NCBI GenBank assembly: GCA_001816455.1
Contig: MHCB01000038.1
Span: forward strand, 7,965 to 71,964
Length of the DNA stretch: 64,000 nucleotides
DNA from: Candidatus Blackburnbacteria bacterium RIFCSPHIGHO2_12_FULL_44_25
GTDB taxonomy: Bacteria > Patescibacteriota > Microgenomatia > UBA8517 > UBA10165
Reading direction: 5' to 3'
Shown: piece by piece, positions 1-64,000 of the stretch
Numbering within the stretch: position 1 is the stretch's first letter
How the letters are laid out: every line of letters begins with the position of its first letter
The notes under the pieces: generated by a model
Databases searched by the model: none
What the model was told of the DNA's origin: nothing
What the model saw: only the letters and a program-made list of their open reading frames with translations
Made by a program: the position numbers and the translations under genes

Positions 1-2
1 CT

Positions 3-344
3 TTTGAGGAGGCGGCACGACAATTACGCGATATTTGGCTTGAGTTTGGCAGGGCTGGGGACCAACATCAAGCGGTTGGATCTAGACGTAGTAAGATTGA
101 GGCTCTTGATAAATCTCTGTCTCCTGAGGCTAAACGTTATCTTGACGAGGAGGTTTCGGGGGAAGGGCGGGGAGTTATTACAAGGGGGCGCGAAATACAG
201 CTTCAGGCTCTTAAGGAAGTTCAAGGCGAAAAAGCTCGAGAGAGGCGGAGGGTTGAAGCCGAGAAGGAGACAGCGAGAAGACAATCAAGAGGGCAAAAAA
301 GAGCAACTAGAAATCGGAAGGCTGAGGAGCGTCGGCGGAATTAG
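3..344 (+). CDS. 3' end of a gene cut by the window start; strongly charged K/R/E-rich C-terminal tail; product unknown
   Basis: Frame 3 is open from the window edge to TAG at 342-344 and reads protein-like (…EALDKSLSPEAKRYLDEEVSGEGRGVITRGREIQLQALKEVQGEKARERRR…). It has no in-window start codon, so it is absent from the ORF track. It is convergent with pheT. Confidence 0.3.
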   Translation, partial: FEEAARQLRDIWLEFGRAGDQHQAVGSRRSKIEALDKSLSPEAKRYLDEEVSGEGRGVITRGREIQLQALKEVQGEKARERRRVEAEKETARRQSRGQKRATRNRKAEERRRN

Positions 345-365
345 GATCGGTCTGTTGAATAGTTT

Positions 366-2390
366 CTATTTCAGGGAGATTTGAAGTTTTTCTTTGAGAG
401 TTTTTAGGATTTTTTTGCGGATTTCTTCTACTTCACTATTGGTTAGAGTTTTTTCGGGGTCTGAGTAGCTTATTCTTAGGGTTTTTGTGTCTTCGTAAAC
501 ATCGGCAAGCCCGACCTTTGTTATCTGTTTGTCGACTTTTTTAATTTCCTCTATGACTTCTGCCAAATAAACACCATGGGGTGTAATAAGGTTAACATCT
601 TCTACCTGTGGAGGATTTTTAGGGATTGGATGTAGATTGGGAATATCTTTTGCGCACTTCTTTAGTTCTCTCACGGAGAACTCGTAGTAGAGATGGCCAG
701 AATTTAAGTACCCGAAGTAACCTAAGACCTTTTTGTCGGACTTTACAGCCAGAGATCTTCCGGTCTCGTATCCTTCTTGATCTTTTGCTTGCCAGATTAC
801 CGCAACTCGCATCTCTTTCAATAACTGTTCTACGACCCCTTTTGCTTTTCTGTAATCGTAATTTGCAAAAACTCCTGCCAGCATTAGCTTCTCCTCGGGA
901 AGATCCTCTGTTTTGGGTAAGTAGGTATTTGAAATTTCAAACAAGTGGAACGGACCTTTTTCTCTTTTGTTGTCTTCTACAGCTCGGACAACTGACGGAG
1001 CAAGAGACATTCTTAAGTATTCCCCTTCTTTTCCCAGGGGATTTTTTAGCTTTAGTGGAGTTTGCAAGGTCTGACCTTTTAAGACTGGTAGGGAGGATAG
1101 GTTTTTGGAAACTAAAGAAGATGTGTAGACTTCTGTTCCATCTAGAGCTTTGAGGGTGTTTTTTAATTTTGTTTCGAAGTTAAAAGTAGAGTCTGTTGGT
1201 TGGTTTGGTAGGGGGCCAGACATAAGAGTGCTTGGGATGTTATGGTAGCCGTATATTCTTGCTATTTCTTCAACTATGTCTTCGGGAATTGAGACGTCAA
1301 GCGCGCGGTAGGAGGGGATTTGGACGGTTAGGTTGTGGGTTGTAGGTTGTAGAGTTATACCAAAACCCAAAGAGCAGAGGATGGTTGTTACTTCCTTTGC
1401 TGGGATTTTTATTCCCAACCTCTCCTCTATAAATTCTTCGGAAATTGTGATTTTTTTAGGTTTGTAAGGGTTGGGGTAGATGTCGTGGATTTTGCTGACA
1501 ACTTTTCCGTTGGCAAGTTCTTTGTAGAGCTGTATTCCTCTTAGGATTGCAGTCATTCCCAATTCCGGATCTACTCCCCTTTCGTTCATTGATGCTGCTT
1601 GTGTTCTTACTCCCAAAGACATAGAGGTCTGTCGGATGCGAGCAGGACTGGTGTTGTCTACAAAAAAGATTATGCGGCGAGTGTTTTTATTTACAACACT
1701 GTTTTCGGTTCCCATAATTCCCGGAAGATCTACAATCTCTCCCGTTCCATCGTCGATTACAATGTCGCCACCCGGGAGTTTAAAAGTTTTTTTGTCTAGG
1801 GTAGTTAATTTTTCTCCGGGTATTGATTCTCGAAAAATAAGTTTGTGAGTTTTTATACGGTCGTAGTCGAATACGTGGGTTGGATGTCCCGTTTCAAGCA
1901 TTACATAGTTTGTAATGTCTATTAAGGATCCCAGCGAGCGAATACCTGAATCTTCAAGGCGATTTTTTAGCCAGTCTGGAGAAGGAGCATTTGTGACTTG
2001 TAAAACGACGGCCATTACCCTTTTTGTGAGTTTGGGGTTTGTTGAAATGTCCAAAGGTAGGGTGTCTGCTTCGGGTTTGACTGTGGCGGGAGTTGGTATT
2101 TCCAGTCTTGCTGGGAATTTGAAGCGAGGTAGAATTGCTGCAGCTTCTTTAGCAATACCATAAACGCTTGCTGAGTCGACACGATTGGTTGTTACTTCAA
2201 TAGAATAAACCACGTTGTAGTTTGCAATACGCTTCGCTTTCGCTACGCGATTGTAAACAGGGCCGGTTTTGCCTTCGCGGATTCTTTCAACGGAGGGGCC
2301 GCAAAGAGACAAGCAACGCTGAAGGTCTTCCGGAGAAGCCTTGGTTTTTAAAAACTCTCTTAGCCAATTGTCGGGGATAAGGATGTCCAT
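366..2390 (-). CDS. pheT: phenylalanine--tRNA ligase beta subunit
   Basis: 674-aa ORF with PheT-like sequence (B3/4, B5 and anticodon-binding regions). It lies immediately downstream of pheS in the usual pheST arrangement. Confidence 0.85.
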   Translation of the reverse strand: MDILIPDNWLREFLKTKASPEDLQRCLSLCGPSVERIREGKTGPVYNRVAKAKRIANYNVVYSIEVTTNRVDSASVYGIAKEAAAILPRFKFPARLEIPTPATVKPEADTLPLDISTNPKLTKRVMAVVLQVTNAPSPDWLKNRLEDSGIRSLGSLIDITNYVMLETGHPTHVFDYDRIKTHKLIFRESIPGEKLTTLDKKTFKLPGGDIVIDDGTGEIVDLPGIMGTENSVVNKNTRRIIFFVDNTSPARIRQTSMSLGVRTQAASMNERGVDPELGMTAILRGIQLYKELANGKVVSKIHDIYPNPYKPKKITISEEFIEERLGIKIPAKEVTTILCSLGFGITLQPTTHNLTVQIPSYRALDVSIPEDIVEEIARIYGYHNIPSTLMSGPLPNQPTDSTFNFETKLKNTLKALDGTEVYTSSLVSKNLSSLPVLKGQTLQTPLKLKNPLGKEGEYLRMSLAPSVVRAVEDNKREKGPFHLFEISNTYLPKTEDLPEEKLMLAGVFANYDYRKAKGVVEQLLKEMRVAVIWQAKDQEGYETGRSLAVKSDKKVLGYFGYLNSGHLYYEFSVRELKKCAKDIPNLHPIPKNPPQVEDVNLITPHGVYLAEVIEEIKKVDKQITKVGLADVYEDTKTLRISYSDPEKTLTNSEVEEIRKKILKTLKEKLQISLK

Positions 2391-2391
2391 A

Positions 2392-3420
2392 TTAGAATTG
2401 TCGTAAGTGTCTTAGGTCTGTGCTGTATAGGGTTCTAAGATCGTCTATTTCTATTCCAGGTTTCAGGAGTTGGGCGCGTTCTACCCCCCAGCCGAATGCA
2501 AACCCTGAGTATTCCGTGGGGTCTATTCCGCCTGCTTTAAGAACATTTGGATGTACCATTCCGGCTCCCCCTACTTCGTGCCAGCCGCTTTTACAGAAAC
2601 GGCATCCTTTGCCGTCGCAATGGACACAGGAGAAATCTACCTCAAATGAGGGTTCTGTGAACATAAAATGAAATGGGCGGATTCGGGATACTGCTTTTTC
2701 CCCGTAGAATTGCTTTGCAAAAAAGTCGATTGTTCCTTTAAGGTGTGTGATATTGATACCTTTGTCTATTACTAAACCTTCAAATTGATGGAACATTGGG
2801 ACGTGGGTGTTATCCGATTGGCGGCGATAGCATTTGGCAATGTTGATCATTCTGATTGGAGGAACTTTCACTCTTTGCATTTCTCTTGGTTGGCCGGATG
2901 AAGTATGGGGAGTTAGGACCATCTTGCCGTATTTTTTGTCCTCGGGATGGTCTACAAAGAACGTTTCCCATTCGTCGCGTGCGGGATGATCTTTGGGCAT
3001 ATTGAGAGCTTCGAAAGCAAACCAATCCCATTCAACTTCGGGGTAGCGGACGCGCACAAATCCGATTTTCTGGAAGATTCCGGAAATTTCTTCAATTGCT
3101 TGGGTTACTAGATGGAGATTGCCCAAAATCGGTTCTATTCCGGGAACTGTTGGGTCAAACCAGCCTTTCTTTTCTTCTCCGCGTATTTCCTGGATTTTTT
3201 CCAAGATAAGATTTTCCAGGGCATTTTTTGTGTCGTTGAAGATTCTTCCGACTAATGCTTTTTGGTTTGAGTCGAGATTTTTTAAATCCTCTGCGATTTT
3301 ATTTAGCTCGCCATTTCTTCCAAGATAGTTAATTCTTAATTGTTCAAGTTCGGCGACAGAATCGGCGGAATTTATTTGGGCCCAGGCTTGAGTTTTTAGG
3401 TTGTGTAGTTTTTGGTCCAT
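2392..3420 (-). CDS. pheS: phenylalanine--tRNA ligase alpha subunit
   Basis: 342-aa ORF with class II aaRS PheS motifs (…FRPSYFPFTEPS…GWAFGLGVERIAM-like C-terminus). It is 1 nt upstream of pheT. Confidence 0.9.
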   Translation of the reverse strand: MDQKLHNLKTQAWAQINSADSVAELEQLRINYLGRNGELNKIAEDLKNLDSNQKALVGRIFNDTKNALENLILEKIQEIRGEEKKGWFDPTVPGIEPILGNLHLVTQAIEEISGIFQKIGFVRVRYPEVEWDWFAFEALNMPKDHPARDEWETFFVDHPEDKKYGKMVLTPHTSSGQPREMQRVKVPPIRMINIAKCYRRQSDNTHVPMFHQFEGLVIDKGINITHLKGTIDFFAKQFYGEKAVSRIRPFHFMFTEPSFEVDFSCVHCDGKGCRFCKSGWHEVGGAGMVHPNVLKAGGIDPTEYSGFAFGWGVERAQLLKPGIEIDDLRTLYSTDLRHLRQF

Positions 3421-3424
3421 ACTA

Positions 3425-3750
3425 AAAGATGTAAGACATAAGACATTGGATGTTGGACATTAGACCGGTGAACCATTGTAACAAAATCGCCCGTATGTAC
3501 TCTCCAAGTTAATGAAGAACACATACGGGCTCTTCACTTCGTTCAGAGTAAACTGAGCGGTCAAGAACGGTACCACCGTATTTTTTGCTTGTAGGACTCC
3601 GTAGCCTGGGGCTCGACATCCTTTTGTTCTATTACGGGAACTTCCCGGTCCGCCCTACTTCGTAGTTCAGGCGGACGGCCAGGTACCAGTCGGTACCCGG
3701 TCCCGCACCGTCTGGTGCTGGGACTCCGTGGCGAATGCACCACATCAATG
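3425..3750 (-). promoter_or_regulatory. putative T-box riboswitch leader (Phe) upstream of pheST
   Basis: The minus strand reads AAAATACGGTGGTACCGTTC, which matches the T-box consensus AATTAGGGTGGTACCGCG at about 14 of 18 positions. Its UGGU bulge would pair with the A73-CCA of tRNA-Phe. A terminator hairpin (GCCCGTATGT…ACATACGGGC plus a U-run) sits between it and the pheS start. GC-rich structured sequence upstream is compatible with Stem I. Confidence 0.45.
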
Positions 3751-3840
3751 CCTTTGCAATTGTTTTATTGTAGTGCAGGCATGGCTTAGTGTCAACGAGT
3801 TGCTACTTGACAGTGTTTTCACGATATGTACAAATGAATT

Positions 3841-4173
3841 ATGTTCCTGCCTCGTCCAAAGGACGACCAGCCTTTGGCTGGCAGTCTTGGATTTGTTACT
3901 ATCTTTCCTTTGATTCTTTTTGCAGTTGTGGTTCTTGCTGGTATTTCCGTGTTTTCGGATAGTTTTAAGAGGGAGGAAATATCACGTGTGTTGGGGGCCC
4001 AGACTGTTTCCCAGGTAGATACACGTGTTGTCCGAGAGAGACGGGTTTATAAAGTTTTTGGAGTTTTACCGGTTAGTGTACAAGTTGAGGTGTTGGTTTC
4101 TTCGGGGGATGGGGCGGTTGTTGAAACCCATGAGTCTCCCCTAGTTCGGGCTGTAGATTATCTTTCCCCGTGA
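3841..4173 (+). CDS. hypothetical small membrane protein
   Basis: 110-aa ORF with a hydrophobic N-terminal segment, followed by the hairpin at 4200-4234. Confidence 0.3.
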   Translation: MFLPRPKDDQPLAGSLGFVTIFPLILFAVVVLAGISVFSDSFKREEISRVLGAQTVSQVDTRVVRERRVYKVFGVLPVSVQVEVLVSSGDGAVVETHESPLVRAVDYLSP

Positions 4174-4199
4174 ATTTCTTTTTTGTTTGAAGTGCGGTT

Positions 4200-4250
4200 C
4201 CCTGGGTCCTTGCTTTTTTGGCTTGGACCCAGGGTTTGGGCAGTGTTTTT
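4200..4250. terminator. bidirectional hairpin terminator
   Basis: CCCTGGGTCC…GGACCCAGGG stem followed by TTTGGG…TTTTT on the + strand. It also forms on the minus strand downstream of the 4269-5450 gene. Confidence 0.4.
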
Positions 4251-4268
4251 CGACTCGGCCTGGGATCG

Positions 4269-5450
4269 CTACTGTTTTGTGTGCAGCTCGGGGTTGAGCT
4301 GGACGGCGGCCTTGGTCGGACCGGCTTCCAACTCGCCCGTGAGGCTGTTGCGCCAATAACGCAGGTTGGGTCTGCCCGAGAGCTCCCAGGTGCGCACGAC
4401 GGTGCCTTCTGGCTGCAGGCGAATGGGGCCGTTGCTCAGAACGTACACGCCTTGCTGTACCTGACATCCGGGGCCGAGGCTAATGCCTGTGCCTGAATTG
4501 GCGCCCAGCAAGCAACCGTCACCGATGGTGATCACCTCTTTGCCGCCTCCAGAGAGTGTGCCCATGATAGACGCTCCGCCACCGATGTCCGAGCCGGCGC
4601 CAACGAGCACTCCCTGGCTGATCCGGCCTTCGACCATAGAGGGGCCGAGCGTGCCGGCGTTGAAATTGCAGAATCCCTCCTGCATGACAGTAGTGCCTTT
4701 GGCGAGATGGGCTCCCAAGCGCACACGGCTGGCGTCGGCAACACGTACGCCACTTGGTACAACGTAGTCGGTCATGTGCGGGAACTTGTCTACGCCAAAT
4801 ACGCGCAGGTGTACGCCCCGTGCTAGGCACTGCAGCTTGGCCATCTCGAAGGTTTCCGGCGCCAGTGGCCCTTCGCTGGTCCAGAGGACGTTTGGCAGTA
4901 GCCCGATGAGGCCGCTGAGGTTGATGCTTCGAGGCTGGACCCTTCGGTGCGATAGGAGGTGCAGGCGCAGGTAGCAATCGTGCACGTCAACCGGTGGATC
5001 GTCCAGGCTGCCGATGAATGTGACCACAACTGTTTGGGGTACTAAGGTCTTTGTGTGGTCAGGGCTCGTGAGCAGTTGGTGTAGAGCCTTGAGTATTTCG
5101 ATGTTTGGGTGGTATTTGCCGTCGCCTTCAAGTGGTCCAAAGATGCGCAGGACCATTTCTATGTTTGTTCGGGACAAGCTGCGGCTTGCTGAACCAGTGG
5201 AATGGCCTGTCACGTCGGCTAGCACTGCGGCAGTGTCGAAGTGCTCCATCAGGTTCACATGTGGATACCAGGTGTCGAGTACTTGGGCGCCGCCAAACAT
5301 CACTTCGGGCTCACCCGCGTTTACTAGTGTGTGGCTGGCGAGGCCGATGGCGAACGCTGTTGGAGGTTCGTAGACAGGCCGCGCTCTTACCGCTTCGATG
5401 TAGTTGTCGTAGTCTTCTTGTGTCCAGACCGACTGGTGGCTTCTTGTCAC
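4269..5450 (-). CDS. hexapeptide-repeat acyltransferase, actinobacterial DapD-like
   Basis: 393-aa ORF in a roughly 62% GC block. The C-terminal left-handed beta-helix repeats (GVLVGAGSDIGGGASIMGTLSGGGKEVITIGDGCLLGANSGTGISLG) are typical of mycobacterial-type 2,3,4,5-tetrahydropyridine-2,6-dicarboxylate N-succinyltransferase (DapD). Confidence 0.5.
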   Translation of the reverse strand: MTRSHQSVWTQEDYDNYIEAVRARPVYEPPTAFAIGLASHTLVNAGEPEVMFGGAQVLDTWYPHVNLMEHFDTAAVLADVTGHSTGSASRSLSRTNIEMVLRIFGPLEGDGKYHPNIEILKALHQLLTSPDHTKTLVPQTVVVTFIGSLDDPPVDVHDCYLRLHLLSHRRVQPRSINLSGLIGLLPNVLWTSEGPLAPETFEMAKLQCLARGVHLRVFGVDKFPHMTDYVVPSGVRVADASRVRLGAHLAKGTTVMQEGFCNFNAGTLGPSMVEGRISQGVLVGAGSDIGGGASIMGTLSGGGKEVITIGDGCLLGANSGTGISLGPGCQVQQGVYVLSNGPIRLQPEGTVVRTWELSGRPNLRYWRNSLTGELEAGPTKAAVQLNPELHTKQ

Positions 5451-5584
5451 TACCGTGCCTTTCTGTTGCTAAGGTGCTGCCCAAGAGAATTTCTCCTGGG
5501 TTCCGTTTCGACGGAATGAGGAATTATACCGTGCGAGGTTGGTGTAATCAAACATTATGGGTTTTTGGTATACTTAGTTTATAT

Positions 5585-6592
5585 ATGGCAAGATATTTTT
5601 CTACATTTATTCCGGGTTTGGGGGAGGTTGTTCAAGCGGAACTTAAAAGGAAGCTTCCAGATTTAAAAGTTGAGCTTTTGGTTGATGGTCTAGTTGTGTA
5701 CGAGACTGAAGCTTCTATTGAGGAAGTTTCCGCTTTAAGGTTTTTGAATAATAGTTTTTATGTTTTTCATTTTTTTAAAAAAGTTGAACCCAACTCTTTG
5801 GTTGGGATGATGAAGTTTGTTTATAACAGTGATTTTTTGAAGAAGATGTCTGTTCCGCGAGTCAAGAGCCGTGATCGCAGTTTTAGGGTGATTACTTCTT
5901 ATCAAAACAAATTGAGGGCTGTGGAACTTAATGTTTTGAAGAATGCTGAAGAAAAGATTGCGAAGGCTACGCGGCTGACCTTGGATCGGTCAAAACCGGA
6001 TCTGGAATTTTGGTTCTTGGAGCGGTCCGAGGGTATTGGATTTTTTGCTTTGAGGCTAACGTACGATAGACGATCTGAAAAAGACTTAGAACGCGGAGAG
6101 TTGAGGCCGGAGCTTTGCAATTTGTTATGTATTTTGTCTGAACCTCAAGAGGATGATGTTTTTCTTGACCCATTTTCTGGGACTGGAGCAATACTGAGGG
6201 AAAGGATGCAAATAGCGTATAGCAAATTGTTTGTAGGAGAAAAAGATAAGGATAAGTTTGAATGTTTAAAGACAAGGTTTCATAAAAATGATGTAGAAGT
6301 TTTTCAGGCGGATGCGACAAAATTGCCTCTCGGAGACGATTCGGTTAATAAGATTGTTACTGATCCGCCGTGGGGGCAGGCTGAGGAGGTGGAGGCGGAA
6401 ACACTTTACAAAGGAATGTTTGCTGAATTCTCTAGAGTTTTGCGGAGGGGTGGGGTGTTAGTTCTTCTTACGTCCCAGAAAGATATTGTTGAGGAGTTCT
6501 TAAAGGAGAGTTCGGATTTTAGCCTGGATGCGCGGTATGATGTTTTAGTTTCGGGAAGAAAAGCGGGGGTTTTTAAAATTAGGCGGATTTAG
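5585..6592 (+). CDS. THUMP-domain RNA (guanine-N2/adenine-N6 class) methyltransferase
   Basis: DPPWG methyltransferase motif and an N-terminal THUMP-like region. Start set at the ATG at 5585. The ORF-track start at 5105 is read-through of the GC-rich dapD antisense. Confidence 0.7.
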
Positions 6593-6929
6593 CTTTTCCA
6601 ACTATTTCTCCGAAGGTTTGAGGATCGCGGACTGCGATGTCGGAGAGTATTTTCCGGTCGAGTTCGATGTTTTTGTCTTTGAGGCTTTTTATAAATCTGC
6701 TGTAGGTGAGGCCGTGTTCGCGGACTGCTGCGTTTAGGCGGACAATCCAAAGAGACCTTAAGTTTCTCTTTTTGTTCTTTCGTCCGATGTATGCGTGTTG
6801 GCCTGCGTGAAGAACTGCTTCTTTTGCGACCTTATAATGCTTACTTCTTGCCTGTTTAAAGCCACGAGCAGCTTTCAACACTTTGTTGTGTTTTCTTCGT
6901 CTTACTATGCCGGTTTTTGTTCTTGCCAT
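6579..6929 (-). CDS. rplT: 50S ribosomal protein L20
   Basis: [24 protein letters not shown]…, a classic L20 sequence. Confidence 0.92.
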
Positions 6930-6930
6930 A

Positions 6931-7134
6931 TTACCTTAACCCTAATGCCTTCCGGAATTTTTTCCGGACTGCGCCTGTTACCTCTATTGCCCTTTTGTAG
7001 ACCCTCGATTGTTTCTTACTCTTGTTTGCTTTTAAATGTCGCCCAAAGGACCGCCCGCGTAAAATTTTACCAGTTCCGGTAATTTTTACTCGGCGAGTTA
7101 AAGCTTTTCTGGTTTTGAACTTAACTTTTTTCAT
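6931..7134 (-). CDS. rpmI: 50S ribosomal protein L35
   Basis: 67-aa basic protein [24 protein letters not shown]… in the infC-rpmI-rplT order. Confidence 0.85.
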
Positions 7135-7742
7135 GCTGTCTCTTTCGCTACTTTTTCTACCCCTACCTTTTCTGTTTTATTTGACTTGACTGGCGTTAGG
7201 ACCATTATTAGCTGTCTACCTAAAAATTTTGGTTCTTGGTCTACTGCTGATCTGTCCTTTGTTGCCTGTACTACTTTTTCGCTCAAGCGATAGCCAAATT
7301 CCCTGTGGGACATTTGGGCTCCCCGGAACTTGATGACTACTCGGACTTTACTGCCTTCTCCTAGGAATTCCTGGATTTTTTGGAGGCGAGTTTGGTAGTC
7401 GTTTTCCCCGATAAAAGGGGTCAACCAAACTTCTTTTTGCTCGGTCCCCTTTTTCTCCTTTTTCCTTGCCTCTTTTTCCTTTTTTTCTTGCTGGTACCTA
7501 AACTTGGCAAAGTCAATAATTTTTGCAACCGGAGGTTTGGCGTTAGAAGCTATTTCGACTATATCTAGCTCTAGCTCTTTTGCTTTGGCAAGTGCCTCTT
7601 CTCTCGAAAAAAGTCCAAGCTGTTTTCCCTCTGCGTCTACGACGCGGAGTTCTCTTGCTTGGATATTTTGATTAATCCTCCAATATGGTCTTTTGAAATT
7701 ATTCCTTACCGCCAAGTGACTGACCAATTCTACCACAGGCAT
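7131..7742 (-). CDS. infC: translation initiation factor IF-3
   Basis: IF3 N- and C-domain sequence (…INQNIQARELRVVDAEGKQLG…VVIKFRGAQMSHREFG…). The true start may be a non-ATG codon downstream of the ORF-track start. Confidence 0.85.
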   Translation of the reverse strand: MPVVELVSHLAVRNNFKRPYWRINQNIQARELRVVDAEGKQLGLFSREEALAKAKELELDIVEIASNAKPPVAKIIDFAKFRYQQEKKEKEARKKEKKGTEQKEVWLTPFIGENDYQTRLQKIQEFLGEGSKVRVVIKFRGAQMSHREFGYRLSEKVVQATKDRSAVDQEPKFLGRQLIMVLTPVKSNKTEKVGVEKVAKETA

Positions 7743-7776
7743 GCACTTTTCTGCAATCTGGGGTCTGTAAAAGCGG

Positions 7777-9648
7777 TTAAAGGTTTGTTCTTTCTTGAAT
7801 CACTTTTTTGATTTGGCTTTCGAATTCTTTCAGTTTTATAGCTCCTTCGTTTTTGCCGTTTCTTAAGCGTACCGCAACGGAGTTGGAACTTTCTTCCCTG
7901 TCGCCTACTACCAGCATGTATGGAATTTTTCTTACTTGGGCGTCTCTTATCTTTGCTTGAAGAGTTTCCGCTCTGTTGTCCGCCTCTGCCCTTATTCCTT
8001 CGTTTTCAAGAAGTACTTGAACAGAATTTGCGTAAGCTGTATTCCTTTCGGTTATTGGGAGAACTATTGCTTGGACAGGCGAAAGCCAAATGGGGAATGC
8101 TCCGCCATAGTGTTCAATTAAGAACGCAAAGAAACGTTCAAACGAACCAATTAGGGCTCTGTGGATAACATATGGTTTTTCCTCCTTACCTTCTTCGTTG
8201 GTATAAGAAAGACCGAATCTTTTTGGTAGGTTAAAATCGAATTGAATTGTAGAGATGGTATCTTCTTTGCCAAAAACATTAACGGCTTGTATATCTATTT
8301 TTGGTCCATAAAAAGCTGCTTCTCCTGGGGCTATTTTGTATTCGAGTTTATTATCGTCCAACACTTTTTTCAGGGCGTTTTCTGCTTTTTCCCATTCATC
8401 TCTTTCTGCTATTTTATACTTTGCATCTTTTGGGTCAGACAAAGACAATCTCATCCAGTATTGGGTAAAGCCCAAGTCTTTGTAGAATTGTTTTAGAATC
8501 TTTATAACTTCGGTTAGCTGTTCGTCGAGTTGGTCTGGTCGGCAAAATATATGGGCGTCATTTTGTGTGAAGCCGCGAACGCGTTGTAGCCCATGCAGTT
8601 CTCCGGATTTTTCGTACCGATAAACAAGGCCGAATTCGCCGAGCTTAAAGGGCAGATCTCTGTAACTTCTGGTTTTGGATTTATAAACCATCATAGCTCC
8701 GGGACAACTCATTGGTTTTAGGTAAAGTTTTTCGTTATCTACTTCTATTGGGGGGTACATAGAATCGTTGTAAAAGCCTAGGTGACCAGAAGTTTCAAAT
8801 AGTTCGGCTTTTGATATTACAGGGGTGATTGTGTGTTGGTACCCGTGCTGCCTTTCGACCTTGAGCATATAATCCTCAAGCTCGCGGCGAATGATGAATC
8901 CGTTTGGTAGCCAGACGGGAAGGCCTTGACCGATCTCTGGAAAGATTGCAAATAATTCAAGTTCTTGACCTAATTTTCTGTGGTTTCTTTTTTCGGCTTC
9001 TTCCTGCTGCCAGAGATATTTATCTAACTCTTCTTGTGTTGGATAGGCTGTGCCGTAAATTCGAGTTAACATCTTGTTTTTTTCATCGCCATGCCAATAG
9101 GCGCCGGCGATTGATAACAGTTTAAAAGGACCGATTTTTCCGGTTCTCTCTACGTGTGGCCCTTTGCAGACATCAACAAAAGTGTTAGGCGGGCTATCGC
9201 CTTGTATTGTGTAGATGCTTACCTTCTCGCCCCTTTTGTTTGCTTCCTCAATCCATTCAAGTTTGTAAGGATTGTTGGAAAAAGCTTTTCGTGCCTCTTC
9301 AACCGACATTTCGGTATGGGTGATTGGAAAATCGGCATTAATAATGTCCTGCATTTTCTTCTCGATTTTTGGGAGGTCTTTTTCTTGGATTTTTCGCTTG
9401 CTGTCAAAGTCAAAATAAGAACCCGAAGACGGAACCTTGCCACTTGCGTGGTAAGAACCCGAAGACGGAGTCTTGCGGAACCTTGTTTCGCCTTCTAAAT
9501 CGAAATCGAAATAGAAACCCTCTTCTGTTGCGGGGCCCATCGCAGCTAGGAGTCCCGGATAGAGTTTGAGCATGGCCATGGTTAAGACATGCTCCGCGCT
9601 GTGCCTCATTGTTTCCATTGGGTTTGGTTGATCCTGTTTTTTTGACAT
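7777..9648 (-). CDS. thrS: threonine--tRNA ligase (N-terminally short, no TGS domain)
   Basis: Class II ThrS catalytic and anticodon-binding domains (…HRALIGSFERFFAFLIEHYGGAFPIWLSPVQ…) and the editing-domain HSAEHVL motif near the N-terminus. Start chosen at MSKKQ (9648). Confidence 0.85.
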   Translation of the reverse strand: MSKKQDQPNPMETMRHSAEHVLTMAMLKLYPGLLAAMGPATEEGFYFDFDLEGETRFRKTPSSGSYHASGKVPSSGSYFDFDSKRKIQEKDLPKIEKKMQDIINADFPITHTEMSVEEARKAFSNNPYKLEWIEEANKRGEKVSIYTIQGDSPPNTFVDVCKGPHVERTGKIGPFKLLSIAGAYWHGDEKNKMLTRIYGTAYPTQEELDKYLWQQEEAEKRNHRKLGQELELFAIFPEIGQGLPVWLPNGFIIRRELEDYMLKVERQHGYQHTITPVISKAELFETSGHLGFYNDSMYPPIEVDNEKLYLKPMSCPGAMMVYKSKTRSYRDLPFKLGEFGLVYRYEKSGELHGLQRVRGFTQNDAHIFCRPDQLDEQLTEVIKILKQFYKDLGFTQYWMRLSLSDPKDAKYKIAERDEWEKAENALKKVLDDNKLEYKIAPGEAAFYGPKIDIQAVNVFGKEDTISTIQFDFNLPKRFGLSYTNEEGKEEKPYVIHRALIGSFERFFAFLIEHYGGAFPIWLSPVQAIVLPITERNTAYANSVQVLLENEGIRAEADNRAETLQAKIRDAQVRKIPYMLVVGDREESSNSVAVRLRNGKNEGAIKLKEFESQIKKVIQERTNL

Positions 9649-9729
9649 ATAGCTTTGGAAAACGAGATAAGAACCTCTCTGTCGAGAGAACCTTGCTGTA
9701 TGCTTCGTTGAGAAACTACGCAACAGTAA

Positions 9730-9905
9730 GACTTTTTTGCACAGTGTGGAATTAATTATGCAAAAAAAATCACCTTCTGTTGGAGCCCTCGTGCGAGGAC
9801 GGTTCCATCCAACTTTTTGTGATCTTGATTTTCCCCGGTTCGATGGGGTTCGTTCAGCTTTGAGGTTGGTGAGGTCTCATGCGGGCGCTGGAATTAACTT
9901 AAGTA
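9730..9905 (-). promoter_or_regulatory. putative T-box leader (Thr) upstream of thrS
   Basis: The minus strand reads GGATGGAACCGTC (consensus GGGTGGNACCGCG). Its UGGA bulge matches a U73 tRNA-Thr. It is followed by nested hairpins (GTTGGA…TCCAAC) and a T8 run just before thrS. Confidence 0.4.
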
Positions 9906-9911
9906 TATTCT

Positions 9912-10169
9912 CTACTGGTTTGGGGGAATTGTCAAATTGGGAGCTTTTTTTGGGCCGACTGTGGGGCGGTTTTCTTCTATGGATTTGGTTATCTCGGAGA
10001 GGAAGTTTCCGACCACTGGAACCCAGTTTACTTTTGAACCCAAGAAGCCCATCGTGGCAAAAAGCAAGGACAACCCGACTGTTACCCCTAAACCCCAGGC
10101 GACTCCGCCTATGAAGTTGCCCAAAAACATTTTTCCTATACTTCTGTGGACTTGGTCTTTGGGTTGCAT
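9912..10169 (-). CDS. small membrane protein, DUF5665-like
   Basis: 85-aa ORF with …MFLGNFIGGVAWGLGVTVGLSLLFATMGFL…, a pattern typical of a CPR small membrane protein family. Confidence 0.5.
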   Translation of the reverse strand: MQPKDQVHRSIGKMFLGNFIGGVAWGLGVTVGLSLLFATMGFLGSKVNWVPVVGNFLSEITKSIEENRPTVGPKKAPNLTIPPNQ

Positions 10170-10259
10170 GAATTCATATTAGAATGCTAAATGCTAAATT
10201 ACAAATGACAAATTTTTACTACTCAACTATTGTGTGCTACATTTATTTAGCATTGGTCA

Positions 10260-10838
10260 TTGGGCATTTTTATGAAGTGGATTAGTCGGCTCTATATTGT
10301 TTTTGTCGGGATAATTTTGTCGATTACGACAGGCTACGGCTTGGCGGCTTTTTACCCCGACCCCAAAGCCTTTGTTAGTCTTGAGACCAAACCGTATCCT
10401 GTCATACCCCGAAGTTGTACAGAAACTCCCGCGCAGCAAAGCTCTCCTCCCTGTCAGAAGTATTTTGAGGATGAAAGGAAATACCAGGAAGAGCAAAATG
10501 CAAAACAGGAAGAACTTCAGAAAAAGCAGGAAGAGCAAAGGAACCGGAGCGCAGCGTATACTCGGACTGCTGTGTTTTTTGGAATAACTGCAGGGGCGTT
10601 TTATGCGATTTTAGGACTTTTACTGCTTCGTTCTTCAAAACTTGTATCCAATGGGTTGATGCTTGCGGGGGTTTTGACGGCCGTATTGACACGATTTTTA
10701 GTTAGTCTTGCGAGCTTGGGAGCGGGGGTTACCGGGAGCGTTGGTGCGGACAGTATGGCGTATGTTCAGTTTGGAGTTTTGCTTCTTCTCTCTGTGGCGG
10801 TGATTTTTGCCGGGAAGACTGTTTTGAGGGATGAATGA
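10260..10838 (+). CDS. hypothetical membrane protein with a central charged/coiled segment
   Basis: 192-aa ORF with an N-terminal TM, a QEEQNAKQEELQKKQEEQ stretch and C-terminal TMs. Confidence 0.5.
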   Translation: MGIFMKWISRLYIVFVGIILSITTGYGLAAFYPDPKAFVSLETKPYPVIPRSCTETPAQQSSPPCQKYFEDERKYQEEQNAKQEELQKKQEEQRNRSAAYTRTAVFFGITAGAFYAILGLLLLRSSKLVSNGLMLAGVLTAVLTRFLVSLASLGAGVTGSVGADSMAYVQFGVLLLLSVAVIFAGKTVLRDE

Positions 10839-10839
10839 T

Positions 10840-10915
10840 TGGTGGACGGTAGAGGACTCGAACCTCTGACTTCATTCACGTCAAGAATGCGCTCTACCAA
10901 CTGAGCTAACCGTCC
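10840..10915 (-). tRNA. tRNA-Val(GAC)
   Basis: Manual cloverleaf GGACGGT-TA-GCTCAGTTGGTAGAGC-G-CATTC-TTGACGT-GAATG-AAGTC-AGAGGTTCGAGTCCTCT-ACCGTCC-A-CCA. CCA is encoded. Confidence 0.85.
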
Positions 10916-11053
10916 TGGTTGTTTGTCAAAATGTGCTTCGTTTAGGTTGACAACTGAGTTGCGCCTGTCGGCGCCCGCTGTGCGGTAACCGTCCCGGTGA
11001 GCCATATTATACCAGATGTTTTGTCTTTGAGTGTTCTTATGTGTGTGCCTCCA

Positions 11054-11095
11054 ACACTTCGGGAGTGTAATGGCTTTACACATCGGGAGATGTGT
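11054..11095. repeat. REP-A hairpin pair (ACACTTCGGGAGTGT and ACACATCGGGAGATGTGT) upstream of RAYT-1
   Basis: Two adjacent short palindromes with GGGA-type loops, 13 bp upstream of the RAYT-1 start. Confidence 0.6.
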
Positions 11096-11107
11096 TAGTA
11101 TTAGAAT

Positions 11108-11773
11108 ATGCCAACTCGTATAATTCCTTTGGGAACTGGTGAGTTTTACCACGTCTTTAATCGTGGAATTGCAAAGCAGCCTGTGTTTTTGGATAAACGA
11201 GATTACAGACAAATGATATTGGGTCTCTCATACTATCGTTTTGCGGTGCCCCCAATAAGACTATCGTTTTTTAAGACACTCCCGTTGGATCAGAAATCAT
11301 ATTTATGGAAGGAGCTCCAAACTAGAAATGAGAAGCTAGTTGAAATTGTAGCTTTTGCTTTGATGCCTAATCACTTTCACTTACTACTAAGGCAGGAAGC
11401 TGAAAATGGCATATCTACGTTTATGAGGCGGTTGGCTAATAGCTACACGCGCTTTTTTAATACCAAGGATGGCCGCAAAGGGCCAATTTTTCAAGGGGTT
11501 TTTAAGGCTGTGCATGTCTCTACAACAGAGCAACTTATGCATGTGTCGCGATACATCCATGTAAACCCGGTAGTTTCTTATGTGATAAAAGAGAGTGAGA
11601 TGTTTAGTTACCCTTGGACTTCTTTACCAGAGTTTTTGGGTGATCCAAGTATGGCAATGCCAGAACCGGTTTTGTCGTTATTTTCTTCTAAAGACGACTA
11701 TAAAGATTTCGTTTTGGATCAAGTTGACTATGGTAAGCGGTTAGAGGAGATAAAGCACCTTGTTTTTGAGTAA
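11108..11773 (+). CDS. IS200/IS605-family HUH Y1 transposase / REP-associated tyrosine transposase (RAYT-1)
   Basis: HuH motif LMPNHFHLL and the conserved …VSRYIHVNPV… region. Flanked on both sides by CACTYCGGGAGTG hairpins. Confidence 0.75.
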   Translation: MPTRIIPLGTGEFYHVFNRGIAKQPVFLDKRDYRQMILGLSYYRFAVPPIRLSFFKTLPLDQKSYLWKELQTRNEKLVEIVAFALMPNHFHLLLRQEAENGISTFMRRLANSYTRFFNTKDGRKGPIFQGVFKAVHVSTTEQLMHVSRYIHVNPVVSYVIKESEMFSYPWTSLPEFLGDPSMAMPEPVLSLFSSKDDYKDFVLDQVDYGKRLEEIKHLVFE

Positions 11774-11796
11774 GATCCGGATGTGTGAAGTTGTTA

Positions 11797-11809
11797 CACT
11801 CCGGGAGTG
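11797..11809. repeat. REP-A hairpin (CACTCCGGGAGTG) downstream of RAYT-1
   Basis: Same 13-nt palindrome family as at 11054-11068, 24 bp after the RAYT-1 stop. Confidence 0.55.
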
Positions 11810-11850
11810 AACTTGTACCTACACCTTGGGGGAGAAAGGTTGTTTTGCGT

Positions 11851-12501
11851 TCAACCTGCGGAGCGTTGGGAGTAGTCCTCTGAGGAGAGAAGGCGTTGTG
11901 CTCCGCTTTTTCCCACTTGACCCCAGAAGGTCTTTTTCTTTGAGGATCTTTTGTTTTGGCTTTGGAGCCAGAGATTGGCTTGGTGAATCTTTACTCTAAA
12001 GGACCTTAAGAAGGAAAGCAGTTTTTCAAAAAAGGCTACATGGTAGGTTCCGGGTTCTGTGGTTACTTGTATCGCGGCGATTTTGGTTTCTTGAGAGAGT
12101 CCGACTATCTCTTTTGCAATTTTCTCGGCCTCCCCCTGCAGTGCTTTTAATTGGAGCTTTAACTTATCTGTTTCCTTTTCATTGAAAGCTTCTCCTTCCT
12201 GCCTAAGTTGCTTTTCTCTATAAAGTTGAGCACGGAGAACTTTGTTTTCGCCTCTTTCGGCTTCGAGTACCTTATCTATCTGGACCGACTGGCCCATTTT
12301 TATTTCTCCCGAAGCATTGACTAGGGTTTTCTCTTGCCCTAAAAATTGCCTCAGAAAACCCTTTGAGGTTTCTGCCAGAAGATCATCTTTAAAAGAATCG
12401 AAGGTTCCGCGTCCTATGTCTCTCATAGACTCAACGAAGTTGTCGCTTTGGGGGGAGATCTTTTTGGTTTTTTGGTTGGTTTGGTAGGTAGTTTTTGTCA
12501 T
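11851..12501 (-). CDS. hypothetical coiled-coil protein
   Basis: 216-aa ORF, K/E/Q-rich with heptad-like segments. Confidence 0.45.
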   Translation of the reverse strand: MTKTTYQTNQKTKKISPQSDNFVESMRDIGRGTFDSFKDDLLAETSKGFLRQFLGQEKTLVNASGEIKMGQSVQIDKVLEAERGENKVLRAQLYREKQLRQEGEAFNEKETDKLKLQLKALQGEAEKIAKEIVGLSQETKIAAIQVTTEPGTYHVAFFEKLLSFLRSFRVKIHQANLWLQSQNKRSSKKKTFWGQVGKSGAQRLLSSEDYSQRSAG

Positions 12502-12512
12502 CTTGGGTCATT

Positions 12513-13385
12513 CTAAGAAAGGGTCAACAGCCTGTCAAGCGCTTTTCTACGTTTTAGGACGCCCTTGATCATTGCTTTCTGTTGGGGTTTGACTTCTTCT
12601 GGTTTTTCTTGTCCTGAGGCTGTAACAAGTTGCTCGACCTCGGAGTCCTCGACGGATATTTTTTCTTCGTCTGCAATTTTATTTAAGGCAAGTTCTAGCT
12701 TTATTGCATCGTTGGCTTGCTGAGCAAGCTCTGCTCTTAACCCTTCGGTTGTTTTTCCGGTTGAGGCCAGGTACTGTTCAACGGTTAGACCCAATTTTTG
12801 AGTTTGATCTAAAAGTTTTGCTAGTTTGTGGTTGACTTCTTCTTTTATTAAAAGAGGGGCAATTTGGCTTTTGGTGTTTTGGATTAAGGACTCTAGAATC
12901 TTTTGCTCTTTATCTTCTCTTGAAGACTCTTTTTTGTCTTTGGGGTCGTTTTTCCCTGGGACCACGATTTTGCTTGCGCTTAGGGTACCGGAGATATTCT
13001 TTCTATAGTCTCCGACGTCCACGGTTGGAAGTTCGCAGGTTAGGGCGCGAACCGTCCAGTCATTATTTTCGTCTATTGAAACTATTTCAAATCTTGGGGC
13101 AAGAATTGGTCTTAAGTTATGTTCTTCGACACTGTCTGCGTAAACGTCGGGGAGTAATTTTTGCAGCATTTCGTTGTATAGATCTTGCTTGTCAATCCTC
13201 TTTTCGGCAATATCTCGGGGGGCTTTGCCGGGTCTGAAACCAGGAATCTCAAGGCGCGCGGTTAACGTTTGTAGGGCCTCCTCCTTCTCTTCTTGCACAA
13301 GGGGGTGTGGGATGGTCAGGGTTATTTGTATGTTTCCGTTGCTCTCGCGGGCAAGAACTGAAATTGGTTTTTGTTTTGCTGCCAT
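12513..13385 (-). CDS. tig: trigger factor (short form lacking the PPIase domain)
   Basis: N-terminal ribosome-binding signature …PGFRPGKAP… and a C-terminal chaperone arm. Only 290 aa. Confidence 0.75.
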   Translation of the reverse strand: MAAKQKPISVLARESNGNIQITLTIPHPLVQEEKEEALQTLTARLEIPGFRPGKAPRDIAEKRIDKQDLYNEMLQKLLPDVYADSVEEHNLRPILAPRFEIVSIDENNDWTVRALTCELPTVDVGDYRKNISGTLSASKIVVPGKNDPKDKKESSREDKEQKILESLIQNTKSQIAPLLIKEEVNHKLAKLLDQTQKLGLTVEQYLASTGKTTEGLRAELAQQANDAIKLELALNKIADEEKISVEDSEVEQLVTASGQEKPEEVKPQQKAMIKGVLKRRKALDRLLTLS

Positions 13386-13427
13386 TTGCGGCTTGATTAT
13401 ACCACAACTGAGGCTAATTTGCTGGAT

Positions 13428-14744
13428 TCAACGCTTTCTCTTGAGGTTTTTAAGGGCTTTTTTTGCTTCTTCCTGGTCGGACCAAGGATGCTCGCCATCT
13501 ACAAAGGCTAAGCTTTTTTCGTGACCCTTGCCGCAAATTACAACAATATCTCCTTTTTTAGCTAGTTTTATGCCTAAGGATATAGCTTTGGCGCGGTCTG
13601 GTTCACGGATAAAGATATGAGGATAGGTTGTAGGCTGTCGGTTGTAGTTTGTAGGCTTGAACTCCCGGGCTCGGGCAAGCCGCGCACCATCTACCATTTG
13701 GGCAAGTATTTTCTCCAAACTTTCAGATCTTGGGTCTTCGGCTGTGAATATGGATATATCGGCAAGTCGGCTCGCGACCCCCCCCATCATTGGGCGTTTC
13801 CGATAATCTCTTTCTCCGGCGCAGCCGAAGATTGCTATCAATCTTCCTGTCCCGACCCCAACTTTCAGGGTTTGGAGAAGTTTCTCCAGGGCGTTTGGGG
13901 TGTGTGCAAAATCCACAATTACTTGGAAAGGCCTTGTTTTTATGTGTTCCATTCGCCCGGGAATACCACGGAAATTTTTTACCGATTTTTGTATGGTCTT
14001 CCAATCGACGCCCAAAGCTCGAGTTATTCCGATTGCTGCCAGGATATTGGAGACGTTATATTTTCCAGAAAGTACCGTTGTTATTCTGTGCCCCACCCCG
14101 TTGTCTGTTGCCAGAAAATCTAACCCCGACTTTTTCTCTTTTATTTCTCCCGCTTTTATGTCTGCCATTCCGGCGAGTGAATAAGAAATCACTTTTGTAT
14201 TTTTGTTTGTTTTTCTTTTGAAATACCCAAAAGAGTCATCGTCTTTGTTGAGGACGGCGACTTTTACTTTTTTGAACAGTTTTGCTTTTGCTTGACGATA
14301 TTTTTTAAAGGTTTTGTGGTAGTCGAGGTGTTCGTGGGTGACGTTTGTTAGGACTCCTGCCCAGAAGTTTGCCCCAAAAACCCTGTGCTGATCTAGGCCG
14401 TGGGAGGTTGTTTCTAGGACTACATGGGTTACTCCGGAAGACCTAAATTTTGCCAGGAGGGGTTGGAGAACTTTAGCATCAGGGGTGGTTGTGTGAAGAC
14501 CTGTGTCTAGGAAACCTTTCGGTCCCCATGCGCCTACCGTTGAGATTAAGGCGACTTTAAACTTTCCTTCTTTTAGAATTTCATAGATTAGGTGCGCGGT
14601 TGTGGTTTTTCCGTCAGTTCCAGTGACGCCGATTACGGTTAAGTCTTTTGCGGGGTAGTTCGCGCGAACTGTTTCGACGAGGGAACTTAGATAATGTTTT
14701 GCGTTTTTGTAACGGGCAACAAGATTGGGGTTTGGGAGTTCCAT
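13428..14744 (-). CDS. Mur ligase family protein (MurE-like UDP-N-acetylmuramoyl-tripeptide synthetase)
   Basis: GVTGTDGKTTT P-loop, Mur ligase middle and C-terminal domains; 438 aa. Confidence 0.7.
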   Translation of the reverse strand: MELPNPNLVARYKNAKHYLSSLVETVRANYPAKDLTVIGVTGTDGKTTTAHLIYEILKEGKFKVALISTVGAWGPKGFLDTGLHTTTPDAKVLQPLLAKFRSSGVTHVVLETTSHGLDQHRVFGANFWAGVLTNVTHEHLDYHKTFKKYRQAKAKLFKKVKVAVLNKDDDSFGYFKRKTNKNTKVISYSLAGMADIKAGEIKEKKSGLDFLATDNGVGHRITTVLSGKYNVSNILAAIGITRALGVDWKTIQKSVKNFRGIPGRMEHIKTRPFQVIVDFAHTPNALEKLLQTLKVGVGTGRLIAIFGCAGERDYRKRPMMGGVASRLADISIFTAEDPRSESLEKILAQMVDGARLARAREFKPTNYNRQPTTYPHIFIREPDRAKAISLGIKLAKKGDIVVICGKGHEKSLAFVDGEHPWSDQEEAKKALKNLKRKR

Positions 14745-14828
14745 TTGGCCATGAGCAGATTAGGTATAAGTATACCACCAAATTGATTATTTTGATGTTT
14801 GTTGGTAGTATGTTCCTTACCGTTTGCG

Positions 14829-15263
14829 ATGGTCAATATTTCCACAATTGCGGTTAGTAGTTCTGATGCTGTTCCGGAACTTATAGATATTACGACTCAA
14901 GTTGTCTCTTGTGTTCGGGAGAGTGGAGTTAAAAACGGCCAGGTCACGGTTTTTTCTCAGCACACAACCGCTGCAGTTTTACTTCAAGAGAATGAAAAAG
15001 GGATTCATAAAGATCTCCAAAAGTTTCTTTGTAGCTTGTGTTCTCCCCAGGGAGACTACGAACATAGTCTCGCCCCTGACCATTTAGAGGATAAGATGCC
15101 GAATGGGCACTCTCACCTTCAGCATTTTTTGCTTGGAGGGTCATCTCAGACAATACCTGTGGCAGATGGGAAGGTGATGTTGGGAACCTATCAGAGCGTA
15201 TTTCTGGTGGAGCTTGATCGGGCAAGGACCAGAAATGTCTTGGTGCAGGTTATTGGGGAATAG
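14829..15263 (+). CDS. YjbQ/UPF0047 family protein (secondary thiamine-phosphate synthase-like)
   Basis: …SQHTTAAVLLQENE…HSHLQHFLLGGSSQTIPV…GTYQSVFLVELD… Start chosen at MVNIST. Confidence 0.7.
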   Translation: MVNISTIAVSSSDAVPELIDITTQVVSCVRESGVKNGQVTVFSQHTTAAVLLQENEKGIHKDLQKFLCSLCSPQGDYEHSLAPDHLEDKMPNGHSHLQHFLLGGSSQTIPVADGKVMLGTYQSVFLVELDRARTRNVLVQVIGE

Positions 15264-15267
15264 CTTC

Positions 15268-16335
15268 TCACTTCTCTCTTTGTATGACAAAGTCGGCCAA
15301 GGTTTGATAGACTTCCTGGAGACTTTTGTTTCCTGTTAGACGAGGAACTATTCGGCGGGCTTCCTTGACCAATTTTTCTGCTTTTTTCTGACAATACACT
15401 AGGGAGCCAGAGTTAACTATGATGTCTCTTACTTCTTTTATCTCGGCCTTTGTTATGTCTTTTTTACCCCAAAGTTTTTTTAGACTTCGGACTTGTTTTG
15501 GGGTGCCCTTTTTAACTGCCCAGAGATAAAGAAGCGTGTTCTTTCCTTCTTTTATGTCTGAGGCTGTTGACTTGCCTGTTTGTTTCTCGTTTCCGAACAT
15601 TCCTAAAATGTCATCTTGGATCTGGAATGCAATTCCCAAGGGCAAACCATATTCTTCAAAGATTTTTACATTGTCGTAGTTTGCTCCTGTTAGTACTGCA
15701 CCAAGACTAAGGGGGCCAACTATTGTGTACCATGCGGTTTTTAGTCTATTAACGGTTGTTATGTCCTTCTCTGACAAAGAATTACGGCTGGCCAGATCAA
15801 TGTCCAGGCATTGACCGTAGCCTGTGTTTATGAGGAAATTTGAAAGGAACGCTATTCCGGCCGTTTTTCTCTCAGGGTCAAAATTGGCGTTTGCTATCAG
15901 TTTTATGGCCTCATAGCATCCGGTTACCCCCGCGAAAGTGGTCATGCTTTCTCCGTAGCGGATAGGGTTGCCCTTTCTTTTGTTTTTTTTATGGAATTTG
16001 GTATAGGAGATGTGAACCGTGTCTTTTCCGTGTCTGAGTACGTCCTGGTCGGCAATATCATCCATCATCAAGAGTGATATGTGGGTAAGTTCCATTGCAA
16101 CCGAAACTGGAATAATTTCCTTGAGCTTTTTGCCTCCAAAAGATTCATAACCCAGTCTTACTAGCCCTCCACGCATTCTTTTGCCTCCCTCTATAAAACG
16201 CTCAAATTGTTGCCAAATCTGTGGGGCGACGGAGGGCGCAATTTTTCTTGACTCTCGAACTTTTTCTTTGAAGAAATTTTTCAAGAATTTATTTTGCTCT
16301 TGGGTGTAAGGGCCAAAATAGTTTTTGTAATTCAT
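15268..16335 (-). CDS. polyprenyl diphosphate synthase (trans-isoprenyl transferase)
   Basis: FARM LLMMDDIADQD and SARM QIQDDILG motifs. Confidence 0.8.
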   Translation of the reverse strand: MNYKNYFGPYTQEQNKFLKNFFKEKVRESRKIAPSVAPQIWQQFERFIEGGKRMRGGLVRLGYESFGGKKLKEIIPVSVAMELTHISLLMMDDIADQDVLRHGKDTVHISYTKFHKKNKRKGNPIRYGESMTTFAGVTGCYEAIKLIANANFDPERKTAGIAFLSNFLINTGYGQCLDIDLASRNSLSEKDITTVNRLKTAWYTIVGPLSLGAVLTGANYDNVKIFEEYGLPLGIAFQIQDDILGMFGNEKQTGKSTASDIKEGKNTLLYLWAVKKGTPKQVRSLKKLWGKKDITKAEIKEVRDIIVNSGSLVYCQKKAEKLVKEARRIVPRLTGNKSLQEVYQTLADFVIQREK

Positions 16336-16353
16336 TTATTGCGCAAGTATAGC

Positions 16354-17112
16354 CTATACTTTTGATTTTCTCCAACCGGCATTTTCTGCTTCCTCTTCTG
16401 AGCAGAAGTAGCGCTCCCCCGCCGTTTCGTCTATTTGAGTTTTATAATAGTATTTTTGACCTGGAGTGTGGTAAATCTTTTCGCCTTTAGCGTTTATGTT
16501 GCCCTTGACAGTGCAACCGGTAGGGATATTTGGGGTATTGGAGTTACACGCGTTGGGTGCCCAGAGGCCACGGCTTTGATCTCTTGCTTCTTTTTCTGCT
16601 TGGCTAAACTGACTTTGATATTTTATGTCTGGAGGATATGTACTACTTTTGGCGTACCCTTGACGCACGAGAAAATCGTTTATGAAGACATTTTCTACCC
16701 ATAGATAGCGGAGTAACCGGCCGTATTTGTCGGTTTCGGAAATATCTTTTTCCAGTTTTATGTTTTTCCCAAGTACTAATCTTTCATTTTCTGCTTTTGC
16801 TTCCCGGCCGAAACATTCGACCTCTTTGTCGGGATGTACGGTTTCAGGGGTGTCTATTCCAATGTAGCGCACCCTTCGACGTTGCTCAGGGCTATAGCTT
16901 TCTTGGATTTCAATTGTGTCTCCATCTATAACGCGGGTAACTAAAAAGGTAGATGGGTCGTTGGGTGGATCAGTAGAGGGGGCAGGTGCGGGAGTGGTTT
17001 GTGTTTTGTTGTCGAGTAAGGTAGTTGGCGGAGAGGGTTGGTTAACAAATAATGCATAGAGGCCGAGAGCTAGGAGTAGGACTCCTATGAAAGGAATAAA
17101 GGGCTTGCGCAT
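16354..17112 (-). CDS. membrane-anchored thermonuclease (staphylococcal nuclease-like) with a C-terminal Cys-containing domain
   Basis: N-terminal TM, SNase core (…VIDGDTIEI…RYIGIDTPE…) and a C-terminal …GEKIYHTPGQKYYYKT…GERYFCSEEEAENAGWRKS module. Confidence 0.75.
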   Translation of the reverse strand: MRKPFIPFIGVLLLALGLYALFVNQPSPPTTLLDNKTQTTPAPAPSTDPPNDPSTFLVTRVIDGDTIEIQESYSPEQRRRVRYIGIDTPETVHPDKEVECFGREAKAENERLVLGKNIKLEKDISETDKYGRLLRYLWVENVFINDFLVRQGYAKSSTYPPDIKYQSQFSQAEKEARDQSRGLWAPNACNSNTPNIPTGCTVKGNINAKGEKIYHTPGQKYYYKTQIDETAGERYFCSEEEAENAGWRKSKV

Positions 17113-17337
17113 CTATTTGCGGAAGGTTGAGATTACCGTCAGTAGTAGAGACAAGAGGATGCTTATTACGATGGTTGTAGTTATTGGGGCGTAAAAAGAG
17201 AAGTTTTCTTTTTTAACCAAGATGTCGCCTGGGAGTTTGCCCAAGAATGGCAGTTTGCCAAAAAACCAAAGAAATGAGCCGGTTACAATTAAAACTATTC
17301 CTACTATGATTACTACCCGGCCGGCTTCTTGAAGCAT
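17113..17337 (-). CDS. DUF2905 family small membrane protein
   Basis: 74 aa with GKLPGDI motif and two TM segments. Confidence 0.65.
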   Translation of the reverse strand: MLQEAGRVVIIVGIVLIVTGSFLWFFGKLPFLGKLPGDILVKKENFSFYAPITTTIVISILLSLLLTVISTFRK

Positions 17338-17377
17338 ACTTTGTTAGAACAAGATAATTGTAGCATGTTGAAGAATT

Positions 17378-17977
17378 TTGAATGGTGTAAAATGTTTTGT
17401 GGTAGAAGATACTACTGAACATCGAGAGTCTGCTGGCTATTCTCAAAGAGACCTCTGCCCTGTTGAGCAATTTTTGCTTATGCGGTCTCCAATTGTTAAT
17501 GGGAAGCAGGTGTCTGATGATGAATTTAGGCAATTGTGTGCGAGTGCCCAGGATGGTGAGCCTGAGTCGGTGAGAATCTTGAGAACGCCCTCATACTTAC
17601 ATCCGGAGGCAGAAGCGGCGTGGGGGTTAGGTAAGACGGTAGGTGAGGTTAACCGTGACAGACCCCGGTACTTGAATGATATATCTCTAGGGATAGTTGA
17701 TACCAGACGACAAGTGGAGCTTACTTTAAAACAACACGCACAGATTAACATCGGATTTTCAGTCCTTGATCCTGATGGTTCGGCGAACCTTCGGTGGGAG
17801 GTGTGGTTAAGCGATTCAGAAGGAAAACCGTTGCTAACCGATAAAGACGTGAGCGATTTGCCTCTACACCCTGTACGAGGGGCCGGTTTTCGGTGGGAGG
17901 AACCAAAAGAGACAACAACTCCAAAGGGCGAGTTGTGTTGGTCAAGAGTACTTGTGTTTGACCTGGCACAATCTTAG
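17378..17977 (+). CDS. hypothetical protein
   Basis: 199-aa ORF, the only + strand gene in a minus-strand run. Moderately GC-rich with protein-like composition; start uncertain. Confidence 0.35.
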   Translation: MNGVKCFVVEDTTEHRESAGYSQRDLCPVEQFLLMRSPIVNGKQVSDDEFRQLCASAQDGEPESVRILRTPSYLHPEAEAAWGLGKTVGEVNRDRPRYLNDISLGIVDTRRQVELTLKQHAQINIGFSVLDPDGSANLRWEVWLSDSEGKPLLTDKDVSDLPLHPVRGAGFRWEEPKETTTPKGELCWSRVLVFDLAQS

Positions 17978-18603
17978 AACCCCGTAATTGCAACTCCGAA
18001 GCCGTCTTGGGCGTAAACGCAACCCCAAATATATTCTCCGCCGGTTATTAGTTTTTTGTGTCCAAGTGTATCAAGCCATGCAGCTACTGCCTGGTCTGGG
18101 GTTGGGTAGCCTGAGATTAAAAATTCAGAAACGTTGTTGGGCATTGTTGGGTCGTCTTTGTATTTATCGTATACTCCCTGGAATCCGTCGTGTCCGTCTA
18201 GTTTCCCGAGTTGTCTTATTTGAGAGAGTCTAATTGCTGCAACTGTACATAGTATGTCGCGCTGGTTTAGGGAATTTACGCCGTGTTGGACCCTTGCTTT
18301 GTTTATTGCTTCCCAAAGTTCGGGGCCGGTGAAGGTGGGTTGTAGATAGGAGGTAGTGGGTTGTGGAGCGGACTTTTTGGAAACGACACTGGGTGTGGGG
18401 GTAGTCTTTGGGGAGGACTGAAGGGCTTCGAGGAAACTGTCTCGCAATTTTTGTTCTCTATACTGGGCAATTTCTACTGCTTGATCCAGACCTGCAAGGT
18501 ACCCTCCGATGAATCCGATTACTAGAACTAGCGCTATTGTTAGCGGATTAAAAAAATACTTAGGTTTAAATTTTAGAACCTTTGGCAGTTTTAATTTAGC
18601 CAT
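17974..18603 (-). CDS. membrane-anchored CAP/SCP (PR-1-like) domain protein
   Basis: N-terminal TM, Pro/Thr/Ser linker and a C-terminal CAP domain (…GPELWEAINKARVQHGVNSL…YIWGCVYAQDG…). Confidence 0.65.
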   Translation of the reverse strand: MAKLKLPKVLKFKPKYFFNPLTIALVLVIGFIGGYLAGLDQAVEIAQYREQKLRDSFLEALQSSPKTTPTPSVVSKKSAPQPTTSYLQPTFTGPELWEAINKARVQHGVNSLNQRDILCTVAAIRLSQIRQLGKLDGHDGFQGVYDKYKDDPTMPNNVSEFLISGYPTPDQAVAAWLDTLGHKKLITGGEYIWGCVYAQDGFGVAITGF

Positions 18604-19249
18604 TTTTTCTCAAGGGGATGTCGTTTAGTAGCCGATTCCTAGTTTTTGTGGTCTCCCCTGCAATTGTTGCGCCCCTGTCGGGAATACTTTCCATAACGCC
18701 AATACTTTTTACTGTGATTGTTTTTCCTTCAACTGGTTCTTCTACGAGCGAAAGCAGCATTTCGGTTTGGTGTTTTCTGTCCTTTTGTTTCTTGAGCCGC
18801 CCGATTGTTATATGTGGGTGAAGCCTTGTGGGAGGAGAAAACTCCTCTTCTCCTAGGGCGTTTCTGAGTTCTTTGTATAGATTTCTTAAGGTTCGGTCGG
18901 GGTCTTGGATACCAACGAGGATAACGGAGTCGCTGTTCTCGGTACTTGAATAGAAATAGTCTAGCTGCCCTGTTGATAATTCGAAAGGACTTTGCAATTC
19001 TGCGACTTTCTTTACGGCACTTACTGCTGCCTCAAACCTTTCTTGGGCGATGTGTCCTAAGAAGATTAATGTGATATGGGCTTTTTCCGGATCCTGCCAG
19101 ACTACCGGGAAATTTTTCTTTTGTAGATTTTGAGTAACTCTTGCTATTTCTTCTTTTGTCTCTTTTGGCACACTTAGCGCTATAAAGATTCTTCTTCGGG
19201 GGCCGTGGCTTCGTTTGAATTTTGGCCTTTTGGAACTTTCTCGCGGCAT
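18596..19249 (-). CDS. RNA 2',3'-cyclic phosphodiesterase (2H family, LigT/ThpR-like)
   Basis: Two H-x-T-x motifs (HITLIFLG and HPHITIGR). Confidence 0.75.
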   Translation of the reverse strand: MPRESSKRPKFKRSHGPRRRIFIALSVPKETKEEIARVTQNLQKKNFPVVWQDPEKAHITLIFLGHIAQERFEAAVSAVKKVAELQSPFELSTGQLDYFYSSTENSDSVILVGIQDPDRTLRNLYKELRNALGEEEFSPPTRLHPHITIGRLKKQKDRKHQTEMLLSLVEEPVEGKTITVKSIGVMESIPDRGATIAGETTKTRNRLLNDIPLRKNG

Positions 19250-19250
19250 T

Positions 19251-19763
19251 TTAGAGTTGGGGTAAGGTTATCGTGTCGCCTACTTTTATACCGCGTTTAT
19301 TGGCAACCCCTGCTGGAATTTCTAAGACATAATCAACTTTAGCCCGGGGAGCGTATTTGGGGATTTGAGGGTCAGGGGTGTTATCTGGGATAGTAGGAAC
19401 ATTGCTTGTGATCTCTGAGACAACGTTGTCGTTAATCCAGATAATATCTATTGGAAACTTCATTCCTTTCATCCAAAAAGCTGGCTGCTCGTCTTTCTTT
19501 TCGAGAACAAACAGCATTCCCGAGTCCTCCGGAAGAGATTCGCGGCCGGATAGGCCGGTTTTTCTTGCTTGCTCGGTTTGAGCTACTTCCACTTTAAATT
19601 GGGAACTTCCTACTGTAAGTGTTTTTTGTGTCAGCGTTGGGGTGTTTGCAGTAGGGAGACCGGTTCTTGCGAAGAAAGCTTCAAGGTTTCCGGGTTTTGA
19701 AGACCAGTATGCTAAAAACATTACTCCGACAAGGAGTCCTAGTAAGGCTAAAAATTGTTTCAT
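19251..19763 (-). CDS. DUF192 domain protein (secreted/membrane-anchored)
   Basis: …MLFVLEKKDEQPAFWMKGMKFPIDIIWI… DUF192 signature with an N-terminal signal/TM. Confidence 0.7.
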   Translation of the reverse strand: MKQFLALLGLLVGVMFLAYWSSKPGNLEAFFARTGLPTANTPTLTQKTLTVGSSQFKVEVAQTEQARKTGLSGRESLPEDSGMLFVLEKKDEQPAFWMKGMKFPIDIIWINDNVVSEITSNVPTIPDNTPDPQIPKYAPRAKVDYVLEIPAGVANKRGIKVGDTITLPQL

Positions 19764-19789
19764 ATAACTAATTACTGATGACTGGTAAC

Positions 19790-19975
19790 TTACTTCTCAT
19801 TGTATACGGATGTCGACGCTCCTTGGACTTTTTCACCGGGCAAGTATAGGTCGAGCCAGGCCAGTGCTAGGGCAAAAACTAGGGTGGGAATTAGTAAAAA
19901 CAGGACAGAATGATGGTGCCTTTTACGGTGAGGTTTAAGATGGATATGGATGGGCATAGTTAGCAAAATTCGCAA
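19790..19975 (-). CDS. small His-rich membrane peptide
   Basis: 61 aa, MPIHIHLKPHRKRHHH followed by one TM. Confidence 0.3.
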   Translation of the reverse strand: MRILLTMPIHIHLKPHRKRHHHSVLFLLIPTLVFALALAWLDLYLPGEKVQGASTSVYNEK

Positions 19976-20109
19976 GATTTATTCTTCTTGCCTTTGCTGC
20001 AACAATCTTTGCAACAATAATAGTTGCCAATTTTTGTATACTCTTTCCCCTTGATTACCTTACCACAGTTATAGCACCGAACAGTCTTTTTACTGGCAGC
20101 TTTGGGCAT
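19960..20109 (-). CDS. small Cys-rich zinc-ribbon-like protein (TRASH/YHS-like spacing)
   Basis: MPKAASKKTVRCYNCGKVIKGKEYTKIGNYYCCKDCCSKGKKNKSCEFC. The longer ORF-track version overlaps the LAGLIDADG gene, so the internal start was chosen. Confidence 0.35.
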   Translation of the reverse strand: MPKAASKKTVRCYNCGKVIKGKEYTKIGNYYCCKDCCSKGKKNKSCEFC

Positions 20110-20213
20110 TTGGTCAAATGTAGTGTAGCGATTTGTGGATTGTGGTGTCAATGAGTAGTCGTGGTGGTTATGCCGTGGGTTGACTTTCGGTATAGATTCG
20201 GTACAGTTTATTT

Positions 20214-20843
20214 GTGGAGATGGAATGGTGTGCGAATTTGGCGTATGCGATTGGATTGATTGCTGCTGACGGTTGTTTATCAAATGATGGTAGGCATATA
20301 GAATTGACCTCGAAAGATAAGGAGCAAATACAGACCTTTTCTCGTGCGCTTGGTCTTAAAAATAGTATTGGTTTAAAGAAGAGTGGGTACAACCTATTAG
20401 GGAATTACTTTAGGATTCAGTTCGGAAATGTGAAGTTCTATCGTTTTTTGCTCGAAATTGGTTTGTTTCCTAATAAATCTAAGACTTTGGGTCCTCTGAA
20501 GATTCCACCTCTTTATTTTGCCGATTTCTTGAGGGGGTATTTAGATGGAGACGGAAACATTTCTGTTGCCAAACACCCTCAAAGTAGGTTGCCCCAACTT
20601 CGTGTGAGATTTTCTTCTGCTTCTCTTCTGTATTTGGAATGGCTTAGGAGTTGTGTGAAGAAGTCTTTTGATTTAAAGGGTGGTTTTATTGACAACGGTA
20701 TTTCAAAGTCGAGAGCTTATTATCTGGTTTTTTCGAAGGCGGACTCTGTAAAACTTTTGAGGGGTATGTATTATCGCGGTGTGGATACTTATTTGTCGAG
20801 GAAGTATAATGTTGCTCTGGGGTTTTTCTCGGGCGAGTGGTGA
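20214..20843 (+). CDS. LAGLIDADG family homing endonuclease (free-standing, double-motif)
   Basis: Two LAGLIDADG motifs ([14 protein letters not shown] and [12 protein letters not shown]), low GC. The 3' end overlaps the first 13 nt of tRNA-Leu. Confidence 0.75.
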
Positions 20844-20912
20844 AATTGGCAGACACGTACGCTTTAGGAGCGTATGGGGAAACCCTTGGAGGTTCGAGTC
20901 CTCTCTCGCCCA
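20831..20912 (+). tRNA. tRNA-Leu(TAG)
   Basis: Type II tRNA GGGCGAG-TG-…-TACGC-TTTAGGA-GCGTA-long variable arm-GGAGGTTCGAGTCCTCT-CTCGCCC-A. No encoded CCA. Confidence 0.8.
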
Positions 20913-21001
20913 CAACAAAAAGCGCCCCTTGCGGAGCGCTCTTTGTATACCCGATAAATCGGGATATGCGGTCGCGTCGGATCTTTAGAATCTGACGGAC
21001 C

Positions 21002-21027
21002 AAAAACCCCAAAGTCTATGGGGGTTT
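21002..21027 (-). terminator. weak rho-independent terminator for the 21141-21743 gene
   Basis: Minus strand AAACCCCCATAGACTTTGGGGTTTTT. Confidence 0.3.
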
Positions 21028-21140
21028 AGGCCACAAACCTCAGGATCTAGTGCGCATTATACCATATAAAATGCGAAGTGTCAAGAGTTATGAGATAGGG
21101 CTATTTGTGGATAAGTAGGTTTGGTGTGTTGGTTATGAGG

Positions 21141-21743
21141 TTATTCCATTTCACTCAAGAATTGGGTTACGCCGGCAGCCCATGTGCCAGGAGAAGACGG
21201 AGTGTACTTCCTCATTATTTCTTCCGGGGTTGTATACCCTTTGTTTAAGTAGTTCTCTTTTAGACCCTGAGAGACTGTTTCAATTGCTTCTGTGTAGTTT
21301 GAGAATCTTAGAGTTCCTCGGGCGTGTATCCCCCACCCCCAGCAGTTATAAGAATTTTCGGGAATTTTTTTGCAGAGATTTGACTCTTGTTGAGCTATTG
21401 CAACCAAGAGCCTAAAGTCGAGCTCGTTTTCTTCTGCTGCTTTAACGGCTTGTTCTGCGTAAGGAACTAGCGGGGAATCGTATTTTTCAAGATATTGTCT
21501 GATTATCTCTACTCTTGCGTCCCCTACAGTTGCAGCACCGGCGACTTTTCCTACTGGGTCGGGAATGGCGGCGTAAACTCTTGAGCCGTATCGAGGAGCC
21601 TGGACTTGGGTTGCTGTCTGCTCGATGTCTGCGAGAGGATCCAAGGGGGGTTTTGCAGAAACTACTTTTAAAGCAAAAACGCTTGTGAGAAGGGTTATTG
21701 GGGTGACTATGAAGAATGTCGCGAGATAAAGTAGGCTTCTCAT
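21141..21743 (-). CDS. hypothetical secreted protein (possible lysozyme/transglycosylase-like fold)
   Basis: N-terminal signal/TM, …RLLVAIAQQESNL… motif; 200 aa. Confidence 0.45.
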   Translation of the reverse strand: MRSLLYLATFFIVTPITLLTSVFALKVVSAKPPLDPLADIEQTATQVQAPRYGSRVYAAIPDPVGKVAGAATVGDARVEIIRQYLEKYDSPLVPYAEQAVKAAEENELDFRLLVAIAQQESNLCKKIPENSYNCWGWGIHARGTLRFSNYTEAIETVSQGLKENYLNKGYTTPEEIMRKYTPSSPGTWAAGVTQFLSEME

Positions 21744-21817
21744 TGGCAGATCCTGCCTGCCGGCCGGCAGGTGTTGCTATCAGAATGCCAAGTGAAACTC
21801 TTTATGTCAAATTTTTG

Positions 21818-21891
21818 CGCCCCCGGCAGGAGTTGAACCCGCAACCTCATCGTCCGAAGCGATGCGCTCTGTCCAGTTGAGCTACAGGGGC
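21818..21891 (-). tRNA. tRNA-Arg(TCG)
   Basis: GCCCCTG-TA-GCTCAACTGGACAGAGC-G-CATCG-CTTCGGA-CGATG-AGGTT-GCGGGTTCAACTCCTGC-CGGGGGC-G. No CCA. Confidence 0.8.
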
Positions 21892-21892
21892 G

Positions 21893-21967
21893 TGGTGGAT
21901 CGCCAGGGACTCGAACCCTGAACAGCCGCCTTAAGAGGGCGGTGCTCTACCATTGAGCTAGCGATCC
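21893..21967 (-). tRNA. tRNA-Lys(CTT)
   Basis: GGATCGC-TA-GCTCAATGGTAGAGC-A-CCGCC-CTCTTAA-GGCGG-CTGTT-CAGGGTTCGAGTCCCTG-GCGATCC-A-CCA. It is 1 nt from tRNA-Arg. Confidence 0.85.
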
Positions 21968-22008
21968 AATTGAGGCTTTTGGCCTATCCGGCTACAATTA
22001 TACCAAAT

Positions 22009-23157
22009 ATGGATAATACCGAAAAACAAATCGAAGCTATTCAAGAGGAAATGCGCAAGACCCCGTACCATAAAGGTACTCAAAAGTGGTTTGGGAAAAT
22101 GCGGGCAAAGATAGCAAGGTTGAGAGACCAGATTCTCTGGCGTCCGTTTTTGGCAAGGCAAGGTGGGGGTGGTTTTTCCGTTCGTAAGTTTGGGGATAGT
22201 TCTGTTGTTTTAGTTGGTTTGCCTTCTGTTGGTAAATCCACTCTTCTTAATGCGCTGACTAATGCCAAATCCCCTACTGCAGAATATGCTTTTACTACGG
22301 TTTCTGTGATTCCTGGGATGATGAATTTCAATGGAGCACAAATTCAGATTTTGGACGTTCCCGGACTTATCGAAGGGGCTTCCAGAGGAGCAGGGCGTGG
22401 TCGGGAGGTTTTGTCGGTTGTACGAGGAGCTGACCTTCTTTTGATCATTGGTGAGCGTGGGAAAGAAGAGAATCAGTTTATGCAAATTGACCGTGAACTT
22501 TTAACAAACGGTGTTCGAATAAATCAGGAACCGCCAGAGGTTGCTGTTAAAAAGCTGCTTCGCGGGGGTATAAAGATAAATTCTACTTTTAAGCAAGAAA
22601 TTGACCGCGAGACGATTCGGGAGGTTGCAAAGGAGTTTGGGATTATAAATGCGGAGATTACTATTCGCGAGAAATTGACCCTTGATCGATTGATTGATGT
22701 GTTTGCCACGAGTCGTGTTTATGTGCCGGCTTTGTATGTTATTAATAAGGTGGATAAGCTGAATTTTGGTGGTACCCCTGAGGTGCGGGTACAATTTCAC
22801 TTCGGGAGTGAAGCAGGTACGACACCTCGGGAGGTTGTAAGGATCAGTGCGGAACGAGGGTTGGGGTTGGAGAGTTTGAGAGAGAAAATGTGGGAGGTGT
22901 TGGGGTTGGTAAGGGTTTATCTTCGTGATCCGAGAGGCCACCCCCGCAGTCATAGCGTGTTCGGTGGACGCTTGGACTTAGAGCAGGTGATAGTTCATAC
23001 GGAGGAAACGTTGGGTGGGGTTTTGGGAAAGTTGGGCCCCGATGCTTCTATTGGAAAAACTGAGGCGCGAATTTGGGGACCTGGGGCAAGATTCCCCGGG
23101 CAAATTGTTTCTTTGGGGACAAAGGTACAAGACAGGATGGAGGTAACTTTCGTTTAG
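22009..23157 (+). CDS. DRG/Obg-HflX-like GTPase with a C-terminal TGS domain
   Basis: G1 GLPSVGKSTLLNALT, G3 DVPGLIEGA, a TGS-like C-terminus (…LVRVYLRDPRG…). Start at MDNTEKQ. Confidence 0.75.
   Translation: MDNTEKQIEAIQEEMRKTPYHKGTQKWFGKMRAKIARLRDQILWRPFLARQGGGGFSVRKFGDSSVVLVGLPSVGKSTLLNALTNAKSPTAEYAFTTVSVIPGMMNFNGAQIQILDVPGLIEGASRGAGRGREVLSVVRGADLLLIIGERGKEENQFMQIDRELLTNGVRINQEPPEVAVKKLLRGGIKINSTFKQEIDRETIREVAKEFGIINAEITIREKLTLDRLIDVFATSRVYVPALYVINKVDKLNFGGTPEVRVQFHFGSEAGTTPREVVRISAERGLGLESLREKMWEVLGLVRVYLRDPRGHPRSHSVFGGRLDLEQVIVHTEETLGGVLGKLGPDASIGKTEARIWGPGARFPGQIVSLGTKVQDRMEVTFV
22771..22835. repeat. composite hairpin mini-element (GTACCC…GGGTAC, CACTTCGGGAGTG, ACCTCGGGAGGT) inside the DRG GTPase ORF, in frame
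   Basis: Three consecutive palindromes, including the REP-A 13-mer, encode …GGTPEVRVQFHFGSEAGTTPREVV… without breaking the reading frame. Confidence 0.5.
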
Positions 23158-23254
23158 GTAAGGCATTGGACGTTAGACATTGGAGGTTAGAAGTTGGATC
23201 GTTGGGGTGTGAACTTGTGGTTCAGGGACCCCAACGTGGGCGGGCGGGCGGCAG

Positions 23255-23941
23255 TTAGGTTGTGGGGGCGGCGGATAGGAGTGCCATTGAGTACAGGCAC
23301 TCATATCCCACTTCCAAGTAGGGATAGCAGCCCTCGACAAGGTCGTGGTCGCCTAGGAGTTTGGTGACCCTTATTTTGCAGACTCTGGTATCGACTTCGT
23401 CGACCACTCTGCATACAGCGTGGATTGTTCCACACATGACCTTCCTGTAGAGAACAACGGTTTGGCCGATGGTGGGGAGCGGGCGTAGATATGTTAAGGA
23501 AACGCTCCTGGATTGACCTGTTAGTACAGCATACTTCCCACTTCCGGCGTTTTCCAGAAAGATTATCTCGGCGCTGTCCTCGGCAAGACTGGTTATTCGT
23601 GCTCTGGCTTCTATGCCGGCGTAGGGGTTGTGGTAGGTGGCTTGGCCCCATGCGGCGAGCTGTTCGCGCTGTTTTTGTCTCGTACGACGCTTTTCTTCAA
23701 CGGCGTTGACGATGTCAGGGTGTTCGGCTCTGAGCTGGTCCCAGACGGCTTTCAGGCCTGCCAGCGTTTTTCGGTGCCAACGGCGTCTTTTCCATCCTTC
23801 AAACCGCGAGTCGACGAGCTCTTGTATGTCAGCCTCGGTTGTGTCAGGAAATTTGCCGAACCTGCCGCGGGTTACGGCGAGGAGACGTTCACGGCGACGG
23901 CTACGCACGACGGCTTCACGGTCATCGGCTGTGTATTCCAT
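23255..23941 (-). CDS. hypothetical protein (GC-rich island)
   Basis: About 228 aa, high GC, start at MEYTADDRE. Confidence 0.45.
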   Translation of the reverse strand: MEYTADDREAVVRSRRRERLLAVTRGRFGKFPDTTEADIQELVDSRFEGWKRRRWHRKTLAGLKAVWDQLRAEHPDIVNAVEEKRRTRQKQREQLAAWGQATYHNPYAGIEARARITSLAEDSAEIIFLENAGSGKYAVLTGQSRSVSLTYLRPLPTIGQTVVLYRKVMCGTIHAVCRVVDEVDTRVCKIRVTKLLGDHDLVEGCYPYLEVGYECLYSMALLSAAPTT

Positions 23942-23972
23942 TTTTCTCCTCCACATGAGAATGAGCAGCTTG

Positions 23973-23993
23973 TGACAGGGTGGAACCCTGTCA
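23973..23993. repeat. REP-B palindrome TGACAGGGTGGAACCCTGTCA
   Basis: 9-bp arms with a 3-nt loop. One of six copies in the window. Confidence 0.7.
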
Positions 23994-24061
23994 ATGTTAA
24001 GGTGTGCGTGGGCATTGGGCTCACGACTTAGGGGGATTTTACAGCGTTTTGTTGTCTGGAG

Positions 24062-24454
24062 TCAAACTATGGGTTTGTTGGGGAAGGTGTGTGAGGGTTT
24101 TTCGAAGGTGTCGCGGTGAAAGTTCTTTTGCGAGTCTTTTTGTGTGTAGACGAGGCGTCTTTGAGGAAAAGACAGTCCTTGTAACATTCCGCCAATCATT
24201 AGTCCTTTGAAGAGTGTTGAATCAATCAAACCACCTGATACATAGATTGATATTAAAAGAAGAAGGGTGCAGTTGAACCAGTGATGGAGGTGGATTACTC
24301 TCCCTCTGGCAAATAATCTTATTGCCGGGGACAGCTGCAGTCTTTTTGTGATTTTTATTTCCGGGATCTTATAAGAGAATTTCGAGTGAGGGTGGCTTAG
24401 ATAGTAGAAAGCAGCGTAGCCCGAGATGATGGCAGGGATCAAGGTGAAGTTCAT
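24062..24454 (-). CDS. hypothetical membrane protein
   Basis: 130 aa, multiple hydrophobic segments, lower GC than its neighbours. Confidence 0.4.
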   Translation of the reverse strand: MNFTLIPAIISGYAAFYYLSHPHSKFSYKIPEIKITKRLQLSPAIRLFARGRVIHLHHWFNCTLLLLISIYVSGGLIDSTLFKGLMIGGMLQGLSFPQRRLVYTQKDSQKNFHRDTFEKPSHTFPNKPIV

Positions 24455-24546
24455 TTGAAGGGAGTCAGCACAGTTAGGTTAATTATTCAGGAGCAATGTT
24501 GGAATGTCAAATGACCTAGTGGTAGTGGGTGGTATACTTATTAAGT

Positions 24547-25059
24547 ATGGCGGTAATACTTGACGGTGAAGAAAAAATAACTGCTAGGGCGCATGCAGAT
24601 TTGGAGGGAGATACGATTTCCGGAACTGCGGATTTTGAGGAACTTCAAATTGGCACCCAGACTTTGGTTCGTATAACTGTTGAGCTTTCTGGTGATCCGG
24701 AAAAACTTGTCCCGGGACTTCATGCTGTTCATATTCATGAGAAGGCAAGTTGTGAAGGGGGTTTTAAGTGCGCTGGGGGACATTTTGACCCGGGGCCTGC
24801 GGGGAATACGGACCCGGACGCGAACCATCCTTACCATGCTGGTGATTTGCCGAATATAGAAATCGGAGAGGATGGTAAGGGAAAATTACAGTGTGTTACG
24901 ACTCGTGTAACCCTTTCTCCGGGGCCTCTTTCCATATTGGAAGGTGAGGGCACTTCTCTCATGATTCATGGCAATCCGGACCCTTATCGTGGCGGACCTA
25001 CGGGTTCGGGGATTTCTGGCGGGCCAAGGGTTGCTTGTGGGGTGGTTAAAGTGGTGTGA
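24547..25059 (+). CDS. sodC: Cu/Zn superoxide dismutase
   Basis: …HAVHIHEKASCEGGFKCAGGHFDPG…HAGDLPN…RVACGVV… with metal-ligand His residues and a disulfide Cys. No obvious signal peptide. The TGA stop lies inside the REP-B copy at 25057. Confidence 0.8.
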   Translation: MAVILDGEEKITARAHADLEGDTISGTADFEELQIGTQTLVRITVELSGDPEKLVPGLHAVHIHEKASCEGGFKCAGGHFDPGPAGNTDPDANHPYHAGDLPNIEIGEDGKGKLQCVTTRVTLSPGPLSILEGEGTSLMIHGNPDPYRGGPTGSGISGGPRVACGVVKVV

Positions 25060-25077
25060 CAGGGTTCCACCCTGTCA
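25057..25077. repeat. REP-B palindrome TGACAGGGTTCCACCCTGTCA
   Basis: Identical arms to the other copies; provides the sodC stop codon. Confidence 0.7.
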
Positions 25078-25164
25078 AGGAGAATTGAACGACCGCCTGG
25101 TGCACGAAATGTGCTTGTCCCCGTTTAGGGACCCAGGCGGTCTTGTTGGTTGGTTTGGGCAGTG

Positions 25165-26280
25165 CTAGCTGGTTGAGGCGGCAGCCTCGCGGGCGCGGCG
25201 CTGTTGAGTGCGGACAGTGTGGCAGCGACCAAGGCCCACCTTGTAGAGGGGGCAAGGATCTCGCTGTGTTGAGCTGCACTCGCCTTCTTGGCACCACCGT
25301 TGGCGCTGAGCGTCAAAGACCCGTGGGTTCAGTGACACCATGAGGATCTCAAGGATGTCATGGAGTCCAAGCTTGGTTGGCGGCATGTTCCGAGCGGTAA
25401 GGCTCCCGTTGAGTAGCATCCCGCCATTCGGTTGGTAATACCACTCTTCGGAATGCTCGAGAACTCCCTCCCGACTCAGATCTTTCCATGGCAGATCTCC
25501 GAAAAGCTCCTTGGCTTCCATCTCGCGGATTCGGACCATGTGGACCGTATCGCGCATGGAGCTGCCTGAGGATTGGTTCGGAAGAATTTGTATGTGGCCG
25601 GATGTCTGCTGTTGAACGACGATGTCAGCCTTGTCGCCATACTTAGATCTGGCGTAGCCTAGGACCTGCTTGTTGTTTGAGCGAATCAGGACCACAGTGT
25701 AGACGCGGTTGCTGGGCCCAGGAATTTGTACGACCAACTTGTTCCGGTCGTAGTGCTCCTTGAGTTGGAAAAACCCTTCCTGGTTTTTGATGTATCCGCG
25801 GATGATGGCATCGACCCAGGAACGGACGGTTTCCGGATGATCAGGGTAAGCCAGGTGCATTTGCTTCACAAGTGAAGCAAGATCAAAGGTTCCTGCCTCG
25901 ACCTTTTCGCCGTCCAACATAGTCTCTTCGCCGAGGTCTCGTGCCTTTGTGAAGGCTAAGAGTCTTCCGAGCTCGGGCCTATCTGCGATTCCGAGGTCTT
26001 TGGCAATTAGCGTAGCGGCGCATTCGTTGAGCTTCCTTGCTTGGTCGCCGTTTGCGTGCTCGTCGAACTTGCCTCCCCAGATTCCAACGGCCAATACACC
26101 GCGTGCTTCCCACTCTTCGGCTGAAGTGCCATCGGGCGAGTTGCGGCCTGCGTCGTAGTACACGACTTTGGCGTTTTCAATGCCGGGATACTTCTGGCGT
26201 CCATAGCGCTGCAGTAAATAGATGCCAACATACTCGTCCAGATGTGGGTTGCGGTGCGTGGCGATTTGGTTAATCCGCAT
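25165..26280 (-). CDS. hypothetical protein, possibly UPF0160/MYG1-like metal-dependent hydrolase
   Basis: The N-terminal IATHRNPHLDEY resembles the MYG1 [IG]THxGxFHxDE motif; 371 aa; GC-rich. Confidence 0.35.
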   Translation of the reverse strand: MRINQIATHRNPHLDEYVGIYLLQRYGRQKYPGIENAKVVYYDAGRNSPDGTSAEEWEARGVLAVGIWGGKFDEHANGDQARKLNECAATLIAKDLGIADRPELGRLLAFTKARDLGEETMLDGEKVEAGTFDLASLVKQMHLAYPDHPETVRSWVDAIIRGYIKNQEGFFQLKEHYDRNKLVVQIPGPSNRVYTVVLIRSNNKQVLGYARSKYGDKADIVVQQQTSGHIQILPNQSSGSSMRDTVHMVRIREMEAKELFGDLPWKDLSREGVLEHSEEWYYQPNGGMLLNGSLTARNMPPTKLGLHDILEILMVSLNPRVFDAQRQRWCQEGECSSTQRDPCPLYKVGLGRCHTVRTQQRRAREAAASTS

Positions 26281-26344
26281 GGTGTTCCTCCTTTAAGGAA
26301 CCAGCTAGTAGGTATTGAGATTGCTCATCAATACCAGATTTAAA

Positions 26345-26478
26345 GTGCTGATTCAGCCGAAAGTCTTTCAGCTGACTCTTGGAACTTGCGAACAATTCGT
26401 AAGCTTCAAGAGTGTGTGCCAGCCGAGTGCCCTAGTTTCGCGTTGTTGTAACGCAATTTCAGGCACCCGGACTGGGTG
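26345..26478. repeat. about 135-bp upstream element, copy 1 (direct repeat of 27179-27318)
   Basis: About 90% identical to copy 2 by eye. It lies immediately 5' of the 25165-26280 gene on the minus strand. It contains near-palindromes AAGCTTACGAATTGTTCGCAAGTT and GAAAGTCTTTC. Confidence 0.7.
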
Positions 26479-26482
26479 AGAA

Positions 26483-27139
26483 TCAGTAGATTGGGCGACG
26501 CTTGCCGTAGAGATCTTGGTGGGTTTCTAGATCCTCGATCCATTCGCGAGTGCGCACGCGTCGTTCTCTGTCCCACTGCCGCTGGGTTGTTGGCGTGACT
26601 ACACACTCGATTATGCCGTTGACGGCCAGGAGGGTGAAGGTGCCACGCGGCGTCTTGAGCGTAAAGGTGTCGAGGTGTACCTCCTCTTCGTTGTGTCTAC
26701 CCATGGACACGATTTCGCGTGTCCCCATGAGTAGTTCGACGGGTGTATTGAAATCTGCCAGATAAGGAGAAAGTCCGTCGTAGTTCGCTCGGTGGAACTC
26801 CACGTCCCGTTCGACGACTTCGGTCATTCCCCCAAGCCCTACGTATGCAAGTGTGTATGCTTCTTGTATTGCGTGGGTGATGTCCCCGCGGATGATTTGG
26901 AGGAGTTCACGTTTTGACCGCGCCATATGTATTGGCGTTGACGATCTTTCCGCGAACTCTGCCGACCAGGGGATGCCCTGTGTGTCGTGCCAGATTTCTG
27001 TCTCGTCATCCCGGCGGATTTGAACCCACCGTTCGATGTTAAGGTCACTCGCTGAGTAAAACCTTACGCAGGAGCAGGTACGACAGTGGGTAGGCTTGTG
27101 ATTGTCGCGAGAGCAGTCACACATTGCGCAGTAGTTCAT
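26483..27139 (-). CDS. hypothetical protein with an N-terminal Cys-rich segment
   Basis: 218 aa, MNYCAMCDCSRDNHKPTHCRTCSC…; GC-rich. Confidence 0.45.
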   Translation of the reverse strand: MNYCAMCDCSRDNHKPTHCRTCSCVRFYSASDLNIERWVQIRRDDETEIWHDTQGIPWSAEFAERSSTPIHMARSKRELLQIIRGDITHAIQEAYTLAYVGLGGMTEVVERDVEFHRANYDGLSPYLADFNTPVELLMGTREIVSMGRHNEEEVHLDTFTLKTPRGTFTLLAVNGIIECVVTPTTQRQWDRERRVRTREWIEDLETHQDLYGKRRPIY

Positions 27140-27178
27140 GACAAACCTCCTTTAGGGTCTAATTGATTCTGTTTTTAT

Positions 27179-27318
27179 GGTGCTGATTCAGCCGAAAGTC
27201 TTTCAGCTGACTCTTGGAACTTGCGAACAATTCGTAAGCTTCAAGAGTGTGTGCCAGCCGGGTGCTCTAATTTCGCGTTGTTATACGCAATTTGTATTAG
27301 GCACCCGGGCTGTTTGTG
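27179..27318. repeat. about 135-bp upstream element, copy 2
   Basis: Direct repeat of 26345-26478. It lies immediately 5' of the 26483-27139 gene. Confidence 0.7.
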
Positions 27319-27339
27319 GTTGTGCGGCCTATGTTTGTA

Positions 27340-27966
27340 CTAGTCTAGTATTGTTATTGTCCGCACCTCCATCTTGTTGTAGATCTGAGTGATCAGGTTG
27401 GTAACATCACCGGCGATTCTCAACGTGTCACTCCCACTTGTCCTCTTGGTGTGGAGGAGCAGATGGTCTGGCCTGACGCTTACTAGCGTAACATCGTTGA
27501 GCTTTGCGCACCCGGAGGCCAGACGGTCTGCGCGCAGGTCTTCGTTGCGGCCGGAGTGCAGTCTCAGTGGCTCACCGGTAACAACGTCTACGACCTGGAG
27601 AACTGCTTTCAACTCTGATGGACTGCAACCAAAAACACTGTTGACCTTGAAATAGACGTCGACTTGAGGGACGCTTACCTCCACCGCTTCTTGTGTGTCC
27701 TCTTGTTCTGTCGGGAACAAGTTTCTTATGTGCAAGAGTCCTATGCCGATCAACATAAGGTTCATGTTGCCGAGTACGTACGTGAGAGGTATGGTAGCCA
27801 ACCCGAAAATTCCCACGAGGCTAGCTACCGTACAGAAAAAGGCTCCGATCACGAACAAGCCCAGGCCGCAAATCACCAGTAGTAATTTCACCAATGCCAG
27901 TGCCATCTGTTTCTCCTTCTGTTGCTCTTTGGCAACGGTCTGGGCTCTTTTTTTTGAAAAACCCAC
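27340..27966 (-). CDS. hypothetical membrane protein
   Basis: 208 aa, two N-terminal TMs then a soluble domain. Confidence 0.45.
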   Translation of the reverse strand: MGFSKKRAQTVAKEQQKEKQMALALVKLLLVICGLGLFVIGAFFCTVASLVGIFGLATIPLTYVLGNMNLMLIGIGLLHIRNLFPTEQEDTQEAVEVSVPQVDVYFKVNSVFGCSPSELKAVLQVVDVVTGEPLRLHSGRNEDLRADRLASGCAKLNDVTLVSVRPDHLLLHTKRTSGSDTLRIAGDVTNLITQIYNKMEVRTITILD

Positions 27967-28101
27967 ATTGTTGCCTTTGAGCGTTAATTAAGGTGCAATC
28001 TATTTAAAAACACCAATTGCTTGCTGTTTTTAAGCGATTGCCGGGTACCGATCTTGTGCACGATGTGTGCGACGAAGACCGGCACCCGGTGGAAGGAAGA
28101 G

Positions 28102-28587
28102 TTAGATCTGCGACGGCCCGAAGGGACCGTTGATGTTCCAGTGGTCACTGGAATTGATGAGCTTTCCTTCATCCGACATAGGGTCGGAGGCCTCAAAGAT
28201 GCGAGCGATGTCGCCGCCTTCTACCGAATAGATGGCAGCAACGCCAAACGATCCGTCTGGACGGGCAGTGGTGTGGTTCACCGTGAACCAGAACGATGTC
28301 TTCATGGCCCCAAGGCCACACTTGAGGGGGATCTCCGACTCAGGCAGTACGACCAGGCCGTCATTGGTACCACCATTGTGTTGGTGGCAGAATCGTGCGA
28401 GGTCGTACAAGTCTCTCAACTGCACTGGCGTGTGGATGGCCAAATGGTCCTCGTCGCCTAGTACTTTGCTGAGAACGGCGTCCTCGGACGCTGTCGGTGC
28501 CTTTGCTCCTGCCCAGATGACTGGTGTGCTAGGAAAAAAGGTCCTCAGTGGTCCGGCGTCCTTGCTGTTTGCGGCAACTAGTTGCAT
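28102..28587 (-). CDS. hypothetical protein (GC-rich; strand assignment uncertain)
   Basis: 161-aa ORF, co-directional with neighbouring genes. Overlapping + strand ORFs of similar length exist. Confidence 0.3.
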   Translation of the reverse strand: MQLVAANSKDAGPLRTFFPSTPVIWAGAKAPTASEDAVLSKVLGDEDHLAIHTPVQLRDLYDLARFCHQHNGGTNDGLVVLPESEIPLKCGLGAMKTSFWFTVNHTTARPDGSFGVAAIYSVEGGDIARIFEASDPMSDEGKLINSSDHWNINGPFGPSQI

Positions 28588-28860
28588 TTTCTTCCTTCAT
28601 ATTTTCTGTGTGCTTATTGCAATCACAGGCGGCTTGTTAAGCAGCACACTGGCTACCTCAACTTGCACGAAAGAGATATACCAGAGTGCTACCAACAAGC
28701 TTTATTCAAGGTGCTAAGCTAATCCTGCTCGCTGCTGCTCCCAGGATCTTCGGCAACGTTTTGCCTCGATGTGTAAACGAGGCAAAAAGCGGCCTCGAGA
28801 TTATTTAAGTATTGTACCTCAAAGAAGCTCAAAAGTCAACTACTACAGGTTACTGCATGG

Positions 28861-28935
28861 AAAAGCCCCCGGTCTCGCGTCAGTCGTCTGGTTTCGTTGT
28901 TGAGACGAATCGTTGACGGCGAGGTCCGGGGGCTT
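28861..28935 (-). terminator. long hairpin terminator after the 28960-29535 gene
   Basis: Minus strand AAGCCCCCGG…CCGGGGGCTTTT with an internal substructure. Confidence 0.45.
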
Positions 28936-28959
28936 GTTGGTACCAGTCGGTACCTGGTT

Positions 28960-29535
28960 TTAGGATGTGTTTGGACGGAGGAGCGCAGTTAGCTTCTCTT
29001 GGTGCCCTTCGTCCTTTGGTATGGTGAGCAGCTCCTCTGCGGTGGTCCCGACTGATTCCGGCTCGAGCTTCCCTGCTTCCAAATGGAAGAGAAAGTGGCG
29101 CCAGGCACCGGTTTTCCCTGTCTTGATCAGTTCGAGATCGTGGGCGGCCGCCTCGGCGTTGTACTCCCTCTCGAGCATATTGAGCTCTTCTGGTGAGGTA
29201 CCGATTGCTCGGAGGGCGTCGGAGTCTGTAGGCAGTTTGGAGAGCATGTAGTAGAACAAGCACCCTCCTTCCCGCAGGTCTCTGAGCACTTCTTGAGCTG
29301 AGGGTTCTGGATCAGTGTTGTGTGATCCGTACATCACCCTCAATACCATGGCTTCCTGATCCTCTGGGAGACCAAGGGCTGCTGCGACCTCGGCTGCGCG
29401 GCCTTCCATGTCGAACATCATTCCCCGCATCCTTTGTTGCCAACCTACGTTCATTTTCAGCTCCTCTATTGTGTTTGAGAGCTTCTCGACTCGCCTAAAG
29501 GTTTGGTCGAGGTATAAAAGGTGCCAGAAAAGCAC
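28960..29535 (-). CDS. hypothetical protein
   Basis: 191-aa GC-rich ORF; likely start at MNVGWQQRMRG. Confidence 0.4.
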   Translation of the reverse strand: MLFWHLLYLDQTFRRVEKLSNTIEELKMNVGWQQRMRGMMFDMEGRAAEVAAALGLPEDQEAMVLRVMYGSHNTDPEPSAQEVLRDLREGGCLFYYMLSKLPTDSDALRAIGTSPEELNMLEREYNAEAAAHDLELIKTGKTGAWRHFLFHLEAGKLEPESVGTTAEELLTIPKDEGHQEKLTALLRPNTS

Positions 29536-29641
29536 AATTGCTCGTGCTTTTACTACGCCTATTGTAACACGAAACAGCTACGATGTCAAAGATTATGGGA
29601 TAGCATGATACTGAACTTCCAGTCTTCAAGTAGACAGGTTG

Positions 29642-29690
29642 TTGACATAGCTTCTCTATCTGACTACAATCTGACTAGAAACTGACTGAG
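29642..29690 (+). promoter_or_regulatory. sigma70-like promoter with three 11-bp-phased CTGACT direct repeats
   Basis: TTGACA (29642-47), 17-bp spacer, TACAAT (29665-70). CTGACT recurs at 29660, 29671 and 29682, ending at the ATG of the wHTH regulator. Confidence 0.5.
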
Positions 29691-31067
29691 ATGTCAACTA
29701 AAACCACTTCGGCTCCGGAAGTTGCCCCTCCTCTTACAATTGCCACGCTCAAAAAATATGCACAGGAAGTTTTTACGCCCATACGGCGGGGTGAGTGCGT
29801 AAGTACAATCTGGCCCTTGATGGCTGGTAGACGGATTAGGAATAAATTCATTATCTCCTACCCCGAACTTTTCTCGGAAGAAATTGGGAATCCTTCAAAA
29901 TATCTGCTTGTGTATGTTGAACCTTTAGAACTTACCGAAGAATCAAACAGCGGATTTATAAGACTTGTTGCAAAGTCTATTCTTGAGGCTTTTTCTCAAA
30001 AAAACACGAAGGCTTTTAAAATTGGCGCAGAACTTTCATTTGACGAATCATTAGGGTATTCGACTCTTCTTGATCGTTTAGCACAGCTTGTTTCCACGGT
30101 GTCTTCTTTTGGGTTGGCGACTGTTTTATTTTTGGGGGAGTTTGATGAGCTTTCGTTTGCAAATTCGATTCTGCACAATAATCTTAAATCTGTTTGGGCA
30201 AGAGCTGGCGGCAGTTTGCAGTTTATCTTTCTTTTGCAGGATGATGTTACCAGGCCTGAGTCTATTAAGAAATATGACGAGATAAATTCTTTGCTTTTGC
30301 GGAATGTAGTTTATGTTCCTTTGGTTGGGGACGAAGATATTGATTATCTTATTGATTATTTTGCGAAGCGTTTGGATAGGTCTTTTTCGAAAGATGAGCG
30401 GACTCTTCTCCGAGAAGTTTGCGGAGGGCATCCATATCTTCTTAGTTCTTGTACGAGGCTTATTGCTTTGATGAATGAATGTCAAGCTTCTCTTGAGGAG
30501 ATACGAGAGGTGTTGTTATCTCATTTTGAGCCGAGATCGGCTACTCAAAAGATATTTGATAATCTTTTACCTTCGGAGCAAGAATTTTTGAAGAACATGG
30601 TTTTGGGCAATGGTACTGCTGTTACCAATTTGCCCCCTTCGGTGTCCTCTCTTTTAAACTTGGGACTTATTAAAAAAGACGAGGAGGGCAAGTGGGTTCC
30701 GTTTGGAGAGATTTTTGCTGCTATCATTAAGGGCGATCAGGTTGAAGTTGCCCACTCGCCTGATTCGGGTTCTCACGGTTTGCACTACGATGAGTCTACT
30801 GGAGGAATTACTGTTGGCGGTGTAAATGTTGAAGAGAAATTTACGCGGCAGGAATATGATATTTTACGCTTCTTTTTGAAGGATTTGACCAAACTTCGGT
30901 CACGGGAGGAAATTGGTGAGGCCATGTGGGGCGAGCAGTCGTATGATAAGTATTCCGATTGGGCAATTGATCAGATAATGAGTAAACTTCGTAAGAAACT
31001 CAAAAGTTTAGGTATGGAGAAGGCCTTAGTTACTGTTCGAGGGCGGGGGTACAAGTTTTCTATTTAG
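29691..31067 (+). CDS. transcriptional regulator with a C-terminal OmpR/PhoB-type winged-helix domain and a large uncharacterised N-terminal domain
   Basis: C-terminus …TRQEYDILRFFLKDLTKLRSREEIGEAMWG…ALVTVRGRGYKFS (trans_reg_C). No receiver domain and no obvious P-loop. Confidence 0.65.
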   Translation: MSTKTTSAPEVAPPLTIATLKKYAQEVFTPIRRGECVSTIWPLMAGRRIRNKFIISYPELFSEEIGNPSKYLLVYVEPLELTEESNSGFIRLVAKSILEAFSQKNTKAFKIGAELSFDESLGYSTLLDRLAQLVSTVSSFGLATVLFLGEFDELSFANSILHNNLKSVWARAGGSLQFIFLLQDDVTRPESIKKYDEINSLLLRNVVYVPLVGDEDIDYLIDYFAKRLDRSFSKDERTLLREVCGGHPYLLSSCTRLIALMNECQASLEEIREVLLSHFEPRSATQKIFDNLLPSEQEFLKNMVLGNGTAVTNLPPSVSSLLNLGLIKKDEEGKWVPFGEIFAAIIKGDQVEVAHSPDSGSHGLHYDESTGGITVGGVNVEEKFTRQEYDILRFFLKDLTKLRSREEIGEAMWGEQSYDKYSDWAIDQIMSKLRKKLKSLGMEKALVTVRGRGYKFSI

Positions 31068-31070
31068 GGA

Positions 31071-33338
31071 TTATCTGGGAGCGTATTCTCTGAGCACTTC
31101 GTTATTGATATGTGTGACAGACGGGATTATCTCATCGGTAGACAGTCCCCTTTCTCTACCGCCGACTGCTTCTTTGCCCCAATGTTGGATTGCGTATGGG
31201 AGCGAAGTTTCTTTTAGTGCGTGGGGTTTTGTGCCTTCCGCGAGCTCTTTTCTTACTGCTGAGGAACCGGAGTAGGTTCCGGCGGTTATGATAACAGTTT
31301 CGATGCCTGTGTGTCGGCTGATTGCTTGGAAGTTTCGTATTGTTGTGTGAGTCGATCCGGGTCTTGAAACCAATATGGCCCCTGGTCTTGTTACCCTTTC
31401 GGGTTGTCTTTCTCGCGGAGCAAGATCCCTGCCTCCATTTTCCCATACACATTCTTCTGGCCCCATCAGTTGATAGCATTCCAATTCTACGTCCGGGTCT
31501 CTTCCGGCCTTATTTAAATCATTCCACAATTGCGCCTGTATGTTGTTTGCGGTTATGACCATTCTTTGGCTCATGTCGGTTTTTGTTGGGTCTGGTTGGA
31601 GTGCGGTGGTCATCATAACTTCTGATCGGTCAAATTCGTATCCGGAACCTAGTAGGATAGATCCTGTTCGGATTCTAATGGGACCCACGTGGGCTGTAGA
31701 TTTCTCGTAGCCCTCAACGTTTTGTGTACGAACTATGGGGAGTATGATTATGGCTCGTTGAATTGGTTTTCCGTCGCTCGTTGTTTGCGGAAGTGATTTG
31801 AGGTGGGCGTTACCGCACCAGACAAGATCCTCATGTCCTTTTGTCCAAGGGGCAAACGAACCAGGGAAGAAATAGATCCTAAAGATGCGGACCCCCGGTT
31901 TAACTACTTTGGAGAGGTCCACGTCTGCAATATCTTTCCAGGGGTTGATTCGAAGTTTTTCGGCAGCGTAACGGGCAGCATGGGGGAACGGAATGAGGCC
32001 TGCTCGCATGGCTTCCCTTCCAATATCTCGCACAAGGTGGGGAAAATAAGTAATGATGAGGTTGGTTAATGGTCCAATGTTGTCTATTCTGGCAGATTCG
32101 GCCGCCTTTACTAGGGCTTTGGCAATTTCCCTGTCTGAGAGGCCTGCGTTCTCGGCTTCGTGAATGGAGAGTGCTGCGAATTGTGCAAAGTCTTCGGGCC
32201 GAGGGACAAGTGATTTTTTGTCGGCTGTAACAAGCGACGTTCGGTAGGCATAACTGAACACCTCACCGTATCGCTGTTTAAGTTGCCTTTCTACAAGTTT
32301 GAGTTCTAGTTCGAGATCTTGAGCCCAGGCTTGTTTTCTCAGGGAGATTTGCAGTTTGGCAATAGAGTTACGCAGAGCGATAAAGGGTTGAAAGAGTATT
32401 TCGGCCTCTCGGCCCTTGATTGCTGTTGGGGGTTTCCAGAGGTCTGTAAGAGATTCTACATCTTGGCCGATTGTTGTTCCAATGATGGCTTTAAGAAAGA
32501 CAGTCGCTGCTTGGGCATTTTCTTTACTTGTGGAGATCTTTGTATCTAACCAGGAGTAGAAGACATACTCGGACTCTTTATATTTAAGAGTGTTTAGTAT
32601 GTCGAGAAGACTTTTGGGGATTGTTAAGTCATGATTGGGTTTATATATATTTGTGGGTATTTCCGTACTTGTTCTTAGCCCGTAGAGGCATAATGCCAGA
32701 GTGTTGGTGAGTTGAGTTACTACGTTACCTGGCTCGTCGCAGAGTCCCATGATTGTTAGTGCGTCCTCCAGGGTTTTTTCCAAAAGGACTTCGCCAGGAG
32801 GGGCAGGCTCTACCCAGGCTGTTGGGGTTCTTAGTTCGGCGTGAAGGTCTTCGCAAAAGGTAGTTAGGAGTTTGTGGAATTGCGGTTTGGTTAGACCGGG
32901 TACTCTTTGCGCCGGATCTTTGTGGGGTTTTCCTCTAACCAGCTTTCGGATTGGGTCAAGTTTGAGCAATTGAGCTCCCACCCACCTGACAAAGACGTTC
33001 TCTCCTTGTGGCATTGTTGAGCGTATTGTTTTCATGCGCTCTTCTACAAGTTTGGTTGGCCATCTTTCCACGATTTCAAGTAATTTTTCTAATTCTCCGC
33101 CTTTTCCTGGATAGAGTTCGACGTACCCGAAGGGAATTGGCTTTTCTCCTTTTACTGCGTCTTGTAGTGCTGCAATTAGTCCGAGGTGTGTTGTTACCTG
33201 TTTTACTATGTGTGGCACACCTTCAGGTTGGGCAGATGTTCCTCTTCCGTCGGGCATAAAGAAGGTTCCCGTTTCTCTTATGCCAAGGTAACGTTCGGAT
33301 AGTGCTGTCATTTGACTTAAAAAGGCCGCGGTTACCAA
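31071..33338 (-). CDS. large protein with a C-terminal cytidylyl/adenylyltransferase-like nucleotidyltransferase domain
   Basis: 755 aa. It has an (H/T)xGH-type motif FPGSFAPWTKGHEDLV and a C-terminal …TAGTYSGSSAVRKEL (ISSTxxR-like) motif of the NadD/cytidylyltransferase superfamily. The N-terminal roughly 470 aa is uncharacterised. Confidence 0.45.
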   Translation of the reverse strand: MVTAAFLSQMTALSERYLGIRETGTFFMPDGRGTSAQPEGVPHIVKQVTTHLGLIAALQDAVKGEKPIPFGYVELYPGKGGELEKLLEIVERWPTKLVEERMKTIRSTMPQGENVFVRWVGAQLLKLDPIRKLVRGKPHKDPAQRVPGLTKPQFHKLLTTFCEDLHAELRTPTAWVEPAPPGEVLLEKTLEDALTIMGLCDEPGNVVTQLTNTLALCLYGLRTSTEIPTNIYKPNHDLTIPKSLLDILNTLKYKESEYVFYSWLDTKISTSKENAQAATVFLKAIIGTTIGQDVESLTDLWKPPTAIKGREAEILFQPFIALRNSIAKLQISLRKQAWAQDLELELKLVERQLKQRYGEVFSYAYRTSLVTADKKSLVPRPEDFAQFAALSIHEAENAGLSDREIAKALVKAAESARIDNIGPLTNLIITYFPHLVRDIGREAMRAGLIPFPHAARYAAEKLRINPWKDIADVDLSKVVKPGVRIFRIYFFPGSFAPWTKGHEDLVWCGNAHLKSLPQTTSDGKPIQRAIIILPIVRTQNVEGYEKSTAHVGPIRIRTGSILLGSGYEFDRSEVMMTTALQPDPTKTDMSQRMVITANNIQAQLWNDLNKAGRDPDVELECYQLMGPEECVWENGGRDLAPRERQPERVTRPGAILVSRPGSTHTTIRNFQAISRHTGIETVIITAGTYSGSSAVRKELAEGTKPHALKETSLPYAIQHWGKEAVGGRERGLSTDEIIPSVTHINNEVLREYAPR

Positions 33339-33509
33339 CCGGGCCTTTTTTAGATTGGCTTATTTTAGTCCTGCTTGGGCTTGCTTTCAACTTAGTCAGG
33401 AAAATCAGTTTCGATTTGTGGCTAATTTACTAGATTCAAGTCAAGTTGGAGTCAAGCGGATACTGTTTTACCGGTTTAGTATTTAACTTATGAAAGGAGG
33501 ATTAGCAAG

Positions 33510-33731
33510 ATGACACAACAAAGAGTTGTCGAGCCCGTACAGGAATGGTTACTTGCTCAAGGTCGCTGCACCGGATGCGGTGAGTCACTTGAGGAAGCTG
33601 AGAAGCAGGAGTGCCAAGGGTTTTGGATGGTTATATGCCAGTGCGAGCGCGTTTTTATATATGACGCGCGAACTGGCGTTTATCGAAGACGTGCGTTGAG
33701 GGGTGTATCAAGTTGGAGAGGAGCGTATTAA
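33510..33731 (+). CDS. small Cys-containing protein (zinc-ribbon-like)
   Basis: Strong RBS GAAAGGAGG 8 nt upstream of the ATG, CxxC…CxC pattern, followed by a strong terminator. Confidence 0.55.
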   Translation: MTQQRVVEPVQEWLLAQGRCTGCGESLEEAEKQECQGFWMVICQCERVFIYDARTGVYRRRALRGVSSWRGAY

Positions 33732-33785
33732 ATGACTTCTCGATCACCGCCTCGGAGGGGCGGAAAATACCAGCTAACTGCCTAG

Positions 33786-33817
33786 GGAGGGTGCCAGACG
33801 GCACCCTCCTTTTTTTG
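33786..33817 (+). terminator. rho-independent terminator
   Basis: GGAGGGTGCC-AGAC-GGCACCCTCC followed by TTTTTTT. Confidence 0.8.
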
Positions 33818-33901
33818 TTGGGGCGTATATGCCGGGGTTATAAAATTAGCTTGCCACACCGGGTGTGGTTGCCTGAATTATTGGAGATGGTAGAATAGTT
33901 T

Positions 33902-34192
33902 GTGGATACTGTTACGCTTGAGACACTGGGTGCGTTGGCGTTGGATTTGAAGCGTGCCTCTCTCGCCTTTTGGAACGGATCTACTTCTACAGGGGAACGA
34001 TTTATTGCGGAGGTAGTTATCAGACAAAGGGAGGTTAATATGGATGAAGTTGATACAAGGACGCGAAACGTTTTAGAGGCTTTGCCGGGAGTTTTTTCGC
34101 AGGACGACACTAAAAAGAAGGCCGAAGATCTTTTAATGTACAGTACTCTTGTGCAAAATCGTGTTACGATTTCTTTGAAGCTCCTAAGTTAG
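33902..34192 (+). CDS. hypothetical protein
   Basis: 96-aa ORF. Confidence 0.3.
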   Translation: MDTVTLETLGALALDLKRASLAFWNGSTSTGERFIAEVVIRQREVNMDEVDTRTRNVLEALPGVFSQDDTKKKAEDLLMYSTLVQNRVTISLKLLS

Positions 34193-34551
34193 CTTGATCT
34201 CTCTGCTGTTGGTTGATTCCGAAGGGAGGCTGCAACTTGCAAGACACTGGCGATTTCTTGAGAGTTGGGTTTGTCGCCTCCTGCTATGCGCTGGTCTGGT
34301 TGTACGACTACTTGACTAGGATCTACGCTTTCAAGGACTACTCGGAAGAGAACGTCGTCACCGTCGGATCCCCAGGAGACTGGGATGCATACTAAACCCG
34401 TTTTCGTTGCCTCTACGACCATGAAATAGTCGCTTGTAGGTTTGCCGTTTTCGCCAAGTCCTCGTACGACTGTCCCCGGCTCTAGCGGTCTCTCGTCTAC
34501 TCTTTCGGCGGTCATTTGGCTAAATATAGATGCAGGGAGTGGGGATTGCAA
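34189..34551 (-). CDS. hypothetical protein
   Basis: 120-aa ORF. Confidence 0.3.
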   Translation of the reverse strand: MQSPLPASIFSQMTAERVDERPLEPGTVVRGLGENGKPTSDYFMVVEATKTGLVCIPVSWGSDGDDVLFRVVLESVDPSQVVVQPDQRIAGGDKPNSQEIASVLQVAASLRNQPTAERSS

Positions 34552-34558
34552 TAGCTAG

Positions 34559-35005
34559 TTGTTTATCGTAGATTTAATATCGTTGCCTCAAATGGAAGAT
34601 CAAAATTTAACCTCAACTTCGAATGCTATGACTTTGGTGAGCGTTGAGAGCTCGATTAAGCATAATTTGGCTCAAATTGCCAAGACTCGGGCGGACTTAA
34701 AAGTCCAAAAAGAGATGGTTGATTCTTTTTTGGAAAATGATCCTTTGTATATGGAGCATGCAAAAGCGGCTAAGGATGCGGCGGCTCAAAAGAGTGCGAC
34801 AAAGCAAAAGCTTTTGAAGCAATCTCATGCGGTGACCGTTGTTGATAAGATTATCGCTTTAAGGGAGGAAATGCGTGTGGCACAAGAAGCTTTATCTTAT
34901 TATCTTGGAGAATACCAACAGATGACGGGTTTTAATGAGTTTGAGGATGAGAACGGAGAAGTGAAACAGATTGTGTATGTTGCAAAGTTAGTAAAAAAAG
35001 CCTAG
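34559..35005 (+). CDS. hypothetical protein
   Basis: 148-aa ORF, helical/charged composition. Confidence 0.35.
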   Translation: MFIVDLISLPQMEDQNLTSTSNAMTLVSVESSIKHNLAQIAKTRADLKVQKEMVDSFLENDPLYMEHAKAAKDAAAQKSATKQKLLKQSHAVTVVDKIIALREEMRVAQEALSYYLGEYQQMTGFNEFEDENGEVKQIVYVAKLVKKA

Positions 35006-35053
35006 CTCCAGACCCTATTAATTTTTCGGGTTTCTTCATGTGTTTCTTCGTTT

Positions 35054-36511
35054 GTGCTGTGGTATATTTCGGGCATGAGGGAGATTTGGCAAGAGTCTAT
35101 AAGGGCGCATGAGTCGCCTCTTGTTGGGAGAGCGGTCGAAAGGGCGCGGGAGTTGCCTCTGGCAAGTTTGCGGGAGGCAGGTTTTTATAGAGATAGAGGC
35201 AAGTATTTCTTGAATATATCCTATCCGTCATTGCAAGCAATGTCTGAAGTAAGCGCGGCTGGCATTTACCCCCCGGCTGCTTCTGGCACTGGCAGAAGAG
35301 TTGCTTTGTATGTCCACATGCCTTTTTGTACTGCAGAGTGTTACTACTGTCATTACTATAAGAAATTTGGTCAGTCTTCTGGGGCAGTTGATACGTATCT
35401 TGGGGCCATTGATCGAGAGTTGGAGTTGTATCAGAGACAATTCGGAGGTCTCGAGGCTGTTTCTGTGTATGTTGGTGGAGGAACGCCAAGTTATTTGAAT
35501 CCAGACCAGATAGACCGGTTGTTGGGGATTATCAAAGCACATACTAGTATCCAGAAGGGCGCAGAGGTTTGTTTTGAAATGCACCCAGAGAGTACGACAG
35601 CCGACAGGGTTTCTGTGTTAGTTGGTCATGGGGTAAACAGGGTGAGCATTGGCGTTGAGAGTTTTGAGGATAGGCTTCTGAAGGCTGAAAATAGGCGCCA
35701 TACCGCTCAGGAAGCGGTAGCTGCTTTTGAAAGAGTGAGGGGTGGTGGTATTGCAAACGTTAATCTTGATTTGATTTATGGTCTTCGTGGGCAAGACTTG
35801 TCTGGTTGGGAATACAACCTTGATCGGATAGCTGTTTTGCAACCAACTTCAGCCACTATGTACTATTTAAGACTCAAAACGGGGACGCCTGAGTATAAGC
35901 TTTGGCAAGCCGATCCCAAGAGTTTTCCGTCGGATGAGGAACTAATGCTTATGCATATTATGAGTTTTGAAAAGATGGAGGGACAGTTAGGTTACACGCA
36001 GAGTCCTGTCGACTGGTTTATTAGAGATCCGAGCTTTTTCCACACATATCAGGATTACAATTGGAGGAGATCTGACGAGACTCCCCTTCTCGGTGTAGGG
36101 GCTTCTGCTTATTCGGCTATTGATGGTTGGCAGTATTACAACATTAATGATACTGGCCGTTATCAGGTTGCTTTATCGGAAGCTCGACTGCCTATCTGGA
36201 GAGGTGAGCATCTTCCTCCGGAAGAAAGGATGAGAAGAACTGTTATGTTGGGTATAAAGATGGGTATAGACAGGTCGGTGTTTCGGACAACTTATGGGGT
36301 TGACGTAGTGGACGCGTTTGAGAGCATGTGGCAGAGGCTATCAGATTTAGGGTTAGTTGTTGTTACAGATCAGATGGTTGATCTTACTTATACTGGTAAA
36401 TTATTTGCAGATGAGGTGGGGCAGGTTTTTTACTCTGCTGCTATGAAAAAAAGGATGGAGGCAGTCGATCCGCATTTAATTTCTACCACTTGGCCTCAGT
36501 TTAATAGATAG
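35054..36511 (+). CDS. radical SAM protein, HemN/HemW (oxygen-independent coproporphyrinogen oxidase-like) family
   Basis: CxxxCxxC cluster motif FCTAECYYCHY and the VYVGGGTPSYL motif; 485 aa. Start may be slightly downstream. Confidence 0.7.
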   Translation: MLWYISGMREIWQESIRAHESPLVGRAVERARELPLASLREAGFYRDRGKYFLNISYPSLQAMSEVSAAGIYPPAASGTGRRVALYVHMPFCTAECYYCHYYKKFGQSSGAVDTYLGAIDRELELYQRQFGGLEAVSVYVGGGTPSYLNPDQIDRLLGIIKAHTSIQKGAEVCFEMHPESTTADRVSVLVGHGVNRVSIGVESFEDRLLKAENRRHTAQEAVAAFERVRGGGIANVNLDLIYGLRGQDLSGWEYNLDRIAVLQPTSATMYYLRLKTGTPEYKLWQADPKSFPSDEELMLMHIMSFEKMEGQLGYTQSPVDWFIRDPSFFHTYQDYNWRRSDETPLLGVGASAYSAIDGWQYYNINDTGRYQVALSEARLPIWRGEHLPPEERMRRTVMLGIKMGIDRSVFRTTYGVDVVDAFESMWQRLSDLGLVVVTDQMVDLTYTGKLFADEVGQVFYSAAMKKRMEAVDPHLISTTWPQFNR

Positions 36512-36537
36512 ATTAGAGTTTGGGGAGCCCTGGAGTT

Positions 36538-36726
36538 TTAATTGCGCTTTCCCAAGAAACCTAGCAAAGGGGACCCTGCTCCGATGAGAAAACCGAATTG
36601 GTACCAGCCGGTGTTTCTGGCAACGTCAAAAATTGGGTACTGTGTAAAAACGCCGAATATATGCAGTAGAAGTAATGGCCATGCGGTTAAGCCGTTTAAA
36701 AGTCCAAACAGGAGATTTTCTATCAT
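36538..36726 (-). CDS. small membrane protein
   Basis: 62 aa, two hydrophobic segments. Confidence 0.3.
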   Translation of the reverse strand: MIENLLFGLLNGLTAWPLLLLHIFGVFTQYPIFDVARNTGWYQFGFLIGAGSPLLGFLGKRN

Positions 36727-36858
36727 TTGATGCTCTTTAGTTGATTATACACTAAGATTGACGGAAGTTGCTTTTTTTGGCCGCATTCGTAAGGTAGTCC
36801 ACTCTGGTGTTTATTCCGTGTTCGCTATTCGATGTAATCAGACTCAACTAGTATACTA

Positions 36859-36936
36859 TGGGGTGGCTAACCGGGCTCGAACCGGCGACCTGTAGGTCCA
36901 CAACCTACTGCTCTAACCAACTGAGCTATAGCCACC
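36859..36936 (-). tRNA. tRNA-His(GTG) with genomically encoded G-1
   Basis: G-GTGGCTA-…-GTAGG-TTGTGGA-CCTAC-…-TAGCCACC-C-CCA. It has an 8-bp acceptor stem including G-1:C73. CCA is encoded. Confidence 0.85.
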
Positions 36937-36967
36937 AAAATTAGTGATAGTGCGGGATGCTTGGACT

Positions 36968-37240
36968 TTACCCCTCGTAGTCGGGGTTTTCTTCCTCTTC
37001 CTCGGGTTGTTCGAGATCTTCAAGTCTTTCGACCCCGGGTTCGCGCGCTAGACCTTCGTTTTCTACTTCCTCGTCCGGGCCGATTCGACGGTTTCTCTCG
37101 GCGTCGTTGACCATGTCGGAGGGAGTCCTGACTTCCCCAGGAATTGGCTCTTCGCCGGTAAAGTCTTTTACCATCTCCCCCACATCGTCATCGAAGGCCG
37201 GGTCGGTTGCTGGATCTTCTGGAGGATCCTTCTTGTTTTG
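36968..37240 (-). CDS. small acidic protein
   Basis: About 90 aa, D/E/P-rich (…EEPIPGEVRTPSDMVNDAERNRRIGPDEEVENEGLAREPGVERLEDLEQPEEEEENPDYEG). The internal start was chosen because the long ORF overlaps the next gene. Confidence 0.35.
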   Translation of the reverse strand, partial: QNKKDPPEDPATDPAFDDDVGEMVKDFTGEEPIPGEVRTPSDMVNDAERNRRIGPDEEVENEGLAREPGVERLEDLEQPEEEEENPDYEG

Positions 37241-37316
37241 CATGTCGGGAAGATCTCTTGCCACGCCCTTATTGTAACAGATGTATGCTGTTTTTTGGAG
37301 TGGTTTTTGGGGTAGA

Positions 37317-47100: not shown

Positions 47101-48769
47101 ACGAAAGTTTCTTTTAATGCCCAATCCCCCTGTTTCCGATCAGGCACCAAGACCAGGATTAGGAAAGATCGTAGCGGATATTAGAAATAATTCTCCCGTC
47201 TTTGAGGAGCAGTGGAAGACGGATAGTTTTTTAAGATCGTTGGATGACATAGAGAAAGATCCCTTTAAGATACTTGCGCCCCCAGGAAGTTCTGATAGAG
47301 AAACTGCTGTATATAGGCTAATTGGTGATGCGGTTCGGAAGGATCCCGTTGCTCAGAAGGAGGTTCAAGAGGCGGTAAATTCTTATTATTCAAGCTATGT
47401 TGATATTTTGAAGAGAGTTGAAGCTCAGACTGAGATTCCGAACACTCCCGGAGAATATATGCTGTCTGCTGCTAATTCGTTTTCTGCGCGAGTTCAGGGA
47501 GTTGGACAGTTGATTACAGGTGGATTTAGCGCTTTGAATCCGTTCAAGAAAGCCGGAGTTAGTGTTGATCTAAAGCCAGTTCCTGTTCGGTCAATTGGGG
47601 GTTCAGAGGGAATTTCTGCTGGCAGACAGGGTGTCACGGAAGGTTTGGTGCAGGTGGTAGATGTAGGTAGTTCGCAGACGGTTTTGGGAGTGGGCACGGA
47701 AAATGTACAAGCAAAGGCGTTGTTTACTGGAGTTGATACGACTCTTCCGGTATCAAGCTATACACTGTCGCAGGCTATAAGCGAGGTGCCAGAAGACGGA
47801 GGCGTTCTAAGCGAGGAAACACTTGCAAAAAGCCTTGCGTCGAGTGTTTTGGAGCCCGAAGGATATAGAATTGGTAATAACTATGTTTTGGCAACAGGAG
47901 AAGATGGGAATGTGGTTGCGAAGATTCCTTCGGGGAGATATTCATTGCAGGCAAGGCCAGTTGATACTGTTCTTTTAACAGGGATGCCTGGGGAGTTTTA
48001 CCTTGGGCCCGGTTTGGGGGCAAAGGTATTTGTTGGGGTGTATGCCGCCGACCCGCCTGTTGGCGAGGCAGGTGGAGAGAAGGTTGTCGGTCGGGCCCAG
48101 GTGATTCCAACAAACGATGGCGAACTTACCGTTCAGTTGTACGACGACACAAACGGAAACGGCCTACGCGAAGCCGGAGAAAACACAATTAAATGGGCTG
48201 GGGTTGTTTTCACTGCTGCCCAAGAAGAAACTATCGGCGAAGTCTCGCTTCTTAACGGTTGGAATTTGGTAGGATTCTCAAATACTCCCCGAACGGTTAA
48301 AACCGCTTCCGGTTTGGTGCGTGAAGTTGTAAGGCAAGGAGGAGATGTTACTGCCATTTCAAGGTTGGTTGATGATCGTTGGGAGACGTATGTTCAACGG
48401 GGAAGCGAAACGTTTGGCAACGACTTTCCGTTGGAAGCAGGCAAAGGATATTTTGTTCGTTCGAGAGTCGCCTCAACAATTCTTCTTGGAGGAGAGCCGG
48501 TTACTAATACAAGGATAAAGCTTTCGCGCGGATGGAATGTTGTTTCTACGTCCGGGGCGGCAGAACCTATCACTGTTTCTGCATTCATTGATAAGATGGT
48601 TATGGCAAGAAGGACATCTGAGCCCGATGTTGTCTCTCGTTGGGAATCAGGGTTGTGGGATTCGTTTGTCAAAAAAGCTGGAGAGGATTATGGAAACGAC
48701 TTCCCCATTGCTCCATTTCGTGGTTACATCATAAAAGCCAAAGACGATGTTGAGTTTGAGTTTCAATAG
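38108..48769 (+). CDS. giant secreted multidomain protein (3553 aa) with a J-domain, a PP2C-like phosphatase core, an HExxH motif, Cys-rich modules, a coiled coil and Ca-binding C-terminal repeats
   Basis: Single uninterrupted ORF. Good RBS (AAGGAGGG). Signal peptide MRVFLKKAGVIFLVFVNFISPLYPVVWITPVRAS. P/E/Q-rich linker. Three GCCxD…C…NGAC modules. A/E/R/Q-rich coiled coil. J-domain DYYKILGVS…KKWHPDV…LTD. PP2C motifs TTLVGGTVVNGKLLAVSYGDSYIYILRDG / GDRVIFASDGF / GDDVTIG. DHERVHG motif. DDTNGNG SdrD-B-like repeats. Confidence 0.8.
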   Translation: MRVFLKKAGVIFLVFVNFISPLYPVVWITPVRASQEQSSLLAYSDDDGDGVPDEVSEEQPPEEAPVEEPQPSEDAPQPDVPQEEAPPQEAPPQESPPQEENEPVQDQPSDSPPSPPEAAPPPQEVVSAPSIPEQPSGSGTGGYFTPGDGSSPSAPTPTFCPSVGKYEGDEYQECYGPGTSRHVRISGCSWQIVQEVVSNPACPGAGTPESTQFQDTQEQNNTEENYCSGLGRYKGSTWSVCSGNPGEATAWQASAACEAVSVGSAGEPNCAGSVGSLPQDGVGSLPLPGESTQVLNPSPSISACGIEMSFQRCVLGTTTLISGVMLSTVDLETQKCTTTEQIQSTSENSTSCGYSDVSQDKIPPGSGGCCNVDDDCVAQGFEGQECLVSNGACSGAGKSCATPQAEVAAKIKSGVDGCCSDGSQCGSGEECYVGNGACRSGLSCGAERTNSGSGGCCSDFSDCASQGLKFNGCFSSFDAGLCKSGQSCRPISCSGAQFCSGGTACYDQGQCANYQAELARQRAQAALASARSQCYSSLEPGCVAILAGGDQIVIEDAGQAQSLCNTNTVTGYSCGGATAAASSANSSGLRSTSGLAVGDRVIVDGVETTITEVDGSLVKVANNPYWFGEFYAKSVSEKPAQNQSFGQIIILPDGQQAAVKSVKANGDLVLWDGKEISSSSNTAKPIVPKEAATVNTSLSCNDFFEQEYTAPTVADGETVSVSGSKYQCSLGGWTKIGNADDGTFFPDAINPGVKQLAIQVGANVHLGQDDRRAPTFLDVLPVLPGMSKAETDYEKVLRVLNELGIPPEFDPNNPISARVWTEEKKIEFAKRVGQETDRSPLATVMRSLENTPLGFVVNLVSDVNIGELSDHISGAGAILQFAQGESRDAHFSEADAIADNKYTDEEFAVLAQAMQEKGVIANTSELPNKGDLALYDRVVKEFLAKQAFGSYGLQVVGPDQVAVLRRQLETDPAKLEELKNFANFTGIVSAEESDKLTPGFMATGRVGTEKIQSYQKGTYQSAAGQAFLEEAGEAAQGVAQDLAFVAGANVAIAIAAEAGAGRIVGWGVGRVAGTEVGQAVAKFATHSILKIPSEEVLSDVTREGLDVAKREYLEAQRARVLAFGDEAVSGSESFLQKNADEARRKLEEAYRGAFGDDADKVLESAVSKLDIMAGADVSQIVREQGEEYAQKFAGQTSVSDAVVNPSVVADNAFSPADQVVAASSRQGRVVLESIPDGAAGVVDDIPTNYPGVVAEVAEVTDSIDARGGGGFVQDAQDAVGGFFGRFRRSELDPLEAVEDRIAAEAVGDVSARTVDVSPATSRFTKMTPKSIDDAVEMTEDARRFKARLDDLARRIDGVTDNTVRRQLEEEVDQTRGTLIVIRKKADEAIEEIQSFRQDDEVVSRIKAEMEQTRVIASNVGGGNVFDTLKTRFEELPLPSFLRGGSESQLAPYKFEFTPEERLRIEAAKQDLKVKREEALARSRAQVEAIKKEQIDAEARVAAETVEAQQRRQAAQLAQDEAERARLIAESEASAQRAKAAEAEARAKARTANEEQARQASREQDVAARDEEIIEAQIIAERQVADARAKEETRQQATEFLSRQRELEERANRAKSAADEAERKLRQVDNAIAARQTEIDVTIAQAFALRDQYQIVKDLESDLLDSIPEQAHKILVSADYYKILGVSPSATTDEINRAYRSLSKKWHPDVSSQDLEAATLAFKKLTYAKDVLTDTIPIQGATGVYVRRNYYDAASHDAIRQQILAKDPSNFSDAVAYINRQQAKMSEAARAVEQANQRAQQAVRAAEPLNSRIEELQRAREQYLQSAEQHTRTVQAAEQDLQTAAREVMQGQPLTPTQVAYRELNDAGQEYTEKLAEVRTLREERKVAASGGVAGLDFADATSRLDAAEVELKQAAERVKAAQLAYQDSVQSPVERAGGAISDFFDQVTSFFGRGRSASQVADATEVVADVGRVAGPSLRFVQPTAQQVVPASPGLKVGSGVNVSSSGQDAFATGISSAAVADGVSTGGTPSQVVELAQLAANALVERLDAAASRFTDPVLAKQYLENSVTEFAQFVVRQNFELGAARGLYGPEALKQASTTLVGGTVVNGKLLAVSYGDSYIYILRDGKLIKVNEQVKEYLGYNEPNLVSVIIHDLQIGDRVIFASDGFVSFISDNARGKIVKAAGSTNDPQVFALRAQEILRDYYREKGVGDDVTIGSLFYGDLDVKPGLLDGLFDRVPAARSFYISKTDVQASTLSIHARNSAGDIVETRLSVEEVIHRGASSLGDKFTDGAKKQVLLELRGKGVPQSTLDEISRELKRIKKPEDVRSKLVKFTGIPVLGEPTAVSGGVFKSLGLTFPWSEKKFVVEKLEGDQGFAGIRVTARDANGVERKIIIDPSNVDGSYQYPANGFDYKLDELRELGVDERTIQQIDKQLERMAKKSVFDKTPVGQVGGSPFAPANDVAQQTDDVCKVLGASTDSVLGTSTTGGCQKPSLFDLLNPFNKIQPASKIDDVVTVVTSPEETKAIASRLIKTEESTVKMGDFSLSTIKGDDPTNDGLIFYLKPGQNLPKNVVITDKSGNVVDLGKRDTPLLFSDVRKIEIDGTDYSLAHDIWQNPMLFEIRGSSKDAKFDEVIGDITEIWDTAIKSPRRMDAVLAKNFTGEEISAMKKITDFYAQDPNIGGLTAPYDLDTVVELPDDKLAEYLNRTLPFRQVRESDISVFTGLISALKEGRAFTEKEADMFSALEFRHVVATRNVYRGLDEVYITEFNRQFALANMAEAVLSTRLVSKKPFKEHAKHYGDFVELMQSRGVEVPEWVTPFNSDDFRYGIKTDGTKANAAGQYFVSRLEDFDSMAQVLDHERVHGLSKVAYNRNVEFKIRNKLDVEYDRGFASDEGYTDALAYLIKSGGDVDKAIAENAKSTSSYRLASDEILRVAKEVGAASGDEMLGVELLFRGITDRANSSVNRSLVPIQRYYDEKVADSGAKFEERMARFSDKRKFLLMPNPPVSDQAPRPGLGKIVADIRNNSPVFEEQWKTDSFLRSLDDIEKDPFKILAPPGSSDRETAVYRLIGDAVRKDPVAQKEVQEAVNSYYSSYVDILKRVEAQTEIPNTPGEYMLSAANSFSARVQGVGQLITGGFSALNPFKKAGVSVDLKPVPVRSIGGSEGISAGRQGVTEGLVQVVDVGSSQTVLGVGTENVQAKALFTGVDTTLPVSSYTLSQAISEVPEDGGVLSEETLAKSLASSVLEPEGYRIGNNYVLATGEDGNVVAKIPSGRYSLQARPVDTVLLTGMPGEFYLGPGLGAKVFVGVYAADPPVGEAGGEKVVGRAQVIPTNDGELTVQLYDDTNGNGLREAGENTIKWAGVVFTAAQEETIGEVSLLNGWNLVGFSNTPRTVKTASGLVREVVRQGGDVTAISRLVDDRWETYVQRGSETFGNDFPLEAGKGYFVRSRVASTILLGGEPVTNTRIKLSRGWNVVSTSGAAEPITVSAFIDKMVMARRTSEPDVVSRWESGLWDSFVKKAGEDYGNDFPIAPFRGYIIKAKDDVEFEFQ

Positions 48770-48778
48770 AAAACTGCC

Positions 48779-49984
48779 ATGAACAAGAGAAAAGTAATTA
48801 CGATATTGTCAACTGTTTTGTTGCTAGTTGCTTTGCCTGTTAGCGTTTTTCTGGTTGGTAAACAACAAAATCTCTTCTTGAAAGCTTCGCCGGAGGAAGT
48901 TCCTAAAGAAATTAAGATAGCAAATATCTCAGACAACTCTTTTTCTGTTTCCTGGATTACGGGAAAGTCTGTAATCGGTTTTCTTGTATACGGGAAATCT
49001 GAGGGGTTGGGGTTTACTGCTTCTGACGATCGAGATACGGCGTCGAAAGTTTCGCGGACAACGCACCACATTACTGTTAAAAATTTGGAACCTGGAACCC
49101 GCTACTTTTTTAAGATGGGATCCGGAGGCAGTGCATATGACAATAGTGGAACTTCGTATGTTGTCACAACTGCTCCGACAACAAATGATCCTCCTCCTCT
49201 TGCGGACCCAGCGTATGGTAAGGTTTTGGGGGCAACGGGGGGGTCTTTGGCTGATGCTTTGGTGTATTTGACTTTAGAGGGAGGAACTCCTCTTTCTACT
49301 TACACGCGGGAGGCTGGAAATTGGCTTATTACTTTGAATAACGCAAGAACTGCTGATTTGTCCCGGTTTATTAAATACTCTGGGACTGGTGTGCGTATGT
49401 CTATATATGTTCAAGCAGCAGACAAAGGGATTGCCCAGGCTTCTGCTGATACGCAAAACGATAGTCCTGTTCCTAATATAAAGATAGGTCAAAATCTTGC
49501 TTTTGCTGCGGTTGGGGTGACACCGACTGTACTTCCTACTCCAACAGGCTCTCTGAAAGCCTCTGAGTTTAGCTTGCAAGAGGTGGAACCTGCAACTAAA
49601 TCTGCTGTTGCCCTGGAGGTCCTTGCTCCCAATAAGGATGAAAAGTTGCCCTCTACCAGGCCTACGTTTTCCGGAACTGGAAAACCCGGAGAGGTTATTA
49701 CGATTACTATTCACAGCGCGCAAGTTATTACTGCCCAAGTGACTGCTGGTTCGGATGGTCAGTGGAGCTACACTCCCAACCAGGACCTGTCACCCGGGCA
49801 GCATAGTGTGACTATTGCGCAAGGGGGCAGTTCTGACAGCCAGCAGTTCGTCGTTTTAGGTGCGAAGACGACCACGGCTTCTGCGTCTTCTTTGCCTGTT
49901 AGCGGTGCGGTTAGTAATTTATTGTACTTTGTACTAGTTGGTGTGTTCTTGCTTGTTGGGGGAATAGTTTTTGCTTTGGTGTAG
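48779..49984 (+). CDS. FN3-like domain surface protein with a C-terminal LPxSG-like sorting signal and TM
   Basis: N-terminal signal/TM, an FN3-like domain homologous to the one in 37317-38111, and a C-terminal …SSLPVSGAVSNLLYFVLVGVFLLVGGIVFALV. Confidence 0.6.
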   Translation: MNKRKVITILSTVLLLVALPVSVFLVGKQQNLFLKASPEEVPKEIKIANISDNSFSVSWITGKSVIGFLVYGKSEGLGFTASDDRDTASKVSRTTHHITVKNLEPGTRYFFKMGSGGSAYDNSGTSYVVTTAPTTNDPPPLADPAYGKVLGATGGSLADALVYLTLEGGTPLSTYTREAGNWLITLNNARTADLSRFIKYSGTGVRMSIYVQAADKGIAQASADTQNDSPVPNIKIGQNLAFAAVGVTPTVLPTPTGSLKASEFSLQEVEPATKSAVALEVLAPNKDEKLPSTRPTFSGTGKPGEVITITIHSAQVITAQVTAGSDGQWSYTPNQDLSPGQHSVTIAQGGSSDSQQFVVLGAKTTTASASSLPVSGAVSNLLYFVLVGVFLLVGGIVFALV

Positions 49985-49986
49985 TG

Positions 49987-50058
49987 CGCTCCCACCAGGA
50001 ATCGAACCTGGAATTACTCCTTAGAAGGGAGTTGGTATATCCGTTTACCTATGGGAGC
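49987..50058 (-). tRNA. tRNA-Arg(TCT)
   Basis: GCTCCCA-TA-GGTA-AACGGATA-TACC-A-ACTCC-CTTCTAA-GGAGT-AATT-CCAGGTTCGATTCCTGG-TGGGAGC-G. No CCA. Confidence 0.75.
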
Positions 50059-50099
50059 CTGGGGTTGATTATACCGTATAAATCGATTGTTTTGAAGGA

Positions 50100-50468
50100 T
50101 TAGGAGGCTAGGCTGCTGTTTTCTACTATTTCATCTCCGAGGGCTTTAACGCTTTCTTGAACATGGTGAACGTCTACAAATAGAGCACTAAGCTGGCCCG
50201 TATGTTTTTCAAGTATACTGGTGTGTTTTGTGAGTATACCCGTGTGTTTTGTGAGAAGTGAAGTGTGGCTTTTGAGTGTCTTTGTGTGCTGATCTAATTT
50301 GTCGTTCATTACTGATTGTTGTTCGCGTACAAACCGAATGCTCGTGGATGTTGAGTTTGCAGTCAGTTCAATCCAGTCCAACTTCTTTTTCATAAGCTCG
50401 ACTAATTCTTTGATTGATTTTAGTGTTGTGGCGGTTTTGTCAGTTATTTTATTGATCTTTGTTGCCAT
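50100..50468 (-). CDS. hypothetical protein with short tandem LTKHT/LEKHT repeats
   Basis: 122 aa; DNA-level tandem repeats at about 50200-50280. Confidence 0.4.
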   Translation of the reverse strand: MATKINKITDKTATTLKSIKELVELMKKKLDWIELTANSTSTSIRFVREQQSVMNDKLDQHTKTLKSHTSLLTKHTGILTKHTSILEKHTGQLSALFVDVHHVQESVKALGDEIVENSSLAS

Positions 50469-50530
50469 AAGTCATCTTACACGAGCCCCTTTGGTTTGCA
50501 AGAATACGTTTTATATCAAAACTGGGCAGA

Positions 50531-52012
50531 TTATTTTACAAAACCAAACATGGGGTCTGTGAGGTTGGGGTTTTCTCCCGAGCAATTTTTTTCCATCTCT
50601 TCCCTACCCTCTACTTTTCCCGGAGGAATGACTTTTATTTGTCCGAATTGGCGTGTGTTTTCCCCGTCTGCTAGTTCATTTGGTAGAACTATTGAATAGA
50701 CTGGGCCGCCGTCTTTTGGTTGATTGACGTGCAGTTTGTTTAACCAAAAGAAATATCGGAAACCTACATTTTCTCCTGGGGAAGTTATATAAGAAACTGC
50801 GACACAGGGATAACCTTTTTCTCTTGAGTCGCGCGTAATATATTCTGCCAGAGACTTCCTTTCGTTATATCCTTTTTGGTAAACCTTTTCGTTTAGATGG
50901 AAGTTGAGATTTTTGATGAGGACAAGAGACAGAATACTTAATACTAAAAACTTTCCAATACTGCTTCCTTTGTAGAGTAGGTAGAGTAAGAGAGTTGCAA
51001 AGGTGATAAAAACTATTTCTATACTTGCAAAGTAATACTCGGAAAGTTCGCTTGAGGAGAAAGCGAAAAATAGGATTACACCGAGTGTCCACGTATACAT
51101 AAGAGCAAGCTCTTTTCCTTTTAGGAGCTTTGTCTTTACAAGAAGTATTCCGGAGGCAAAAATTGCTAGAACTAAGAGTTTGTTGTTTCCTGGAACGCTT
51201 TGAGGGTAAAAGAATAAACGGGTGATGTTGTGGGTTATCTTAAGGAAAACATGGTTTAGTTTTCCCAAACCTCCGGGCTCTGCGTTGTGTGCGCTGGTAA
51301 AGTTTTGGATAAGACTTTGGGATTGGGAGAAACCATGTCTTACTTCGAACATAAAAAGTGGTAAAGAGGAGATGGCGAGAGTCGTAATGAAGAGTAGAAT
51401 ATCTTTTTTGGGTGGAAGTTTCTTGGCAAAAAGTAGCGCTGTAGGAATTGCAATTAGTGCTGGGAGAAGAGCGATATGAATGTGCCAAATGAGACCAATT
51501 AGGAGTCCCAGAATCCACAGCACATTGAACTTCCCGCGAGACACCATAACTACACAATAGAAATACCAGATAAGCCAAAGGTTTGTTGGTGTTGAGGGGA
51601 CGATTCTTTGATCAAAATAAACAGAAGCCAGGAGTACTGCTTGTAGAAAAGCGCCGATAAACCCTGTCGTTTTGTTGAACAGTTTTGAGAAAACAAAATA
51701 ATAACTGGCAATGGTGATCATTCCGATTAGTATTACGGGAATTACTGCCCCGATTGGATCCATGTTAAACAATAGAAAGAACGGTATTAGGCTGTAGTAG
51801 AAAAGTGGGCCGATAAAAATGCCGGGGGCCGTTGTGAGTTGCCCGATGAGACGCAGGTGTTTATCAACAACAATGTCTTTTACGATCCAAGAGAAGAGGT
51901 CGCCGTCGTGGGCAAATTCGTATCTATCAACAATGTCGTATGTTCGGAGAAAGAGACCAATTGCAAGGATTACGACTAGGACCCAATGTTTTTTAAGGAA
52001 GGAAAAAATCAT
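50531..52012 (-). CDS. GT-C fold membrane glycosyltransferase (ArnT/PMT, GT39/GT83-like)
   Basis: 493 aa, about 11 predicted TMs, with an N-terminal DxD-like loop (…FAHDGDLFSW…). Confidence 0.6.
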   Translation of the reverse strand: MIFSFLKKHWVLVVILAIGLFLRTYDIVDRYEFAHDGDLFSWIVKDIVVDKHLRLIGQLTTAPGIFIGPLFYYSLIPFFLLFNMDPIGAVIPVILIGMITIASYYFVFSKLFNKTTGFIGAFLQAVLLASVYFDQRIVPSTPTNLWLIWYFYCVVMVSRGKFNVLWILGLLIGLIWHIHIALLPALIAIPTALLFAKKLPPKKDILLFITTLAISSLPLFMFEVRHGFSQSQSLIQNFTSAHNAEPGGLGKLNHVFLKITHNITRLFFYPQSVPGNNKLLVLAIFASGILLVKTKLLKGKELALMYTWTLGVILFFAFSSSELSEYYFASIEIVFITFATLLLYLLYKGSSIGKFLVLSILSLVLIKNLNFHLNEKVYQKGYNERKSLAEYITRDSREKGYPCVAVSYITSPGENVGFRYFFWLNKLHVNQPKDGGPVYSIVLPNELADGENTRQFGQIKVIPPGKVEGREEMEKNCSGENPNLTDPMFGFVK

Positions 52013-52221
52013 TTAGTGTGGAATTTAATAAATAAAAGATCTATTAGGAGAAGAGAAACAATGAGTGCATATTGGGCCCAGCGATAGGCTTTTTCTGGTT
52101 TCATTTTGAAAACTCCACGAGTTTCGTCGTGGCCGTATTTGTCTAAACTGTGGTGTACATCCATATGCCAAAGTGCACCCATAAATAGTATGTTTAGAGT
52201 AAAGAGAAGAAAGAGTTCCAC
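52009..52221 (-). CDS. small membrane protein
   Basis: 70 aa, two TMs. Start overlaps the upstream gene by ATGA. Confidence 0.4.
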   Translation of the reverse strand: MELFLLFTLNILFMGALWHMDVHHSLDKYGHDETRGVFKMKPEKAYRWAQYALIVSLLLIDLLFIKFHTK

Positions 52222-52253
52222 TTGCTAAGTATAGATTATTTTTTTAGTAGAAG

Positions 52254-52484
52254 TTAAGCGTGTTGGCTTTGTGGATGGATTTTTTCAAGACCGGTAATCC
52301 TGTCTTCATGGCCTTTTGTCTGGTGAGCGACAACGGTTAACTCTTGCTCGATCTTTTGGAGTCGTCCGACTACCTCATCCATTTTGGTAAAGAATTCATC
52401 TTTCGTTGGGAGATGTTTTATTTCTTCTCTTACGACCTCTTTTACAAGTTGTTCTACTTCATTGAAATCCGCTTGAGTCAGCAT
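52254..52484 (-). CDS. hypothetical small protein
   Basis: About 77 aa from MLTQADFNEV… The longer ORF-track version overlaps the SemiSWEET gene. Confidence 0.3.
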   Translation of the reverse strand: MLTQADFNEVEQLVKEVVREEIKHLPTKDEFFTKMDEVVGRLQKIEQELTVVAHQTKGHEDRITGLEKIHPQSQHA

Positions 52485-52522
52485 GTATTCATTGGAACAT
52501 TTGATTGTAAGGAAATCAACGG

Positions 52523-52840
52523 CTAATAAATCATTGCTCCTATTGCAATTGATGAGTTTATAAAGAGCCAGATGGCGCTTGAAAAGAATATAACGCGGTC
52601 TTTGTGAACTACTCCGTAGGCAATCCAAACTATGTTAAGAACTGCGTATGTTGTCCAGGAGATTGTAGATACTCCGCCTGCCTGTTTTTCGATCCAGATT
52701 GTATAGATTTGTGGCAGAGTCATTATGGGGCCAATGGCTGCAGCCATGTATACGACTCTATCCAGGATTCGATAACCTCTTTTGGGGTTTGGAGTTTCTC
52801 CCGCTCTTTTTCGTTTTTGGAGGTGGTGAAGTCCGAGCAT
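52523..52840 (-). CDS. SemiSWEET (PQ-loop) sugar transporter
   Basis: Three TMs with a PQ motif in TM1 (…GPIMTLPQIYTIW…); about 105 aa. Confidence 0.6.
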   Translation of the reverse strand: MLGLHHLQKRKRAGETPNPKRGYRILDRVVYMAAAIGPIMTLPQIYTIWIEKQAGGVSTISWTTYAVLNIVWIAYGVVHKDRVIFFSSAIWLFINSSIAIGAMIY

Positions 52841-52940
52841 TAATCATTAGTATATTACAGAGAATGTGGAATGACTATTCTCTGGGGTTGTGTTATATTT
52901 CGGATGTTCGGAGCGAACGCACAAAATCTAAGTCTGGAAG

Positions 52941-53534
52941 TTGGTTGTGAAAGACAGCGATGTAAGGTTTGTGTTTGTTGGGTTGCCACAAGATGCGAGG
53001 AAGTTGGCCAGACTTGTGGAGGTAATACCGGACGGTTGGTCAGGTCTTACTGGTCGTTTGGATATTATTCCGGAGATGGCGTTGGTTGCTGTGCCGGGTG
53101 TTGGATACCGGTTCAAGGGTATTTCCGGACTTGAGTGCGATGTGGTGGGTGCTCGAGAAGGTGGCTACCGAGTCGAGCCCGATTACATGAGGCTTGTTTC
53201 GGGGAGGGATCCCGTCTCGTTTGTCGAGTTCTATCTTCATAACCCGTATGCGGCGTGTAGGGTTGTGGATCGGGCGCGTGCTGTTGCCGCCGCAGTAGTA
53301 GAGTCCGGCTATCGTGGCGAGCTGTCTTTTCGTCTGGATGATAACAGGCAGAACACAAAGGCCGTGGTTCACTTTTTCTTGAACCCGCCTGAAGGCCGAG
53401 TCCCCCATATCATTGTTCGGTTGATCGACCGAAGCGTTGACGGTCTGTTACCGGAAGATGAGGAGTGCATCATGCCATTTGTCGATGCCTGCCGAGCGCA
53501 AGGTTTGCAGGAGCAGGTACTCGTTCCTGCTTGA
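52941..53534 (+). CDS. hypothetical protein (GC-rich patch)
   Basis: 197-aa ORF in a roughly 60% GC segment bounded by the hairpin at 53553-53592. Confidence 0.35.
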   Translation: MVVKDSDVRFVFVGLPQDARKLARLVEVIPDGWSGLTGRLDIIPEMALVAVPGVGYRFKGISGLECDVVGAREGGYRVEPDYMRLVSGRDPVSFVEFYLHNPYAACRVVDRARAVAAAVVESGYRGELSFRLDDNRQNTKAVVHFFLNPPEGRVPHIIVRLIDRSVDGLLPEDEECIMPFVDACRAQGLQEQVLVPA

Positions 53535-53552
53535 TCGCGCATTTCCTGCCAT

Positions 53553-53592
53553 GGGTGGCTTTTTTTAAGACTTTGTCTTGAGAAAGCCACCC
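53553..53592. terminator. bidirectional hairpin GGGTGGCTTT…AAAGCCACCC
   Basis: 10-bp stem with a T7 run on the + strand. It lies between convergent genes. Confidence 0.5.
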
Positions 53593-53611
53593 GAGCATTT
53601 AAATTAAGACA

Positions 53612-53815
53612 TTATTTCCTGTCGATTCGAAATGAATATACGCCTTTTGACTTAGGTTCTAGAAGTTCTGTGTGAAGAGACGGGTGACGAGGATTTTTCT
53701 GGAAGATTTTAATTTGCTTATTAAATTTTTTGATTAGTCCACGACGCTTAATAAAAAGCTTATGCTTATCGCTTAAGGGTTTTATTGGCATATGTGGATG
53801 ATTCTGAAAGTCCAC
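53612..53815 (-). CDS. RelE/ParE-family type II toxin
   Basis: …IKIFQKNPRHPSLHTELLEPKSKGVYSFRID… is typical of RelE/StbE; 67 aa. Confidence 0.7.
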   Translation of the reverse strand: MDFQNHPHMPIKPLSDKHKLFIKRRGLIKKFNKQIKIFQKNPRHPSLHTELLEPKSKGVYSFRIDRK

Positions 53816-54056
53816 TAATCAAACTATCTATAAACTTTTTATTATATTTTCCAGTTCTTTCAAATGCAGTCCTTATTTCACTTAAAGGCTCTGCTTGAAA
53901 CTCATGGAACACCAATCCTTCGTTGGCTTTTCCTGTGAAATATCTTCTTAGTAAGCTTCTGATGAATTCTGAGCGGGTAGCAAAGCCCTGCTTCTTTGCT
54001 TCTGAATCTACTCTCTTGGCTATTTGGCTGGGTAAGGAAATGGTGATTGTGCTCAT
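53766..54056 (-). CDS. ribbon-helix-helix antitoxin (RelB/ParD/CopG-like)
   Basis: N-terminal RHH (TISLPSQIAKRVDSEAKKQGFATRSEFIRSLLRRY). It is upstream of and overlaps the RelE toxin. Confidence 0.6.
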   Translation of the reverse strand: MSTITISLPSQIAKRVDSEAKKQGFATRSEFIRSLLRRYFTGKANEGLVFHEFQAEPLSEIRTAFERTGKYNKKFIDSLISGLSESSTYANKTLKR

Positions 54057-54260
54057 CCTACTTAATATTTAACAATGTTTCTTAATTTTTGTCAAGGCTA
54101 TTGATTAAAGTTTGTGACTTCTTGAACTTTGTTCTCAAGAGTATTGAATACTCTTTTTAAATCAGATCCTTTTGCTTGTACTGTTTTTGTTGGGAGAACA
54201 ACTTATATTCGACTTGGTTGGTGTCAAGAAGACTGATTAGTTTCTAGTATAAGCCGCAAG

Positions 54261-54659
54261 TTATTCTTTCCTCAGGAGGGAGAATTCGAGGATCATTCCG
54301 TCGGGGTCTTCGCAGTAGATTGCGGTTCCTCCGTAGCCGTTATCGGTTATTCCCCCGTCTTCCATTTCTATCCCCTGCTCTTTGAGGCGTGCTTCAATTT
54401 CTTTAAGATTTTCCATTCCTTCTACTCCAAAAGCCCAGTGGTCTAGCCCAATATCTCCGCGACGGTTGAATTTTGCTGCGGCTTCATTGTTTTCAGGAGC
54501 AACAAGCCAAAGGGAGTCAAGACCTGCTCCTGTTAGACCGGCTGCGCCATGTTCTTCCATGAAAACTTCCATTTGGCAGGCTTTAACGTAAAAATCCTTT
54601 GACTTTTCTACGTCTGAAACTTTCAGGACAATATGGTGTACGCCGGTGGTTTTAATCAC
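54261..54659 (-). CDS. glyoxalase/bleomycin-resistance/VOC family protein
   Basis: 132 aa, betaalphabetabetabeta repeats, HHIVLKV…DHWAFGV metal ligands. Confidence 0.65.
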   Translation of the reverse strand: MIKTTGVHHIVLKVSDVEKSKDFYVKACQMEVFMEEHGAAGLTGAGLDSLWLVAPENNEAAAKFNRRGDIGLDHWAFGVEGMENLKEIEARLKEQGIEMEDGGITDNGYGGTAIYCEDPDGMILEFSLLRKE

Positions 54660-54777
54660 ACTCTATTCTTAGGGTTTTGTTTGGGTTTTGTCAAGTGGGG
54701 TAGCAGGAGTAGGCGGGAGACGTAAATTGATGGGAGTTTATTTGGGAAAAATGTCCTTTGGGGTGGTATAATGGGGT

Positions 54778-54981
54778 GTGTATAACTGGAACATAAACAC
54801 TTCAAAACTTAAGAAAAACCCTGAGAAATATGCTGTTTGGAAACTTGAGCAAAGTATTAATTTTGGCCTTAACGGGAAAAAACTGAAGATTAGTGAGTTA
54901 AAAAAGTATTGGGCTAAACTAGTTGTTGACCCACAAAGAAAAAAACTTCTAGAAATGTGGCTATGGCCAAAACAATCTTAA
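54778..54981 (+). CDS. small protein upstream of AbiEii (possible truncated AbiEi-like antitoxin)
   Basis: 67-aa ORF with a GTG start, 8 nt after an extended -10 (TGGTATAAT at 54761-69). Overlaps the AbiEii start. Confidence 0.25.
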   Translation: MYNWNINTSKLKKNPEKYAVWKLEQSINFGLNGKKLKISELKKYWAKLVVDPQRKKLLEMWLWPKQS

Positions 54982-55622
54982 CCGAAGAACAACAGCTCCT
55001 TCTTAATCTGATCTCCCAACAAAAAGATATAGCGAGTAACTTCTATTTGTCTGGTGGCACAGCCTTGGCTGAGTATTACCTTCAACATAGATTATCGGAG
55101 GATTTGGATTTTTTTAGCATGGAAGAAGTTGACCCCATGGCTATACGGGTGAGTCTTAAAAAAGTACAAAAACGAGCGGAGATAACTAAGATTGATTTTC
55201 AACAAAGTTTTAATCGGAATCTATTTTTTCTTCACTATAAAGACGGGATTGTTAAGATGGAATTTACTTATTATCCGTTTACTCAAATTGAGCAACCACA
55301 AATTGTCAACAACATTAAGGTTGATAGTTTAATAGATATTGCTGCCAACAAAACATTTACGATTTACCAACAGCCAAGCAGTAGACATTTTATCGATCTT
55401 TACTTGATTATCAAGACAAAGGGGTGGAAGTTTAAGGATTTAATCAAAAAAGCACGAGCTAAGTTTGATTCCCCTATTGACCCTATTCAAATGGGCCAGC
55501 AATTGCTAAAAGTGTCTGAGGTGTTAGATTATCCGGTTATGATTATTGAATTGCTGGAGAAAGAATGGCAGGATTTTTGGATGCAAGAGGCTCGGAGTTT
55601 AAAAGAGGAAGCTCTTGAATAA
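54957..55622 (+). CDS. nucleotidyltransferase AbiEii/AbiGii-family toxin (DUF1814)
   Basis: …FYLSGGTALAEYYLQHRLSEDLDFF…, the characteristic GS…D.D NTase motif; 221 aa. Confidence 0.65.
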   Translation: MAMAKTILTEEQQLLLNLISQQKDIASNFYLSGGTALAEYYLQHRLSEDLDFFSMEEVDPMAIRVSLKKVQKRAEITKIDFQQSFNRNLFFLHYKDGIVKMEFTYYPFTQIEQPQIVNNIKVDSLIDIAANKTFTIYQQPSSRHFIDLYLIIKTKGWKFKDLIKKARAKFDSPIDPIQMGQQLLKVSEVLDYPVMIIELLEKEWQDFWMQEARSLKEEALE

Positions 55623-55650
55623 TTTGATCTTGGAGCGGCTATCTTAAACT

Positions 55651-55938
55651 TCAAATTAATAGCAAAGCTAGTAAGACTAAGAGTCCTAAGGATTCCCAGT
55701 AAGAAATTTCCCTGGTATGAAACACTGCTGGAATTATATTGTTCCACAGTGCTCGAACCCACAAATTGATGATGGGCATTAGAACTAAAATAAGGGCATA
55801 AGTGCCAATAAATTCGCTTATTGATTTGATAGGATGTGTGGGGAATAAGTCTGAGTTTCCGGCAAGACTGAGTAGAGCAGTACCAGCCAGGGAGAGTAGT
55901 ATCAGGGGTTTGTTTAGTTTTCTTTGTTTATCTTCCAT
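55651..55938 (-). CDS. hypothetical membrane protein
   Basis: 95 aa, three hydrophobic segments. Confidence 0.4.
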   Translation of the reverse strand: MEDKQRKLNKPLILLSLAGTALLSLAGNSDLFPTHPIKSISEFIGTYALILVLMPIINLWVRALWNNIIPAVFHTREISYWESLGLLVLLALLLI

Positions 55939-56157
55939 TTCTAAAATATAGCATACCCTTCTTTCTGTACGCTCTGTTCCTTTCAGAGCTCCTAATGCAC
56001 TTTTGTTCGAACACCTTTTAGCCTGGCTTGATAGCTTAAGGCAGTTATATCAAAAAGAAAAGGGAACTGATATTTATTTCTATATGACATTGATATAATA
56101 CAGATACAAGGGAAGGTTAATGAGTTTTAGAATTTAACAACCTTATTAATTTCATTC

Positions 56158-56688
56158 ATGAATCTTAAAAAGTTAAAACTTAATAAAAGTAATATTCTTG
56201 GGCTAAAAAAGGTTTTTCTGTTTATTGTCTTGGGCTCCTTAGCCCTATATCTTTTACCACTAGGATTTTCTCTTAACCTTATAACTCCATGGGCTGAGTA
56301 CAGAGATGAAACTTTAGGAATATCTTTTCAGTACCCTCCAAGTTGGCCTGAAACAAAAAGCTACTTTTTAGTCGATAATACATATAATCTAGTTGTGGGA
56401 CGTGTTATGCCGTTCCTTATTACTTTTTCAAAACCTACGGAAAATTATATTAGAAAATTTCCTGAAAATGATTACACTAAAGAACAGACAGTTAATATTA
56501 ATGGGATTGACCTCACTTTTTATCGCAAGAAATTAGCTAATCCAAATAGATTTGTTGGAACATTTGTCTCTCAGAAACCTCCTTTAGAAATAGCTATTGA
56601 TACAAAAACCTACGATTATAGTATTTGGGATCAAAAAAGACATGATCAGATAGTAAGAAGGCTCATCTTTAGTGTAAAGCCACTGTAG
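56158..56688 (+). CDS. hypothetical secreted/anchored protein (low-GC paralog 1)
   Basis: About 33% GC, N-terminal TM, …ETLGISFQYPPSW…. Confidence 0.5.
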   Translation: MNLKKLKLNKSNILGLKKVFLFIVLGSLALYLLPLGFSLNLITPWAEYRDETLGISFQYPPSWPETKSYFLVDNTYNLVVGRVMPFLITFSKPTENYIRKFPENDYTKEQTVNINGIDLTFYRKKLANPNRFVGTFVSQKPPLEIAIDTKTYDYSIWDQKRHDQIVRRLIFSVKPL

Positions 56689-56705
56689 TTACATGCCACG
56701 TAAAT

Positions 56706-57323
56706 ATGAAAAAGCTAAGATTTAATAAAAAAGCTGCTATTATTGTTATTTCAATACTAATAGGTTTATTCATCTTAAGATCTCAAATTTATCTCGGGCC
56801 ATTTTATTCATTCGTACTGTTTTTACAAGACTTCCCTCAGGCCCAAAGACTACAAAAAATATTAAATGCAACTGATTGGAAGGAATTCAAAGATGAAAAG
56901 TTAGGTTATTCTTATATAATTCCAGAGTCTTGGGTTACTGCTGTAACTGACTATAAAACTACAGATGAACATCCAGCATACGGTCAAGAATATAAAGTAT
57001 CGGAGCATGCCTCACCTCAAGCCTATATCAATGTAGTCTTTTATAAAAATCCTAATAAGAATGTTCTGGAAACCTTTAAAAAAGAATCAAAATATTATGT
57101 TGATCCTAATTTAAGGTTAATAAATGGTCTGGAGTATTTTGTAGTACATGATACTTACAGATTTAATGGAGGACTTAAAGTGGGTAATTTTCTTCTTGCT
57201 AAGGATTATAGCTTGCTAGTCGAGGCTAGGCTAGGATACCTTTCAGATAGGGGTCGACTTGAAGCGAAAAAGGAAATAGAGATAGTAAATAAAATCTTTA
57301 ATAGCATCAAGAAAAATATATGA
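56706..57323 (+). CDS. hypothetical secreted/anchored protein (low-GC paralog 2)
   Basis: N-terminal TM, …EKLGYSYIIPESW…, homologous to 56158-56688. Confidence 0.5.
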   Translation: MKKLRFNKKAAIIVISILIGLFILRSQIYLGPFYSFVLFLQDFPQAQRLQKILNATDWKEFKDEKLGYSYIIPESWVTAVTDYKTTDEHPAYGQEYKVSEHASPQAYINVVFYKNPNKNVLETFKKESKYYVDPNLRLINGLEYFVVHDTYRFNGGLKVGNFLLAKDYSLLVEARLGYLSDRGRLEAKKEIEIVNKIFNSIKKNI

Positions 57324-57389
57324 AAATGGGAAATGCTAAGTTAATCGAACACCCAAATCAAAGCTATTTTTGCCTCAATGTTGAGCCTG

Positions 57390-57407
57390 GAGCGGGATAC
57401 GGGAGTC
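57390..57407. repeat. 18-nt duplicate of the tRNA-Gly 3' end (att-like scar)
   Basis: GAGCGGGATACGGGAGTC is identical to 57494-57511 (T-arm/acceptor 3' half of tRNA-Gly), 87 bp away. Confidence 0.5.
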
Positions 57408-57494
57408 CCTTCGATTTCACTCAGGGTAAACTTCTCCTCTCGTTTTCTACTCTGCTTCGCCAAGTTCACGCAAATGGCGAGCTTGTCGAATCAG

Positions 57495-57565
57495 AGCGGG
57501 ATACGGGAGTCGAACCCGTTTTTTCTGCTTGGAAAGCAGATGTTGAGCCGTTCAACTAATCCCGC
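57495..57565 (-). tRNA. tRNA-Gly(TCC)
   Basis: GCGGGAT-TA-GTTG-AACGGCT-CAAC-A-TCTGC-TTTCCAA-GCAGA-AAAA-ACGGGTTCGACTCCCGT-ATCCCGC-T. No CCA. Confidence 0.75.
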
Positions 57566-57586
57566 TTGCGGCGGGTTTTCAAAAAG

Positions 57587-57659
57587 TCGGGGATGGCCGA
57601 TTCGAACGGCCGACCTCTCGCTCCCAAAGCGAGCGCTCTACCAACTGAGCCAATCCCCG
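57587..57659 (-). tRNA. tRNA-Pro(TGG)
   Basis: CGGGGAT-TG-GCTCAGTTGGTAGAGC-G-CTCGC-TTTGGGA-GCGAG-AGGTC-GGCCGTTCGAATCGGCC-ATCCCCG-A. No CCA. Confidence 0.8.
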
Positions 57660-57696
57660 AAGGTGTTGCTGATTATACCAAATGTAGGATGTATAA

Positions 57697-58275
57697 TTGA
57701 AACTGGTGGCAGAAAAATTAAAAATCTTAATTATCAACGGGTCGGTGCATGTTGACTCTTTAAACCTCAAGATTGCAAAGATTGTTGAAAAGGAGCTTCA
57801 AAGTTTAGAGACTCAGTCAACTCTAATTCATTTAGGCGAGGAGAAACTTCCTCCGTTTGAGGGGTATGGTGTCCCTTACCCCCCTCGCGTTAATGAGATT
57901 TTAAAACTGATGACCCAAGCTGACGGATTTATCTTTGTGGTTCCTGAATACCACAGATCTATGCCTTCTGTTTTTAAAAATCTTTTTGAATACATAGACG
58001 ATGAGGAGGTAAAGATTGAAGACCGGCCGGCAGCTTTGGTTACTGCTACTGAGGGGCAATGGGGACAATTTGCGCAGATGTCGATGCATGGCATGCTTAG
58101 GACTTTGCGTGTTTGGCTTGTTCCGGATCAGATGTATATTTCGCAGGCTTCGACACTTTTGGACGAGCAAGGAAACTTAAAAGACGAGAAGCTTTTGGAA
58201 AGATTAAAGAGTTTGGTTTCCCGATTAGTTCGCGCCTCAGAACTTCTACGCCCCTTGAGGAACGGGAATGGGTAG
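57697..58275 (+). CDS. NAD(P)H-dependent FMN reductase (flavodoxin-like fold)
   Basis: …KILIINGS…FIFVVPEYHRSMPSVFKNLFEY… motif pattern. Confidence 0.65.
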   Translation: MKLVAEKLKILIINGSVHVDSLNLKIAKIVEKELQSLETQSTLIHLGEEKLPPFEGYGVPYPPRVNEILKLMTQADGFIFVVPEYHRSMPSVFKNLFEYIDDEEVKIEDRPAALVTATEGQWGQFAQMSMHGMLRTLRVWLVPDQMYISQASTLLDEQGNLKDEKLLERLKSLVSRLVRASELLRPLRNGNG

Positions 58276-58316
58276 GGATTATAATTGTTGCGTTGGGGTG
58301 TTAGAATTGATTTAGG

Positions 58317-59816
58317 TTGAAGCGCATATTCTTTGTGCCCCTTCTGGTTCTCTCGTATCTTCTTTTGCTTTCTAATAACAATTTTTGGGGATTGGGTTTT
58401 TCGATTGTTCAAATTTTATTTGTTTGGTCTTTTATTTCCCTTTTCCCGCAAAGTTTAAAGCGTGGGGAAATTTTGTTTTATCTAGCCTCTTCGGTAGTTT
58501 TATCTGCTTTTCTTGCACTGCGCGCATTTGAGGTTGGAAGGCTTCTTGTTGTTTTGTCTGTTTATGTTCTTAATTCCCTTTCCGTTGTTCGTTTGAAGGC
58601 TTCCGGAGAGTTAACTTTAAAGGCGATTCTGGCTGCGCCTATTTTGGTTTTCTTGCGAGTGTTTAGAGAGATTGGTTGGGGATTTGCCGGTTTATTTCGA
58701 ATAGCCCGCAGTTCGTTCGTTAAACAAGATCTTGCGCCGGGGCGGGCTGAAAGTTTGTTTTTGGGCGGTGGTTTGGCGGTTTTTCTTGTGGTTCTGTTTG
58801 CCTTTCTTTTTTCCAGCGCGGACCCGGTTTTTTCAAGATATGTGGGAGATTTTTTGGGTAAGATTAACGTCAAGATTTCGCCAGTTACCGTTCGCTACGT
58901 ACTCGACGGTGTCTTTTTCTTTGGTCTCTTCTCTTCTCTGCTTTCTCCTGCGAAGGACAAATTAGATGAATTTTCTTCGCAAGGCTTGGGCAACTTGAGA
59001 CTACCTGTTGCTATGGCAGTTTCAGCGGTTTCTTTGGTTACTGGTCTATTTTTGGTTGTTCAGGCACAACACTTGTTTGCCGGAGCGGAACTTTTGGCAA
59101 AACTTAATATCTCGCATTCAGAATACACCCGCCGTGGGTTTGCGGAGTTAGTTGTTGTAAGTTCTATTAGCCTTATTCTTTTGTGGGTACTGGTGCGCGA
59201 ACATGCAAAGAGCACTACACGTTTCTTGTCGTATGTGTTTTTATCTGAAGTTGCGCTTCTTTTGGGGTCTGTATTTTATCGAGTTTGGCTTTATCAGGAT
59301 ACTTTTGGGTTTACGCAAGCCAGACTTTTGGGCGCGGTGTTTGCTTTATGGTTGGGGGGAGTGTTGGCGACGTTTTTGCATGTTTTATGGGGTAGAGTTG
59401 GTCGAGCACGGATCCCTTTTGTCTTGGTTTTTAATACAGTTATGGTGGTATTTGTGCTTAATTTAATGAACATTGACTATCTTGTTGGAGCAGTAAAGCA
59501 ACCGAATTTGGGTTATAGAATAGATCATCCGTATGTTGTTTCCCGGTTGTCTACCGATGCTTGGCCGGGTTGGCAGAAAACCTTGGATTATTATGCGGTT
59601 GGATGTCAGAATGATAGTTTGCAAGTTATGGATAAGCTTGGTGTTAGATACCACAATCTGGCTATGCGTAAAGAGGAGCGTACAGGTATTAAAGCGTTTG
59701 GGGCTTGGAATTTATCAAACTTGCGGGCGTATGGTTTTTTGAAGGAAAATTATGAGAAGATTTTATCTGTTGGAGTTTGTACTGTGCCGCCTGTAACGCC
59801 CGAGAGTGCTTCTTAA
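58317..59816 (+). CDS. polytopic membrane protein (DUF4153/DUF4173-like)
   Basis: 499 aa, more than 10 hydrophobic segments. Confidence 0.5.
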   Translation: MKRIFFVPLLVLSYLLLLSNNNFWGLGFSIVQILFVWSFISLFPQSLKRGEILFYLASSVVLSAFLALRAFEVGRLLVVLSVYVLNSLSVVRLKASGELTLKAILAAPILVFLRVFREIGWGFAGLFRIARSSFVKQDLAPGRAESLFLGGGLAVFLVVLFAFLFSSADPVFSRYVGDFLGKINVKISPVTVRYVLDGVFFFGLFSSLLSPAKDKLDEFSSQGLGNLRLPVAMAVSAVSLVTGLFLVVQAQHLFAGAELLAKLNISHSEYTRRGFAELVVVSSISLILLWVLVREHAKSTTRFLSYVFLSEVALLLGSVFYRVWLYQDTFGFTQARLLGAVFALWLGGVLATFLHVLWGRVGRARIPFVLVFNTVMVVFVLNLMNIDYLVGAVKQPNLGYRIDHPYVVSRLSTDAWPGWQKTLDYYAVGCQNDSLQVMDKLGVRYHNLAMRKEERTGIKAFGAWNLSNLRAYGFLKENYEKILSVGVCTVPPVTPESAS

Positions 59817-59857
59817 TTACCACTTGACATTTACCGAAAGATACCCGAATATGGGTT

Positions 59858-60958
59858 GTGGATTCCCGAAGAATTTCCGAACATTTGGTGTTGCATTTGG
59901 ATATGAATGCGTTTTTTGCGGCAATTGAAGAACGGGATAATCCTCAATTTGTCGGTCGGCCAATTATTGTTGGGGCAGATCCTAAAAAAGGGGTGGGGCG
60001 GGGGGTTGTTTCTACTGGAAATTATAAAGCGAGGGAATATGGGATCCACTCGGGAATGCCTATTTCTTGGGCGTATCGGGCGTGTCCCGAGGGCGTATTT
60101 TTGCCATGTGATTTTAAGAGGTATGGCAGTGTATCCCGGAACATCTTCTCTGTAATTCGTGGTTATGGCTACCCTACCGAACAGGTATCCGTGGATGAGT
60201 GTTATGTAGAGATGCCAAATTGTGCGGGGTTTGAGAATTTGGCGAGAGAGATGAAGCAGAAGATTTGGGAAGTGGAGCGCTTGACATGTTCGGTTGGAAT
60301 TGGGCCGAATAAACTGGTTTCAAAAGTTGCCTCTAATTTTAAAAAACCTGATGGGTTGACCATTGTCTTAAAGAAAGACGTCCAACGGTTTCTTGATCCA
60401 ATGTCTGTTCGGGTTTTGCCGGGAGTTGGCCCTAAAACAGCAGGAGTGTTGCTCTCGATGGGAGTAATTACTGTTAAGGATTTAAGGCAGACATATTTAT
60501 ACAAACTAAAAGAACAGTTTGGTAAACACGGAGCGCATTTGTGGGAGCTTGCAAACGGGCGTGACGATCGAAAAGTTTTTGAGTCGCATGAGGTCAAGTC
60601 TGTTGGTAGGCAAACTACTTTTTGGAAAGATACAAAGGACCCAAGGATTATCTACGATACTACTCTTGGGCTTTTGAGGGAGACTTTTGAAGAACTTACC
60701 GGTTTGGGAATCTTTGGTAAAACGTTGACAGTTGTCGTTCGGTATGCCTGGTTTGAGACACATACTTCGCAGGAAACTTCGAAGGGGCTACTGACCTTTC
60801 AAGAGGCTCGCAGGCTTGGTTTAAAACTTCTGGTTCCCTACTTTAACAATAAGTTGGTTAGGCTTGTTGGGGTTAGGGTTAGTGGGTTTGGTGGTGGTGG
60901 GGTGAGGAGCCATAGTCCAGAGGAGGGTGTGAGCGGGGCTGCGACAAGTCTGGTGTGA
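59858..60958 (+). CDS. dinB: DNA polymerase IV (Y-family)
   Basis: …LHLDMNAFFAAIEERDNP…VSVDECYVEM… Y-family palm and little-finger arrangement; 366 aa. Confidence 0.85.
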   Translation: MDSRRISEHLVLHLDMNAFFAAIEERDNPQFVGRPIIVGADPKKGVGRGVVSTGNYKAREYGIHSGMPISWAYRACPEGVFLPCDFKRYGSVSRNIFSVIRGYGYPTEQVSVDECYVEMPNCAGFENLAREMKQKIWEVERLTCSVGIGPNKLVSKVASNFKKPDGLTIVLKKDVQRFLDPMSVRVLPGVGPKTAGVLLSMGVITVKDLRQTYLYKLKEQFGKHGAHLWELANGRDDRKVFESHEVKSVGRQTTFWKDTKDPRIIYDTTLGLLRETFEELTGLGIFGKTLTVVVRYAWFETHTSQETSKGLLTFQEARRLGLKLLVPYFNNKLVRLVGVRVSGFGGGGVRSHSPEEGVSGAATSLV

Positions 60959-60976
60959 CTTTTGGTGTCGCAGCCC
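60936..60976 (+). terminator. hairpin GGGCTGCGACA…TGTCGCAGCCC overlapping the dinB stop
   Basis: 11-bp perfect stem with a large loop and no clear U-run. Confidence 0.3.
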
Positions 60977-61205
60977 TGGCTTTGGGCGGTTAGATCTGCA
61001 CAGGTGGGTTTAGCACATTTCCTTCCGCCTGCCGGAAGTCGTGATTTTCCCATACTCGGTGGGTGGCTTGGCCTCCGACGACGTGGTAAATTGCGGCAAC
61101 ATTGTACAGGCCATGTGTGACGCCTGCCGGCATGGCATGTTTGACAAAATAGGCCAGTTGCACGCTAGGGATTTGGGCGGCGGCGACTATTGCAGTCAGC
61201 TCTTC

Positions 61206-61436
61206 TCAGATTCCGAGTACGACTACTAGGTCGTAGTGTGCTTGTGCTCCTCGGATAGATTGGAGAAGCATTGTTGGCACCGATGGTACCTCGTGGAACT
61301 CTGGTTGGAAGGCGCCAAGCCACTCTCGGAGGGCAGTCTCTTCGGGCGGTGTCAAGCTGTTCCTTGCGTTGATGACCATTACCATGGGAATCCTGGCTCC
61401 TTTTGGTCCGGGTTCGCGATTTACTTCTTCGGTCAC
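61206..61436 (-). CDS. hypothetical protein or gene fragment in a GC-rich patch
   Basis: 76-aa ORF; the surrounding 61000-61450 is GC-rich and may be a gene remnant. Confidence 0.2.
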   Translation of the reverse strand: MTEEVNREPGPKGARIPMVMVINARNSLTPPEETALREWLGAFQPEFHEVPSVPTMLLQSIRGAQAHYDLVVVLGI

Positions 61437-61919
61437 GGTCGGTCTCCCTTTTTGCTAAATGGCGCTTCCCTTGCGGGATAGTGATGATTCTATATGACTA
61501 TGGGGTTTTATTCAACTTTTTGAGGTCTTTTATCTGGCGAGGTAAACGAAGTTTAAGGGGTAAGTCAATCGAAGATAGCGTTCTGGGCACTGCCCTTTGA
61601 ACCGAAGTTCTCAGGATAAGTAAGCTGCCTGCCCAACAACCTACTAAGCAATACCCATAGTGCTATCTTCGAAAGTCTTTTATATGTCAATTGAAGAGAT
61701 TTTGTCACCTCTACCCTACTTTGGCAAAATCTTTTATATGTGCGCCCTGCTCTGGATTGAAACCAAGCAGGCAGATCTGAAAGATTCAAAAATAGATTCC
61801 AGTAACAAAAACAAATAATTGAGGGAATCTTAATCTCTAAACTTTAGATAACCCATATTGTACTACACTATGGGGTCAAAGTCAAGTGTTATGGGTGTGT
61901 TTACTTCATGGAATTTCCT

Positions 61920-61940
61920 TGACAGGGTCTCACCCTGTCA
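61920..61940. repeat. REP-B palindrome TGACAGGGTCTCACCCTGTCA
   Basis: 12 bp upstream of the RAYT-2 start. Confidence 0.7.
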
Positions 61941-62130
61941 ATAATATGAATTATGCCCGCGCGTAACAGTGTGAAGATCTACGTAGAAGGTGGTTGTTAC
62001 CATGTTTACAATCGGGGCGTAGATAAACGTGACATTTATCTTGACGATCAGGATTATCGTGTTTTCTTGAGTTTTATTAAACAGTATCTTTCTCCCGTTG
62101 AACCGAATTTTACACACCCCTTGTCTGATG

Positions 62131-62151
62131 TGACAGGGTTTCACCCTGTCA
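62131..62151. repeat. REP-B palindrome inside the RAYT-2 ORF (encodes VTGFHPV)
   Basis: TGACAGGGTTTCACCCTGTCA, in frame. Confidence 0.7.
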
Positions 62152-62420
62152 GGCTGCGTCAGTTGAAGTCTTTTTATGGTGATGTGGAGCTTCTAGCTTA
62201 TTGTTTGATGCCGAACCATTTTCACCTTCTACTTAGGCAGGCTACTAAGGATGGGATGGCTGAGTTTTTGCGAGCCCTGGCTACGAGTTATGTCATGTAT
62301 TTTAATAAGAAATATGAGCGGCAGGGTGCTCTTTTCCAGGGGTGTATAAAGCAGCTAATGTGGGGGAGGATTCATACCTTTTGCATTTGTCGCGATACAT
62401 TCATTTGAACCCACTCGGTA

Positions 62421-62441
62421 TGACAGGGTTCCACCCTGTCA
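62421..62441. repeat. REP-B palindrome inside the RAYT-2 ORF (encodes MTGFHPV)
   Basis: TGACAGGGTTCCACCCTGTCA, in frame. Confidence 0.7.
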
Positions 62442-62632
62442 AGGCCTATCCTTACTCTAGTTATGCTTACTATTTGGGAGGGAAGAATGCTCAGTGGATT
62501 AACCCTAGTTTTGTACTAGGTTTCTTTAAGGAACGAGCTCGAATGGGGTTGCGCGACCATTTTTCTTATGAGGCGTTTGTAGAAGATTTTTCGATAGATT
62601 CTGCGGAGATGGTGGGAGAACTTGCTCTTGAG

Positions 62633-62653
62633 TGACAGGGTGAAACCCTGTCA
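62633..62653. repeat. REP-B palindrome supplying the RAYT-2 TGA stop
   Basis: TGACAGGGTGAAACCCTGTCA. Confidence 0.7.
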
Positions 62654-62680
62654 AACGTTTGCGTGATATAATTGCTTTGA

Positions 62681-62764
62681 GCCGAGGTGACGAAATCGGT
62701 ATACGTGAGGGCCTTAAGAGCCCTTGTCCTTTTGGGCGTGCGGGTTCGAGTCCCGCCCTCGGCA
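62681..62764 (+). tRNA. tRNA-Leu(TAA)
   Basis: Type II tRNA GCCGAGG-TG-…-AGGGC-CTTAAGA-GCCCT-long variable arm-GCGGGTTCGAGTCCCGC-CCTCGGC-A. No CCA. Confidence 0.8.
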
Positions 62765-62783
62765 CTCCTGTTTGCTTTCCTAA

Positions 62784-63530
62784 TTGTGGTTGATTTATAC
62801 TCTTGCAGGTTCAGCTAGGTCCTTTTGCAGATATTTGGCAACAAGGGAGAATGTTGTGGTGGTATCGGTTACGCGGCGTGTCGAGCAGGTTAGTGATGGT
62901 AGTCGCTACAAAGGTCATGTGGAGATCGGAGGAGTCACGTTCCAGTATGACTTGGAGTTTGTCGTTCATATCTCGCAGCTGGGGGATTGGAAAGTAATCG
63001 ACGACGTGAGTGCGGCCCGCGCCCTTTTTCGGCTTGCTTTGAAGCGGGACGGGGTGGAGCTTGAGCTTACGGACGACGAGTATGGCGTCTTTTTCCAACT
63101 GCTTGTCCCTTTCGCGGTGCACTTTTATAACTTACCCTCGACTCATGCAAACCAGGGAGGGTTAGTTGGTATGGCCTTGCGTGGCGAAAGAGATATGCGG
63201 GCTTTTGGGATTTCTGCCTCGGTCTCGGTTACCAACCACGCGTCATATGAGCTTTCGCCCGAGCTTTGCCAGATGCTGGGTGCTCCAAAGTTTGGCTGCC
63301 TCTTCGGCGATGATTCTACTCCTGTAGCTTGGGAGTATTGGCGGCAGGGCCCGACGGACGATGGCTTTGTCCGCATGAGCGAAGATGAGCTGCCGTTCGG
63401 GCTTGTGTGGAATAGGGTCGGGATTGGCGGAGAAACCGCTACGGAGGAAGGCGCGTTAGGCCCAATTTATCTGAGACGAAGAACTACGGATGCTGTCGCA
63501 GGGCCGAATGTCTCTTCCCCACACGTCTGA
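62784..63530 (+). CDS. hypothetical protein (GC-rich island immediately 3' of tRNA-Leu)
   Basis: 248-aa ORF, roughly 58% GC; start uncertain. Confidence 0.35.
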   Translation: MWLIYTLAGSARSFCRYLATRENVVVVSVTRRVEQVSDGSRYKGHVEIGGVTFQYDLEFVVHISQLGDWKVIDDVSAARALFRLALKRDGVELELTDDEYGVFFQLLVPFAVHFYNLPSTHANQGGLVGMALRGERDMRAFGISASVSVTNHASYELSPELCQMLGAPKFGCLFGDDSTPVAWEYWRQGPTDDGFVRMSEDELPFGLVWNRVGIGGETATEEGALGPIYLRRRTTDAVAGPNVSSPHV

Positions 63531-63596
63531 CGTTCGCCTTGCCTGTGTGCACATTCGCCCGTTGGGGACACCAAATCCTTAGCGGGCGATTCATTT

Positions 63597-64000
63597 TTAC
63601 AACTTCTTTAAAATCTCAGAGTACTTTTTAACATTCTCCGCGGTGTTTTTCATTCCCCCTTGAATTACAAGATTTACCTTTTTGAAATCCCAGTGCTTGT
63701 TCATTAAATCTACCAGGTCTTTTATTGTGGTGCTTTGTATAAGCGCAATCATTTCTTCGGGCATGTGGATTTTGTTTTCCCAAACCAAGTCCCCTTCTAT
63801 CCAATTTGCGATCGAGGACGGGTGGTCAAAGGACATCAGCCACTGGTTTGACAGGAAGTCTTTTGTAACTTTCAACTCCTCTTCTGTCGGGCCGTTCTTA
63901 ACAAATGTTGATAGTTCTTGGACGATCAGCGAGATAACTTCTTCCAAATGCTCTTGGGAGCTCTCTGAGGTAATTGCGGTATACCCTAGCCCGTTTATTG
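63597..64000 (-). CDS. M16 (insulinase/pitrilysin) family peptidase, C-terminal portion; 5' end outside the window
   Basis: Open to the window edge (no upstream stop in frame). C-terminal M16 inactive-domain-like sequence (…LVIQGGMKNTAENVKKY…). Confidence 0.5.
   Translation of the reverse strand, partial: INGLGYTAITSESSQEHLEEVISLIVQELSTFVKNGPTEEELKVTKDFLSNQWLMSFDHPSSIANWIEGDLVWENKIHMPEEMIALIQSTTIKDLVDLMNKHWDFKKVNLVIQGGMKNTAENVKKYSEILKKL

What the first reader, a model, noticed from the sequence alone, without database searches (positions are those of the whole stretch)
11054..11809. Second REP family (CACTYCGGGAGTG hairpins) flanking RAYT-1: a REPtron-like unit
RAYT-1 (11108-11773) is bracketed by 13-18 nt GGGA-loop hairpins at 11054-11068, 11078-11095 and 11797-11809. 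The family is distinct from the one around RAYT-2. This suggests two RAYT lineages, each with a cognate REP.
Basis: seen in the sequence. Interest (0 to 1): 0.5.

Follow-up and report, generated by a model that had tools for sequence, protein, structure and literature searches.

The report
Tyrosine transposase gene bracketed by cognate palindromes
A domesticated-looking single-strand-DNA transposase gene in an ultra-small (CPR) bacterium sits between two copies of its own ~60-base palindromic repeat. A third copy is translated in frame inside an essential GTPase gene, so this is a low-copy variant of the known REP/RAYT system in a phylum where none is described in the literature library I searched.

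Summary
The three hairpins are real and at the stated coordinates, but they are pieces of a larger unit. This unit is a ~60-nt imperfect palindrome. It has an outer arm (TCCCGATGTGT), a ~10-nt spacer, an inner hairpin (ACACTTCGGGAGTGT), a second ~10-nt spacer, and the other outer arm (GCACATCGGGA).

- **Copies in the window.** One copy abuts each end of RAYT-1, at 11030-11098 and 11772-11841. A third lies in frame inside a GTPase gene, at 22772-22842.
- **The second hairpin.** It overlaps the gene's -35 box.
- **The protein.** RAYT-1 is a Y1 HUH enzyme with motifs NHFH, FQG and YIHVNP. Its best fold match is E. coli RAYT (4ER8).
- **Relatives.** In at least 53 of 83 homologous loci from CPR bacteria, the gene is bracketed by the same hairpin. 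The hairpin sequence changes with lineage through compensatory substitutions.
- **Paralogues.** Paralogues, including RAYT-2 in this window, carry different hairpins.
- **The GTPase copy.** At the orthologous GTPase site, the inner hairpin matches the RAYT-flank type of its own genome (shown for two genomes; two further pairings are not informative or rest on a shared sample).

Dispersed copies are few, at one or two per ~80 kb. The genome-wide number could not be measured.

Verdict: the REPtron-like reading is supported. The system is a new low-copy variant of the REP/RAYT and TIRtron kind.

The parts
10840..10915 (-). tRNA-Val(GAC). It is the conserved upstream neighbour of the unit in the close clade.
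   Evidence: ARAGORN and Rfam tRNA at 67 bits. A tRNA-like sequence lies upstream of the RAYT orthologue in the flank sequences of L087, L088 and L089 (read by eye, not run through a tRNA finder).
11030..11098 (+). Upstream copy of the ~60-nt composite repeat. It has a degenerate outer arm at 11034-11044 (TTCTTATGTGT), the inner hairpin at 11054-11068 (ACACTTCGGGAGTGT), and the 3' outer arm at 11078-11088 (ACACATCGGGA). That arm extends here to a local hairpin ending at 11095. A -35-like TTTACA lies at 11075-11080.
   Evidence: nhmmer gives 51.0 bits and the covariance model 66.9 bits, E 1e-17. See alignments A2 and A6 and the DNA fold with z -3.1.
11108..11773 (+). RAYT-1, a 221-aa Y1 HUH tyrosine transposase-like protein. 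It carries HUH as NHFH (residues 88-91), FQG, and the catalytic Tyr in YIHVNP (Y149).
   Evidence: Pfam Y1_Tnp scores 36.8 bits, E 5e-9. NCBIfam REP_Tyr_transpos scores 52.9 bits, below its cut-off of 80. The invariant columns are in A1. The AF2 model has pLDDT 85 and its best PDB match is 4er8_A at E 6.4e-6.
11772..11841 (+). Downstream copy of the composite repeat. It has the 5' outer arm at 11776-11786 (TCCGGATGTGT), the inner hairpin at 11797-11809 (CACTCCGGGAGTG), and a degenerate 3' outer arm at 11821-11834 (ACACCTTGGGGGAG).
   Evidence: nhmmer gives 47.6 bits and the covariance model 58.7 bits, E 2.7e-15. See alignment A6.
22772..22842 (+). Solo, complete copy of the composite repeat. 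It has the outer arm at 22776-22786 (CCCTGAGGTGC), the inner hairpin at 22796-22812 (TTCACTTCGGGAGTGAA), and the outer arm at 22822-22834 (ACACCTCGGGAGG). It is translated in frame as TPEVRVQFHFGSEAGTTPREV.
   Evidence: The covariance model gives 63.5 bits, E 1e-16. It folds as a long hairpin at -14.2 kcal/mol, z -3.0. The translation is and the codon view.
21970..23157 (+). Host gene of the solo copy. It is an Obg/DRG-like ribosome-binding GTPase with MMR_HSR1 and MMR_HSR1_Xtn domains. The repeat sits in the loop between G4 (NKVD) and G5 (ISAE).
   Evidence: NCBIfam Obg-type hits, precomputed Pfam domains of its homologues and alignment A3. The loop is 28 aa here, against 10-15 aa in P0126, P0127 and P0129-P0131 and in more distant homologues.

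Best explanation
RAYT-1 is a single-copy, vertically inherited Y1 HUH single-strand-DNA nuclease/transposase. It belongs to the RAYT/TIRYT branch, and its motif signature fits TnpAY1 subclass 2.1.

**The unit.** The gene is tightly bracketed by two direct copies of its cognate ~60-nt imperfect palindrome. Each copy has an 11-bp outer stem, two ~10-nt spacers, and a 6-bp inner hairpin with a 3-nt loop. The upstream copy doubles as the gene's promoter. Its 3' outer arm lies between a -35 box and a -10 box, and this spacing predicts a leaderless mRNA.

**Proposed mechanism (inferred).** The palindrome extrudes as a long hairpin when DNA is single-stranded at the replication fork. The enzyme recognises the inner hairpin together with the repeated CAC(A/T/C)TCGGGA motif. 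It then cuts and rejoins the single strand nearby, as shown biochemically for E. coli TnpA-REP and IS608 TnpA. This activity occasionally copies or replaces repeat units elsewhere in the genome.

**Outcome.** The genome carries a small population of solo copies. Intergenic space is scarce in these genomes, so solo copies often survive only as in-frame insertions in tolerant protein loops. These copies are kept matched to the enzyme's current hairpin type.

**Shown:** the anatomy, the conservation of the arrangement, the covariation, the fold, the solo and intragenic copies, and the within-genome matching.

**Inferred:** binding, the cleavage sites, mobilisation by this enzyme, the promoter, and the leaderless transcript.
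For: **The enzyme**
- HUH and Tyr are invariant in 29 homologues.
- Pfam Y1_Tnp scores above its threshold.
- The best fold match is E. coli RAYT bound to a REP hairpin, 4er8_A, at E 6.4e-6 and TMt 0.69. This is ahead of the IS608 and ISDra2 TnpA structures.

**Single copy and vertical inheritance**
- The 23 contigs read for the identical protein collapse to seven places. The gene neighbourhood is the same in all seven.
- Synteny (tRNA-Val - RAYT - DUF5660 - trigger factor) holds in orthologues down to 63% identity.
- Only two family members occur in 64 kb, and they are 41% identical.

**The cognate repeat**
- Three composite copies were found by HMM and by covariance model.
- The bracketing arrangement recurs in at least 53 of 83 homologue loci, with lineage-specific hairpins.
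- On 26 distinct sites the long-hairpin structure is 86.6% paired, against 74.9% in shuffles and 34-50% when the partner columns are slid.
- On the same alignment, 12 of 17 pairs carry double-sided changes. The covariation score is 0.351 against 0.157, and 0 of 500 shuffles reach it.
- Alternative pairings score lower.

**Within-genome matching at the orthologous GTPase site**
- Window: inner hairpin CACTTCGGGAGTG, the same as its RAYT flanks.
- L213, which is the same genome as L089 at 99.95% identity: CCACCTCGGAGGTGG, the same as the L089 flanks.
- L214: CCACCTTCCAGGTGG, the same as that genome's own RAYT flanks.
- The spacers stay specific to the GTPase site.

**Promoter**
- An exact TTGACA lies about 37 nt before the start codon in 43 of 82 loci, against 2.3% background.
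- 36 of those 43 have TAnnnT at the proper spacing.

**Other intragenic solo copies in relatives**
- They occur in a GT4 glycosyltransferase, an RsmI-like methylase and MurT.
Against: - **Copy number is low.** I found one clear solo copy in 64 kb and one divergent copy in a further 18 kb. Across about 1.1 Mb of relatives' flanks there were only about 13 strict extra copies.
- **The genome-wide count was not obtained.** The metagenome pattern scan returned chance matches; only 1 of 120 was real.
- **No activity was measured.**
- **The hairpin is a near-perfect palindrome with a single central base.** In 108 of 111 cases the centre falls on one base. Double-stranded recognition by a symmetric dimer would produce the same covariation.
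- **There is no GTAG/GTGG tag at the hairpin foot,** so the E. coli recognition rule does not transfer.
- **NCBIfam's RAYT equivalog model scores below its cut-off**.
- **The window's own promoter is weak.** It reads TTTACA, and the consensus scan found none.
- **RAYT homologues tend to lie on the C-rich strand.** This holds in 21 of 30 loci, yet RAYT-1 here is on the G-rich strand. No simple replication-strand rule emerges.
Confidence: 0.75

Rival explanations
1. The 0.8-kb unit (11030-11841) is an autonomous IS200-like insertion sequence. The two flanking repeats would be its left and right ends, and the whole gene would move.
For: - The unit is about 800 bp, with subterminal hairpins in direct orientation at both ends and a Y1 transposase inside.
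- Homologues at 55% identity or less sit in unrelated genomic contexts.
Against: - The identical protein was read on 23 contigs. These collapse to seven places with the same gene neighbourhood.
- The position is syntenic in orthologues down to 63% identity.
- There is no second copy in the window or its extensions.
- The Y motif is YIHVNP (class 2, RAYT-type), not the Y---Q of IS200 transposases (PMC6006769).
- The protein has a 70-aa C-terminal extension, and there is no tnpB.
- Repeat units occur alone, without the gene.
Confidence: 0.1
2. The palindromes are purely regulatory DNA or RNA for this gene. They would be an operator overlapping the promoter upstream and a transcript-end hairpin downstream. 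They would not be mobile, and the GTPase copy would be a relic or coincidence.
For: - The 3' outer arm sits between -35-like and -10-like boxes in about half of the loci.
- The palindrome has a single-base centre, which is typical of sites for dimeric double-strand binders.
- The downstream copy lies between convergent genes.
Against: - Complete solo copies exist far from any RAYT gene, including inside coding sequences.
- The intragenic copy changes its hairpin in step with the RAYT flanks of its own genome.
- No T-tract follows the hairpins, and no terminator was called there.
- Autoregulation through the upstream copy is compatible with the main explanation rather than a substitute for it.
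Confidence: 0.1
3. The hairpins are chance palindromes or ordinary sequence features with no relation to the gene.
For: - Generic CACNN-loop-NNGTG palindromes are not significantly enriched in the window. There are 5, against 1.8 expected and a maximum of 6 in the null.
Against: - The specific motif is enriched at 11 matches against 1.9 expected, with 0 of 100 shuffles reaching 11.
- Three ~60-nt copies score E 1e-15 to 1e-17 with the covariance model.
- The arrangement recurs in dozens of independent loci.
Confidence: 0.01

Closest known systems
E. coli REPtron: TnpA-REP (RAYT, yafM) flanked by REP/BIME (PMC3333891; structure 4ER8, PMC3479197)
   Same: - Both have a single-copy Y1 HUH enzyme of class 2 (Y---NP motif).
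- In both, the gene is bracketed by the palindromes that the enzyme is thought to process.
- 4ER8 is the best fold match.
- Each paralogue has its own repeat type.
   Different: - There is no 5' GT[AG]G tag here.
- The hairpin is a perfect short palindrome inside a ~60-nt composite, rather than a bulged 20-40-nt REP.
- There are a few copies per ~80 kb instead of hundreds per genome.
- The protein is 221 aa with a C-terminal extension.
- It scores below NCBIfam's RAYT cut-off.
TIRYT/TIRtron (Di Nocera 2013, PMC3733652), equivalent to TnpAY1 subclass 2.1 (Quentin 2018, PMC6006769) and to Bertels RAYT Group 1 (PMC5581495)
   Same: - The motif signature NH[YF]H / FQ / Y[IV]HLNP matches.
- The length is about 220-240 aa with a C-terminal tail carrying an SS-type motif.
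- The flanking repeats are low or moderate in copy number and partly self-complementary.
- In this window the flanks read as ~35-nt inverted repeats: hairpin plus arm upstream, and arm plus hairpin downstream.
   Different: - Quentin et al. found no REP-like structures for subclass 2.1, whereas here a structured palindrome is the rule.
- The GGGGWSAS motif of many TIRs is not present.
- No HTH or DnaA-C-like domain was detected by Pfam.
- In close relatives (L087, L088, L024) both flanks are complete direct copies, not simple inverted repeats.
REPIN-RAYT systems of Pseudomonas (PMC3116915, PMC3337134)
   Same: - The non-autonomous unit is a long imperfect palindrome that folds as one hairpin.
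- It is associated with a vertically inherited single-copy RAYT.
- Copies within a genome evolve together.
   Different: - The unit here is shorter, and its two halves are separated by only a 3-nt loop.
- The population size is far smaller.
- The host is a CPR bacterium with a very small genome.
IS200/IS605 elements (IS608, ISDra2)
   Same: - Both have the Y1 HUH fold.
- Both have subterminal hairpins in direct orientation on one strand.
- Single-strand DNA chemistry is expected in both.
   Different: - The Y motif class differs.
- The gene here is single-copy and syntenic.
- There is no tnpB.
- The repeats exist on their own.
In-frame palindromic elements in coding genes: Rickettsia palindromic elements (from my own knowledge, Ogata et al. 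2000), REPs inside genes (PMC3733652), and REPs inside subclass 2.4 tnpA genes (PMC6006769)
   Same: - A palindromic repeat is translated in frame in a surface loop of a conserved protein.
- It is retained across species.
   Different: - The inserted element here belongs to a RAYT-associated family.
- Its hairpin keeps pace with the enzyme-flanking copies in each genome.

Membership tests
Y1 HUH transposase superfamily (Pfam Y1_Tnp) | HUH metal-binding motif and a single catalytic tyrosine on the Y1 fold | tested here: met
   NHFH and Y149 are invariant in A1. Pfam scores 36.8 bits against a cut-off of 23. Fold matches are 4er8, 2vjv and 2xm3.
RAYT / TnpA-REP (class 2 of TnpAY1) | Y---NP tyrosine motif, as opposed to the Y---Q of IS200 transposases | tested here: met
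   The motif is YIHVNP in the window and YIHLNP in the family consensus. The criterion comes from PMC6006769, Table 1.
RAYT / TnpA-REP | Score above NCBIfam's REP_Tyr_transpos equivalog cut-off | tested here: not met
   The score is 52.9 bits against a cut-off of 80. The protein is a distant relative of the curated RAYT set.
RAYT / TnpA-REP | Gene flanked on both sides by its cognate palindromic repeat (REPtron arrangement) | tested here: met
   In the window. In relatives the arrangement is present in at least 53 of 83 loci.
RAYT / TnpA-REP | Repeat carries a conserved 5' GT[AG]G tetranucleotide at the foot of the hairpin | tested here: not met
   No GTAG or GTGG is visible next to the inner hairpin or outer stem in the 26 aligned copies (by eye, no motif search run). 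The conserved elements are CAC..GTG arms and a GTAC/CTA-like spacer.
RAYT / TnpA-REP | Repeat dispersed in many (tens to hundreds of) copies per genome | tested here: inconclusive
   About 82 kb of this genome holds one solo copy and one divergent copy.
RAYT / TnpA-REP | Single copy, vertically inherited | tested here: met
   The identical protein has one context. Synteny holds to 63% identity. This is not true at 55% identity or less.
TnpAY1 subclass 2.1 / TIRYT | Motif signature NH[YF]H, FQ, Y[IV]HLNP; median length about 238 aa; tail with an SS motif | tested here: met
   The window has NHFH, FQG and YIHVNP in 221 aa. The tail motif is WSS in the consensus and WTS in the window. The comparison is with PMC6006769 Table 1. 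It was made by motif only, not with the authors' profiles.
TnpAY1 subclass 2.1 / TIRYT | C-terminal HTH-like domain (Bac_DnaA_C, HTH_23 or HTH_28) | tested here: not met
   Only Y1_Tnp is found by Pfam at E up to 0.01. The C-terminal 70 aa fold as helices in the model but have no family match.
TnpAY1 subclass 2.1 / TIRYT | Flanking terminal inverted repeats, many with GGGGWSAS | tested here: inconclusive
   The window flanks do read as ~35-nt inverted repeats. However, close relatives have complete direct copies on both sides, and GGGGWSAS is absent.
IS200/IS605 insertion sequence | Several near-identical copies per genome, often with tnpB | tested here: not met
   There is one context only. 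There is no second copy. There is no tnpB-like ORF next to the gene.
REPIN | Two inverted halves forming one long hairpin, supported by covariation | tested here: met
   On A6 the structure is 86.6% paired, 12 of 17 pairs have double changes, and 0 of 500 shuffles reach the score. DNA folds give z from -2.2 to -4.3 for complete copies.

The most novel reading that the evidence does not exclude
The enzyme does more than scatter copies. It keeps rewriting existing copies through short-patch replacement or conversion limited to the ~15-nt inner hairpin. As a result, a loop of an essential ribosome-associated GTPase is repeatedly re-coded (HFGSE, HLGGG, HLPGG) to match the transposase's current recognition hairpin. 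This would be a domesticated single-strand-DNA transposase acting as a templated editor of a small set of genomic sites, coding ones included, across a whole CPR lineage. The published surveys I read did not cover this phylum and reported no REP for this enzyme subclass.
Probability: 0.25. Interest if true: 0.7.

Novelty: new variant of a known kind. Interest (0 to 1): 0.5.

Why it matters
- **It extends REP/RAYT biology to a new phylum and subclass.** The CPR/Patescibacteria were not covered by the published surveys I read. The TnpAY1 subclass whose motifs this protein carries (2.1, Group 1) was reported to lack REP-like structures.
- **The system is small enough to follow copy by copy.** It consists of one enzyme gene, two flanking repeats and a handful of solo copies.
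- **The hairpin co-varies cleanly with enzyme lineage.** That makes the recognition code, and the question of whether RAYTs homogenise their repeats, directly testable.
- **It shows how such repeats survive in very compact genomes.** They persist as in-frame insertions in tolerant protein loops. This also matters for annotation, because some gene calls absorb the repeat as a false N-terminal extension (P0008, for example).

Tried and rejected
1. **Metagenome-wide exact-pattern scan.** Of 120 hits, 119 were chance matches and only L098 was a true composite.
3. **PDB search by sequence profile.** It gave only a weak ISDra2 TnpA hit at E 0.003. The fold search was needed to see 4ER8.
4. **Promoter, terminator and Rfam scans of 10700-12000.** No consensus promoter was called, there was no terminator at the hairpins, and no RNA family matched other than the tRNA.
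5. **A hidden larger family of generic CAC..GTG palindromes in the window.** It is not enriched.
6. **Synteny of distant homologues.** There is none, so the unit does change place over long evolutionary times.
7. **Alternative pairings within the composite.** I tested the 5' arm with the left half of the hairpin, and the right half of the hairpin with the 3' arm. Both are weaker than the long hairpin.
8. **A replication-strand rule.** The three copies here lie on the G-rich strand. Across relatives, however, the gene is mostly on the C-rich strand. No conclusion was drawn.
Full report
**1. The observation**

- ACACTTCGGGAGTGT lies at 11054-11068.
- ACACATCGGGAGATGTGT lies at 11078-11095.
- CACTCCGGGAGTG lies at 11797-11809.

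They bracket the ORF at 11108-11773 (+), 221 aa. That ORF matches Pfam Y1_Tnp above threshold, at 36.8 bits against 23.

The motif CACTYCGGGAGTG with up to two mismatches occurs 11 times counting both strands, against 1.9 expected. None of 100 shuffles reached 11. One exact match was new, at 22798-22810.

The organism is a CPR bacterium, Candidatus Blackburnbacteria (Microgenomates). The protein is 100% identical to a Rifle groundwater MAG protein.

**2. What the repeat really is**

Orthologues at 73-75% identity (L087, L088) carry a longer unit on both sides of the gene. The unit reads TCCCGATGTGT, ~10 nt, ACACTTCGGGAGTG, ~10 nt, GCACATCGGGA.

Alignment of ten copies shows a conserved ~60-nt element (A2).
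- The two outer arms are inverted repeats of each other.
- The 3' arm repeats the left half of the inner hairpin.

Mapped onto the window, this gives three parts.
- **Upstream copy, 11030-11098.** Its 5' arm is degenerate (11034-11044).
- **Downstream copy, 11772-11841.** It has a good 5' arm (11776-11786) and a degenerate 3' arm (11821-11834).
- **Third, complete copy, 22772-22842.**

A profile HMM and a covariance model run over the whole window without filters find these three and nothing else. All three score best on the + strand.

As single-stranded DNA, complete copies fold into one long hairpin. Examples are -14.2 kcal/mol at z -3.0 for the third copy, and -16.5 kcal/mol at z -4.3 for its orthologue in L213.

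**3. The protein**

The HUH motif (NHFH), FQG and the tyrosine motif (YIHVNP in the window, YIHLNP in the consensus) are invariant or nearly so in 29 homologues.

NCBIfam's curated RAYT model matches, but below its cut-off, at 52.9 bits against 80. A PDB sequence-profile search sees only ISDra2 TnpA weakly.

An AlphaFold model has pLDDT 85 and pTM 0.85. Its best solved match is E. coli RAYT bound to a REP hairpin, 4er8_A, at E 6.4e-6 and TM 0.69 on the target. This is ahead of the IS608, ISDra2 and IS200 transposases at E about 3e-3.

The motif set, the length and the tail motif agree with TnpAY1 subclass 2.1 of Quentin et al. (PMC6006769, Table 1).
- That subclass corresponds to Bertels' RAYT Group 1 and to most of Di Nocera's 'TIRYT' proteins.
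- For that subclass the authors state that neither automatic nor manual searches found REP-like sequences.
- Di Nocera et al. (PMC3733652) describe such genes as flanked by terminal inverted repeats, some partly self-complementary and some moderately repeated.

I placed the protein by motifs only, not with the authors' profiles.

**4. Is the association with the gene conserved?**

The family is large. The protein search returned 3,932 proteins at E up to 1e-5. I kept 79 of these with up to 10 kb on each side.

Most homologues carry a palindromic hairpin about 40 nt before the start codon and again 2-25 nt after the stop.
- The longest exact match shared by the two flanks is at least 11 nt in 38 of 77 loci. 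The figure is 3.75% when the flanks come from different loci.
- A stem of at least 5 bp upstream recurs downstream in 53 of 83 loci under one pairing rule, and in 54 of 80 under another.

The hairpin differs by lineage while staying self-complementary. Examples are CCACCT..AGGTGG, ACACCT..AGGTGT, CAACCT..AGGTTG, ACGATCCCGTATCGT, CACATCGGATGTG and TCACACACCCGGTGTGTGA.

On 26 distinct composite sites (A6), the long-hairpin structure of 11 outer and 6 inner pairs is well supported.
- It is 86.6% paired, against 74.9% in column shuffles and 34-50% when the partner columns are slid.
- 12 of 17 pairs show changes on both sides.
- The covariation score is 0.351 against 0.157, and 0 of 500 shuffles reach it.

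Two alternative pairings are weaker.

Two caveats apply. The sequences are related. The hairpin is also a near-perfect palindrome centred on one base in 108 of 111 cases, so recognition of double-stranded DNA by a symmetric dimer would leave the same signature.

**5. One repeat per enzyme lineage**

RAYT-2 (61953-62632) is 41% identical to RAYT-1. It is associated with an unrelated hairpin, GACAGGGTnnnACCCTGTC. That hairpin has six exact copies in the window against 0.22 expected.
- One copy lies on each side of the gene.
- Two are in frame inside the gene.
- Two are solo, at 23974 and 25058.

In MAG CAZTEW01, two paralogues (L018 and L068) also have different hairpins.

**6. Single-copy and inherited, not an active IS**

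The identical protein was read on 23 contigs from many samples. These collapse to seven places with the same gene neighbourhood.

Orthologues at 75, 73 and 63% identity keep the position downstream of tRNA-Val and next to the DUF5660 and trigger-factor genes.

At 55% identity or less there is no shared synteny. The unit therefore does relocate, or genomes rearrange, on long time scales.

Several short contigs of relatives begin about 160 nt upstream of the gene. Assemblers do this at repeats, so it is a weak hint of repetition.

**7. The solo copy is translated**

The third copy lies inside an Obg/DRG-type GTPase gene. It sits between the G4 motif NKVD and the G5 motif ISAE, and reads in frame as TPEVRVQFHFGSEAGTTPREV.

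In alignment A3 this loop is 28 aa in the window.
- It is similar in the closest homologues (P0121-P0125).
- It is 10-15 aa in P0126, P0127 and P0129-P0131 and in all more distant homologues.
- The element is therefore an insertion that has been retained.

**8. The intragenic copy tracks its own genome's enzyme-flanking hairpin**

DNA of the orthologous site gives the following.

| Genome | Inner hairpin at the GTPase site | Type flanking that genome's RAYT |
|---|---|---|
| Window | TTCACTTCGGGAGTGAA | CACTTCGGGAGTG / CACTCCGGGAGTG |
| L215 (same sample as L087) | CACTTCGGGAGTG | the L087 type |
| L213 (same genome as L089, 99.95% over 6.4 kb) | TTCCACCTCGGAGGTGGAA | CCACCTCGGAGGTGG at both flanks |
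| L214 (another Blackburnbacteria MAG) | CCACCTTCCAGGTGG | the same, around its own RAYT at L214:2057-2707 (42.6% identical to RAYT-1) |

Only the L213 and L214 rows discriminate. The L215 hairpin is the same type as the window's, and its pairing with L087 rests on a shared sample, not a shown shared genome.

The spacers of the window, L213 and L215 copies share GTPase-site-specific features (GGTACAA..., ...A(G/T)ATACGACAC). These copies are therefore orthologous, and only the hairpin has changed.

Three coordinated substitutions separate the window type from the L213 type. They preserve pairing and are the same three that separate the RAYT flanks.

The simplest readings are short-patch replacement or conversion, or repeated re-insertion at a pre-existing copy. 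I could not distinguish between these.

**9. More intragenic copies**

The same GTPase has a second hairpin relic of the CCACC..GGTGG type further downstream.
- It lies at window 22937-22975.
- It is clean in L215 as TCCACCTGCGAGGTGGA.
- It is clean in L214 as CACCTCGAAGGTG.

Among 17 solo hairpin sites in relatives' flanks (16 from the strict search, plus one site in L098), three lie inside Pfam-supported genes.
- One is at a domain junction of a GT4 glycosyltransferase (L037).
- One is within an RsmI-like methylase (L038).
- One is just before the ligase domain of MurT (L035).

A predicted 28-aa N-terminal extension of P0008 appears to be a translated upstream repeat (inferred from the HLEGG motif in the extension; nhmmer places a repeat copy at L090:159-205, inside that extension).

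**10. Promoter**

An exact TTGACA lies a median of 37 nt before the start codon in 43 of 82 loci, against 2.3% of random 70-nt windows. In 36 of these, TAnnnT follows at 15-19 nt.

The -35 box abuts the 3' outer arm. The spacing predicts a transcript that starts at or within about 2 nt of the start codon. This is an inference.

In the window the box is TTTACA, and the consensus scan calls nothing. No terminator-like T-tract follows the hairpins.

**11. Copy number**

In the window plus about 18 kb of extensions (L216, L219) there is one clear solo copy. There is also one divergent copy upstream of rpsP, at L219:21215-21290.

In about 1.1 Mb of relatives' flanks, a strict search found about 13 extra hairpins.

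The whole-genome number is unknown, because the metagenome scan was swamped by chance matches.

**12. Mechanism and standing**

By homology with E. coli TnpA-REP and IS608 TnpA, I infer three steps. These are established biochemistry for those proteins (PMC3333891, PMC3479197).
- The enzyme binds the extruded hairpin on single-stranded DNA.
- It cuts nearby through Y149, with the HUH-bound metal.
- It rejoins the strands.

This would account for copying or replacement of units. None of it was measured here, and the cleavage site is unknown.

The E. coli GTAG rule does not apply. The conserved candidates are the thrice-repeated CAC(A/T/C)TCGGGA motif and the GTAC/CTA-like spacers.

The + strand is G-rich throughout the window, and all three copies lie on it. 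Across relatives, however, the gene is on the G-rich strand in only 9 of 30 loci with clear skew, against 64% for other long ORFs. I draw no strand rule from this.

**13. Comparison and novelty**

This works like a REPtron or REPIN-RAYT system. By motif it belongs with the TIRYT / subclass 2.1 proteins.

It fails three classical REP criteria.
- There is no GTAG tag.
- High copy number is not shown.
- The curated RAYT model scores below its cut-off.

It is not an IS200-type insertion sequence.

I found no paper in the searchable library describing RAYT/REP systems in CPR bacteria.

I rate it a new variant of a known kind, of moderate interest. The most interesting open point is the within-genome matching of the intragenic hairpin.

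Noticed in passing
window 61953-62632 (+): RAYT-2 is split by a one-base frameshift near 62346. The HUH half is in one frame and the YIHLNP half in another. The same 151-aa product is on record in 56 sample blocks, so the split is unlikely to be an error of one assembly. RAYT-2 is either a pseudogene or needs frameshifting.
   Followed up: partly
window 62132-62150 and 62422-62440: Two copies of RAYT-2's own hairpin (GACAGGGTnnnACCCTGTC) lie in frame inside the RAYT-2 coding sequence, reading VTGFHPV and MTGFHPV. Quentin et al. call this feature unique to subclass 2.4. Here it occurs in a protein with subclass-2.1-like motifs.
   Followed up: partly
window 23974-23992 and 25058-25076: Two solo intergenic copies of the RAYT-2-type hairpin, with perfect 8-bp stems. 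The second family is therefore also dispersed, even though its enzyme gene is broken.
   Followed up: no
window 22937-22975 (L215:1073-1156, L214:10889-10969): A second in-frame hairpin site in the same GTPase, just before the C-terminal domain. It is degenerate in the window (CCACC...GGTGG). It is a clean TCCACCTGCGAGGTGGA in L215 and CACCTCGAAGGTG in L214.
   Followed up: partly
L008-L086 (30 loci with |GC skew| > 0.05): RAYT homologues are encoded on the G-rich strand in only 9 of 30 loci. By contrast, 64% of other long-ORF residues in the same loci are on that strand (p about 2e-4). RAYT-1 in this window is an exception. The meaning for a replication-fork mechanism is unclear.
   Followed up: partly
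window 10840-10915 and 62681-62765: Both RAYT genes of the window lie next to a tRNA gene. tRNA-Val is about 190 nt upstream of RAYT-1, and tRNA-Leu is about 50 nt downstream of RAYT-2. L026 also has a tRNA-Arg about 90 nt after its RAYT. This could be chance or a preference for such intergenic spots.
   Followed up: no
L090-L092 (protein P0008): The database gene call for this RAYT orthologue starts about 28 codons too early. The 'extension' (…HLEGGTDSPP…) appears to be the translated upstream repeat, so the repeats cause annotation errors.
   Followed up: partly
window 38108-48769 (+): A single uninterrupted ORF of 3,553 aa.
   Followed up: no
window 54957-55622 (+), corresponding to L216:3011-3670: An ORF whose product carries the AbiEii toxin domain (PF08843). 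A ribbon-helix-helix gene lies nearby in some samples. This is a possible toxin-antitoxin or abortive-infection module.
   Followed up: no

Follow-up and report, generated by a model that had tools for sequence, protein, structure and literature searches.

REP sequences are extragenic by definition, and classical REPs exceed 100 copies per genome; Bertels and Rainey reportedly also dealt with REPINs and RAYTs in 2011. REPs and REPINs have been described together with RAYTs in E. coli and Pseudomonas (Nunvar 2010, PMC2817692; Bertels 2017, PMC5581495), and the arrangement that defines these systems is a RAYT gene flanked by REPs (PMC5581495). In the passages of Di Nocera et al. (2013, PMC3733652) that concern intragenic copies, REP dimers inside ORFs encode 20 to 30 amino acids, some ORFs have two inserts at different sites, housekeeping genes serve as hosts, and the REP-encoded peptide is, in the authors' view, not functionally constrained; the REP superfamilies described there bear a GTAG or CGTC tetranucleotide tag. 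Rickettsia palindromic elements (RPEs; Ogata 2000, 2002), as outlined in part of PMC10969869, are in-frame palindromes found in many unrelated genes. Since intragenic REPs and RPEs are already known, the in-frame insertion of a palindrome is not new as such. A literature search found no report of RAYTs or REPINs in CPR/Patescibacteria.

Here we describe a palindromic element within a GTPase gene, located in a 64-kb stretch of DNA from a Candidatus Blackburnbacteria (Microgenomates, CPR) genome that was analysed as a whole (the window; Table 1). Comparison with related sequences indicates that this segment is very probably a REPIN-like doublet of a REP family belonging to a RAYT system, inserted in frame and read through as 21 residues of a surface loop. 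The initial annotation had proposed that a REP/MITE-like element was inserted without loss of frame and became a segment of the protein, and this proposal is supported by copies that flank the RAYT gene, lie in genes or in intergenic DNA, or occur in inverted orientation, as well as by a relative that is free of the element.

Table 1. Features of the locus, numbered from the first letter of the window. R1 is a covariance model made from the five GTPase copies, and R2 is a broader covariance model.
Feature	Position	Strand	Details
Composite copy, RAYT 5' flank	11024..11096	-	R2 32.3 bits, E 1.6e-5
RAYT-like Y1 (HUH) transposase	11108..11773	+	221 aa; motifs NHFHLL, SRYIHVNPV
Composite copy, RAYT 3' flank	11766..11839	-	between convergent genes; full-length, structurally decayed
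Host gene, DRG/Rbg-type Obg-family GTPase	21970..23157	+	395-aa ORF
Composite REP/REPIN-like palindrome in GTPase gene	22774..22836	+	63 nt = 21 codons, in frame
5' outer arm CCCCTGAGGTG	22775..22785	+	inverted copy of repeat unit; pairs with 22823-22833
Central hairpin TTTCACTT-CGG-GAGTGAAG	22795..22813	+	contains unit CACTTCGGGAGTG (22798-22810)
3' outer arm CACCTCGGGAG	22823..22833	+	direct copy of unit; conserved spacer GGTACGA just before
Second, degenerate in-frame hairpin insert GHPRSHSVFGGR	22936..22971	+	CCACC..18 nt..GGTGG, after VYLRDP

The locus resembles REP/REPIN-RAYT systems in that two inverted copies of a short palindromic unit make up a doublet with a long hairpin, a Y1/HUH transposase gene that is syntenic among related genomes has copies on its flanks, and one genome may hold a second RAYT paralog with a REP family of its own. 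Unlike those systems, the GTPase copy is intragenic and in frame, the element has a GTAC/GTAT tag and a third, central hairpin, and copy number looks low in the 64 kb seen. The host is a CPR/Patescibacteria genome of ~1 Mb, and its RAYT is divergent, scoring below the NCBIfam cut-off. The phylum, a tag other than GTAG/CGTC, and the three-tier composite are new here. The intragenic REPs in the cited passages of Di Nocera et al. belong to other phyla and other REP superfamilies; the present locus also differs from them in the use of the same frame in two unrelated genes and, in what appear to be further novelties, in the conservation of an orthologous intragenic copy over deep divergence with synonymous-site constraint, and in the repeated use of one loop for insertion in either orientation. 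RPEs, compared by the description in the cited part of PMC10969869, likewise encode a conserved peptide at sites where insertion is compatible with the protein fold, but are ~100-150 bp long, confined to Rickettsia, and without an identified transposase, whereas the present element is 63 nucleotides long and occurs in CPR. MITEs and 'peel-and-paste' IS200/IS605 elements are similarly non-autonomous and hairpin-dependent, and target-site duplication is absent here as in IS200/IS605. However, long terminal inverted repeats that stem from a full-length IS are absent from our element, and the transposase gene appears not to be multi-copy in the 64 kb seen.

The RAYT ORF lies 11 kb from the GTPase element and shows HUH (NHFHLL) and Tyr (RYIHVNP) motifs. 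It matches Pfam PF01797 (Y1_Tnp) at 36.8 bits (cut-off 23), and its best NCBIfam match, NF047646 (REP_Tyr_transpos), reaches 52.9 bits, which is below the cut-off of 80. A sequence search of the PDB found no relative. The 3932 homologs are mostly from Microgenomates, and Candidatus Blackburnbacteria RIFCSPHIGHO2_01_FULL has an identical protein on record, which gives the window its taxonomic placement. The window contains three full composite copies, two of which flank this gene. R1 found the 3'-flank copy (25.1 bits, E 4.4e-5), which R2 scores at 55.2 bits (E 5.4e-12) and which folds weakly (z -1.7), and R2 found the 5'-flank copy, which includes the hairpins ACACTTCGGGAGTGT (11054-11068) and ACACATCGGGAGATGTGT (11078-11095). 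By comparison, the GTPase copy scores 88.7 bits with R1 and 78.1 bits with R2. A second RAYT paralog, divergent and frameshifted, resides with a different REP at about 61953-62635.

Related genomes show the same arrangement. H51-bin053, the genome of one element-bearing GTPase ortholog (L001/L005), has a syntenic RAYT that is 63% identical (contig L097, 3001-3666), with composites on both flanks (2914-2988 and 3657-3731; 73.6 and 69.7 bits); the order common to the window and L097 is ThrRS...RAYT-DUF5660-trigger factor. On L086, a composite at 8394-8468 abuts a RAYT at 7723-8388. L018 has the RAYT arrangement with its own REP variant, and there a 13-mer, CACCTCGAAGGTG, is common to the GTPase loop and to the REP near the RAYT. 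Read on the antisense strand, the hairpin is accompanied by a conserved tag, GTAC or GTAT (GTCGTACC, TTGTACCC), instead of the GTAG or CGTC of the described superfamilies; GTAG was seen only in the 3'-flank copy of L097.

The host ORF has Pfam matches above cut-offs to MMR_HSR1 (3.6e-23) and to the DRG-specific MMR_HSR1_Xtn (7.1e-29), and is matched by yeast Rbg1 (PDB 4a9a; E 3.4e-63) and Rbg2 (E ~1e-63, aligned to residue 390). The TGS domain (PF02824), recorded for many homologs, is unreported for the window protein. All of its closest homologs are from Microgenomates (CPR), for example Blackburnbacteria and Woesebacteria. Because the listed TTG start abuts a tRNA-Lys (21893-21967), the ATG at 22009 is the likely true start. 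The element encodes TPEVRVQFHFGSEAGTTPREV (residues 269-289), between the G4 motif NKVD (residues 259-262) and the G5 motif SAE (residues 293-295).

The initial annotation had quoted the letters at 22771-22835 and had placed the palindromes inside this ORF, encoding ...GGTPEVRVQFHFGSEAGTTPREVV...; our re-reading of the window agrees on both, and the peptide is correct. All three palindromes that it listed (GTACCC-N9-GGGTAC, CACTTCGGGAGTG and ACCTCGGGAGGT) are present in the window. They had been interpreted as three consecutive hairpins, but folding instead gives a single composite hairpin of three tiers, whose middle tier is a GTAC/GTAC helix (22789-22792 with 22817-22820). An excess of about 9 residues over typical DRG proteins was roughly right, since the segment is 11 residues longer than in yeast Rbg1 and Rbg2. 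The codon usage, described as atypical, proved ordinary: the 21 codons rank 77 of 362 segments by mean log RSCU and GC3 is 0.48 against 0.43, so that the one elevated value is total GC (0.57, compared with 0.47).

The repeat unit comprises 11 to 13 nucleotides, CACyTCGGrrG(TG), and occurs three times per element, inverted at the 5' end, self-pairing in the centre, and direct at the 3' end. The 3' arm region contains a motif, GNTACGACAC...TCGGG, that is common to element copies in other genomes. The predicted fold of the element has a free energy of -30.6 kcal/mol (z = -2.96; 3 of 200 shuffles fold equally well), and the region ranks among the ~20 most stable 70-nucleotide segments of the 64 kb (mean -13.9, sd 5.1). 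A further exact copy of the 13-mer CACTTCGGGAGTG lies at 11055, and a copy with a single mismatch at 11797; with up to 2 mismatches it has 5 matches in the window where 1.34 are expected, a number that none of 100 shuffles reached. The first and third short palindromes, when sought elsewhere in the window, were present only in the GTPase gene. Generic finders of direct and inverted repeats did not pick up the element family, but the covariance models did.

Rfam, searched over the whole window at gathering thresholds, yields nine tRNAs and nothing else; the element therefore does not belong to any described RNA family. A profile of the element peptide, doubled to 42 columns, had no match in the protein database at E <= 10. 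We rejected the idea that the hairpin is a transcription terminator, as no T-run follows it. Searching by eye at the junctions (...TTTGGTGGTA / element / TTGTAAGG...), we saw no direct repeat or target-site duplication; such a duplication is not expected for Y1 transposases. An unrelated insert in the corresponding loop of L028 has flanking CAACAGTTAACAGTC repeats.

Copies of the element reside in several other contexts. A metagenome scan with a first pattern, GTGNNGGTACAANNNCACYYCNGGAGTG, gave no match, and a second element-specific pattern matched eight loci, one of which is the known GTPase. Five of these loci (four distinct, L090 being the same as L093) have no open reading frame spanning the match and were therefore taken as intergenic; composite copies in intergenic DNA of other CPR genomes are those of L037, L088, L089, L090 and L092. 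The match on L086 is separate from the RAYT-flanking copy on that contig. On L091 the element is in frame within an OMP decarboxylase gene and is read in the same frame as in the GTPase, giving SEVPIHFHLGGDSDTTPRE; this protein has ~16 extra residues relative to its homologs in the PDB.

In two further GTPases, P0016 (L094) and P0030 (L096), the DNA of the loop matches the element in reverse complement, and thus, as judged from these alignments, the two carry independent insertions of opposite orientation in the same loop. Because the element is palindromic, one antisense frame encodes a similar peptide, SPDVSYLFHLRGGI..., as found in both proteins.

The G4-G5 loop is highly variable in length among the ~70 Microgenomates orthologs, ranging from ~11 to at least 39 residues with a mode of ~16; that of the window GTPase has 29. 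Nearly all of the longest loops (at least 25 residues) correspond to strong DNA hairpins, which are often unrelated in sequence. In the AlphaFold2 model, both insert-encoded segments, residues 266-285 and 327-336, have a pLDDT below 50; other stretches of low confidence are the N-terminus and the loops at 59-70, 99-112 and 136-138, and the remaining fold is confident. Given the variable loop length and the low model confidence, we infer that the GTPase would tolerate an insert of 21 residues between G4 and G5.

The same 21 codons are present at the same place, in the same orientation and frame, in four orthologous genes at 66-68% protein identity (L001, which equals L005, and L002, L003 and L004), the window gene being the fifth sequence. 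The alignment of orthologs suggested by the initial annotation thus finds the segment in orthologs, and also finds that it can be absent from a close relative. Of two relatives whose proteins are 82% identical and whose DNA upstream of the site is 90% identical, P0003 carries the element whereas P0006 does not, and 25 codons at the site in P0003 stand against 14 unrelated codons in P0006. The element-free P0006 and P0010 show no clean empty site, having 14 unrelated codons there. In a neighbour-joining tree of the GTPases, two members of the element clade are free of the element. At least five sequenced lineages have inherited the insert, and at least two in the clade lack it. The initial annotation had also named, as evidence against an insertion, orthologs with the same peptide in genomes lacking any REP family. 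The one genome of an element-bearing ortholog in which this could be checked has the family around its RAYT, and the palindrome is kept at the DNA level in all orthologs that carry the segment.

How the element evolves in these genes bears on the reason for its persistence. In a codon alignment of the five orthologs, amino-acid identity is 0.68 and third-position identity 0.47 over the whole gene. For the element the corresponding values are 0.65 (rank 224 of 372 segments) and 0.73 (rank 5 of 372). In the central hairpin, compensatory changes from T-A to C-G are seen among orthologs, and changes in the central stem are both compensatory and non-synonymous, as in TTTCACT...AGTGAAG (FHFGSE) versus TTCCACC...GGTGGAA (FHLGGG). 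The well-kept third positions, together with these changes, lead us to conclude from the alignments that the palindrome is conserved as nucleic acid and that the peptide follows from the palindrome. The covariation statistics are modest: across 13 element copies, 75.5% of cells pair, compared with 34-46% for slid partners, and 9 pairs vary on both sides, with a covariation score that 26 of 500 shuffles reached; in the five sequences alone, just 2 pairs vary on both sides.

Constraint of this kind could mean that the hairpin has been exapted, that is, that a REP insertion is now kept for a structural role in the GTPase gene or its mRNA, perhaps as a docking site for RAYT, as a pause site for ribosomes between the halves of the G domain, or as an RNase or stability determinant. 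This reading overlaps with our main explanation and differs from it only in the reason for the conservation of the element; we regard it as quite possible, at somewhat less than even chances. The third-position identity and the stem-preserving non-synonymous changes speak for it, as does the better fold of the sense strand (-30.6 versus -26.4 kcal/mol), in which G-U pairs are used (at pair 38/42, 6 copies have UA and another 6 have UG). The arms also contain strings that resemble Shine-Dalgarno (GAGGTG, GGGAGGT) and anti-Shine-Dalgarno (CACCTC) sequences. However, the relative at 82% identity does without the element, the 3'-flanking RAYT copy has lost its fold, and other lineages have unrelated hairpins or the inverted element at the same site, which argues against a sequence-specific role in the GTPase gene.

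The high nucleotide identity would also be explained without selection if the copies in the five orthologs were younger than the genes, having been repeatedly re-inserted at a preferred target, or overwritten by gene conversion from other copies in each genome. In the same loop the family has inserted independently at least twice more, in opposite orientation, and the distribution within the clade is patchy. The second insert of the window gene marks another site with the same stem (TTCCACCT/AGGTGGAA). At this second site some relatives have a clean unit hairpin, GCTTCCACCTGCGAGGTGGAAGC (HLRGG), and more distant orthologs are 8-9 codons shorter (the window gene, L002, L085, L006, L007 and L008 compared with L004, L011 and L012). 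The variant of the central hairpin is, moreover, genome-specific and common to the RAYT flanks: CACTyCsGGAGTG is found in all three window copies and CCACCTCsGAGGTGG in all three copies of H51-bin053. This pattern, which rests on two or three genomes, hints either at gene conversion or at co-evolution with RAYT. Taken at full length, the element gives no clear signal of concerted evolution within genomes, only the central variant being genome-specific, and over that length the window GTPase copy is closer to the orthologous GTPase copies (0.68-0.76) than to the RAYT-flank copies of its own genome (0.60-0.62). This proximity, and the fact that all five copies share position, frame, orientation and a length of exactly 21 codons, make recurrent replacement unlikely.

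We attach very little probability to the idea that the segment is an ordinary lineage-specific variable loop under selection at the protein level, with palindromes that arose by chance. Loop length between G4 and G5 does vary in all DRG proteins, and each short palindrome is weak alone (ACCTCGGGAGGT arises by chance in 16 of 100 shuffles). However, the composite matches RAYT flanks, intergenic DNA and another gene, with covariance-model E-values of 1e-12 to 1e-17, the 13-mer recurs exactly, and the peptide is less conserved than the third codon positions. Equally improbable is an intron- or intein-like intervening sequence that never reaches the mature protein: introns and rRNA insertions are a known trait of CPR genomes, as the title of a recent preprint indicates (bioRxiv 10.1101/2025.07.03.662931), but the element is only 63 nucleotides long, Rfam finds only tRNAs in the window, and in the OMP decarboxylase gene as well as in all five orthologs the segment is free of stops and has a length exactly divisible by three, which argues against splicing, where such frame-keeping would be unnecessary.

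An in-frame REPIN-like insertion could have come about as follows. By analogy with RAYTs and the IS200/IS605 family, the Y1/HUH enzyme of the window would recognise the REP hairpin on single-stranded DNA and thereby mobilise the doublet, occasionally copying or moving it. One such 63-nucleotide doublet would have entered the GTPase gene between G4 and G5 in a stop-free frame, adding 21 residues. Presumably, the insertions that survive are those that are stop-free, preserve the frame, and fall in permissive loops of needed genes. The GTPase copy may still be constrained as a nucleic-acid element, whether through recognition by RAYT, through repair from other copies, or through a role of the hairpin in the mRNA. 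A broader version, which we offer tentatively and consider rather doubtful, is that the intragenic copy, far from being a relic in decay, belongs to a REPIN population co-evolving with RAYT and has been maintained intact in an essential gene across deep divergence, and that RAYT-driven in-frame insertion, in either orientation and at permissive loops that are used repeatedly, is a general source of loop diversity in Microgenomates/CPR.

A single window of 64 kb brings together a transposase, its flanking REPs, and an in-frame genic copy, and for this locus a comparison set is at hand that comprises orthologs, a near relative free of the element, an inverted insertion, and a second host gene. 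Evolution that appears to preserve the hairpin at the expense of the peptide makes it testable whether REPINs persist via RAYT or decay, and does so in a phylum with very small genomes. CPR proteins also contain unexplained insertions that hamper their alignment and annotation, and RAYT-associated insertion would be a concrete mechanism behind some of them.

The gene carrying the 63-nt REP/REPIN-like element encodes a DRG/Rbg-type GTPase (match to yeast Rbg1/2, E 1e-63). This GTPase subfamily is usually regarded as archaeal and eukaryotic; CPR bacteria contain thousands of homologs (4400 matches at E <= 1e-10). Because the listed TTG start adjoins a tRNA-Lys gene, translation probably begins instead at ATG 22009.

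Unrelated long hairpin inserts occupy the same G4-G5 loop of the GTPase in other Microgenomates loci (L028, positions 1074-1178; L045; L062; L034; and L014). The L028 insert lies between direct repeats of CAACAGTTAACAGTC, which look like a target-site duplication, possibly a sign that another class of element is involved. In one Woesebacteria genome (locus L032), a RAYT homolog (11143-11811) resides directly downstream of the GTPase gene (10001-11077). The contig encoding P0003, an element-bearing ortholog, also carries a reverse transcriptase (RVT_1; L002, 4983-5852) a few kilobases downstream.

GC skew is positive in all 2-kb bins of the window (1-64000; 0.02-0.28, cumulative 4.5), and AT skew is negative for the most part. 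This strong strand asymmetry is reminiscent of that on record for a complete Microgenomates genome (PMC7143001). In the block at 26000-30000, GC content rises to about 0.51 and several hairpins are very stable, among them the most stable of the window (-43.7 kcal/mol); the block also includes a 112-nt direct repeat whose copies are 95% identical.

Features in the window, by position
Feature	Position	Strand	Remark
tRNA-Lys	21893-21967
DRG/Rbg-type GTPase gene	21970-23157
TGACAGGGT...ACCCTGTCA copy	23973-23993		Shortly outside start of ORF 23255-23956 (-), neighbour gene of GTPase
TGACAGGGT...ACCCTGTCA copy	25057-25077		Overlaps stop codon of Cu/Zn-SOD-like ORF 24529-25059
112-nt direct repeat	26339-26450, 27174-27285
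Most stable hairpin	28864-28933
CCTCGGGAGG palindrome	38280-38300	-	Resembles 3' arm of element
Very long ORF	38108-48769		~3550 aa; contains CCTCGGGAGG palindrome
Second RAYT-like gene with flanking palindromes	61919-62653		ORFs 61953-62408 and 62342-62635
TGACAGGGT-nnn-ACCCTGTCA, flanking	61919, 62633
TGACAGGGT-nnn-ACCCTGTCA, internal	62131, 62421		In frame

Besides the RAYT gene flanked by copies of the element, the window contains a second RAYT-like gene, which matches Pfam Y1_Tnp, shares 41% identity with the first, and is split into two ORFs by a frameshift. Its flanks are formed by TGACAGGGT-nnn-ACCCTGTCA, a palindrome family other than that of the element, and two further copies lie within the gene, each encoding (V/M)TGFHPV. 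Since both internal copies are in frame, this second REP family is likewise predicted to be read through as protein, here within its own transposase gene.

Follow-up and report, generated by a model that had tools for sequence, protein, structure and literature searches.

A probable strain-variable genomic island of GC-rich, mostly orphan-like genes in a Candidatus Blackburnbacteria chromosome

The 64,000-nucleotide stretch of DNA analysed here (the window) comes from Ca. Blackburnbacteria (Microgenomates, CPR/Patescibacteria) of the Rifle aquifer and contains a GC-rich block that is most probably part of a strain-variable genomic island, or gene-turnover hotspot, whose GC3-rich genes derive from a Patescibacteria-restricted or unknown pool and not from Actinobacteria. 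The island would lie on the downstream side of a DRG-type GTPase gene, reach to about 33.7 kb, beyond the border first proposed, and consist of arrayed single genes that are gained, lost and swapped among closely related lineages at breakpoints adjoining REP palindromes and a 135-nt repeat; at least several of these genes have their own promoter-like sites. The superoxide dismutase SodC and its 130-aa membrane partner, both of native composition, would be old residents. Most of the island genes have no known relatives. Patescibacteria have been shown before to carry genomic islands and to exchange genes mostly within their phylum (PMC12455944), and the present locus resembles those islands and plasticity zones in its atypical composition, its variable content among close relatives, its mostly hypothetical genes and the occurrence of findable relatives within the phylum, but differs in that it has neither an integrase nor a tRNA gene directly beside it and that no donor was identified for its GC-rich genes. 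A further difference is that GC-rich genes stand beside native ones and, in sister lineages, beside AT-rich ones.

Composition and gene content

At 52.5% GC, positions 23200-29550 are the most GC-rich 6.35 kb of the 64 kb, set between flanks of 45.0% and 44.8% in a backbone of about 45%, and the tetranucleotide distance is maximal at the same block. The compositional anomaly that drew attention to the region is therefore real but had been overstated, as 58-62% GC and nine genes of atypical codon usage; single genes range from 43.5 to 55.8%, and the public annotation calls eight (locus tags A3D26_02630-02665). Six of the eight, all on the minus strand, have a GC3 of 0.59-0.66 (z = 4.8-6.6 against 51 backbone genes with a mean of 0.420 and sd of 0.036), whereas SodC and the 130-aa gene follow the strand-specific backbone pattern. 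Orphan genes gained by horizontal transfer usually have more AT than their host, whereas the orphan-like genes of this island are GC-rich. Third-position strand skew in the island genes is like that of host minus-strand genes, which suits long residence as well as recent arrival. Further GC-rich patches named in the original prediction were confirmed at 52941-53534 (53.9%), 61000-61450 (55.2%), 62784-63530 (53.9%) and in a DapD gene (59.6%). Genes for tRNA-Lys and tRNA-Arg lie 1.3 kb from the island, with the GTPase gene in between. The features of the island are as follows.

23255..23956 (-), 233-aa gene of unassigned function, GC3 0.59; a real gene by dN/dS
23973..23993, exact copy of the REP palindrome, TGACAGGGTGGAACCCTGTCA
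24062..24454 (-), 130-aa predicted membrane protein, near-backbone composition by third-position pattern
24529..25059 (+), Cu/Zn superoxide dismutase SodC, native composition (Pfam Sod_Cu, 1.8e-30)
25057..25077, exact copy of the REP palindrome, TGACAGGGTTCCACCCTGTCA, overlapping the SodC stop codon
25163..26480 (-), single-gene cassette, missing from sister lineage V2, comprising a GC3-rich 371-aa DHH-fold gene (25165-26280) and, upstream, a leader that contains repeat copy 1
26339..26474 (-), first copy of the 135-nt three-hairpin repeat, on the upstream side of the 371-aa gene
26483..27139 (-), 218-aa strict orphan with a Cys-rich N-terminus, GC3 0.63; matches only itself
27174..27312 (-), second copy of the 135-nt three-hairpin repeat, on the upstream side of the 218-aa gene; fold z = -6.8
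27340..27966 (-), 208-aa predicted membrane protein, GC3 0.61; no family match
28102..28587 (-), 161-aa gene, GC3 0.66; no family match
28960..29535 (-), 191-aa (or 164-aa) gene, GC3 0.64; no family match
29691..33338, low-GC stretch within the variable segment, with genes for a 458-aa protein (+) that has a winged-helix domain at its C-terminus and for a 755-aa protein (-); both genes absent from sister lineage V3 (L063)
33688..33698 (+), GACGTGCGTTG, right-hand copy of a short direct repeat that marks the junction of the 8.6-kb indel

Neither the 233-aa, the 208-aa nor the 161-aa protein has a match in Pfam, PHROG, NCBIfam or PADLOC or a relative in IMG/VR; plasmids hold no relative of the first, and the 191-aa protein has neither a family match nor an IMG/VR or plasmid relative. 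The AF2 model of the 233-aa protein is unusable (pLDDT 50.6), but a sister allele in L059, 88% identical at the nucleotide level, gives a dN/dS of 0.24, so this is a real gene under purifying selection. The 218-aa protein, compared with 1.84 billion representative proteins, finds nothing but itself; its gene shares a TAAAGGAGG ribosome-binding site and the upstream repeat with the 371-aa gene. Promoter-like sites precede the 161-aa gene (TTGACT-17-TACAAT, 28839-28811) and the 191-aa gene (TTGACA-17-TACAAT, 29589-29561). Public copies of the 208-aa protein are all 100% identical save for start-site calls and one 4-residue deletion, and those of the 191-aa protein are 99-100% identical; the invariant segment from 26.5 to 29.5 kb may have arrived or spread recently.

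The Cu/Zn superoxide dismutase was correctly identified, and its His/Asp metal-ligand motifs can be recognised by sequence (HAVHIH, GGHFDP, HPYHAGD, MIHG). Its third-position pattern is that of backbone plus-strand genes (GC3 0.39), as that of the 130-aa gene (C/(C+T) 0.68, G/(G+A) 0.30) is close to that of backbone minus-strand genes. The 371-aa product, previously taken for a MYG1-like hydrolase, is a DHH-fold phosphoesterase, although its family has no sequence-level match to the Pfam DHH, DHHA1 or UPF0160 models or to PDB sequences. It differs from DHH-family phosphoesterases (NrnA, PggH, GdpP, RecJ, Cdc45, PPX1) and the related MYG1/UPF0160 proteins in having the motif D-E-H in place of D-H-H and, in most members, a C-terminal four-Cys module; ChrB_C is weakly matched by 8 of 25 members. 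The enzyme may act on short RNA or nucleotide phosphoesters.

Sister-lineage variants and repeats

Sister lineages hold different gene sets, which shows that genes move laterally at this locus. Variant V2 (L059, L061 and L062) is without the 371-aa cassette and carries two genes that the window lacks here, one GC-rich (180 aa) and one low in GC (356 aa). The 371-aa gene together with one copy of the 135-nt repeat forms a clean single-gene indel, and other cassettes stand in its place in sister lineages. Variant V3, represented by a single contig (L063), is missing a segment of about 8.6 kb that ends at window position 33684, so that the region of the 356-aa gene is joined straight to 33685 onward. 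A direct repeat of 11-14 nt marks this junction: L061 carries GACGACGTGCGTTG immediately ahead of its REP, and in L063 a single repeat copy runs into AGGGGTGTATC, the continuation also found in the window. The junction cuts short a 73-aa ORF in V3, in agreement with a deletion between short repeats. In the low-GC segment, the 458-aa protein matches Pfam Trans_reg_C (3.3e-14) and the 755-aa protein has no Pfam match. Divergence between lineages is itself a mosaic: dS is about 0 at the end of the 218-aa gene, 0.19 in the 233-aa gene, 0.29 in SodC and 0.38 in the GTPase gene, and it reaches 1.59 in the strongly diverged 130-aa allele.

The breakpoints lie beside REP palindromes and the 135-nt hairpin repeat, and both kinds of repeat may promote the rearrangements. 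The REP TGACAGGGTnnnACCCTGTCA occurs in six exact copies (0.01 expected by chance), so the repeat noted in the original prediction is real; the copies at 23973 and 25057, however, flank the SodC module within the island and not its outer borders. At the first, the 3-nt loop is reverse-complemented in L059, where the variant-specific 180-aa gene is inserted alongside; the second, with loop TCA, is kept at the equivalent junction of L061 and L062. The two copies of the hairpin repeat are 91-95% identical and have no match in Rfam, and the intergenic RNA of copy 1 has a predicted fold of -81 kcal/mol (z = -7.9). Further REP copies (61920, 62131, 62421 and 62633) belong to a distant unit:

61920..62653 (+), REP-RAYT unit: IS200-like Y1 transposase (61953-62408) with an out-of-frame continuation (62342-62635), flanked by REPs and with two more inside

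The transposase scores 27.8 bits against Pfam Y1_Tnp (cut-off 23) and contains the motifs YHVYNRG, MPNHFHLL and YIHLNP. A short GC-rich palindrome in several copies, and a single IS200-like Y1 transposase gene (HUH and Tyr motifs) flanked by the same palindromes, are features of the described REP and REPIN-RAYT systems (PMC3116915, PMC3337134), whereas the location in a CPR genome, the two REPs within the putative transposase frame and the frameshift are not; a full-text literature search found no paper genuinely linking RAYTs or REPINs with Patescibacteria.

Origin of the GC-rich genes

The most serious alternative, though an unlikely one, is that these genes have long belonged to Patescibacteria and that their high GC is kept up actively, by mRNA- or DNA-level selection or a biased process, so that the island is mere clustering. 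It draws its strength from the DHH family, which is richer in GC than its neighbourhood at 40 of 43 CPR loci (50.9% against 42.4%; Wilcoxon 6e-8; regression slope 0.41), with a GC3 excess of at least 0.15 at 53% of loci as opposed to 4.7% of 430 neighbouring ORFs. Since the family is GC-rich in almost all genomes that carry it, this composition is, on the preferred reading too, a family property and not the mark of a recent import. Furthermore, GC4 stays at 0.54-0.82 in the syntenic orthologues of L019, L025, L027 and L035, against 0.21-0.69 in flanks whose four-fold sites are near saturation (identity 0.33-0.44, with 0.27-0.35 expected at random); the gene tree agrees with the synteny groups, and the DHH gene and its flanks show equal synonymous divergence when L025 is compared with L027. 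Simple unameliorated transfer is therefore inadequate, and the family does not fit the amelioration model of horizontally transferred genes, reportedly put forward by Lawrence and Ochman in 1997, as its GC3 excess persists despite saturation. The host strand skew common to the island genes also suits native origin. However, such maintenance is demonstrated in one family only, and the 371-aa gene is itself a presence/absence polymorphism among sister lineages. The 218-aa gene is without any relative and so is not an old family, the segment of the 208-aa and 191-aa genes lacks the allelic divergence of its neighbours and looks recent, and no enriched motif or k-mer suggests a mechanism.

It is improbable that the block is what remains of a prophage or of an integrative element, or that it is a cassette array of integron type in which the 135-nt repeats serve as recombination sites. 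As in integron arrays and CALINs, co-oriented single-ORF orphan units of composition unlike the host are separated by highly similar structured repeats and vary cassette by cassette, the one-gene indel taking exactly one repeat copy, and a direct repeat stands at the 8.6-kb indel junction. Unlike in such arrays, no intI lies nearby, the repeat has only two copies, placed 5' of the ORFs and with three hairpins instead of one, no GTTRRRY/RYYYAAC boxes of canonical attC sites were seen in it on inspection, and at least some genes have their own promoter-like sites. Pfam annotation of 15165-36280 revealed no integrase, transposase or other mobility gene, no att-like repeats were found at the borders first proposed, the best PHROG match has E = 0.08, and the island has no IMG/VR relatives and no match to phage or plasmid DNA. 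The truncated ORF of V3 fits short-repeat deletion.

Acquisition from an actinobacterial host of high GC on which the CPR cell lived as an episymbiont, the explanation originally favoured, is more doubtful still and found no supporting evidence as host-to-symbiont transfer. Atypical GC and codon usage would suit it, but neither the 371-aa nor the 218-aa gene, the island genes compared with large protein collections, has an actinobacterial relative. The 371-aa gene, the only one with relatives, belongs to a family of 31 protein clusters whose named members are Patescibacteria MAGs, bar a handful labelled Gammaproteobacteria or Bdellovibrionales; its best hits thus fall within the same phylum, its 40 GTDB loci are all in CPR-type MAGs with none actinobacterial, and IMG/VR holds no relative. 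SodC had been read as pointing to a high-GC donor, but its codon usage is native and its NCBIfam matches are far under the equivalog cut-offs, the Caulobacter-type slightly above the mycobacterial-type. No host of Blackburnbacteria is known, which also counts against this explanation. Among aquifer Patescibacteria, a survey attributed one of about 130 inferred donor events to Actinomycetota (PMC12455944). The remaining argument for an actinobacterial donor is a gene elsewhere in the window:

4269..5450 (-), long-form DapD, tetrahydrodipicolinate N-succinyltransferase (Pfam THDPS_N, THDPS_M, Hexapep)

By sequence comparison this gene (GC3 0.69, z = 7.4) is a genuine import from a non-CPR donor of about 70% GC; a high-GC donor was what the original prediction had supposed, though a mycobacterial type is not supported. 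Its nearest relatives (71% identity on a contig of 70% GC and 58% on one of 69%) lie in ordinary free-living gene context, on contigs of 69-72% GC whose composition the gene matches. The M. tuberculosis enzyme gives the best PDB score (302 bits), but only the C-terminal 250 residues align and it has no matching N-terminal domain, whereas the named full-length relatives are from Chloroflexota and Planctomycetota (55-57%). In agreement with amelioration, the GC3 of DapD lies between a donor-like 0.90 and the host value of 0.42.

Assembly chimerism, which the original prediction had asked to see excluded and which the abrupt GC transitions and nothing else suggest, is refuted, since ten independent contigs, from MEGAHIT, JGI and original Rifle (ANAN16) assemblies of at least eight samples, are colinear with window positions 15165-36280 across both borders at 99.92-100% identity.

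Composition and assembly of the island

The GC-rich block predicted at 23200–29550 exists: it has 52.5% GC, against 45.0% and 44.8% in its flanks, it is the most GC-rich 6.35-kb stretch of the window, and the sliding-window GC profile agrees with this contrast. The original estimate of 58–62% GC was too high, as the island genes taken singly range from 43.5 to 55.8%, and the public annotation has eight genes there (A3D26_02630–02665) rather than nine.

Features in and around the island
23200–29550, GC-rich island
23255–23956, first GC3-rich segment, with the gene for the 233-aa protein
24062–24454, gene for the 130-aa protein
24529–25059, plus strand, SodC
25165–29535, second GC3-rich segment
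25165–26280, minus strand, gene for the 371-aa DHH-fold protein

Most of the contrast is carried by synonymous positions. Six minus-strand island genes have a GC3 of 0.59–0.66, compared with 0.420 ± 0.036 in 51 backbone genes (z = 4.8–6.6). Tetranucleotide analysis, which had been proposed as a check, bears the island out, with the distance from the window median reaching its maximum inside it, at 25.5–28.5 kb. Third codon positions throughout the window differ sharply between strands: plus-strand genes have G3 0.27, C3 0.13, T3 0.37 and A3 0.23, and minus-strand genes are their mirror image (C3 0.28, G3 0.14). This asymmetry is so strong that codon comparisons must be strand-matched. When this is done, C/(C+T) is 0.69–0.78 in the six genes and approximately 0.60 in the backbone, and G/(G+A) is 0.39–0.58 as against approximately 0.26; the description of the bias as a pure T-to-C shift was rejected as an artefact of mixing strands under this skew. 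The atypical codon usage expected of a genomic island is thus displayed by six genes and absent from SodC and the 130-aa gene, the third positions of which are indistinguishable from backbone. Since these two genes look native, the island is better described as two GC3-rich segments around a SodC module. No k-mer enrichment of the kind expected for an uptake- or Chi-like motif was detected within it.

The original prediction cautioned that the island might be an assembly chimera, and this is excluded. The exact 371-aa protein is present on at least 23 contigs. Ten contigs from different samples (MEGAHIT, JGI and original Rifle ‘ANAN16’ assemblies) are 99.92–100% identical to 15165–36280, and all ten are colinear over both GC transitions. 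The source names lead to Candidatus Blackburnbacteria bacterium RIFCSP..., a lineage that was described from the Rifle aquifer (PMC5079060).

Elsewhere in the window, the cumulative GC skew climbs monotonically, placing the whole stretch on one replichore. The second tetranucleotide outlier is an AT-rich patch at 54957–57350, which adjoins tRNA-Gly and tRNA-Pro and includes an AbiEii toxin gene (54957–55622) and a 33% GC portion (55600–57350), with two ORFs of GC3 approximately 0.25; it is probably another acquired block. By the standard of their strand, three ORFs at 52941–53534, 61236–61481 and 62784–63530 also have a high GC3; none of them matches a known family. A single ORF of 3553 aa occupies 10.7 kb (38108–48769).

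Gene content, repeats and rearrangement

SodC is the sole island protein with a family assignment. It covers the full Pfam Sod_Cu profile (1.8e-30) with its metal-ligand motifs intact, so that the Cu/Zn superoxide dismutase named in the original prediction stands. Its reading as a sign of a high-GC, actinobacterial-type donor is not supported: the Caulobacter-type NCBIfam model scores slightly above the mycobacterial-type one (both far under the equivalog cut-offs) and the codon usage is native. The 233-, 208-, 161- and 191-aa proteins have no family match in Pfam, PHROG, PADLOC or NCBIfam and no close relative in IMG/VR, and are probably orphans. A search of 1.84 billion representative proteins gave no relative of the 218-aa protein. 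Searches of the 233- and 191-aa proteins against plasmids by tblastn, and of the island DNA against phage and plasmid records, gave no matches. That the 233-aa ORF is a real gene follows from an allele in a sister lineage, which is 90% identical at the protein level with a dN/dS of 0.24; the AF2 model of this protein is unusable (pLDDT 50.6).

Contigs of the sister lineage carry two alternatives to the arrangement of the window.

Arrangements of the island (genes named by protein length in aa; GTPase, flanking DRG-type gene; REP, TGACAGGGTnnnACCCTGTCA palindrome; repeat, 135-nt repeat)
V1 (window): GTPase – 233 – REP – 130 – SodC – REP – 371 – repeat – 218 – repeat – 208 – 161 – 191 – 458 – 755
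V2 (L059, L061, L062): GTPase – 233 – REP – 180-aa GC-rich gene – 130 – SodC – 356-aa gene (GC3 0.31) – REP – 218 and onward
V3 (L063): 99.2% identical to L061 up to GACGACGTGCGTTG, then window 33685 onward

V2 is represented by contigs from three samples (L059 equals L061 in their overlap; L062 is 97.6% identical to L061) and V3 by one. In V3, 8.6 kb containing the 218- to 755-aa genes are absent. Content thus varies between close relatives, as is typical of genomic islands. The stretch at about 25163–26480, which comprises the 371-aa gene and a single 135-nt repeat copy, is thus a clean one-gene indel. The V2/V3 junction has an 11–14-nt repeat, the window carrying GAAGACGTGCGTTG ending at 33698. 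V3 truncates a 73-aa ORF, and for that reason is more simply read as the product of a deletion between short repeats. V1 and V2 have diverged in a mosaic fashion: dS is 1.59 in the 130-aa gene, as against 0.38 in the GTPase, 0.29 in SodC and 0.19 in the 233-aa gene. Over the 103 bp at the end of the 218-aa gene the two are 100% identical, and the 208- and 191-aa proteins are 99–100% identical over all public copies. We infer that the segment at 26.5–29.5 kb spread recently through the population and that the SodC module is old. A metagenome scan for empty sites using the flanking GTPase returned one distant locus only.

The rearrangements lie beside repeats. The REP palindrome occurs six times in the window, with 0.01 copies expected. 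The SodC module lies between two of them, at 23973 and 25057. V2 has its additional genes immediately inward of these two copies, and the 371-aa cassette is found approximately 80 nt beyond the right-hand one; in the left-hand one, the loop of one lineage is the reverse complement of that of the other. The remaining four are placed around and within an ORF at 61953–62635.

The REP-associated unit
61920–62653, REP–RAYT unit
61953–62408, IS200-like Y1 transposase ORF
62342–62635, its out-of-frame continuation

This ORF matches Pfam Y1_Tnp at 27.8 bits (cut-off 23) and has the HUH and Tyr motifs YHVYNRG, MPNHFHLL and YIHLNP. REP copies flank it at 61920 and 62633, and two further copies lie inside the reading frame, each translated TGFHPV. 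Its motifs and flanking palindromes identify the ORF as that of a REP-associated tyrosine transposase (RAYT), although it seems to be frameshifted, and the label ‘REP’ in the original prediction was well chosen. The unit adjoins tRNA-Leu (62681–62765). A full-text literature search found no paper genuinely linking RAYTs or REPINs with Patescibacteria. The position of the rearrangement breakpoints beside REP copies makes a role for these elements in the gene turnover of tiny genomes testable.

The 135-nt repeat (26339–26474 and 27174–27312) has copies 91–95% identical that form three strong hairpins (z = −7.9 and −6.8). Each copy occupies the gap between two successive island genes and is directly followed by a conserved TAAAGGAGG ribosome-binding site. 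The repeat has no match in Rfam, which yields only tRNAs in the window, and no copy was detected ahead of the DHH homologues of other genomes. Nor were the hallmarks of an integron cassette array, attC sites with R''/R' boxes and an intI integrase, seen: by inspection the repeat has no GTTRRRY/RYYYAAC pair, and within 15165–36280 no Pfam family of integrases or transposases is matched. The closest tRNAs are 1.3 kb from the island and no att-like direct repeats are found at 23.2 and 29.5 kb, so that the combination of mobility gene, tRNA insertion and flanking direct repeats seen in many genomic islands is lacking. A LAGLIDADG-domain ORF (20214–20913; Pfam LAGLIDADG_3, 6e-12) overlaps with its 3′ end the start of tRNA-Leu(TAG).

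The 371-aa DHH-fold family

The 371-aa protein has no match in Pfam, NCBIfam, PHROG, PADLOC or PDB sequences, and its family profile likewise finds nothing significant in the PDB. Among 25 aligned relatives, H9, H13, D15 and D73-E74-H75 are invariant (the motif reading DEH, not DHH), LLNGSLT is a conserved motif, and the C-terminus has a CxxGxC...CPWY...RC module. The second half of the protein matches AlaRS C-Ala (DHHA1-like) domains, with weak agreement from Foldseek. It thus has the two-domain DHH plus DHHA1-type fold, and its original designation as a MYG1-like hydrolase is correct at the level of the superfamily. It fails at the level of the family, as none of the 25 members matches the MYG1/UPF0160 profile (PF03690) even at E ≤ 5; ChrB_C is weakly matched by 8 of the 25.

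A search of 5.8 billion proteins returned 31 clusters, the named ones all from Patescibacteria, and no member was found in IMG/VR. In GTDB, with each species represented by one genome, 40 loci were found, distributed over Jorgensen-, Wildermuth-, Vogel-, Nealson-, Staskawicz-, Falkow- and Doudnabacteria, Paceibacterota/Parcubacteria and Saccharibacteria MAGs; the family is also present in a few MAGs that bear the label Gammaproteobacteria or Bdellovibrionales. The gene lies among housekeeping genes in arrangements that vary from locus to locus, with a tRNA gene within 350 bp in approximately 7 of 37 loci, which may point to a function connected with RNA or to insertion close to tRNA genes. In one locus (L011, 2964–5778) it comes immediately after tRNA-Pro(CGG) and a gene for a CCA-adding enzyme/poly(A) polymerase. 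The other island proteins do not co-occur with it in 43 CPR loci, so that the island does not represent a conserved cassette.

The DHH-fold gene exceeds its neighbourhood in GC in 40 of 43 CPR loci (L011–L054), with means of 50.9% and 42.4%, a largest gap of 23 points, a Wilcoxon p of 6e-8 and a regression slope on host GC of 0.41. An excess in GC3 of at least 0.15 over the locus median is found for 53% of the DHH-fold loci and for 4.7% of 430 neighbouring ORFs.

DHH-fold loci with GC excess (examples)
L027, 9992–11059
L035, 9959–11014

Sporadic other CPR ORFs reach the same GC3 excess (L024 13200–14358, L045 11198–20581, L048 8813–9781 and L053 119–1938), and several GC3-excess ORFs start with signal-peptide-like or membrane-like N-termini. 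In the Hainich groundwater Patescibacteria contig L013/L014, one 2235-aa gene (9144–15851) has Rpb2 (beta) and Rpb1 (beta-prime) domains, indicating a putative rpoBC fusion.

Incomplete amelioration does not account for the excess, which persists in syntenic orthologues with nearly saturated flanks. L019, L025, L027 and L035 are syntenic, with flanking proteins 65–81% identical and DHH-fold genes 41–47% identical. Four-fold sites in the flanks are near saturation (identity 0.33–0.44, compared with 0.27–0.35 at random) and flank GC4 has re-equilibrated genome by genome, to 0.22–0.34 in L027, 0.44–0.69 in L035 and 0.21–0.31 in L019. The GC4 of the DHH-fold gene stays at 0.54–0.82. All five synteny groups are recovered as clades in the gene tree, and in the close pair L025/L027 synonymous divergence per codon is 0.25 in the DHH-fold gene, equal to the 0.24–0.28 of its flanks. 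Polarised substitutions in this pair (17 GC-to-AT, 7 AT-to-GC) were set aside, since saturation and compositional bias of the outgroups make them unreliable. Translational selection is an unlikely cause, as it is the ribosomal-protein and EF-Ts genes beside DHH homologues that have the highest third-position AT content. Either the high GC of the family is maintained, or the gene has repeatedly been replaced at the same site from a GC-rich pool.

A bolder reading would be that a DHH-fold phosphoesterase family restricted to Patescibacteria, with a Cys cluster at its C-terminus, is kept 10–25 GC points above its host at synonymous sites through vertical inheritance while its neighbours fully re-equilibrated, with the island shuffling this gene and other GC-rich cassettes beside REPs mobilised by a CPR RAYT. 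This joint reading is offered tentatively, as a possibility that we would not favour as a whole. If true, it would imply that a protein-coding gene in reduced genomes is subject to selection at the nucleotide level or to a biased process specific to the gene. The picture of a foreign gene undergoing amelioration fails for this family, and GC-based calls of horizontal transfer in CPR bacteria can mislead in such cases.

Origin of the island and of DapD

The island is probably a strain-variable genomic island built from units of one gene each, whose origins are heterogeneous and for the most part unknown or specific to Patescibacteria, and whose turnover takes place beside REP and hairpin repeats. 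It belongs to a known class, genomic islands in Patescibacteria having already been documented (PMC12455944); what goes beyond the ordinary is the persistent GC excess of the DHH-fold family and the REP–RAYT system. That at least part of the GC-richness is intrinsic and maintained, and not a trace of transfer, has this same excess of the DHH-fold family in its favour, and we regard it as a substantial minority view, though rather unlikely. The host-to-symbiont acquisition from Actinobacteria advanced in the original prediction is very improbable: in the searches of the large protein collections, which covered the 371- and 218-aa proteins, relatives in a foreign donor lineage were not found, those of the 371-aa protein being confined to Patescibacteria, with none of its 40 GTDB loci actinobacterial, and the 218-aa protein having none. 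The outcome is mainly corrective, in that the island is real and correctly assembled, yet uninformative about the host of this CPR bacterium.

DapD, which lies in the window outside the island, is a different case.

4269–5450, minus strand, DapD

The gene has 59.6% GC and a GC3 of 0.69. The protein has the THDPS_N, THDPS_M and hexapeptide domains of a long-form DapD, and aligns full-length to 2rij and C-terminally to 3fsx, 5e3p and 3r5a. Its composition and relatives mark DapD as a classical import that has been ameliorated in part. The donor was high in GC, as had been supposed, and lay outside the CPR; the mycobacterial type assigned to it is not upheld and an actinobacterial source is not favoured. 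M. tuberculosis DapD aligns over the C-terminal 250 residues only, and the named matches, at 55–57%, are from Chloroflexota and Planctomycetota. The closest relative, 71% identical, is on a contig of approximately 70% GC, where the gene has a GC3 of 0.90, and the next (58–59% identical) are on contigs of 64–69% GC in an ordinary free-living context (MFS – DapD – aminotransferase – RecO – cdd).

Follow-up and report, generated by a model that had tools for sequence, protein, structure and literature searches.

A mosaic variable region beside tRNA-Gly(UCC) in Candidatus Blackburnbacteria, with a putative AbiEii-type toxin–antitoxin module

Introduction

The genome of Candidatus Blackburnbacteria, an uncultured CPR member from groundwater of the Rifle aquifer, carries a series of small genes beside the genes for tRNA-Gly(UCC) and tRNA-Pro(UGG) (Table 1). 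In the first-pass annotation of the 64,000-nt stretch of DNA analysed here (the window), this segment was described as a tRNA-proximal accessory region with the gene content of a mobile or defence island. This raises the question of whether the locus represents a live element, a fixed remnant or an ancestral part of the chromosome, and which of its toxin–antitoxin (TA)-type genes appear to be functional.

Results and Discussion

Genes and tRNAs were found where the first-pass annotation had placed them. The start of the region at 52860 was revised, since the variable segment begins at approximately 52485 in comparison with a relative and thus includes the SemiSWEET-like gene. The resulting interval, 52485-57493, comprises 5,009 nt with 39% GC.

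Table 1. Features of the interval and the adjoining tRNA genes (window positions).
Feature	Position	Strand	Characteristics
SemiSWEET-like PQ-loop membrane protein	52523-52840	-	105 aa; NCBIfam SemiSWEET_3 E 8e-14 (below curated cut-off); Pfam PQ-loop E 1.9e-4
GC-rich orphan gene	52947-53534	+	195 aa; 53.9% GC; rare uncharacterised family
Terminator-like hairpin	53552-53593		bidirectional, strong; between GC-rich ORF and truncated toxin gene
RelE/YoeB-type toxin gene, 3'-truncated	53612-53815	-	59 aa from ATG 53791, or 67 aa from GTG 53815
RHH (CopG-type) antitoxin or repressor, intact	53766-54056	-	96 aa; Pfam RHH_1 E 2e-8; overlaps toxin remnant
VOC/glyoxalase-fold protein	54261-54659	-	132 aa; Pfam Glyoxalase E 1.8e-12
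TATAAT box	54766-54771	+	6 nt upstream of GTG start of small partner gene
Conserved helical protein, putative AbiEii antitoxin	54778-54981	+	67 aa; GTG start; 19-nt overlap with AbiEii gene
AbiEii/DUF1814 nucleotidyltransferase, short, apparently intact	54963-55622	+	219 aa; PF08843
Small membrane protein	55651-55938	-	95 aa; PHROGs phrog_705 E 3e-6, phrog_2169 ("membrane protein") E 2.5e-5
Low-GC protein, N-terminal hydrophobic anchor	56158-56688	+	176 aa; 32.4% GC; GC3 0.25, z -2.3
Low-GC protein, N-terminal hydrophobic anchor	56706-57323	+	205 aa; 31.6% GC; GC3 0.24, z -2.4
att-like scar	57390-57407		exact 18-nt copy of tRNA-Gly 3' end, GAGCGGGATACGGGAGTC
Second intergenic hairpin	57450-57495		weaker; -20.5 kcal/mol
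tRNA-Gly(UCC)	57494-57565	-	ARAGORN and Rfam (63.6 bits); 3' end faces the region
tRNA-Pro(UGG)	57586-57659	-	ARAGORN and Rfam (67.6 bits)

The annotation of the SemiSWEET-like gene, for which tblastn revealed no counterpart in the relatives L014/L027 or L028, and of the VOC protein was borne out by profile matches, the NCBIfam YaeR- and Fos-like matches of the latter all being below the cut-offs. For the small membrane protein, no tblastn match was obtained in GenBank phages. The two low-GC genes have the lowest values among the 63 ORFs of the window. Neither product has a family match (Pfam, NCBIfam, PADLOC and PHROGs for the 176-aa protein), and no relative of the 205-aa protein was detected in viral contigs. 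Previously described as a duplicated secreted pair, they share 37% identity confined to the N-terminal 76 residues (E 3e-6), with the similarity covering residues 1-63 of the 176-aa protein; their low GC content was confirmed, while the duplication is reduced to an N-terminal likeness, i.e., weak paralogy.

The reported swing in base composition holds at its low-GC end and was overstated at the other, where an ORF of about 60% GC had been noted; the measured value is 53.9%, with a maximum of 56% in 300-nt windows. GC contents as high as this were found in at least five further patches of the window, and, because the whole window is heterogeneous in composition, GC deviation alone is weak evidence. 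Both hairpins proposed to delimit modules are present and intergenic. The one at 53552-53593 (minimum free energies of -28.3 and -26.1 kcal/mol and z-scores of -4.2 and -4.5 against shuffles for the two strands) is the most stable 50-nt fold within 52400-57750.

The AbiEii toxin-type gene and the 67-aa ORF preceding it were both confirmed, the former by its PF08843 match (E 1.5e-16; 61.5 bits, cut-off 22.5) and by 23 PADLOC AbiEii models. The enzyme has 3875 homologues, and in the family alignment the residues G31, S45, D47, D49, E100, K130 and D145 are invariant, G32 being nearly so. By sequence profile, the closest solved structure is 4o8s/4ok0 (E 2.7e-5), which we take to be the Helicobacter pylori plasticity-zone nucleotidyltransferase JHP933 (the PDB record reads only "Putative"); the motifs GxTAL...R-x-SEDLDF and NK...RD-x-x-DL align, although overall identity is low. 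Since PADLOC recognises AbiEii only, the designation of the region as a defence island is unsupported.

The 67-aa ORF had been regarded as standing in place of a missing AbiEi antitoxin. This interpretation was rejected, as the protein belongs instead to a conserved family that is the dedicated partner of this short AbiEii clade. Its 169 homologues comprise 60-101 aa, nearly all of them 63-70 aa, and the best 120 of the 169 are 56-99% identical and mostly originate from CPR members. In 5/5 independent contexts, the small gene lies directly upstream of an AbiEii homologue, with parallel divergence of the two proteins. Furthermore, at least 20 additional pairs were indicated by longest contigs of equal size in both match lists, and in one pair the NCBI locus tags, G01um10145_66 and _67, are consecutive. 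A perfect TATAAT is located 5-10 nt upstream of the small-gene start codon at all five independent loci, so near that a leaderless or near-leaderless mRNA is implied. The 67-aa protein had no match in Pfam, NCBIfam, PADLOC, PHROGs or PDB sequences, and its AF2 model, predicted to consist of four helices (pLDDT 80.5), had no fold match.

Compared to the AbiE system (AbiEi-AbiEii; type IV TA/abortive infection), the pair features the same PF08843 enzyme and antitoxin-then-toxin order, the antitoxin being putative here, but its partner is not AbiEi/COG5340 and possesses neither the winged-helix N-terminal nor the AbiEi C-terminal domain. AbiEi proteins are roughly 200-300 aa long, as opposed to 67 aa here. 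The second system considered was MenAT1 (Rv0078B/Rv0078A) of Mycobacterium tuberculosis, in which the short antitoxin MenA1 induces auto-phosphorylation in the DUF1814 tRNA nucleotidyltransferase toxin MenT1 (PMC10435456, PMC11375011). In both systems, a short DUF1814 enzyme is preceded by a small partner of 68 aa (MenAT1) or 67 aa (this pair) that lacks a recognisable DNA-binding domain, and the Ser/Thr-x-Asp, Lys and Asp residues T39, D41, K137 and D152 of MenT1 correspond to S45, D47, K130 and D145, with a Lys-to-Asp spacing of 15 residues in both. In contrast, neither sequence nor fold similarity of the 67-aa family to MenA1 (PDB 8AN5) was detected, nor to AbiEi; the model predicts a compact partner of four helices, as opposed to the two helices of the V-shaped MenA1, and the divergence of the enzyme is too great for a MenT1 match at the profile level, 4o8s/4ok0 being its only match.

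A small gene placed first and overlapping or abutting the enzyme gene, in patchy and unrelated contexts, is typical of TA modules, and this arrangement argues against a non-toxic nucleotidyltransferase of the housekeeping type for which the 67-aa protein would act as a transcription factor or as a subunit conferring regulation or specificity. The same applies to the loci L011-L013, where the enzyme gene is decayed and the small gene intact, as expected if the toxin is lost first, and to the conservation of the catalytic and phospho-acceptor residues of the toxic MenT enzymes. A non-toxic pair would, on the other hand, agree with the lack of similarity of the small family to any known antitoxin, with PADLOC detecting no complete AbiE system, and with the cassette not being found in plasmids or viral contigs; this possibility is considered doubtful, yet deserving attention. 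The 67-aa protein is probably the antidote of the AbiEii enzyme, gene order and analogy suggesting both this antitoxin role and the toxicity of the AbiEii clade.

As to the RelE-like toxin with an overlapping RHH antitoxin, only the RHH part of the claim was retained. The sole match of the toxin gene, TIGR02116 (YoeB), is weak (E 6e-4, profile positions 8-58 of 80), and its 3' end is missing. In 64 out of 74 homologous loci, the toxin ORF runs 22-25 aa longer and features a conserved YRALF...HY tail including His-Tyr; compared to these, the protein of the window, which ends in SFRIDRK before its stop codon, lacks about 23 C-terminal residues, and no remnant of the tail was found in the downstream DNA. 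In L052, L054, L094 and L099, which contain the closest full-length toxin homologues, an RHH homologue (58-69% identity) immediately precedes the toxin gene. The locus resembles type II YoeB/RelE and RHH systems in that the RHH gene overlaps a downstream toxin gene encoding YoeB-like N-terminal two-thirds and in that close homologues form the same pair, but it differs by the loss of the conserved toxin end. Judged from its sequence, it is a decayed module in which only the RHH antitoxin is intact; the RelE/YoeB-type fragment is probably inactive, a dead remnant kept beside an orphan antitoxin or repressor.

Comparison with relatives upheld the view of a tRNA-proximal accessory region, as synteny did not extend into it. 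The closest syntenic relative (L014/L027) shares a conserved backbone, which comprises tRNA-Arg, mem493 (59% identity), orf76 (59%), tRNA-Gly (2 nt different from that of the window), tRNA-Pro and DUF4153 (48%). Here, 87 nt separate the tRNA-Gly(UCC) 3' end from the orthologue of orf76, the left-hand neighbour of SemiSWEET in the window, and none of the genes of the region is present, the entire interval including SemiSWEET being absent. In L028 (mem493 63%), tRNA-Gly and the conserved membrane genes are separated by unrelated cargo of 4.8 kb, encoding two Bro-N proteins, AdoMet_dc and several unknown proteins. The island status of the tRNA-Gly-adjacent region is supported by these results.

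Given the distance of these relatives (48-63% identity at the protein level), individual genes, e.g., SemiSWEET or VOC, may have been lost in their lineages. That the whole region is ancestral and was lost or replaced in both relatives appears unlikely, even though this distance, the invariance of the sampled population and other indels near the locus (YggT in L014, an FMN reductase in the window, and a membrane gene of 492/506 aa that the window lacks) are compatible with differential loss. Several observations argue for acquisition. This tRNA-flanked position is occupied differently in each of the three genomes, and both the AbiEii cassette and the RHH-toxin module are present in other phyla in unrelated surroundings. 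Over the 5 kb, the GC content of the ORFs varies between 32% and 54%, and a rearrangement has cut the toxin gene. Finally, only the genome bearing the region carries a second copy of the tRNA 3' end.

This 18-nt duplicate is located 86 nt downstream of tRNA-Gly. Allowing for up to 3 mismatches, the 18-mer occurs just twice in the 64 kb (0.02 expected), similarity stops abruptly on both sides, and L014 possesses a single copy. The repeat brackets only these 86 nt and not the region, and no distal copy was found at its far end, even at 3 mismatches. Furthermore, integrase, recombinase, transposase, replication or virion domains were detected in 0/10 ORFs (Pfam, NCBIfam and PHROGs). In total, 16 contigs from various samples and assemblers (ENA, JGI and NCBI) span the whole interval, with 99.9-100% identity of the shared DNA in 15 of these independent assemblies and 98.9% in L004; GCA_001816495.1 is 100% identical to the region. 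Lacking a mobility gene and a distal att copy and being invariant across the 16 assemblies, the locus does not qualify as the mobile island initially proposed.

Like tRNA-associated islands and integrative elements, the region occupies a tRNA 3' end, is absent or different in relatives, and features atypical composition, TA cargo and a short direct repeat of the tRNA 3' end. In contrast to these, it contains no integrase, is not bracketed by the repeat, is small (5 kb), arose as a mosaic in multiple steps and lacks presence/absence polymorphism at the population level. An intact integrative element or prophage inserted in tRNA-Gly is highly improbable and already contradicted: its location, the att-like repeat and IMG/VR contigs with tRNA-Gly 3' fragments containing the identical 18-mer would fit, but the missing domains and second att copy, intergenic gaps of at most 220 nt and the absence of detected phage or viral-contig relatives do not. 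We read the region as a fixed, decayed remnant of an integration hotspot and not as a live element. An assembly chimera of several organisms, which the ends of contigs L023 and L026 inside tRNA genes might suggest, is practically dismissed by the 16 spanning contigs from different samples and assemblers.

Conclusions

With a probability of roughly 0.7, the locus is a fixed, mosaic variable region at tRNA-Gly(UCC) with one functional-looking TA-type module. It would have accumulated immediately downstream of the tRNA-Gly(UCC) 3' end, a presumed recombination or integration hotspot, in several steps, and would no longer be self-mobile. In the clearest step, acquisition of the GC-rich orphan gene with its terminator would have removed the 3' end of the YoeB/RelE toxin gene and orphaned the RHH antitoxin. 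SemiSWEET, VOC, the small membrane protein and the two low-GC anchored proteins would represent cargo.

The functional-looking module would be a two-gene operon with a leaderless-type promoter, encoding the 67-aa helical protein and the 219-aa AbiEii/DUF1814 enzyme. By analogy with MenT and AbiEii toxins, the enzyme may add nucleotides to tRNA 3' ends, leading to translation arrest, and the 67-aa protein may neutralise it by direct binding, possibly via induced auto-phosphorylation of the conserved Ser45 beside the catalytic Asp47, as MenA1 induces it in MenT1. Overall, the region is an ordinary patchwork of acquired genes, in which the 67-aa/AbiEii pair is the only unusual part and offers a modest lead.

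Gene Content and Base Composition of the Islet Adjoining tRNA-Gly

The segment between positions 52485 and 57493, which adjoins the 3' end of tRNA-Gly(UCC) and comprises ten ORFs, represents a genuine accessory islet of an ordinary kind, located at a tRNA hotspot of a CPR genome. It is fixed, devoid of mobility genes and partly decayed, and moderate novelty is confined to one element, the small protein conserved as the partner of a short AbiEii clade. ORF, domain and tRNA checks of the interval showed that the gene list of the first-pass annotation was essentially right (see the table below), and Rfam detected no RNA besides tRNA-Gly and tRNA-Pro. A 79-aa gene called by some pipelines at 57320-57559, on the opposite strand and over an att-like repeat and tRNA-Gly, is almost certainly spurious.

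Features of the islet and the adjoining tRNA genes.
Feature	Position	Strand	Evidence
SemiSWEET-like gene	52523-52840	-	NCBIfam E 8e-14, under cut-off
GC-rich ORF	52947-53534	+	without family match
YoeB-like ORF (toxin remnant)	53612-53815	-	weak match, TIGR02116 E 6e-4, profile 8-58 of 80
RHH_1 protein	53766-54056	-	E 2e-8; overlaps YoeB-like ORF
VOC/glyoxalase protein	54261-54659	-	E 2e-12
67-aa ORF (small partner)	54778-54981	+	without family match
AbiEii (PF08843)	54963-55622	+	E 1.5e-16
95-aa membrane protein	55651-55938	-	weak PHROG matches
Low-GC ORF, 176 aa	56158-56688	+	without family match
Low-GC ORF, 205 aa (p205)	56706-57323	+	without family match
tRNA-Gly(tcc)	57494-57565	-	ARAGORN, Rfam
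tRNA-Pro(tgg)	57586-57659	-	ARAGORN, Rfam

The SemiSWEET-like protein scored 51.6 bits against the SemiSWEET_3 model (cut-off 100) and 21.6 bits against the Pfam PQ-loop model (cut-off 22). The VOC protein features a glyoxalase fold (PF00903, 48.2 bits vs a cut-off of 20.6), and no specific NCBIfam subfamily was assigned to it at the respective cut-off. In both low-GC proteins, an initial basic stretch precedes a hydrophobic anchor, as read from the sequence, and searches of phage and viral collections detected no relatives of them. Their description as a duplicated secreted pair applies to the first 76 residues (37% identity, E 3e-6) and not to the remainder; because the likeness is limited to this part, the designation as paralogues is weakly founded.

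The swing in base composition, described previously as extending from about 60% GC downwards, was confirmed at its low end only. The mean GC content of the window is 45.7%, and its 63 ORFs average 45.8% (SD 5.8). Relative to these ORFs, the two low-GC genes are the extremes of the window (32.4% and 31.6% GC, GC3 0.25 and 0.24, z about -2.4), whereas the GC-rich ORF, with a measured GC content of 53.9% (GC3 0.54, z +1.4), is unremarkable and is matched by comparable patches at 4.1-5.0, 23.3-29.5, 61.2-61.5 and 62.8-63.5 kb. This ORF has few homologues, obtained no match in Pfam and PDB sequence searches, and is not paralogous to any other GC-rich ORF in the window. The GC-rich block at 23255-29535 (51-56% GC, GC3 about 0.6) comprises six ORFs without a Pfam match, which are paralogous neither to one another nor to the GC-rich ORF of the islet, and may represent another acquired patch.

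Occurrence of the Islet in the Population and in Related Genomes

The islet DNA was found to be 100% identical to contig MHCE01000019.1 of GCA_001816495.1 (Candidatus Blackburnbacteria, CPR/Microgenomates, Rifle aquifer). In total, 16 contigs from varied samples and assemblers cover all or most of the region, 15 of them with 99.9-100% identity over the common DNA, which excludes an assembly chimera. The remaining contig (L004, 98.9%) represents the only slightly different strain, and its departures from the window are confined to the DNA beyond position 58500. The islet region is thus not polymorphic in the sampled population. The apparent difference in the length of the VOC gene (99 vs 132 aa) was rejected as a population polymorphism, since the DNA is identical and the difference is an artefact of gene calling.

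For comparison with related genomes, genome contigs were searched with an alignment of mem493, a gene of the shared backbone. Among the 21 loci obtained, local synteny was kept in two only (L027 and L028); the corresponding search with DUF4153, another backbone gene, recovered no locus. The nearest genome with local synteny is a groundwater MAG from Hainich (L014, identical to L027), which shares with the window the backbone order tRNA-Arg(tct), mem493, orf76, tRNA-Gly(tcc), tRNA-Pro(tgg) and DUF4153, at identities of 59% for mem493, 59% for orf76 and 48% for DUF4153, and with two differing nucleotides in tRNA-Gly(tcc). In the Hainich genome, the orf76 orthologue begins at a distance of 87 nt from the 3' end of tRNA-Gly; no match was found there for any islet protein, including SemiSWEET. 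Compared with this arrangement, the window holds 5,009 additional nucleotides (52485-57493). In a second Blackburnbacteria MAG (L028, mem493 identity 63%), tRNA-Gly(tcc) faces the same conserved membrane genes, and the space between them is occupied by 4.8 kb of other cargo, namely two Bro-N proteins, an AdoMet decarboxylase and several unknowns.

One tRNA-flanked position therefore has three different contents in three genomes, and the region is not syntenic in either relative, as was to be expected for the tRNA-proximal accessory region proposed in the first-pass annotation. Because the relatives are distant, gene-by-gene loss on their side is a possible alternative explanation for the absence of the islet genes.

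Further differences were observed in the surroundings of the islet. In both relatives, a gene for a membrane protein of approximately 500 aa adjoins mem493 (L014:1996-3474 and L028:8375-9895), the 506-aa protein of the latter being the orthologue of the 492-aa protein of the former (45% identity); the window genome is without this gene and has only a 70-aa ORF there (52009-52221). A second variable patch at 59858-62408, between DUF4153 and tRNA-Leu(taa), encodes a DinB-type polymerase (IMS), an 81-aa GC-rich ORF and an IS200-like Y1 transposase, and is missing from the Hainich genome, where DUF4153 is followed by 340 nt and then tRNA-Leu. Upstream of the islet lies a single ORF of 3553 aa (38108-48769), with a DnaJ Pfam match in the gene calls; the gene after it encodes 401 aa, including fn3 and Big_13 domains.

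Probable Traces of Integration at the tRNA-Gly Gene

The 3' end of tRNA-Gly (GAGCGGGATACGGGAGTC, 18 nt) is copied exactly at 57390-57407, 86 nt downstream of the tRNA and 104 nt start-to-start from the original at 57494-57511. Even with three mismatches allowed, only these two copies occur in the window (0.02 expected); the similarity around the 18-mer ends abruptly on both sides, and the sequence is single-copy in the Hainich genome. The repeat is probably an att-site core remaining after a past site-specific integration.

Like tRNA-integrated islands, the islet is located at a tRNA 3' end and is absent from relatives. Of the direct repeats of the tRNA 3' end that bound such islands, an exact 18-nt pair is present, with the second copy only 86 nt from the tRNA and none at the far end of the islet in a search with up to three mismatches. 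Unlike tRNA-integrated islands, the islet encodes no integrase or recombinase; in Pfam, NCBIfam and PHROGs, domains of integrases, recombinases, transposases or phage structural proteins were found in none of the ten ORFs. Atypical composition, a further hallmark of these islands, is displayed by the low-GC pair (z -2.4), whereas the GC-rich gene (z +1.4) is equalled by other patches. No plasmid match was obtained for the toxin fragment, the 67-aa consensus or AbiEii, no match in GenBank phages for the 95-aa and 176-aa proteins, and no relative in IMG/VR for p205 and the AbiEii family.

We conclude that the position beside tRNA-Gly is a hotspot of integration and recombination, and that the remaining DNA is immobile. 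The earlier suggestion of a mobile island is not tenable for a region without mobility genes, without a distal att copy and without polymorphism in the sampled population. The designation as a defence island is unjustified as well, because PADLOC recognises nothing but AbiEii.

A scan of viral contigs with the 18-mer yielded tRNA-Gly(ccc) genes or fragments, which are only loosely relevant here. Two IMG/VR contigs (L126:68-85 and L127:3184-3201) carry 3'-half fragments of tRNA-Gly(ccc) of about 50 nt that contain the same 18-mer, were not called as tRNAs and look like att sites.

A Truncated YoeB-Like Toxin beside an Intact RHH Antitoxin

The arrangement of the RelE/RHH pair corresponds to that of type II RelE/YoeB-RHH systems in that the RHH gene lies upstream of the toxin ORF and overlaps it, by 26-50 nt according to which start codon is assumed for the toxin. 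The antitoxin is intact; the toxin differs from these systems in not being full-length, its C-terminal strands and the conserved H-Y being absent. Among 74 loci encoding relatives of the toxin in a metagenome scan, the frame continues in 64 for 22-25 residues beyond the stop of the window ORF, which terminates in ...SFRIDRK, and these 64 share the tail YRALF...E(V/I)..IT.HY(K/R). In the YoeB and RelE families, the C-terminus includes catalytic residues. No same-frame remnant of the tail was detected in the DNA following the toxin stop, where a strong bidirectional hairpin (53552-53593; -28 kcal/mol, z -4.2 and -4.5) and then the 3' end of the GC-rich ORF are located.

The module formerly constituted a normal pair, because an RHH homologue (58-69% identity) immediately precedes the nearest full-length toxins. 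In the simplest reading, a rearrangement importing the GC-rich gene together with its terminator would have removed the toxin C-terminus, and this loss would have left an orphan RHH protein behind. The truncated toxin beside the GC-rich gene is direct evidence for a stepwise, mosaic assembly of the islet.

The AbiEii Enzyme and Its Conserved 67-aa Partner

The AbiEii enzyme, read from the ATG at 54963, is 219 aa long and has an intact NTase signature. It was assigned to PF08843 with 61.5 bits (cut-off 22.5), is matched by 23 PADLOC AbiEii models and belongs to a family with 3875 matches at E <= 1e-5. The residues G31, S45-E-D47-L-D49, E100, K130 and D145 do not vary among 25 family members, G32 is nearly invariant, and the enzyme profile aligned with the solved nucleotidyltransferase 4o8s/4ok0 at the NTase motifs (E 3e-5).

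As stated in the first-pass annotation, the enzyme is preceded by a 67-aa ORF rather than by a full AbiEi. This ORF, which overlaps the AbiEii start by 19 nt, is a real gene with 169 homologues of 60-101 aa, nearly all of them 63-70 aa long; the best 120 of the 169 are 56-99% identical to it. The family has nine invariant columns, among them M1, N3, W4, L23-E24-Q25 and N28, and its named matches belong to the CPR (Daviesbacteria, Microgenomates, Parcubacteria, Wildermuthbacteria, Kerfeldbacteria and Magasanikbacteria).

The pairing of the two genes is conserved, the small gene being located directly upstream of an AbiEii homologue in five out of five independent contexts (the window and four others), across which the two proteins diverge in parallel. 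Identities of the small protein and AbiEii, respectively, are 87% and 80% in Daviesbacteria (L007-L010), 66% and 53% in Wildermuthbacteria (L011-L013), 58% and 65% in a MAG contig labelled Bacteroidota (L048/L049), and 61% and 62.5% in the GROS21 contigs (L050/L051). At least 20 further pairs of small protein and AbiEii have equal longest-contig sizes in the two match lists, and one pair carries the adjacent NCBI locus tags G01um10145_66 and _67. In the Wildermuthbacteria (GCA_016186115.1, L011:6001-6436), the small gene is intact and the neighbouring AbiEii is cut to 82 aa; this toxin-first decay, observed in L011-L013, is the same pattern as in the RHH/YoeB module of the window.

Furthermore, the promoter position is conserved. 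At all five loci (window, L008, L011, L048 and L050), a perfect TATAAT precedes the start codon of the small gene by 5-10 nt; in the window it lies at 54766-54771, and the start codon is GTG. This spacing suggests a leaderless or near-leaderless mRNA.

No match to the 67-aa protein was found in Pfam (queried with the single sequence and with 35 members), NCBIfam, PADLOC, PHROGs or any PDB chain, the Pfam, PADLOC and NCBIfam results being read up to E 0.1 and the PDB set including AbiEi structures. Accordingly, the protein is not an AbiEi, and no homology to MenA1 is detectable. In comparison with AbiE systems, the enzyme has the DUF1814/AbiEii domain and the conserved NTase active-site residues (GG...S/T-x-D-x-D, an acidic third residue, Lys and Asp), whereas the cognate AbiEi (COG5340, winged helix plus C-terminal domain) is not matched by the upstream protein.

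Toxins of the MenT family of DUF1814 proteins add nucleotides to tRNA acceptor ends, which blocks translation. The neutralising partner of MenT1 is MenA1, a protein of 68 aa that links two protomers of the toxin and causes MenT1 to phosphorylate itself at T39, beside the catalytic D41 (PMC10435456, PMC11375011). The module in the window resembles MenAT1 in the equivalent residues S45-x-D47, K130 and D145, with the same Lys-Asp spacing of 15 residues, in a Ser/Thr two residues before the catalytic Asp (invariant S45-E-D47 here, T39/D41 in MenT1), and in a short partner directly upstream of the toxin (67 aa vs about 68 aa, in five out of five contexts); it differs in that its partner shows no detectable homology to MenA1.

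By analogy, the enzyme would be toxic through the modification of tRNA, and the best-supported model is that the small partner binds and inactivates it, possibly through phosphorylation of Ser45. It is plausible that the partner constitutes a new antitoxin family, MenA1-like in action and a member of neither MenA1 nor AbiEi. In its full form, the proposal is that the 63-70-aa family MYNWN...WKLEQ.INFGL...KKYW represents an undescribed antitoxin class, dedicated to the short (approximately 219-aa), CPR-abundant AbiEii/DUF1814 clade, unlike AbiEi and MenA1 in sequence and predicted fold, acting by direct binding with possible auto-phosphorylation of Ser45 and expressed from a leaderless transcript; to this we assign a probability of slightly below one half (about 0.45).

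Significance for CPR Genomes and the AbiEii Family

The island interpretation of the first-pass annotation holds for the accessory nature of the region, with corrections regarding GC content, toxin integrity, paralogy and the mobile or defence label. The islet is one more tRNA-flanked variable region with toxin-antitoxin cargo, here in a reduced CPR genome. Horizontally acquired DNA is less studied in CPR genomes. The islet indicates that tRNA hotspots exist in this group and that decay follows a familiar course, in which the toxin goes first and the antitoxin stays. If the small partner is an antitoxin, it would represent a third structurally unrelated control of DUF1814 tRNA-modifying toxins, after AbiEi/MenA3 and MenA1, and would account for many "orphan" AbiEii matches that current defence-system finders leave unpaired.
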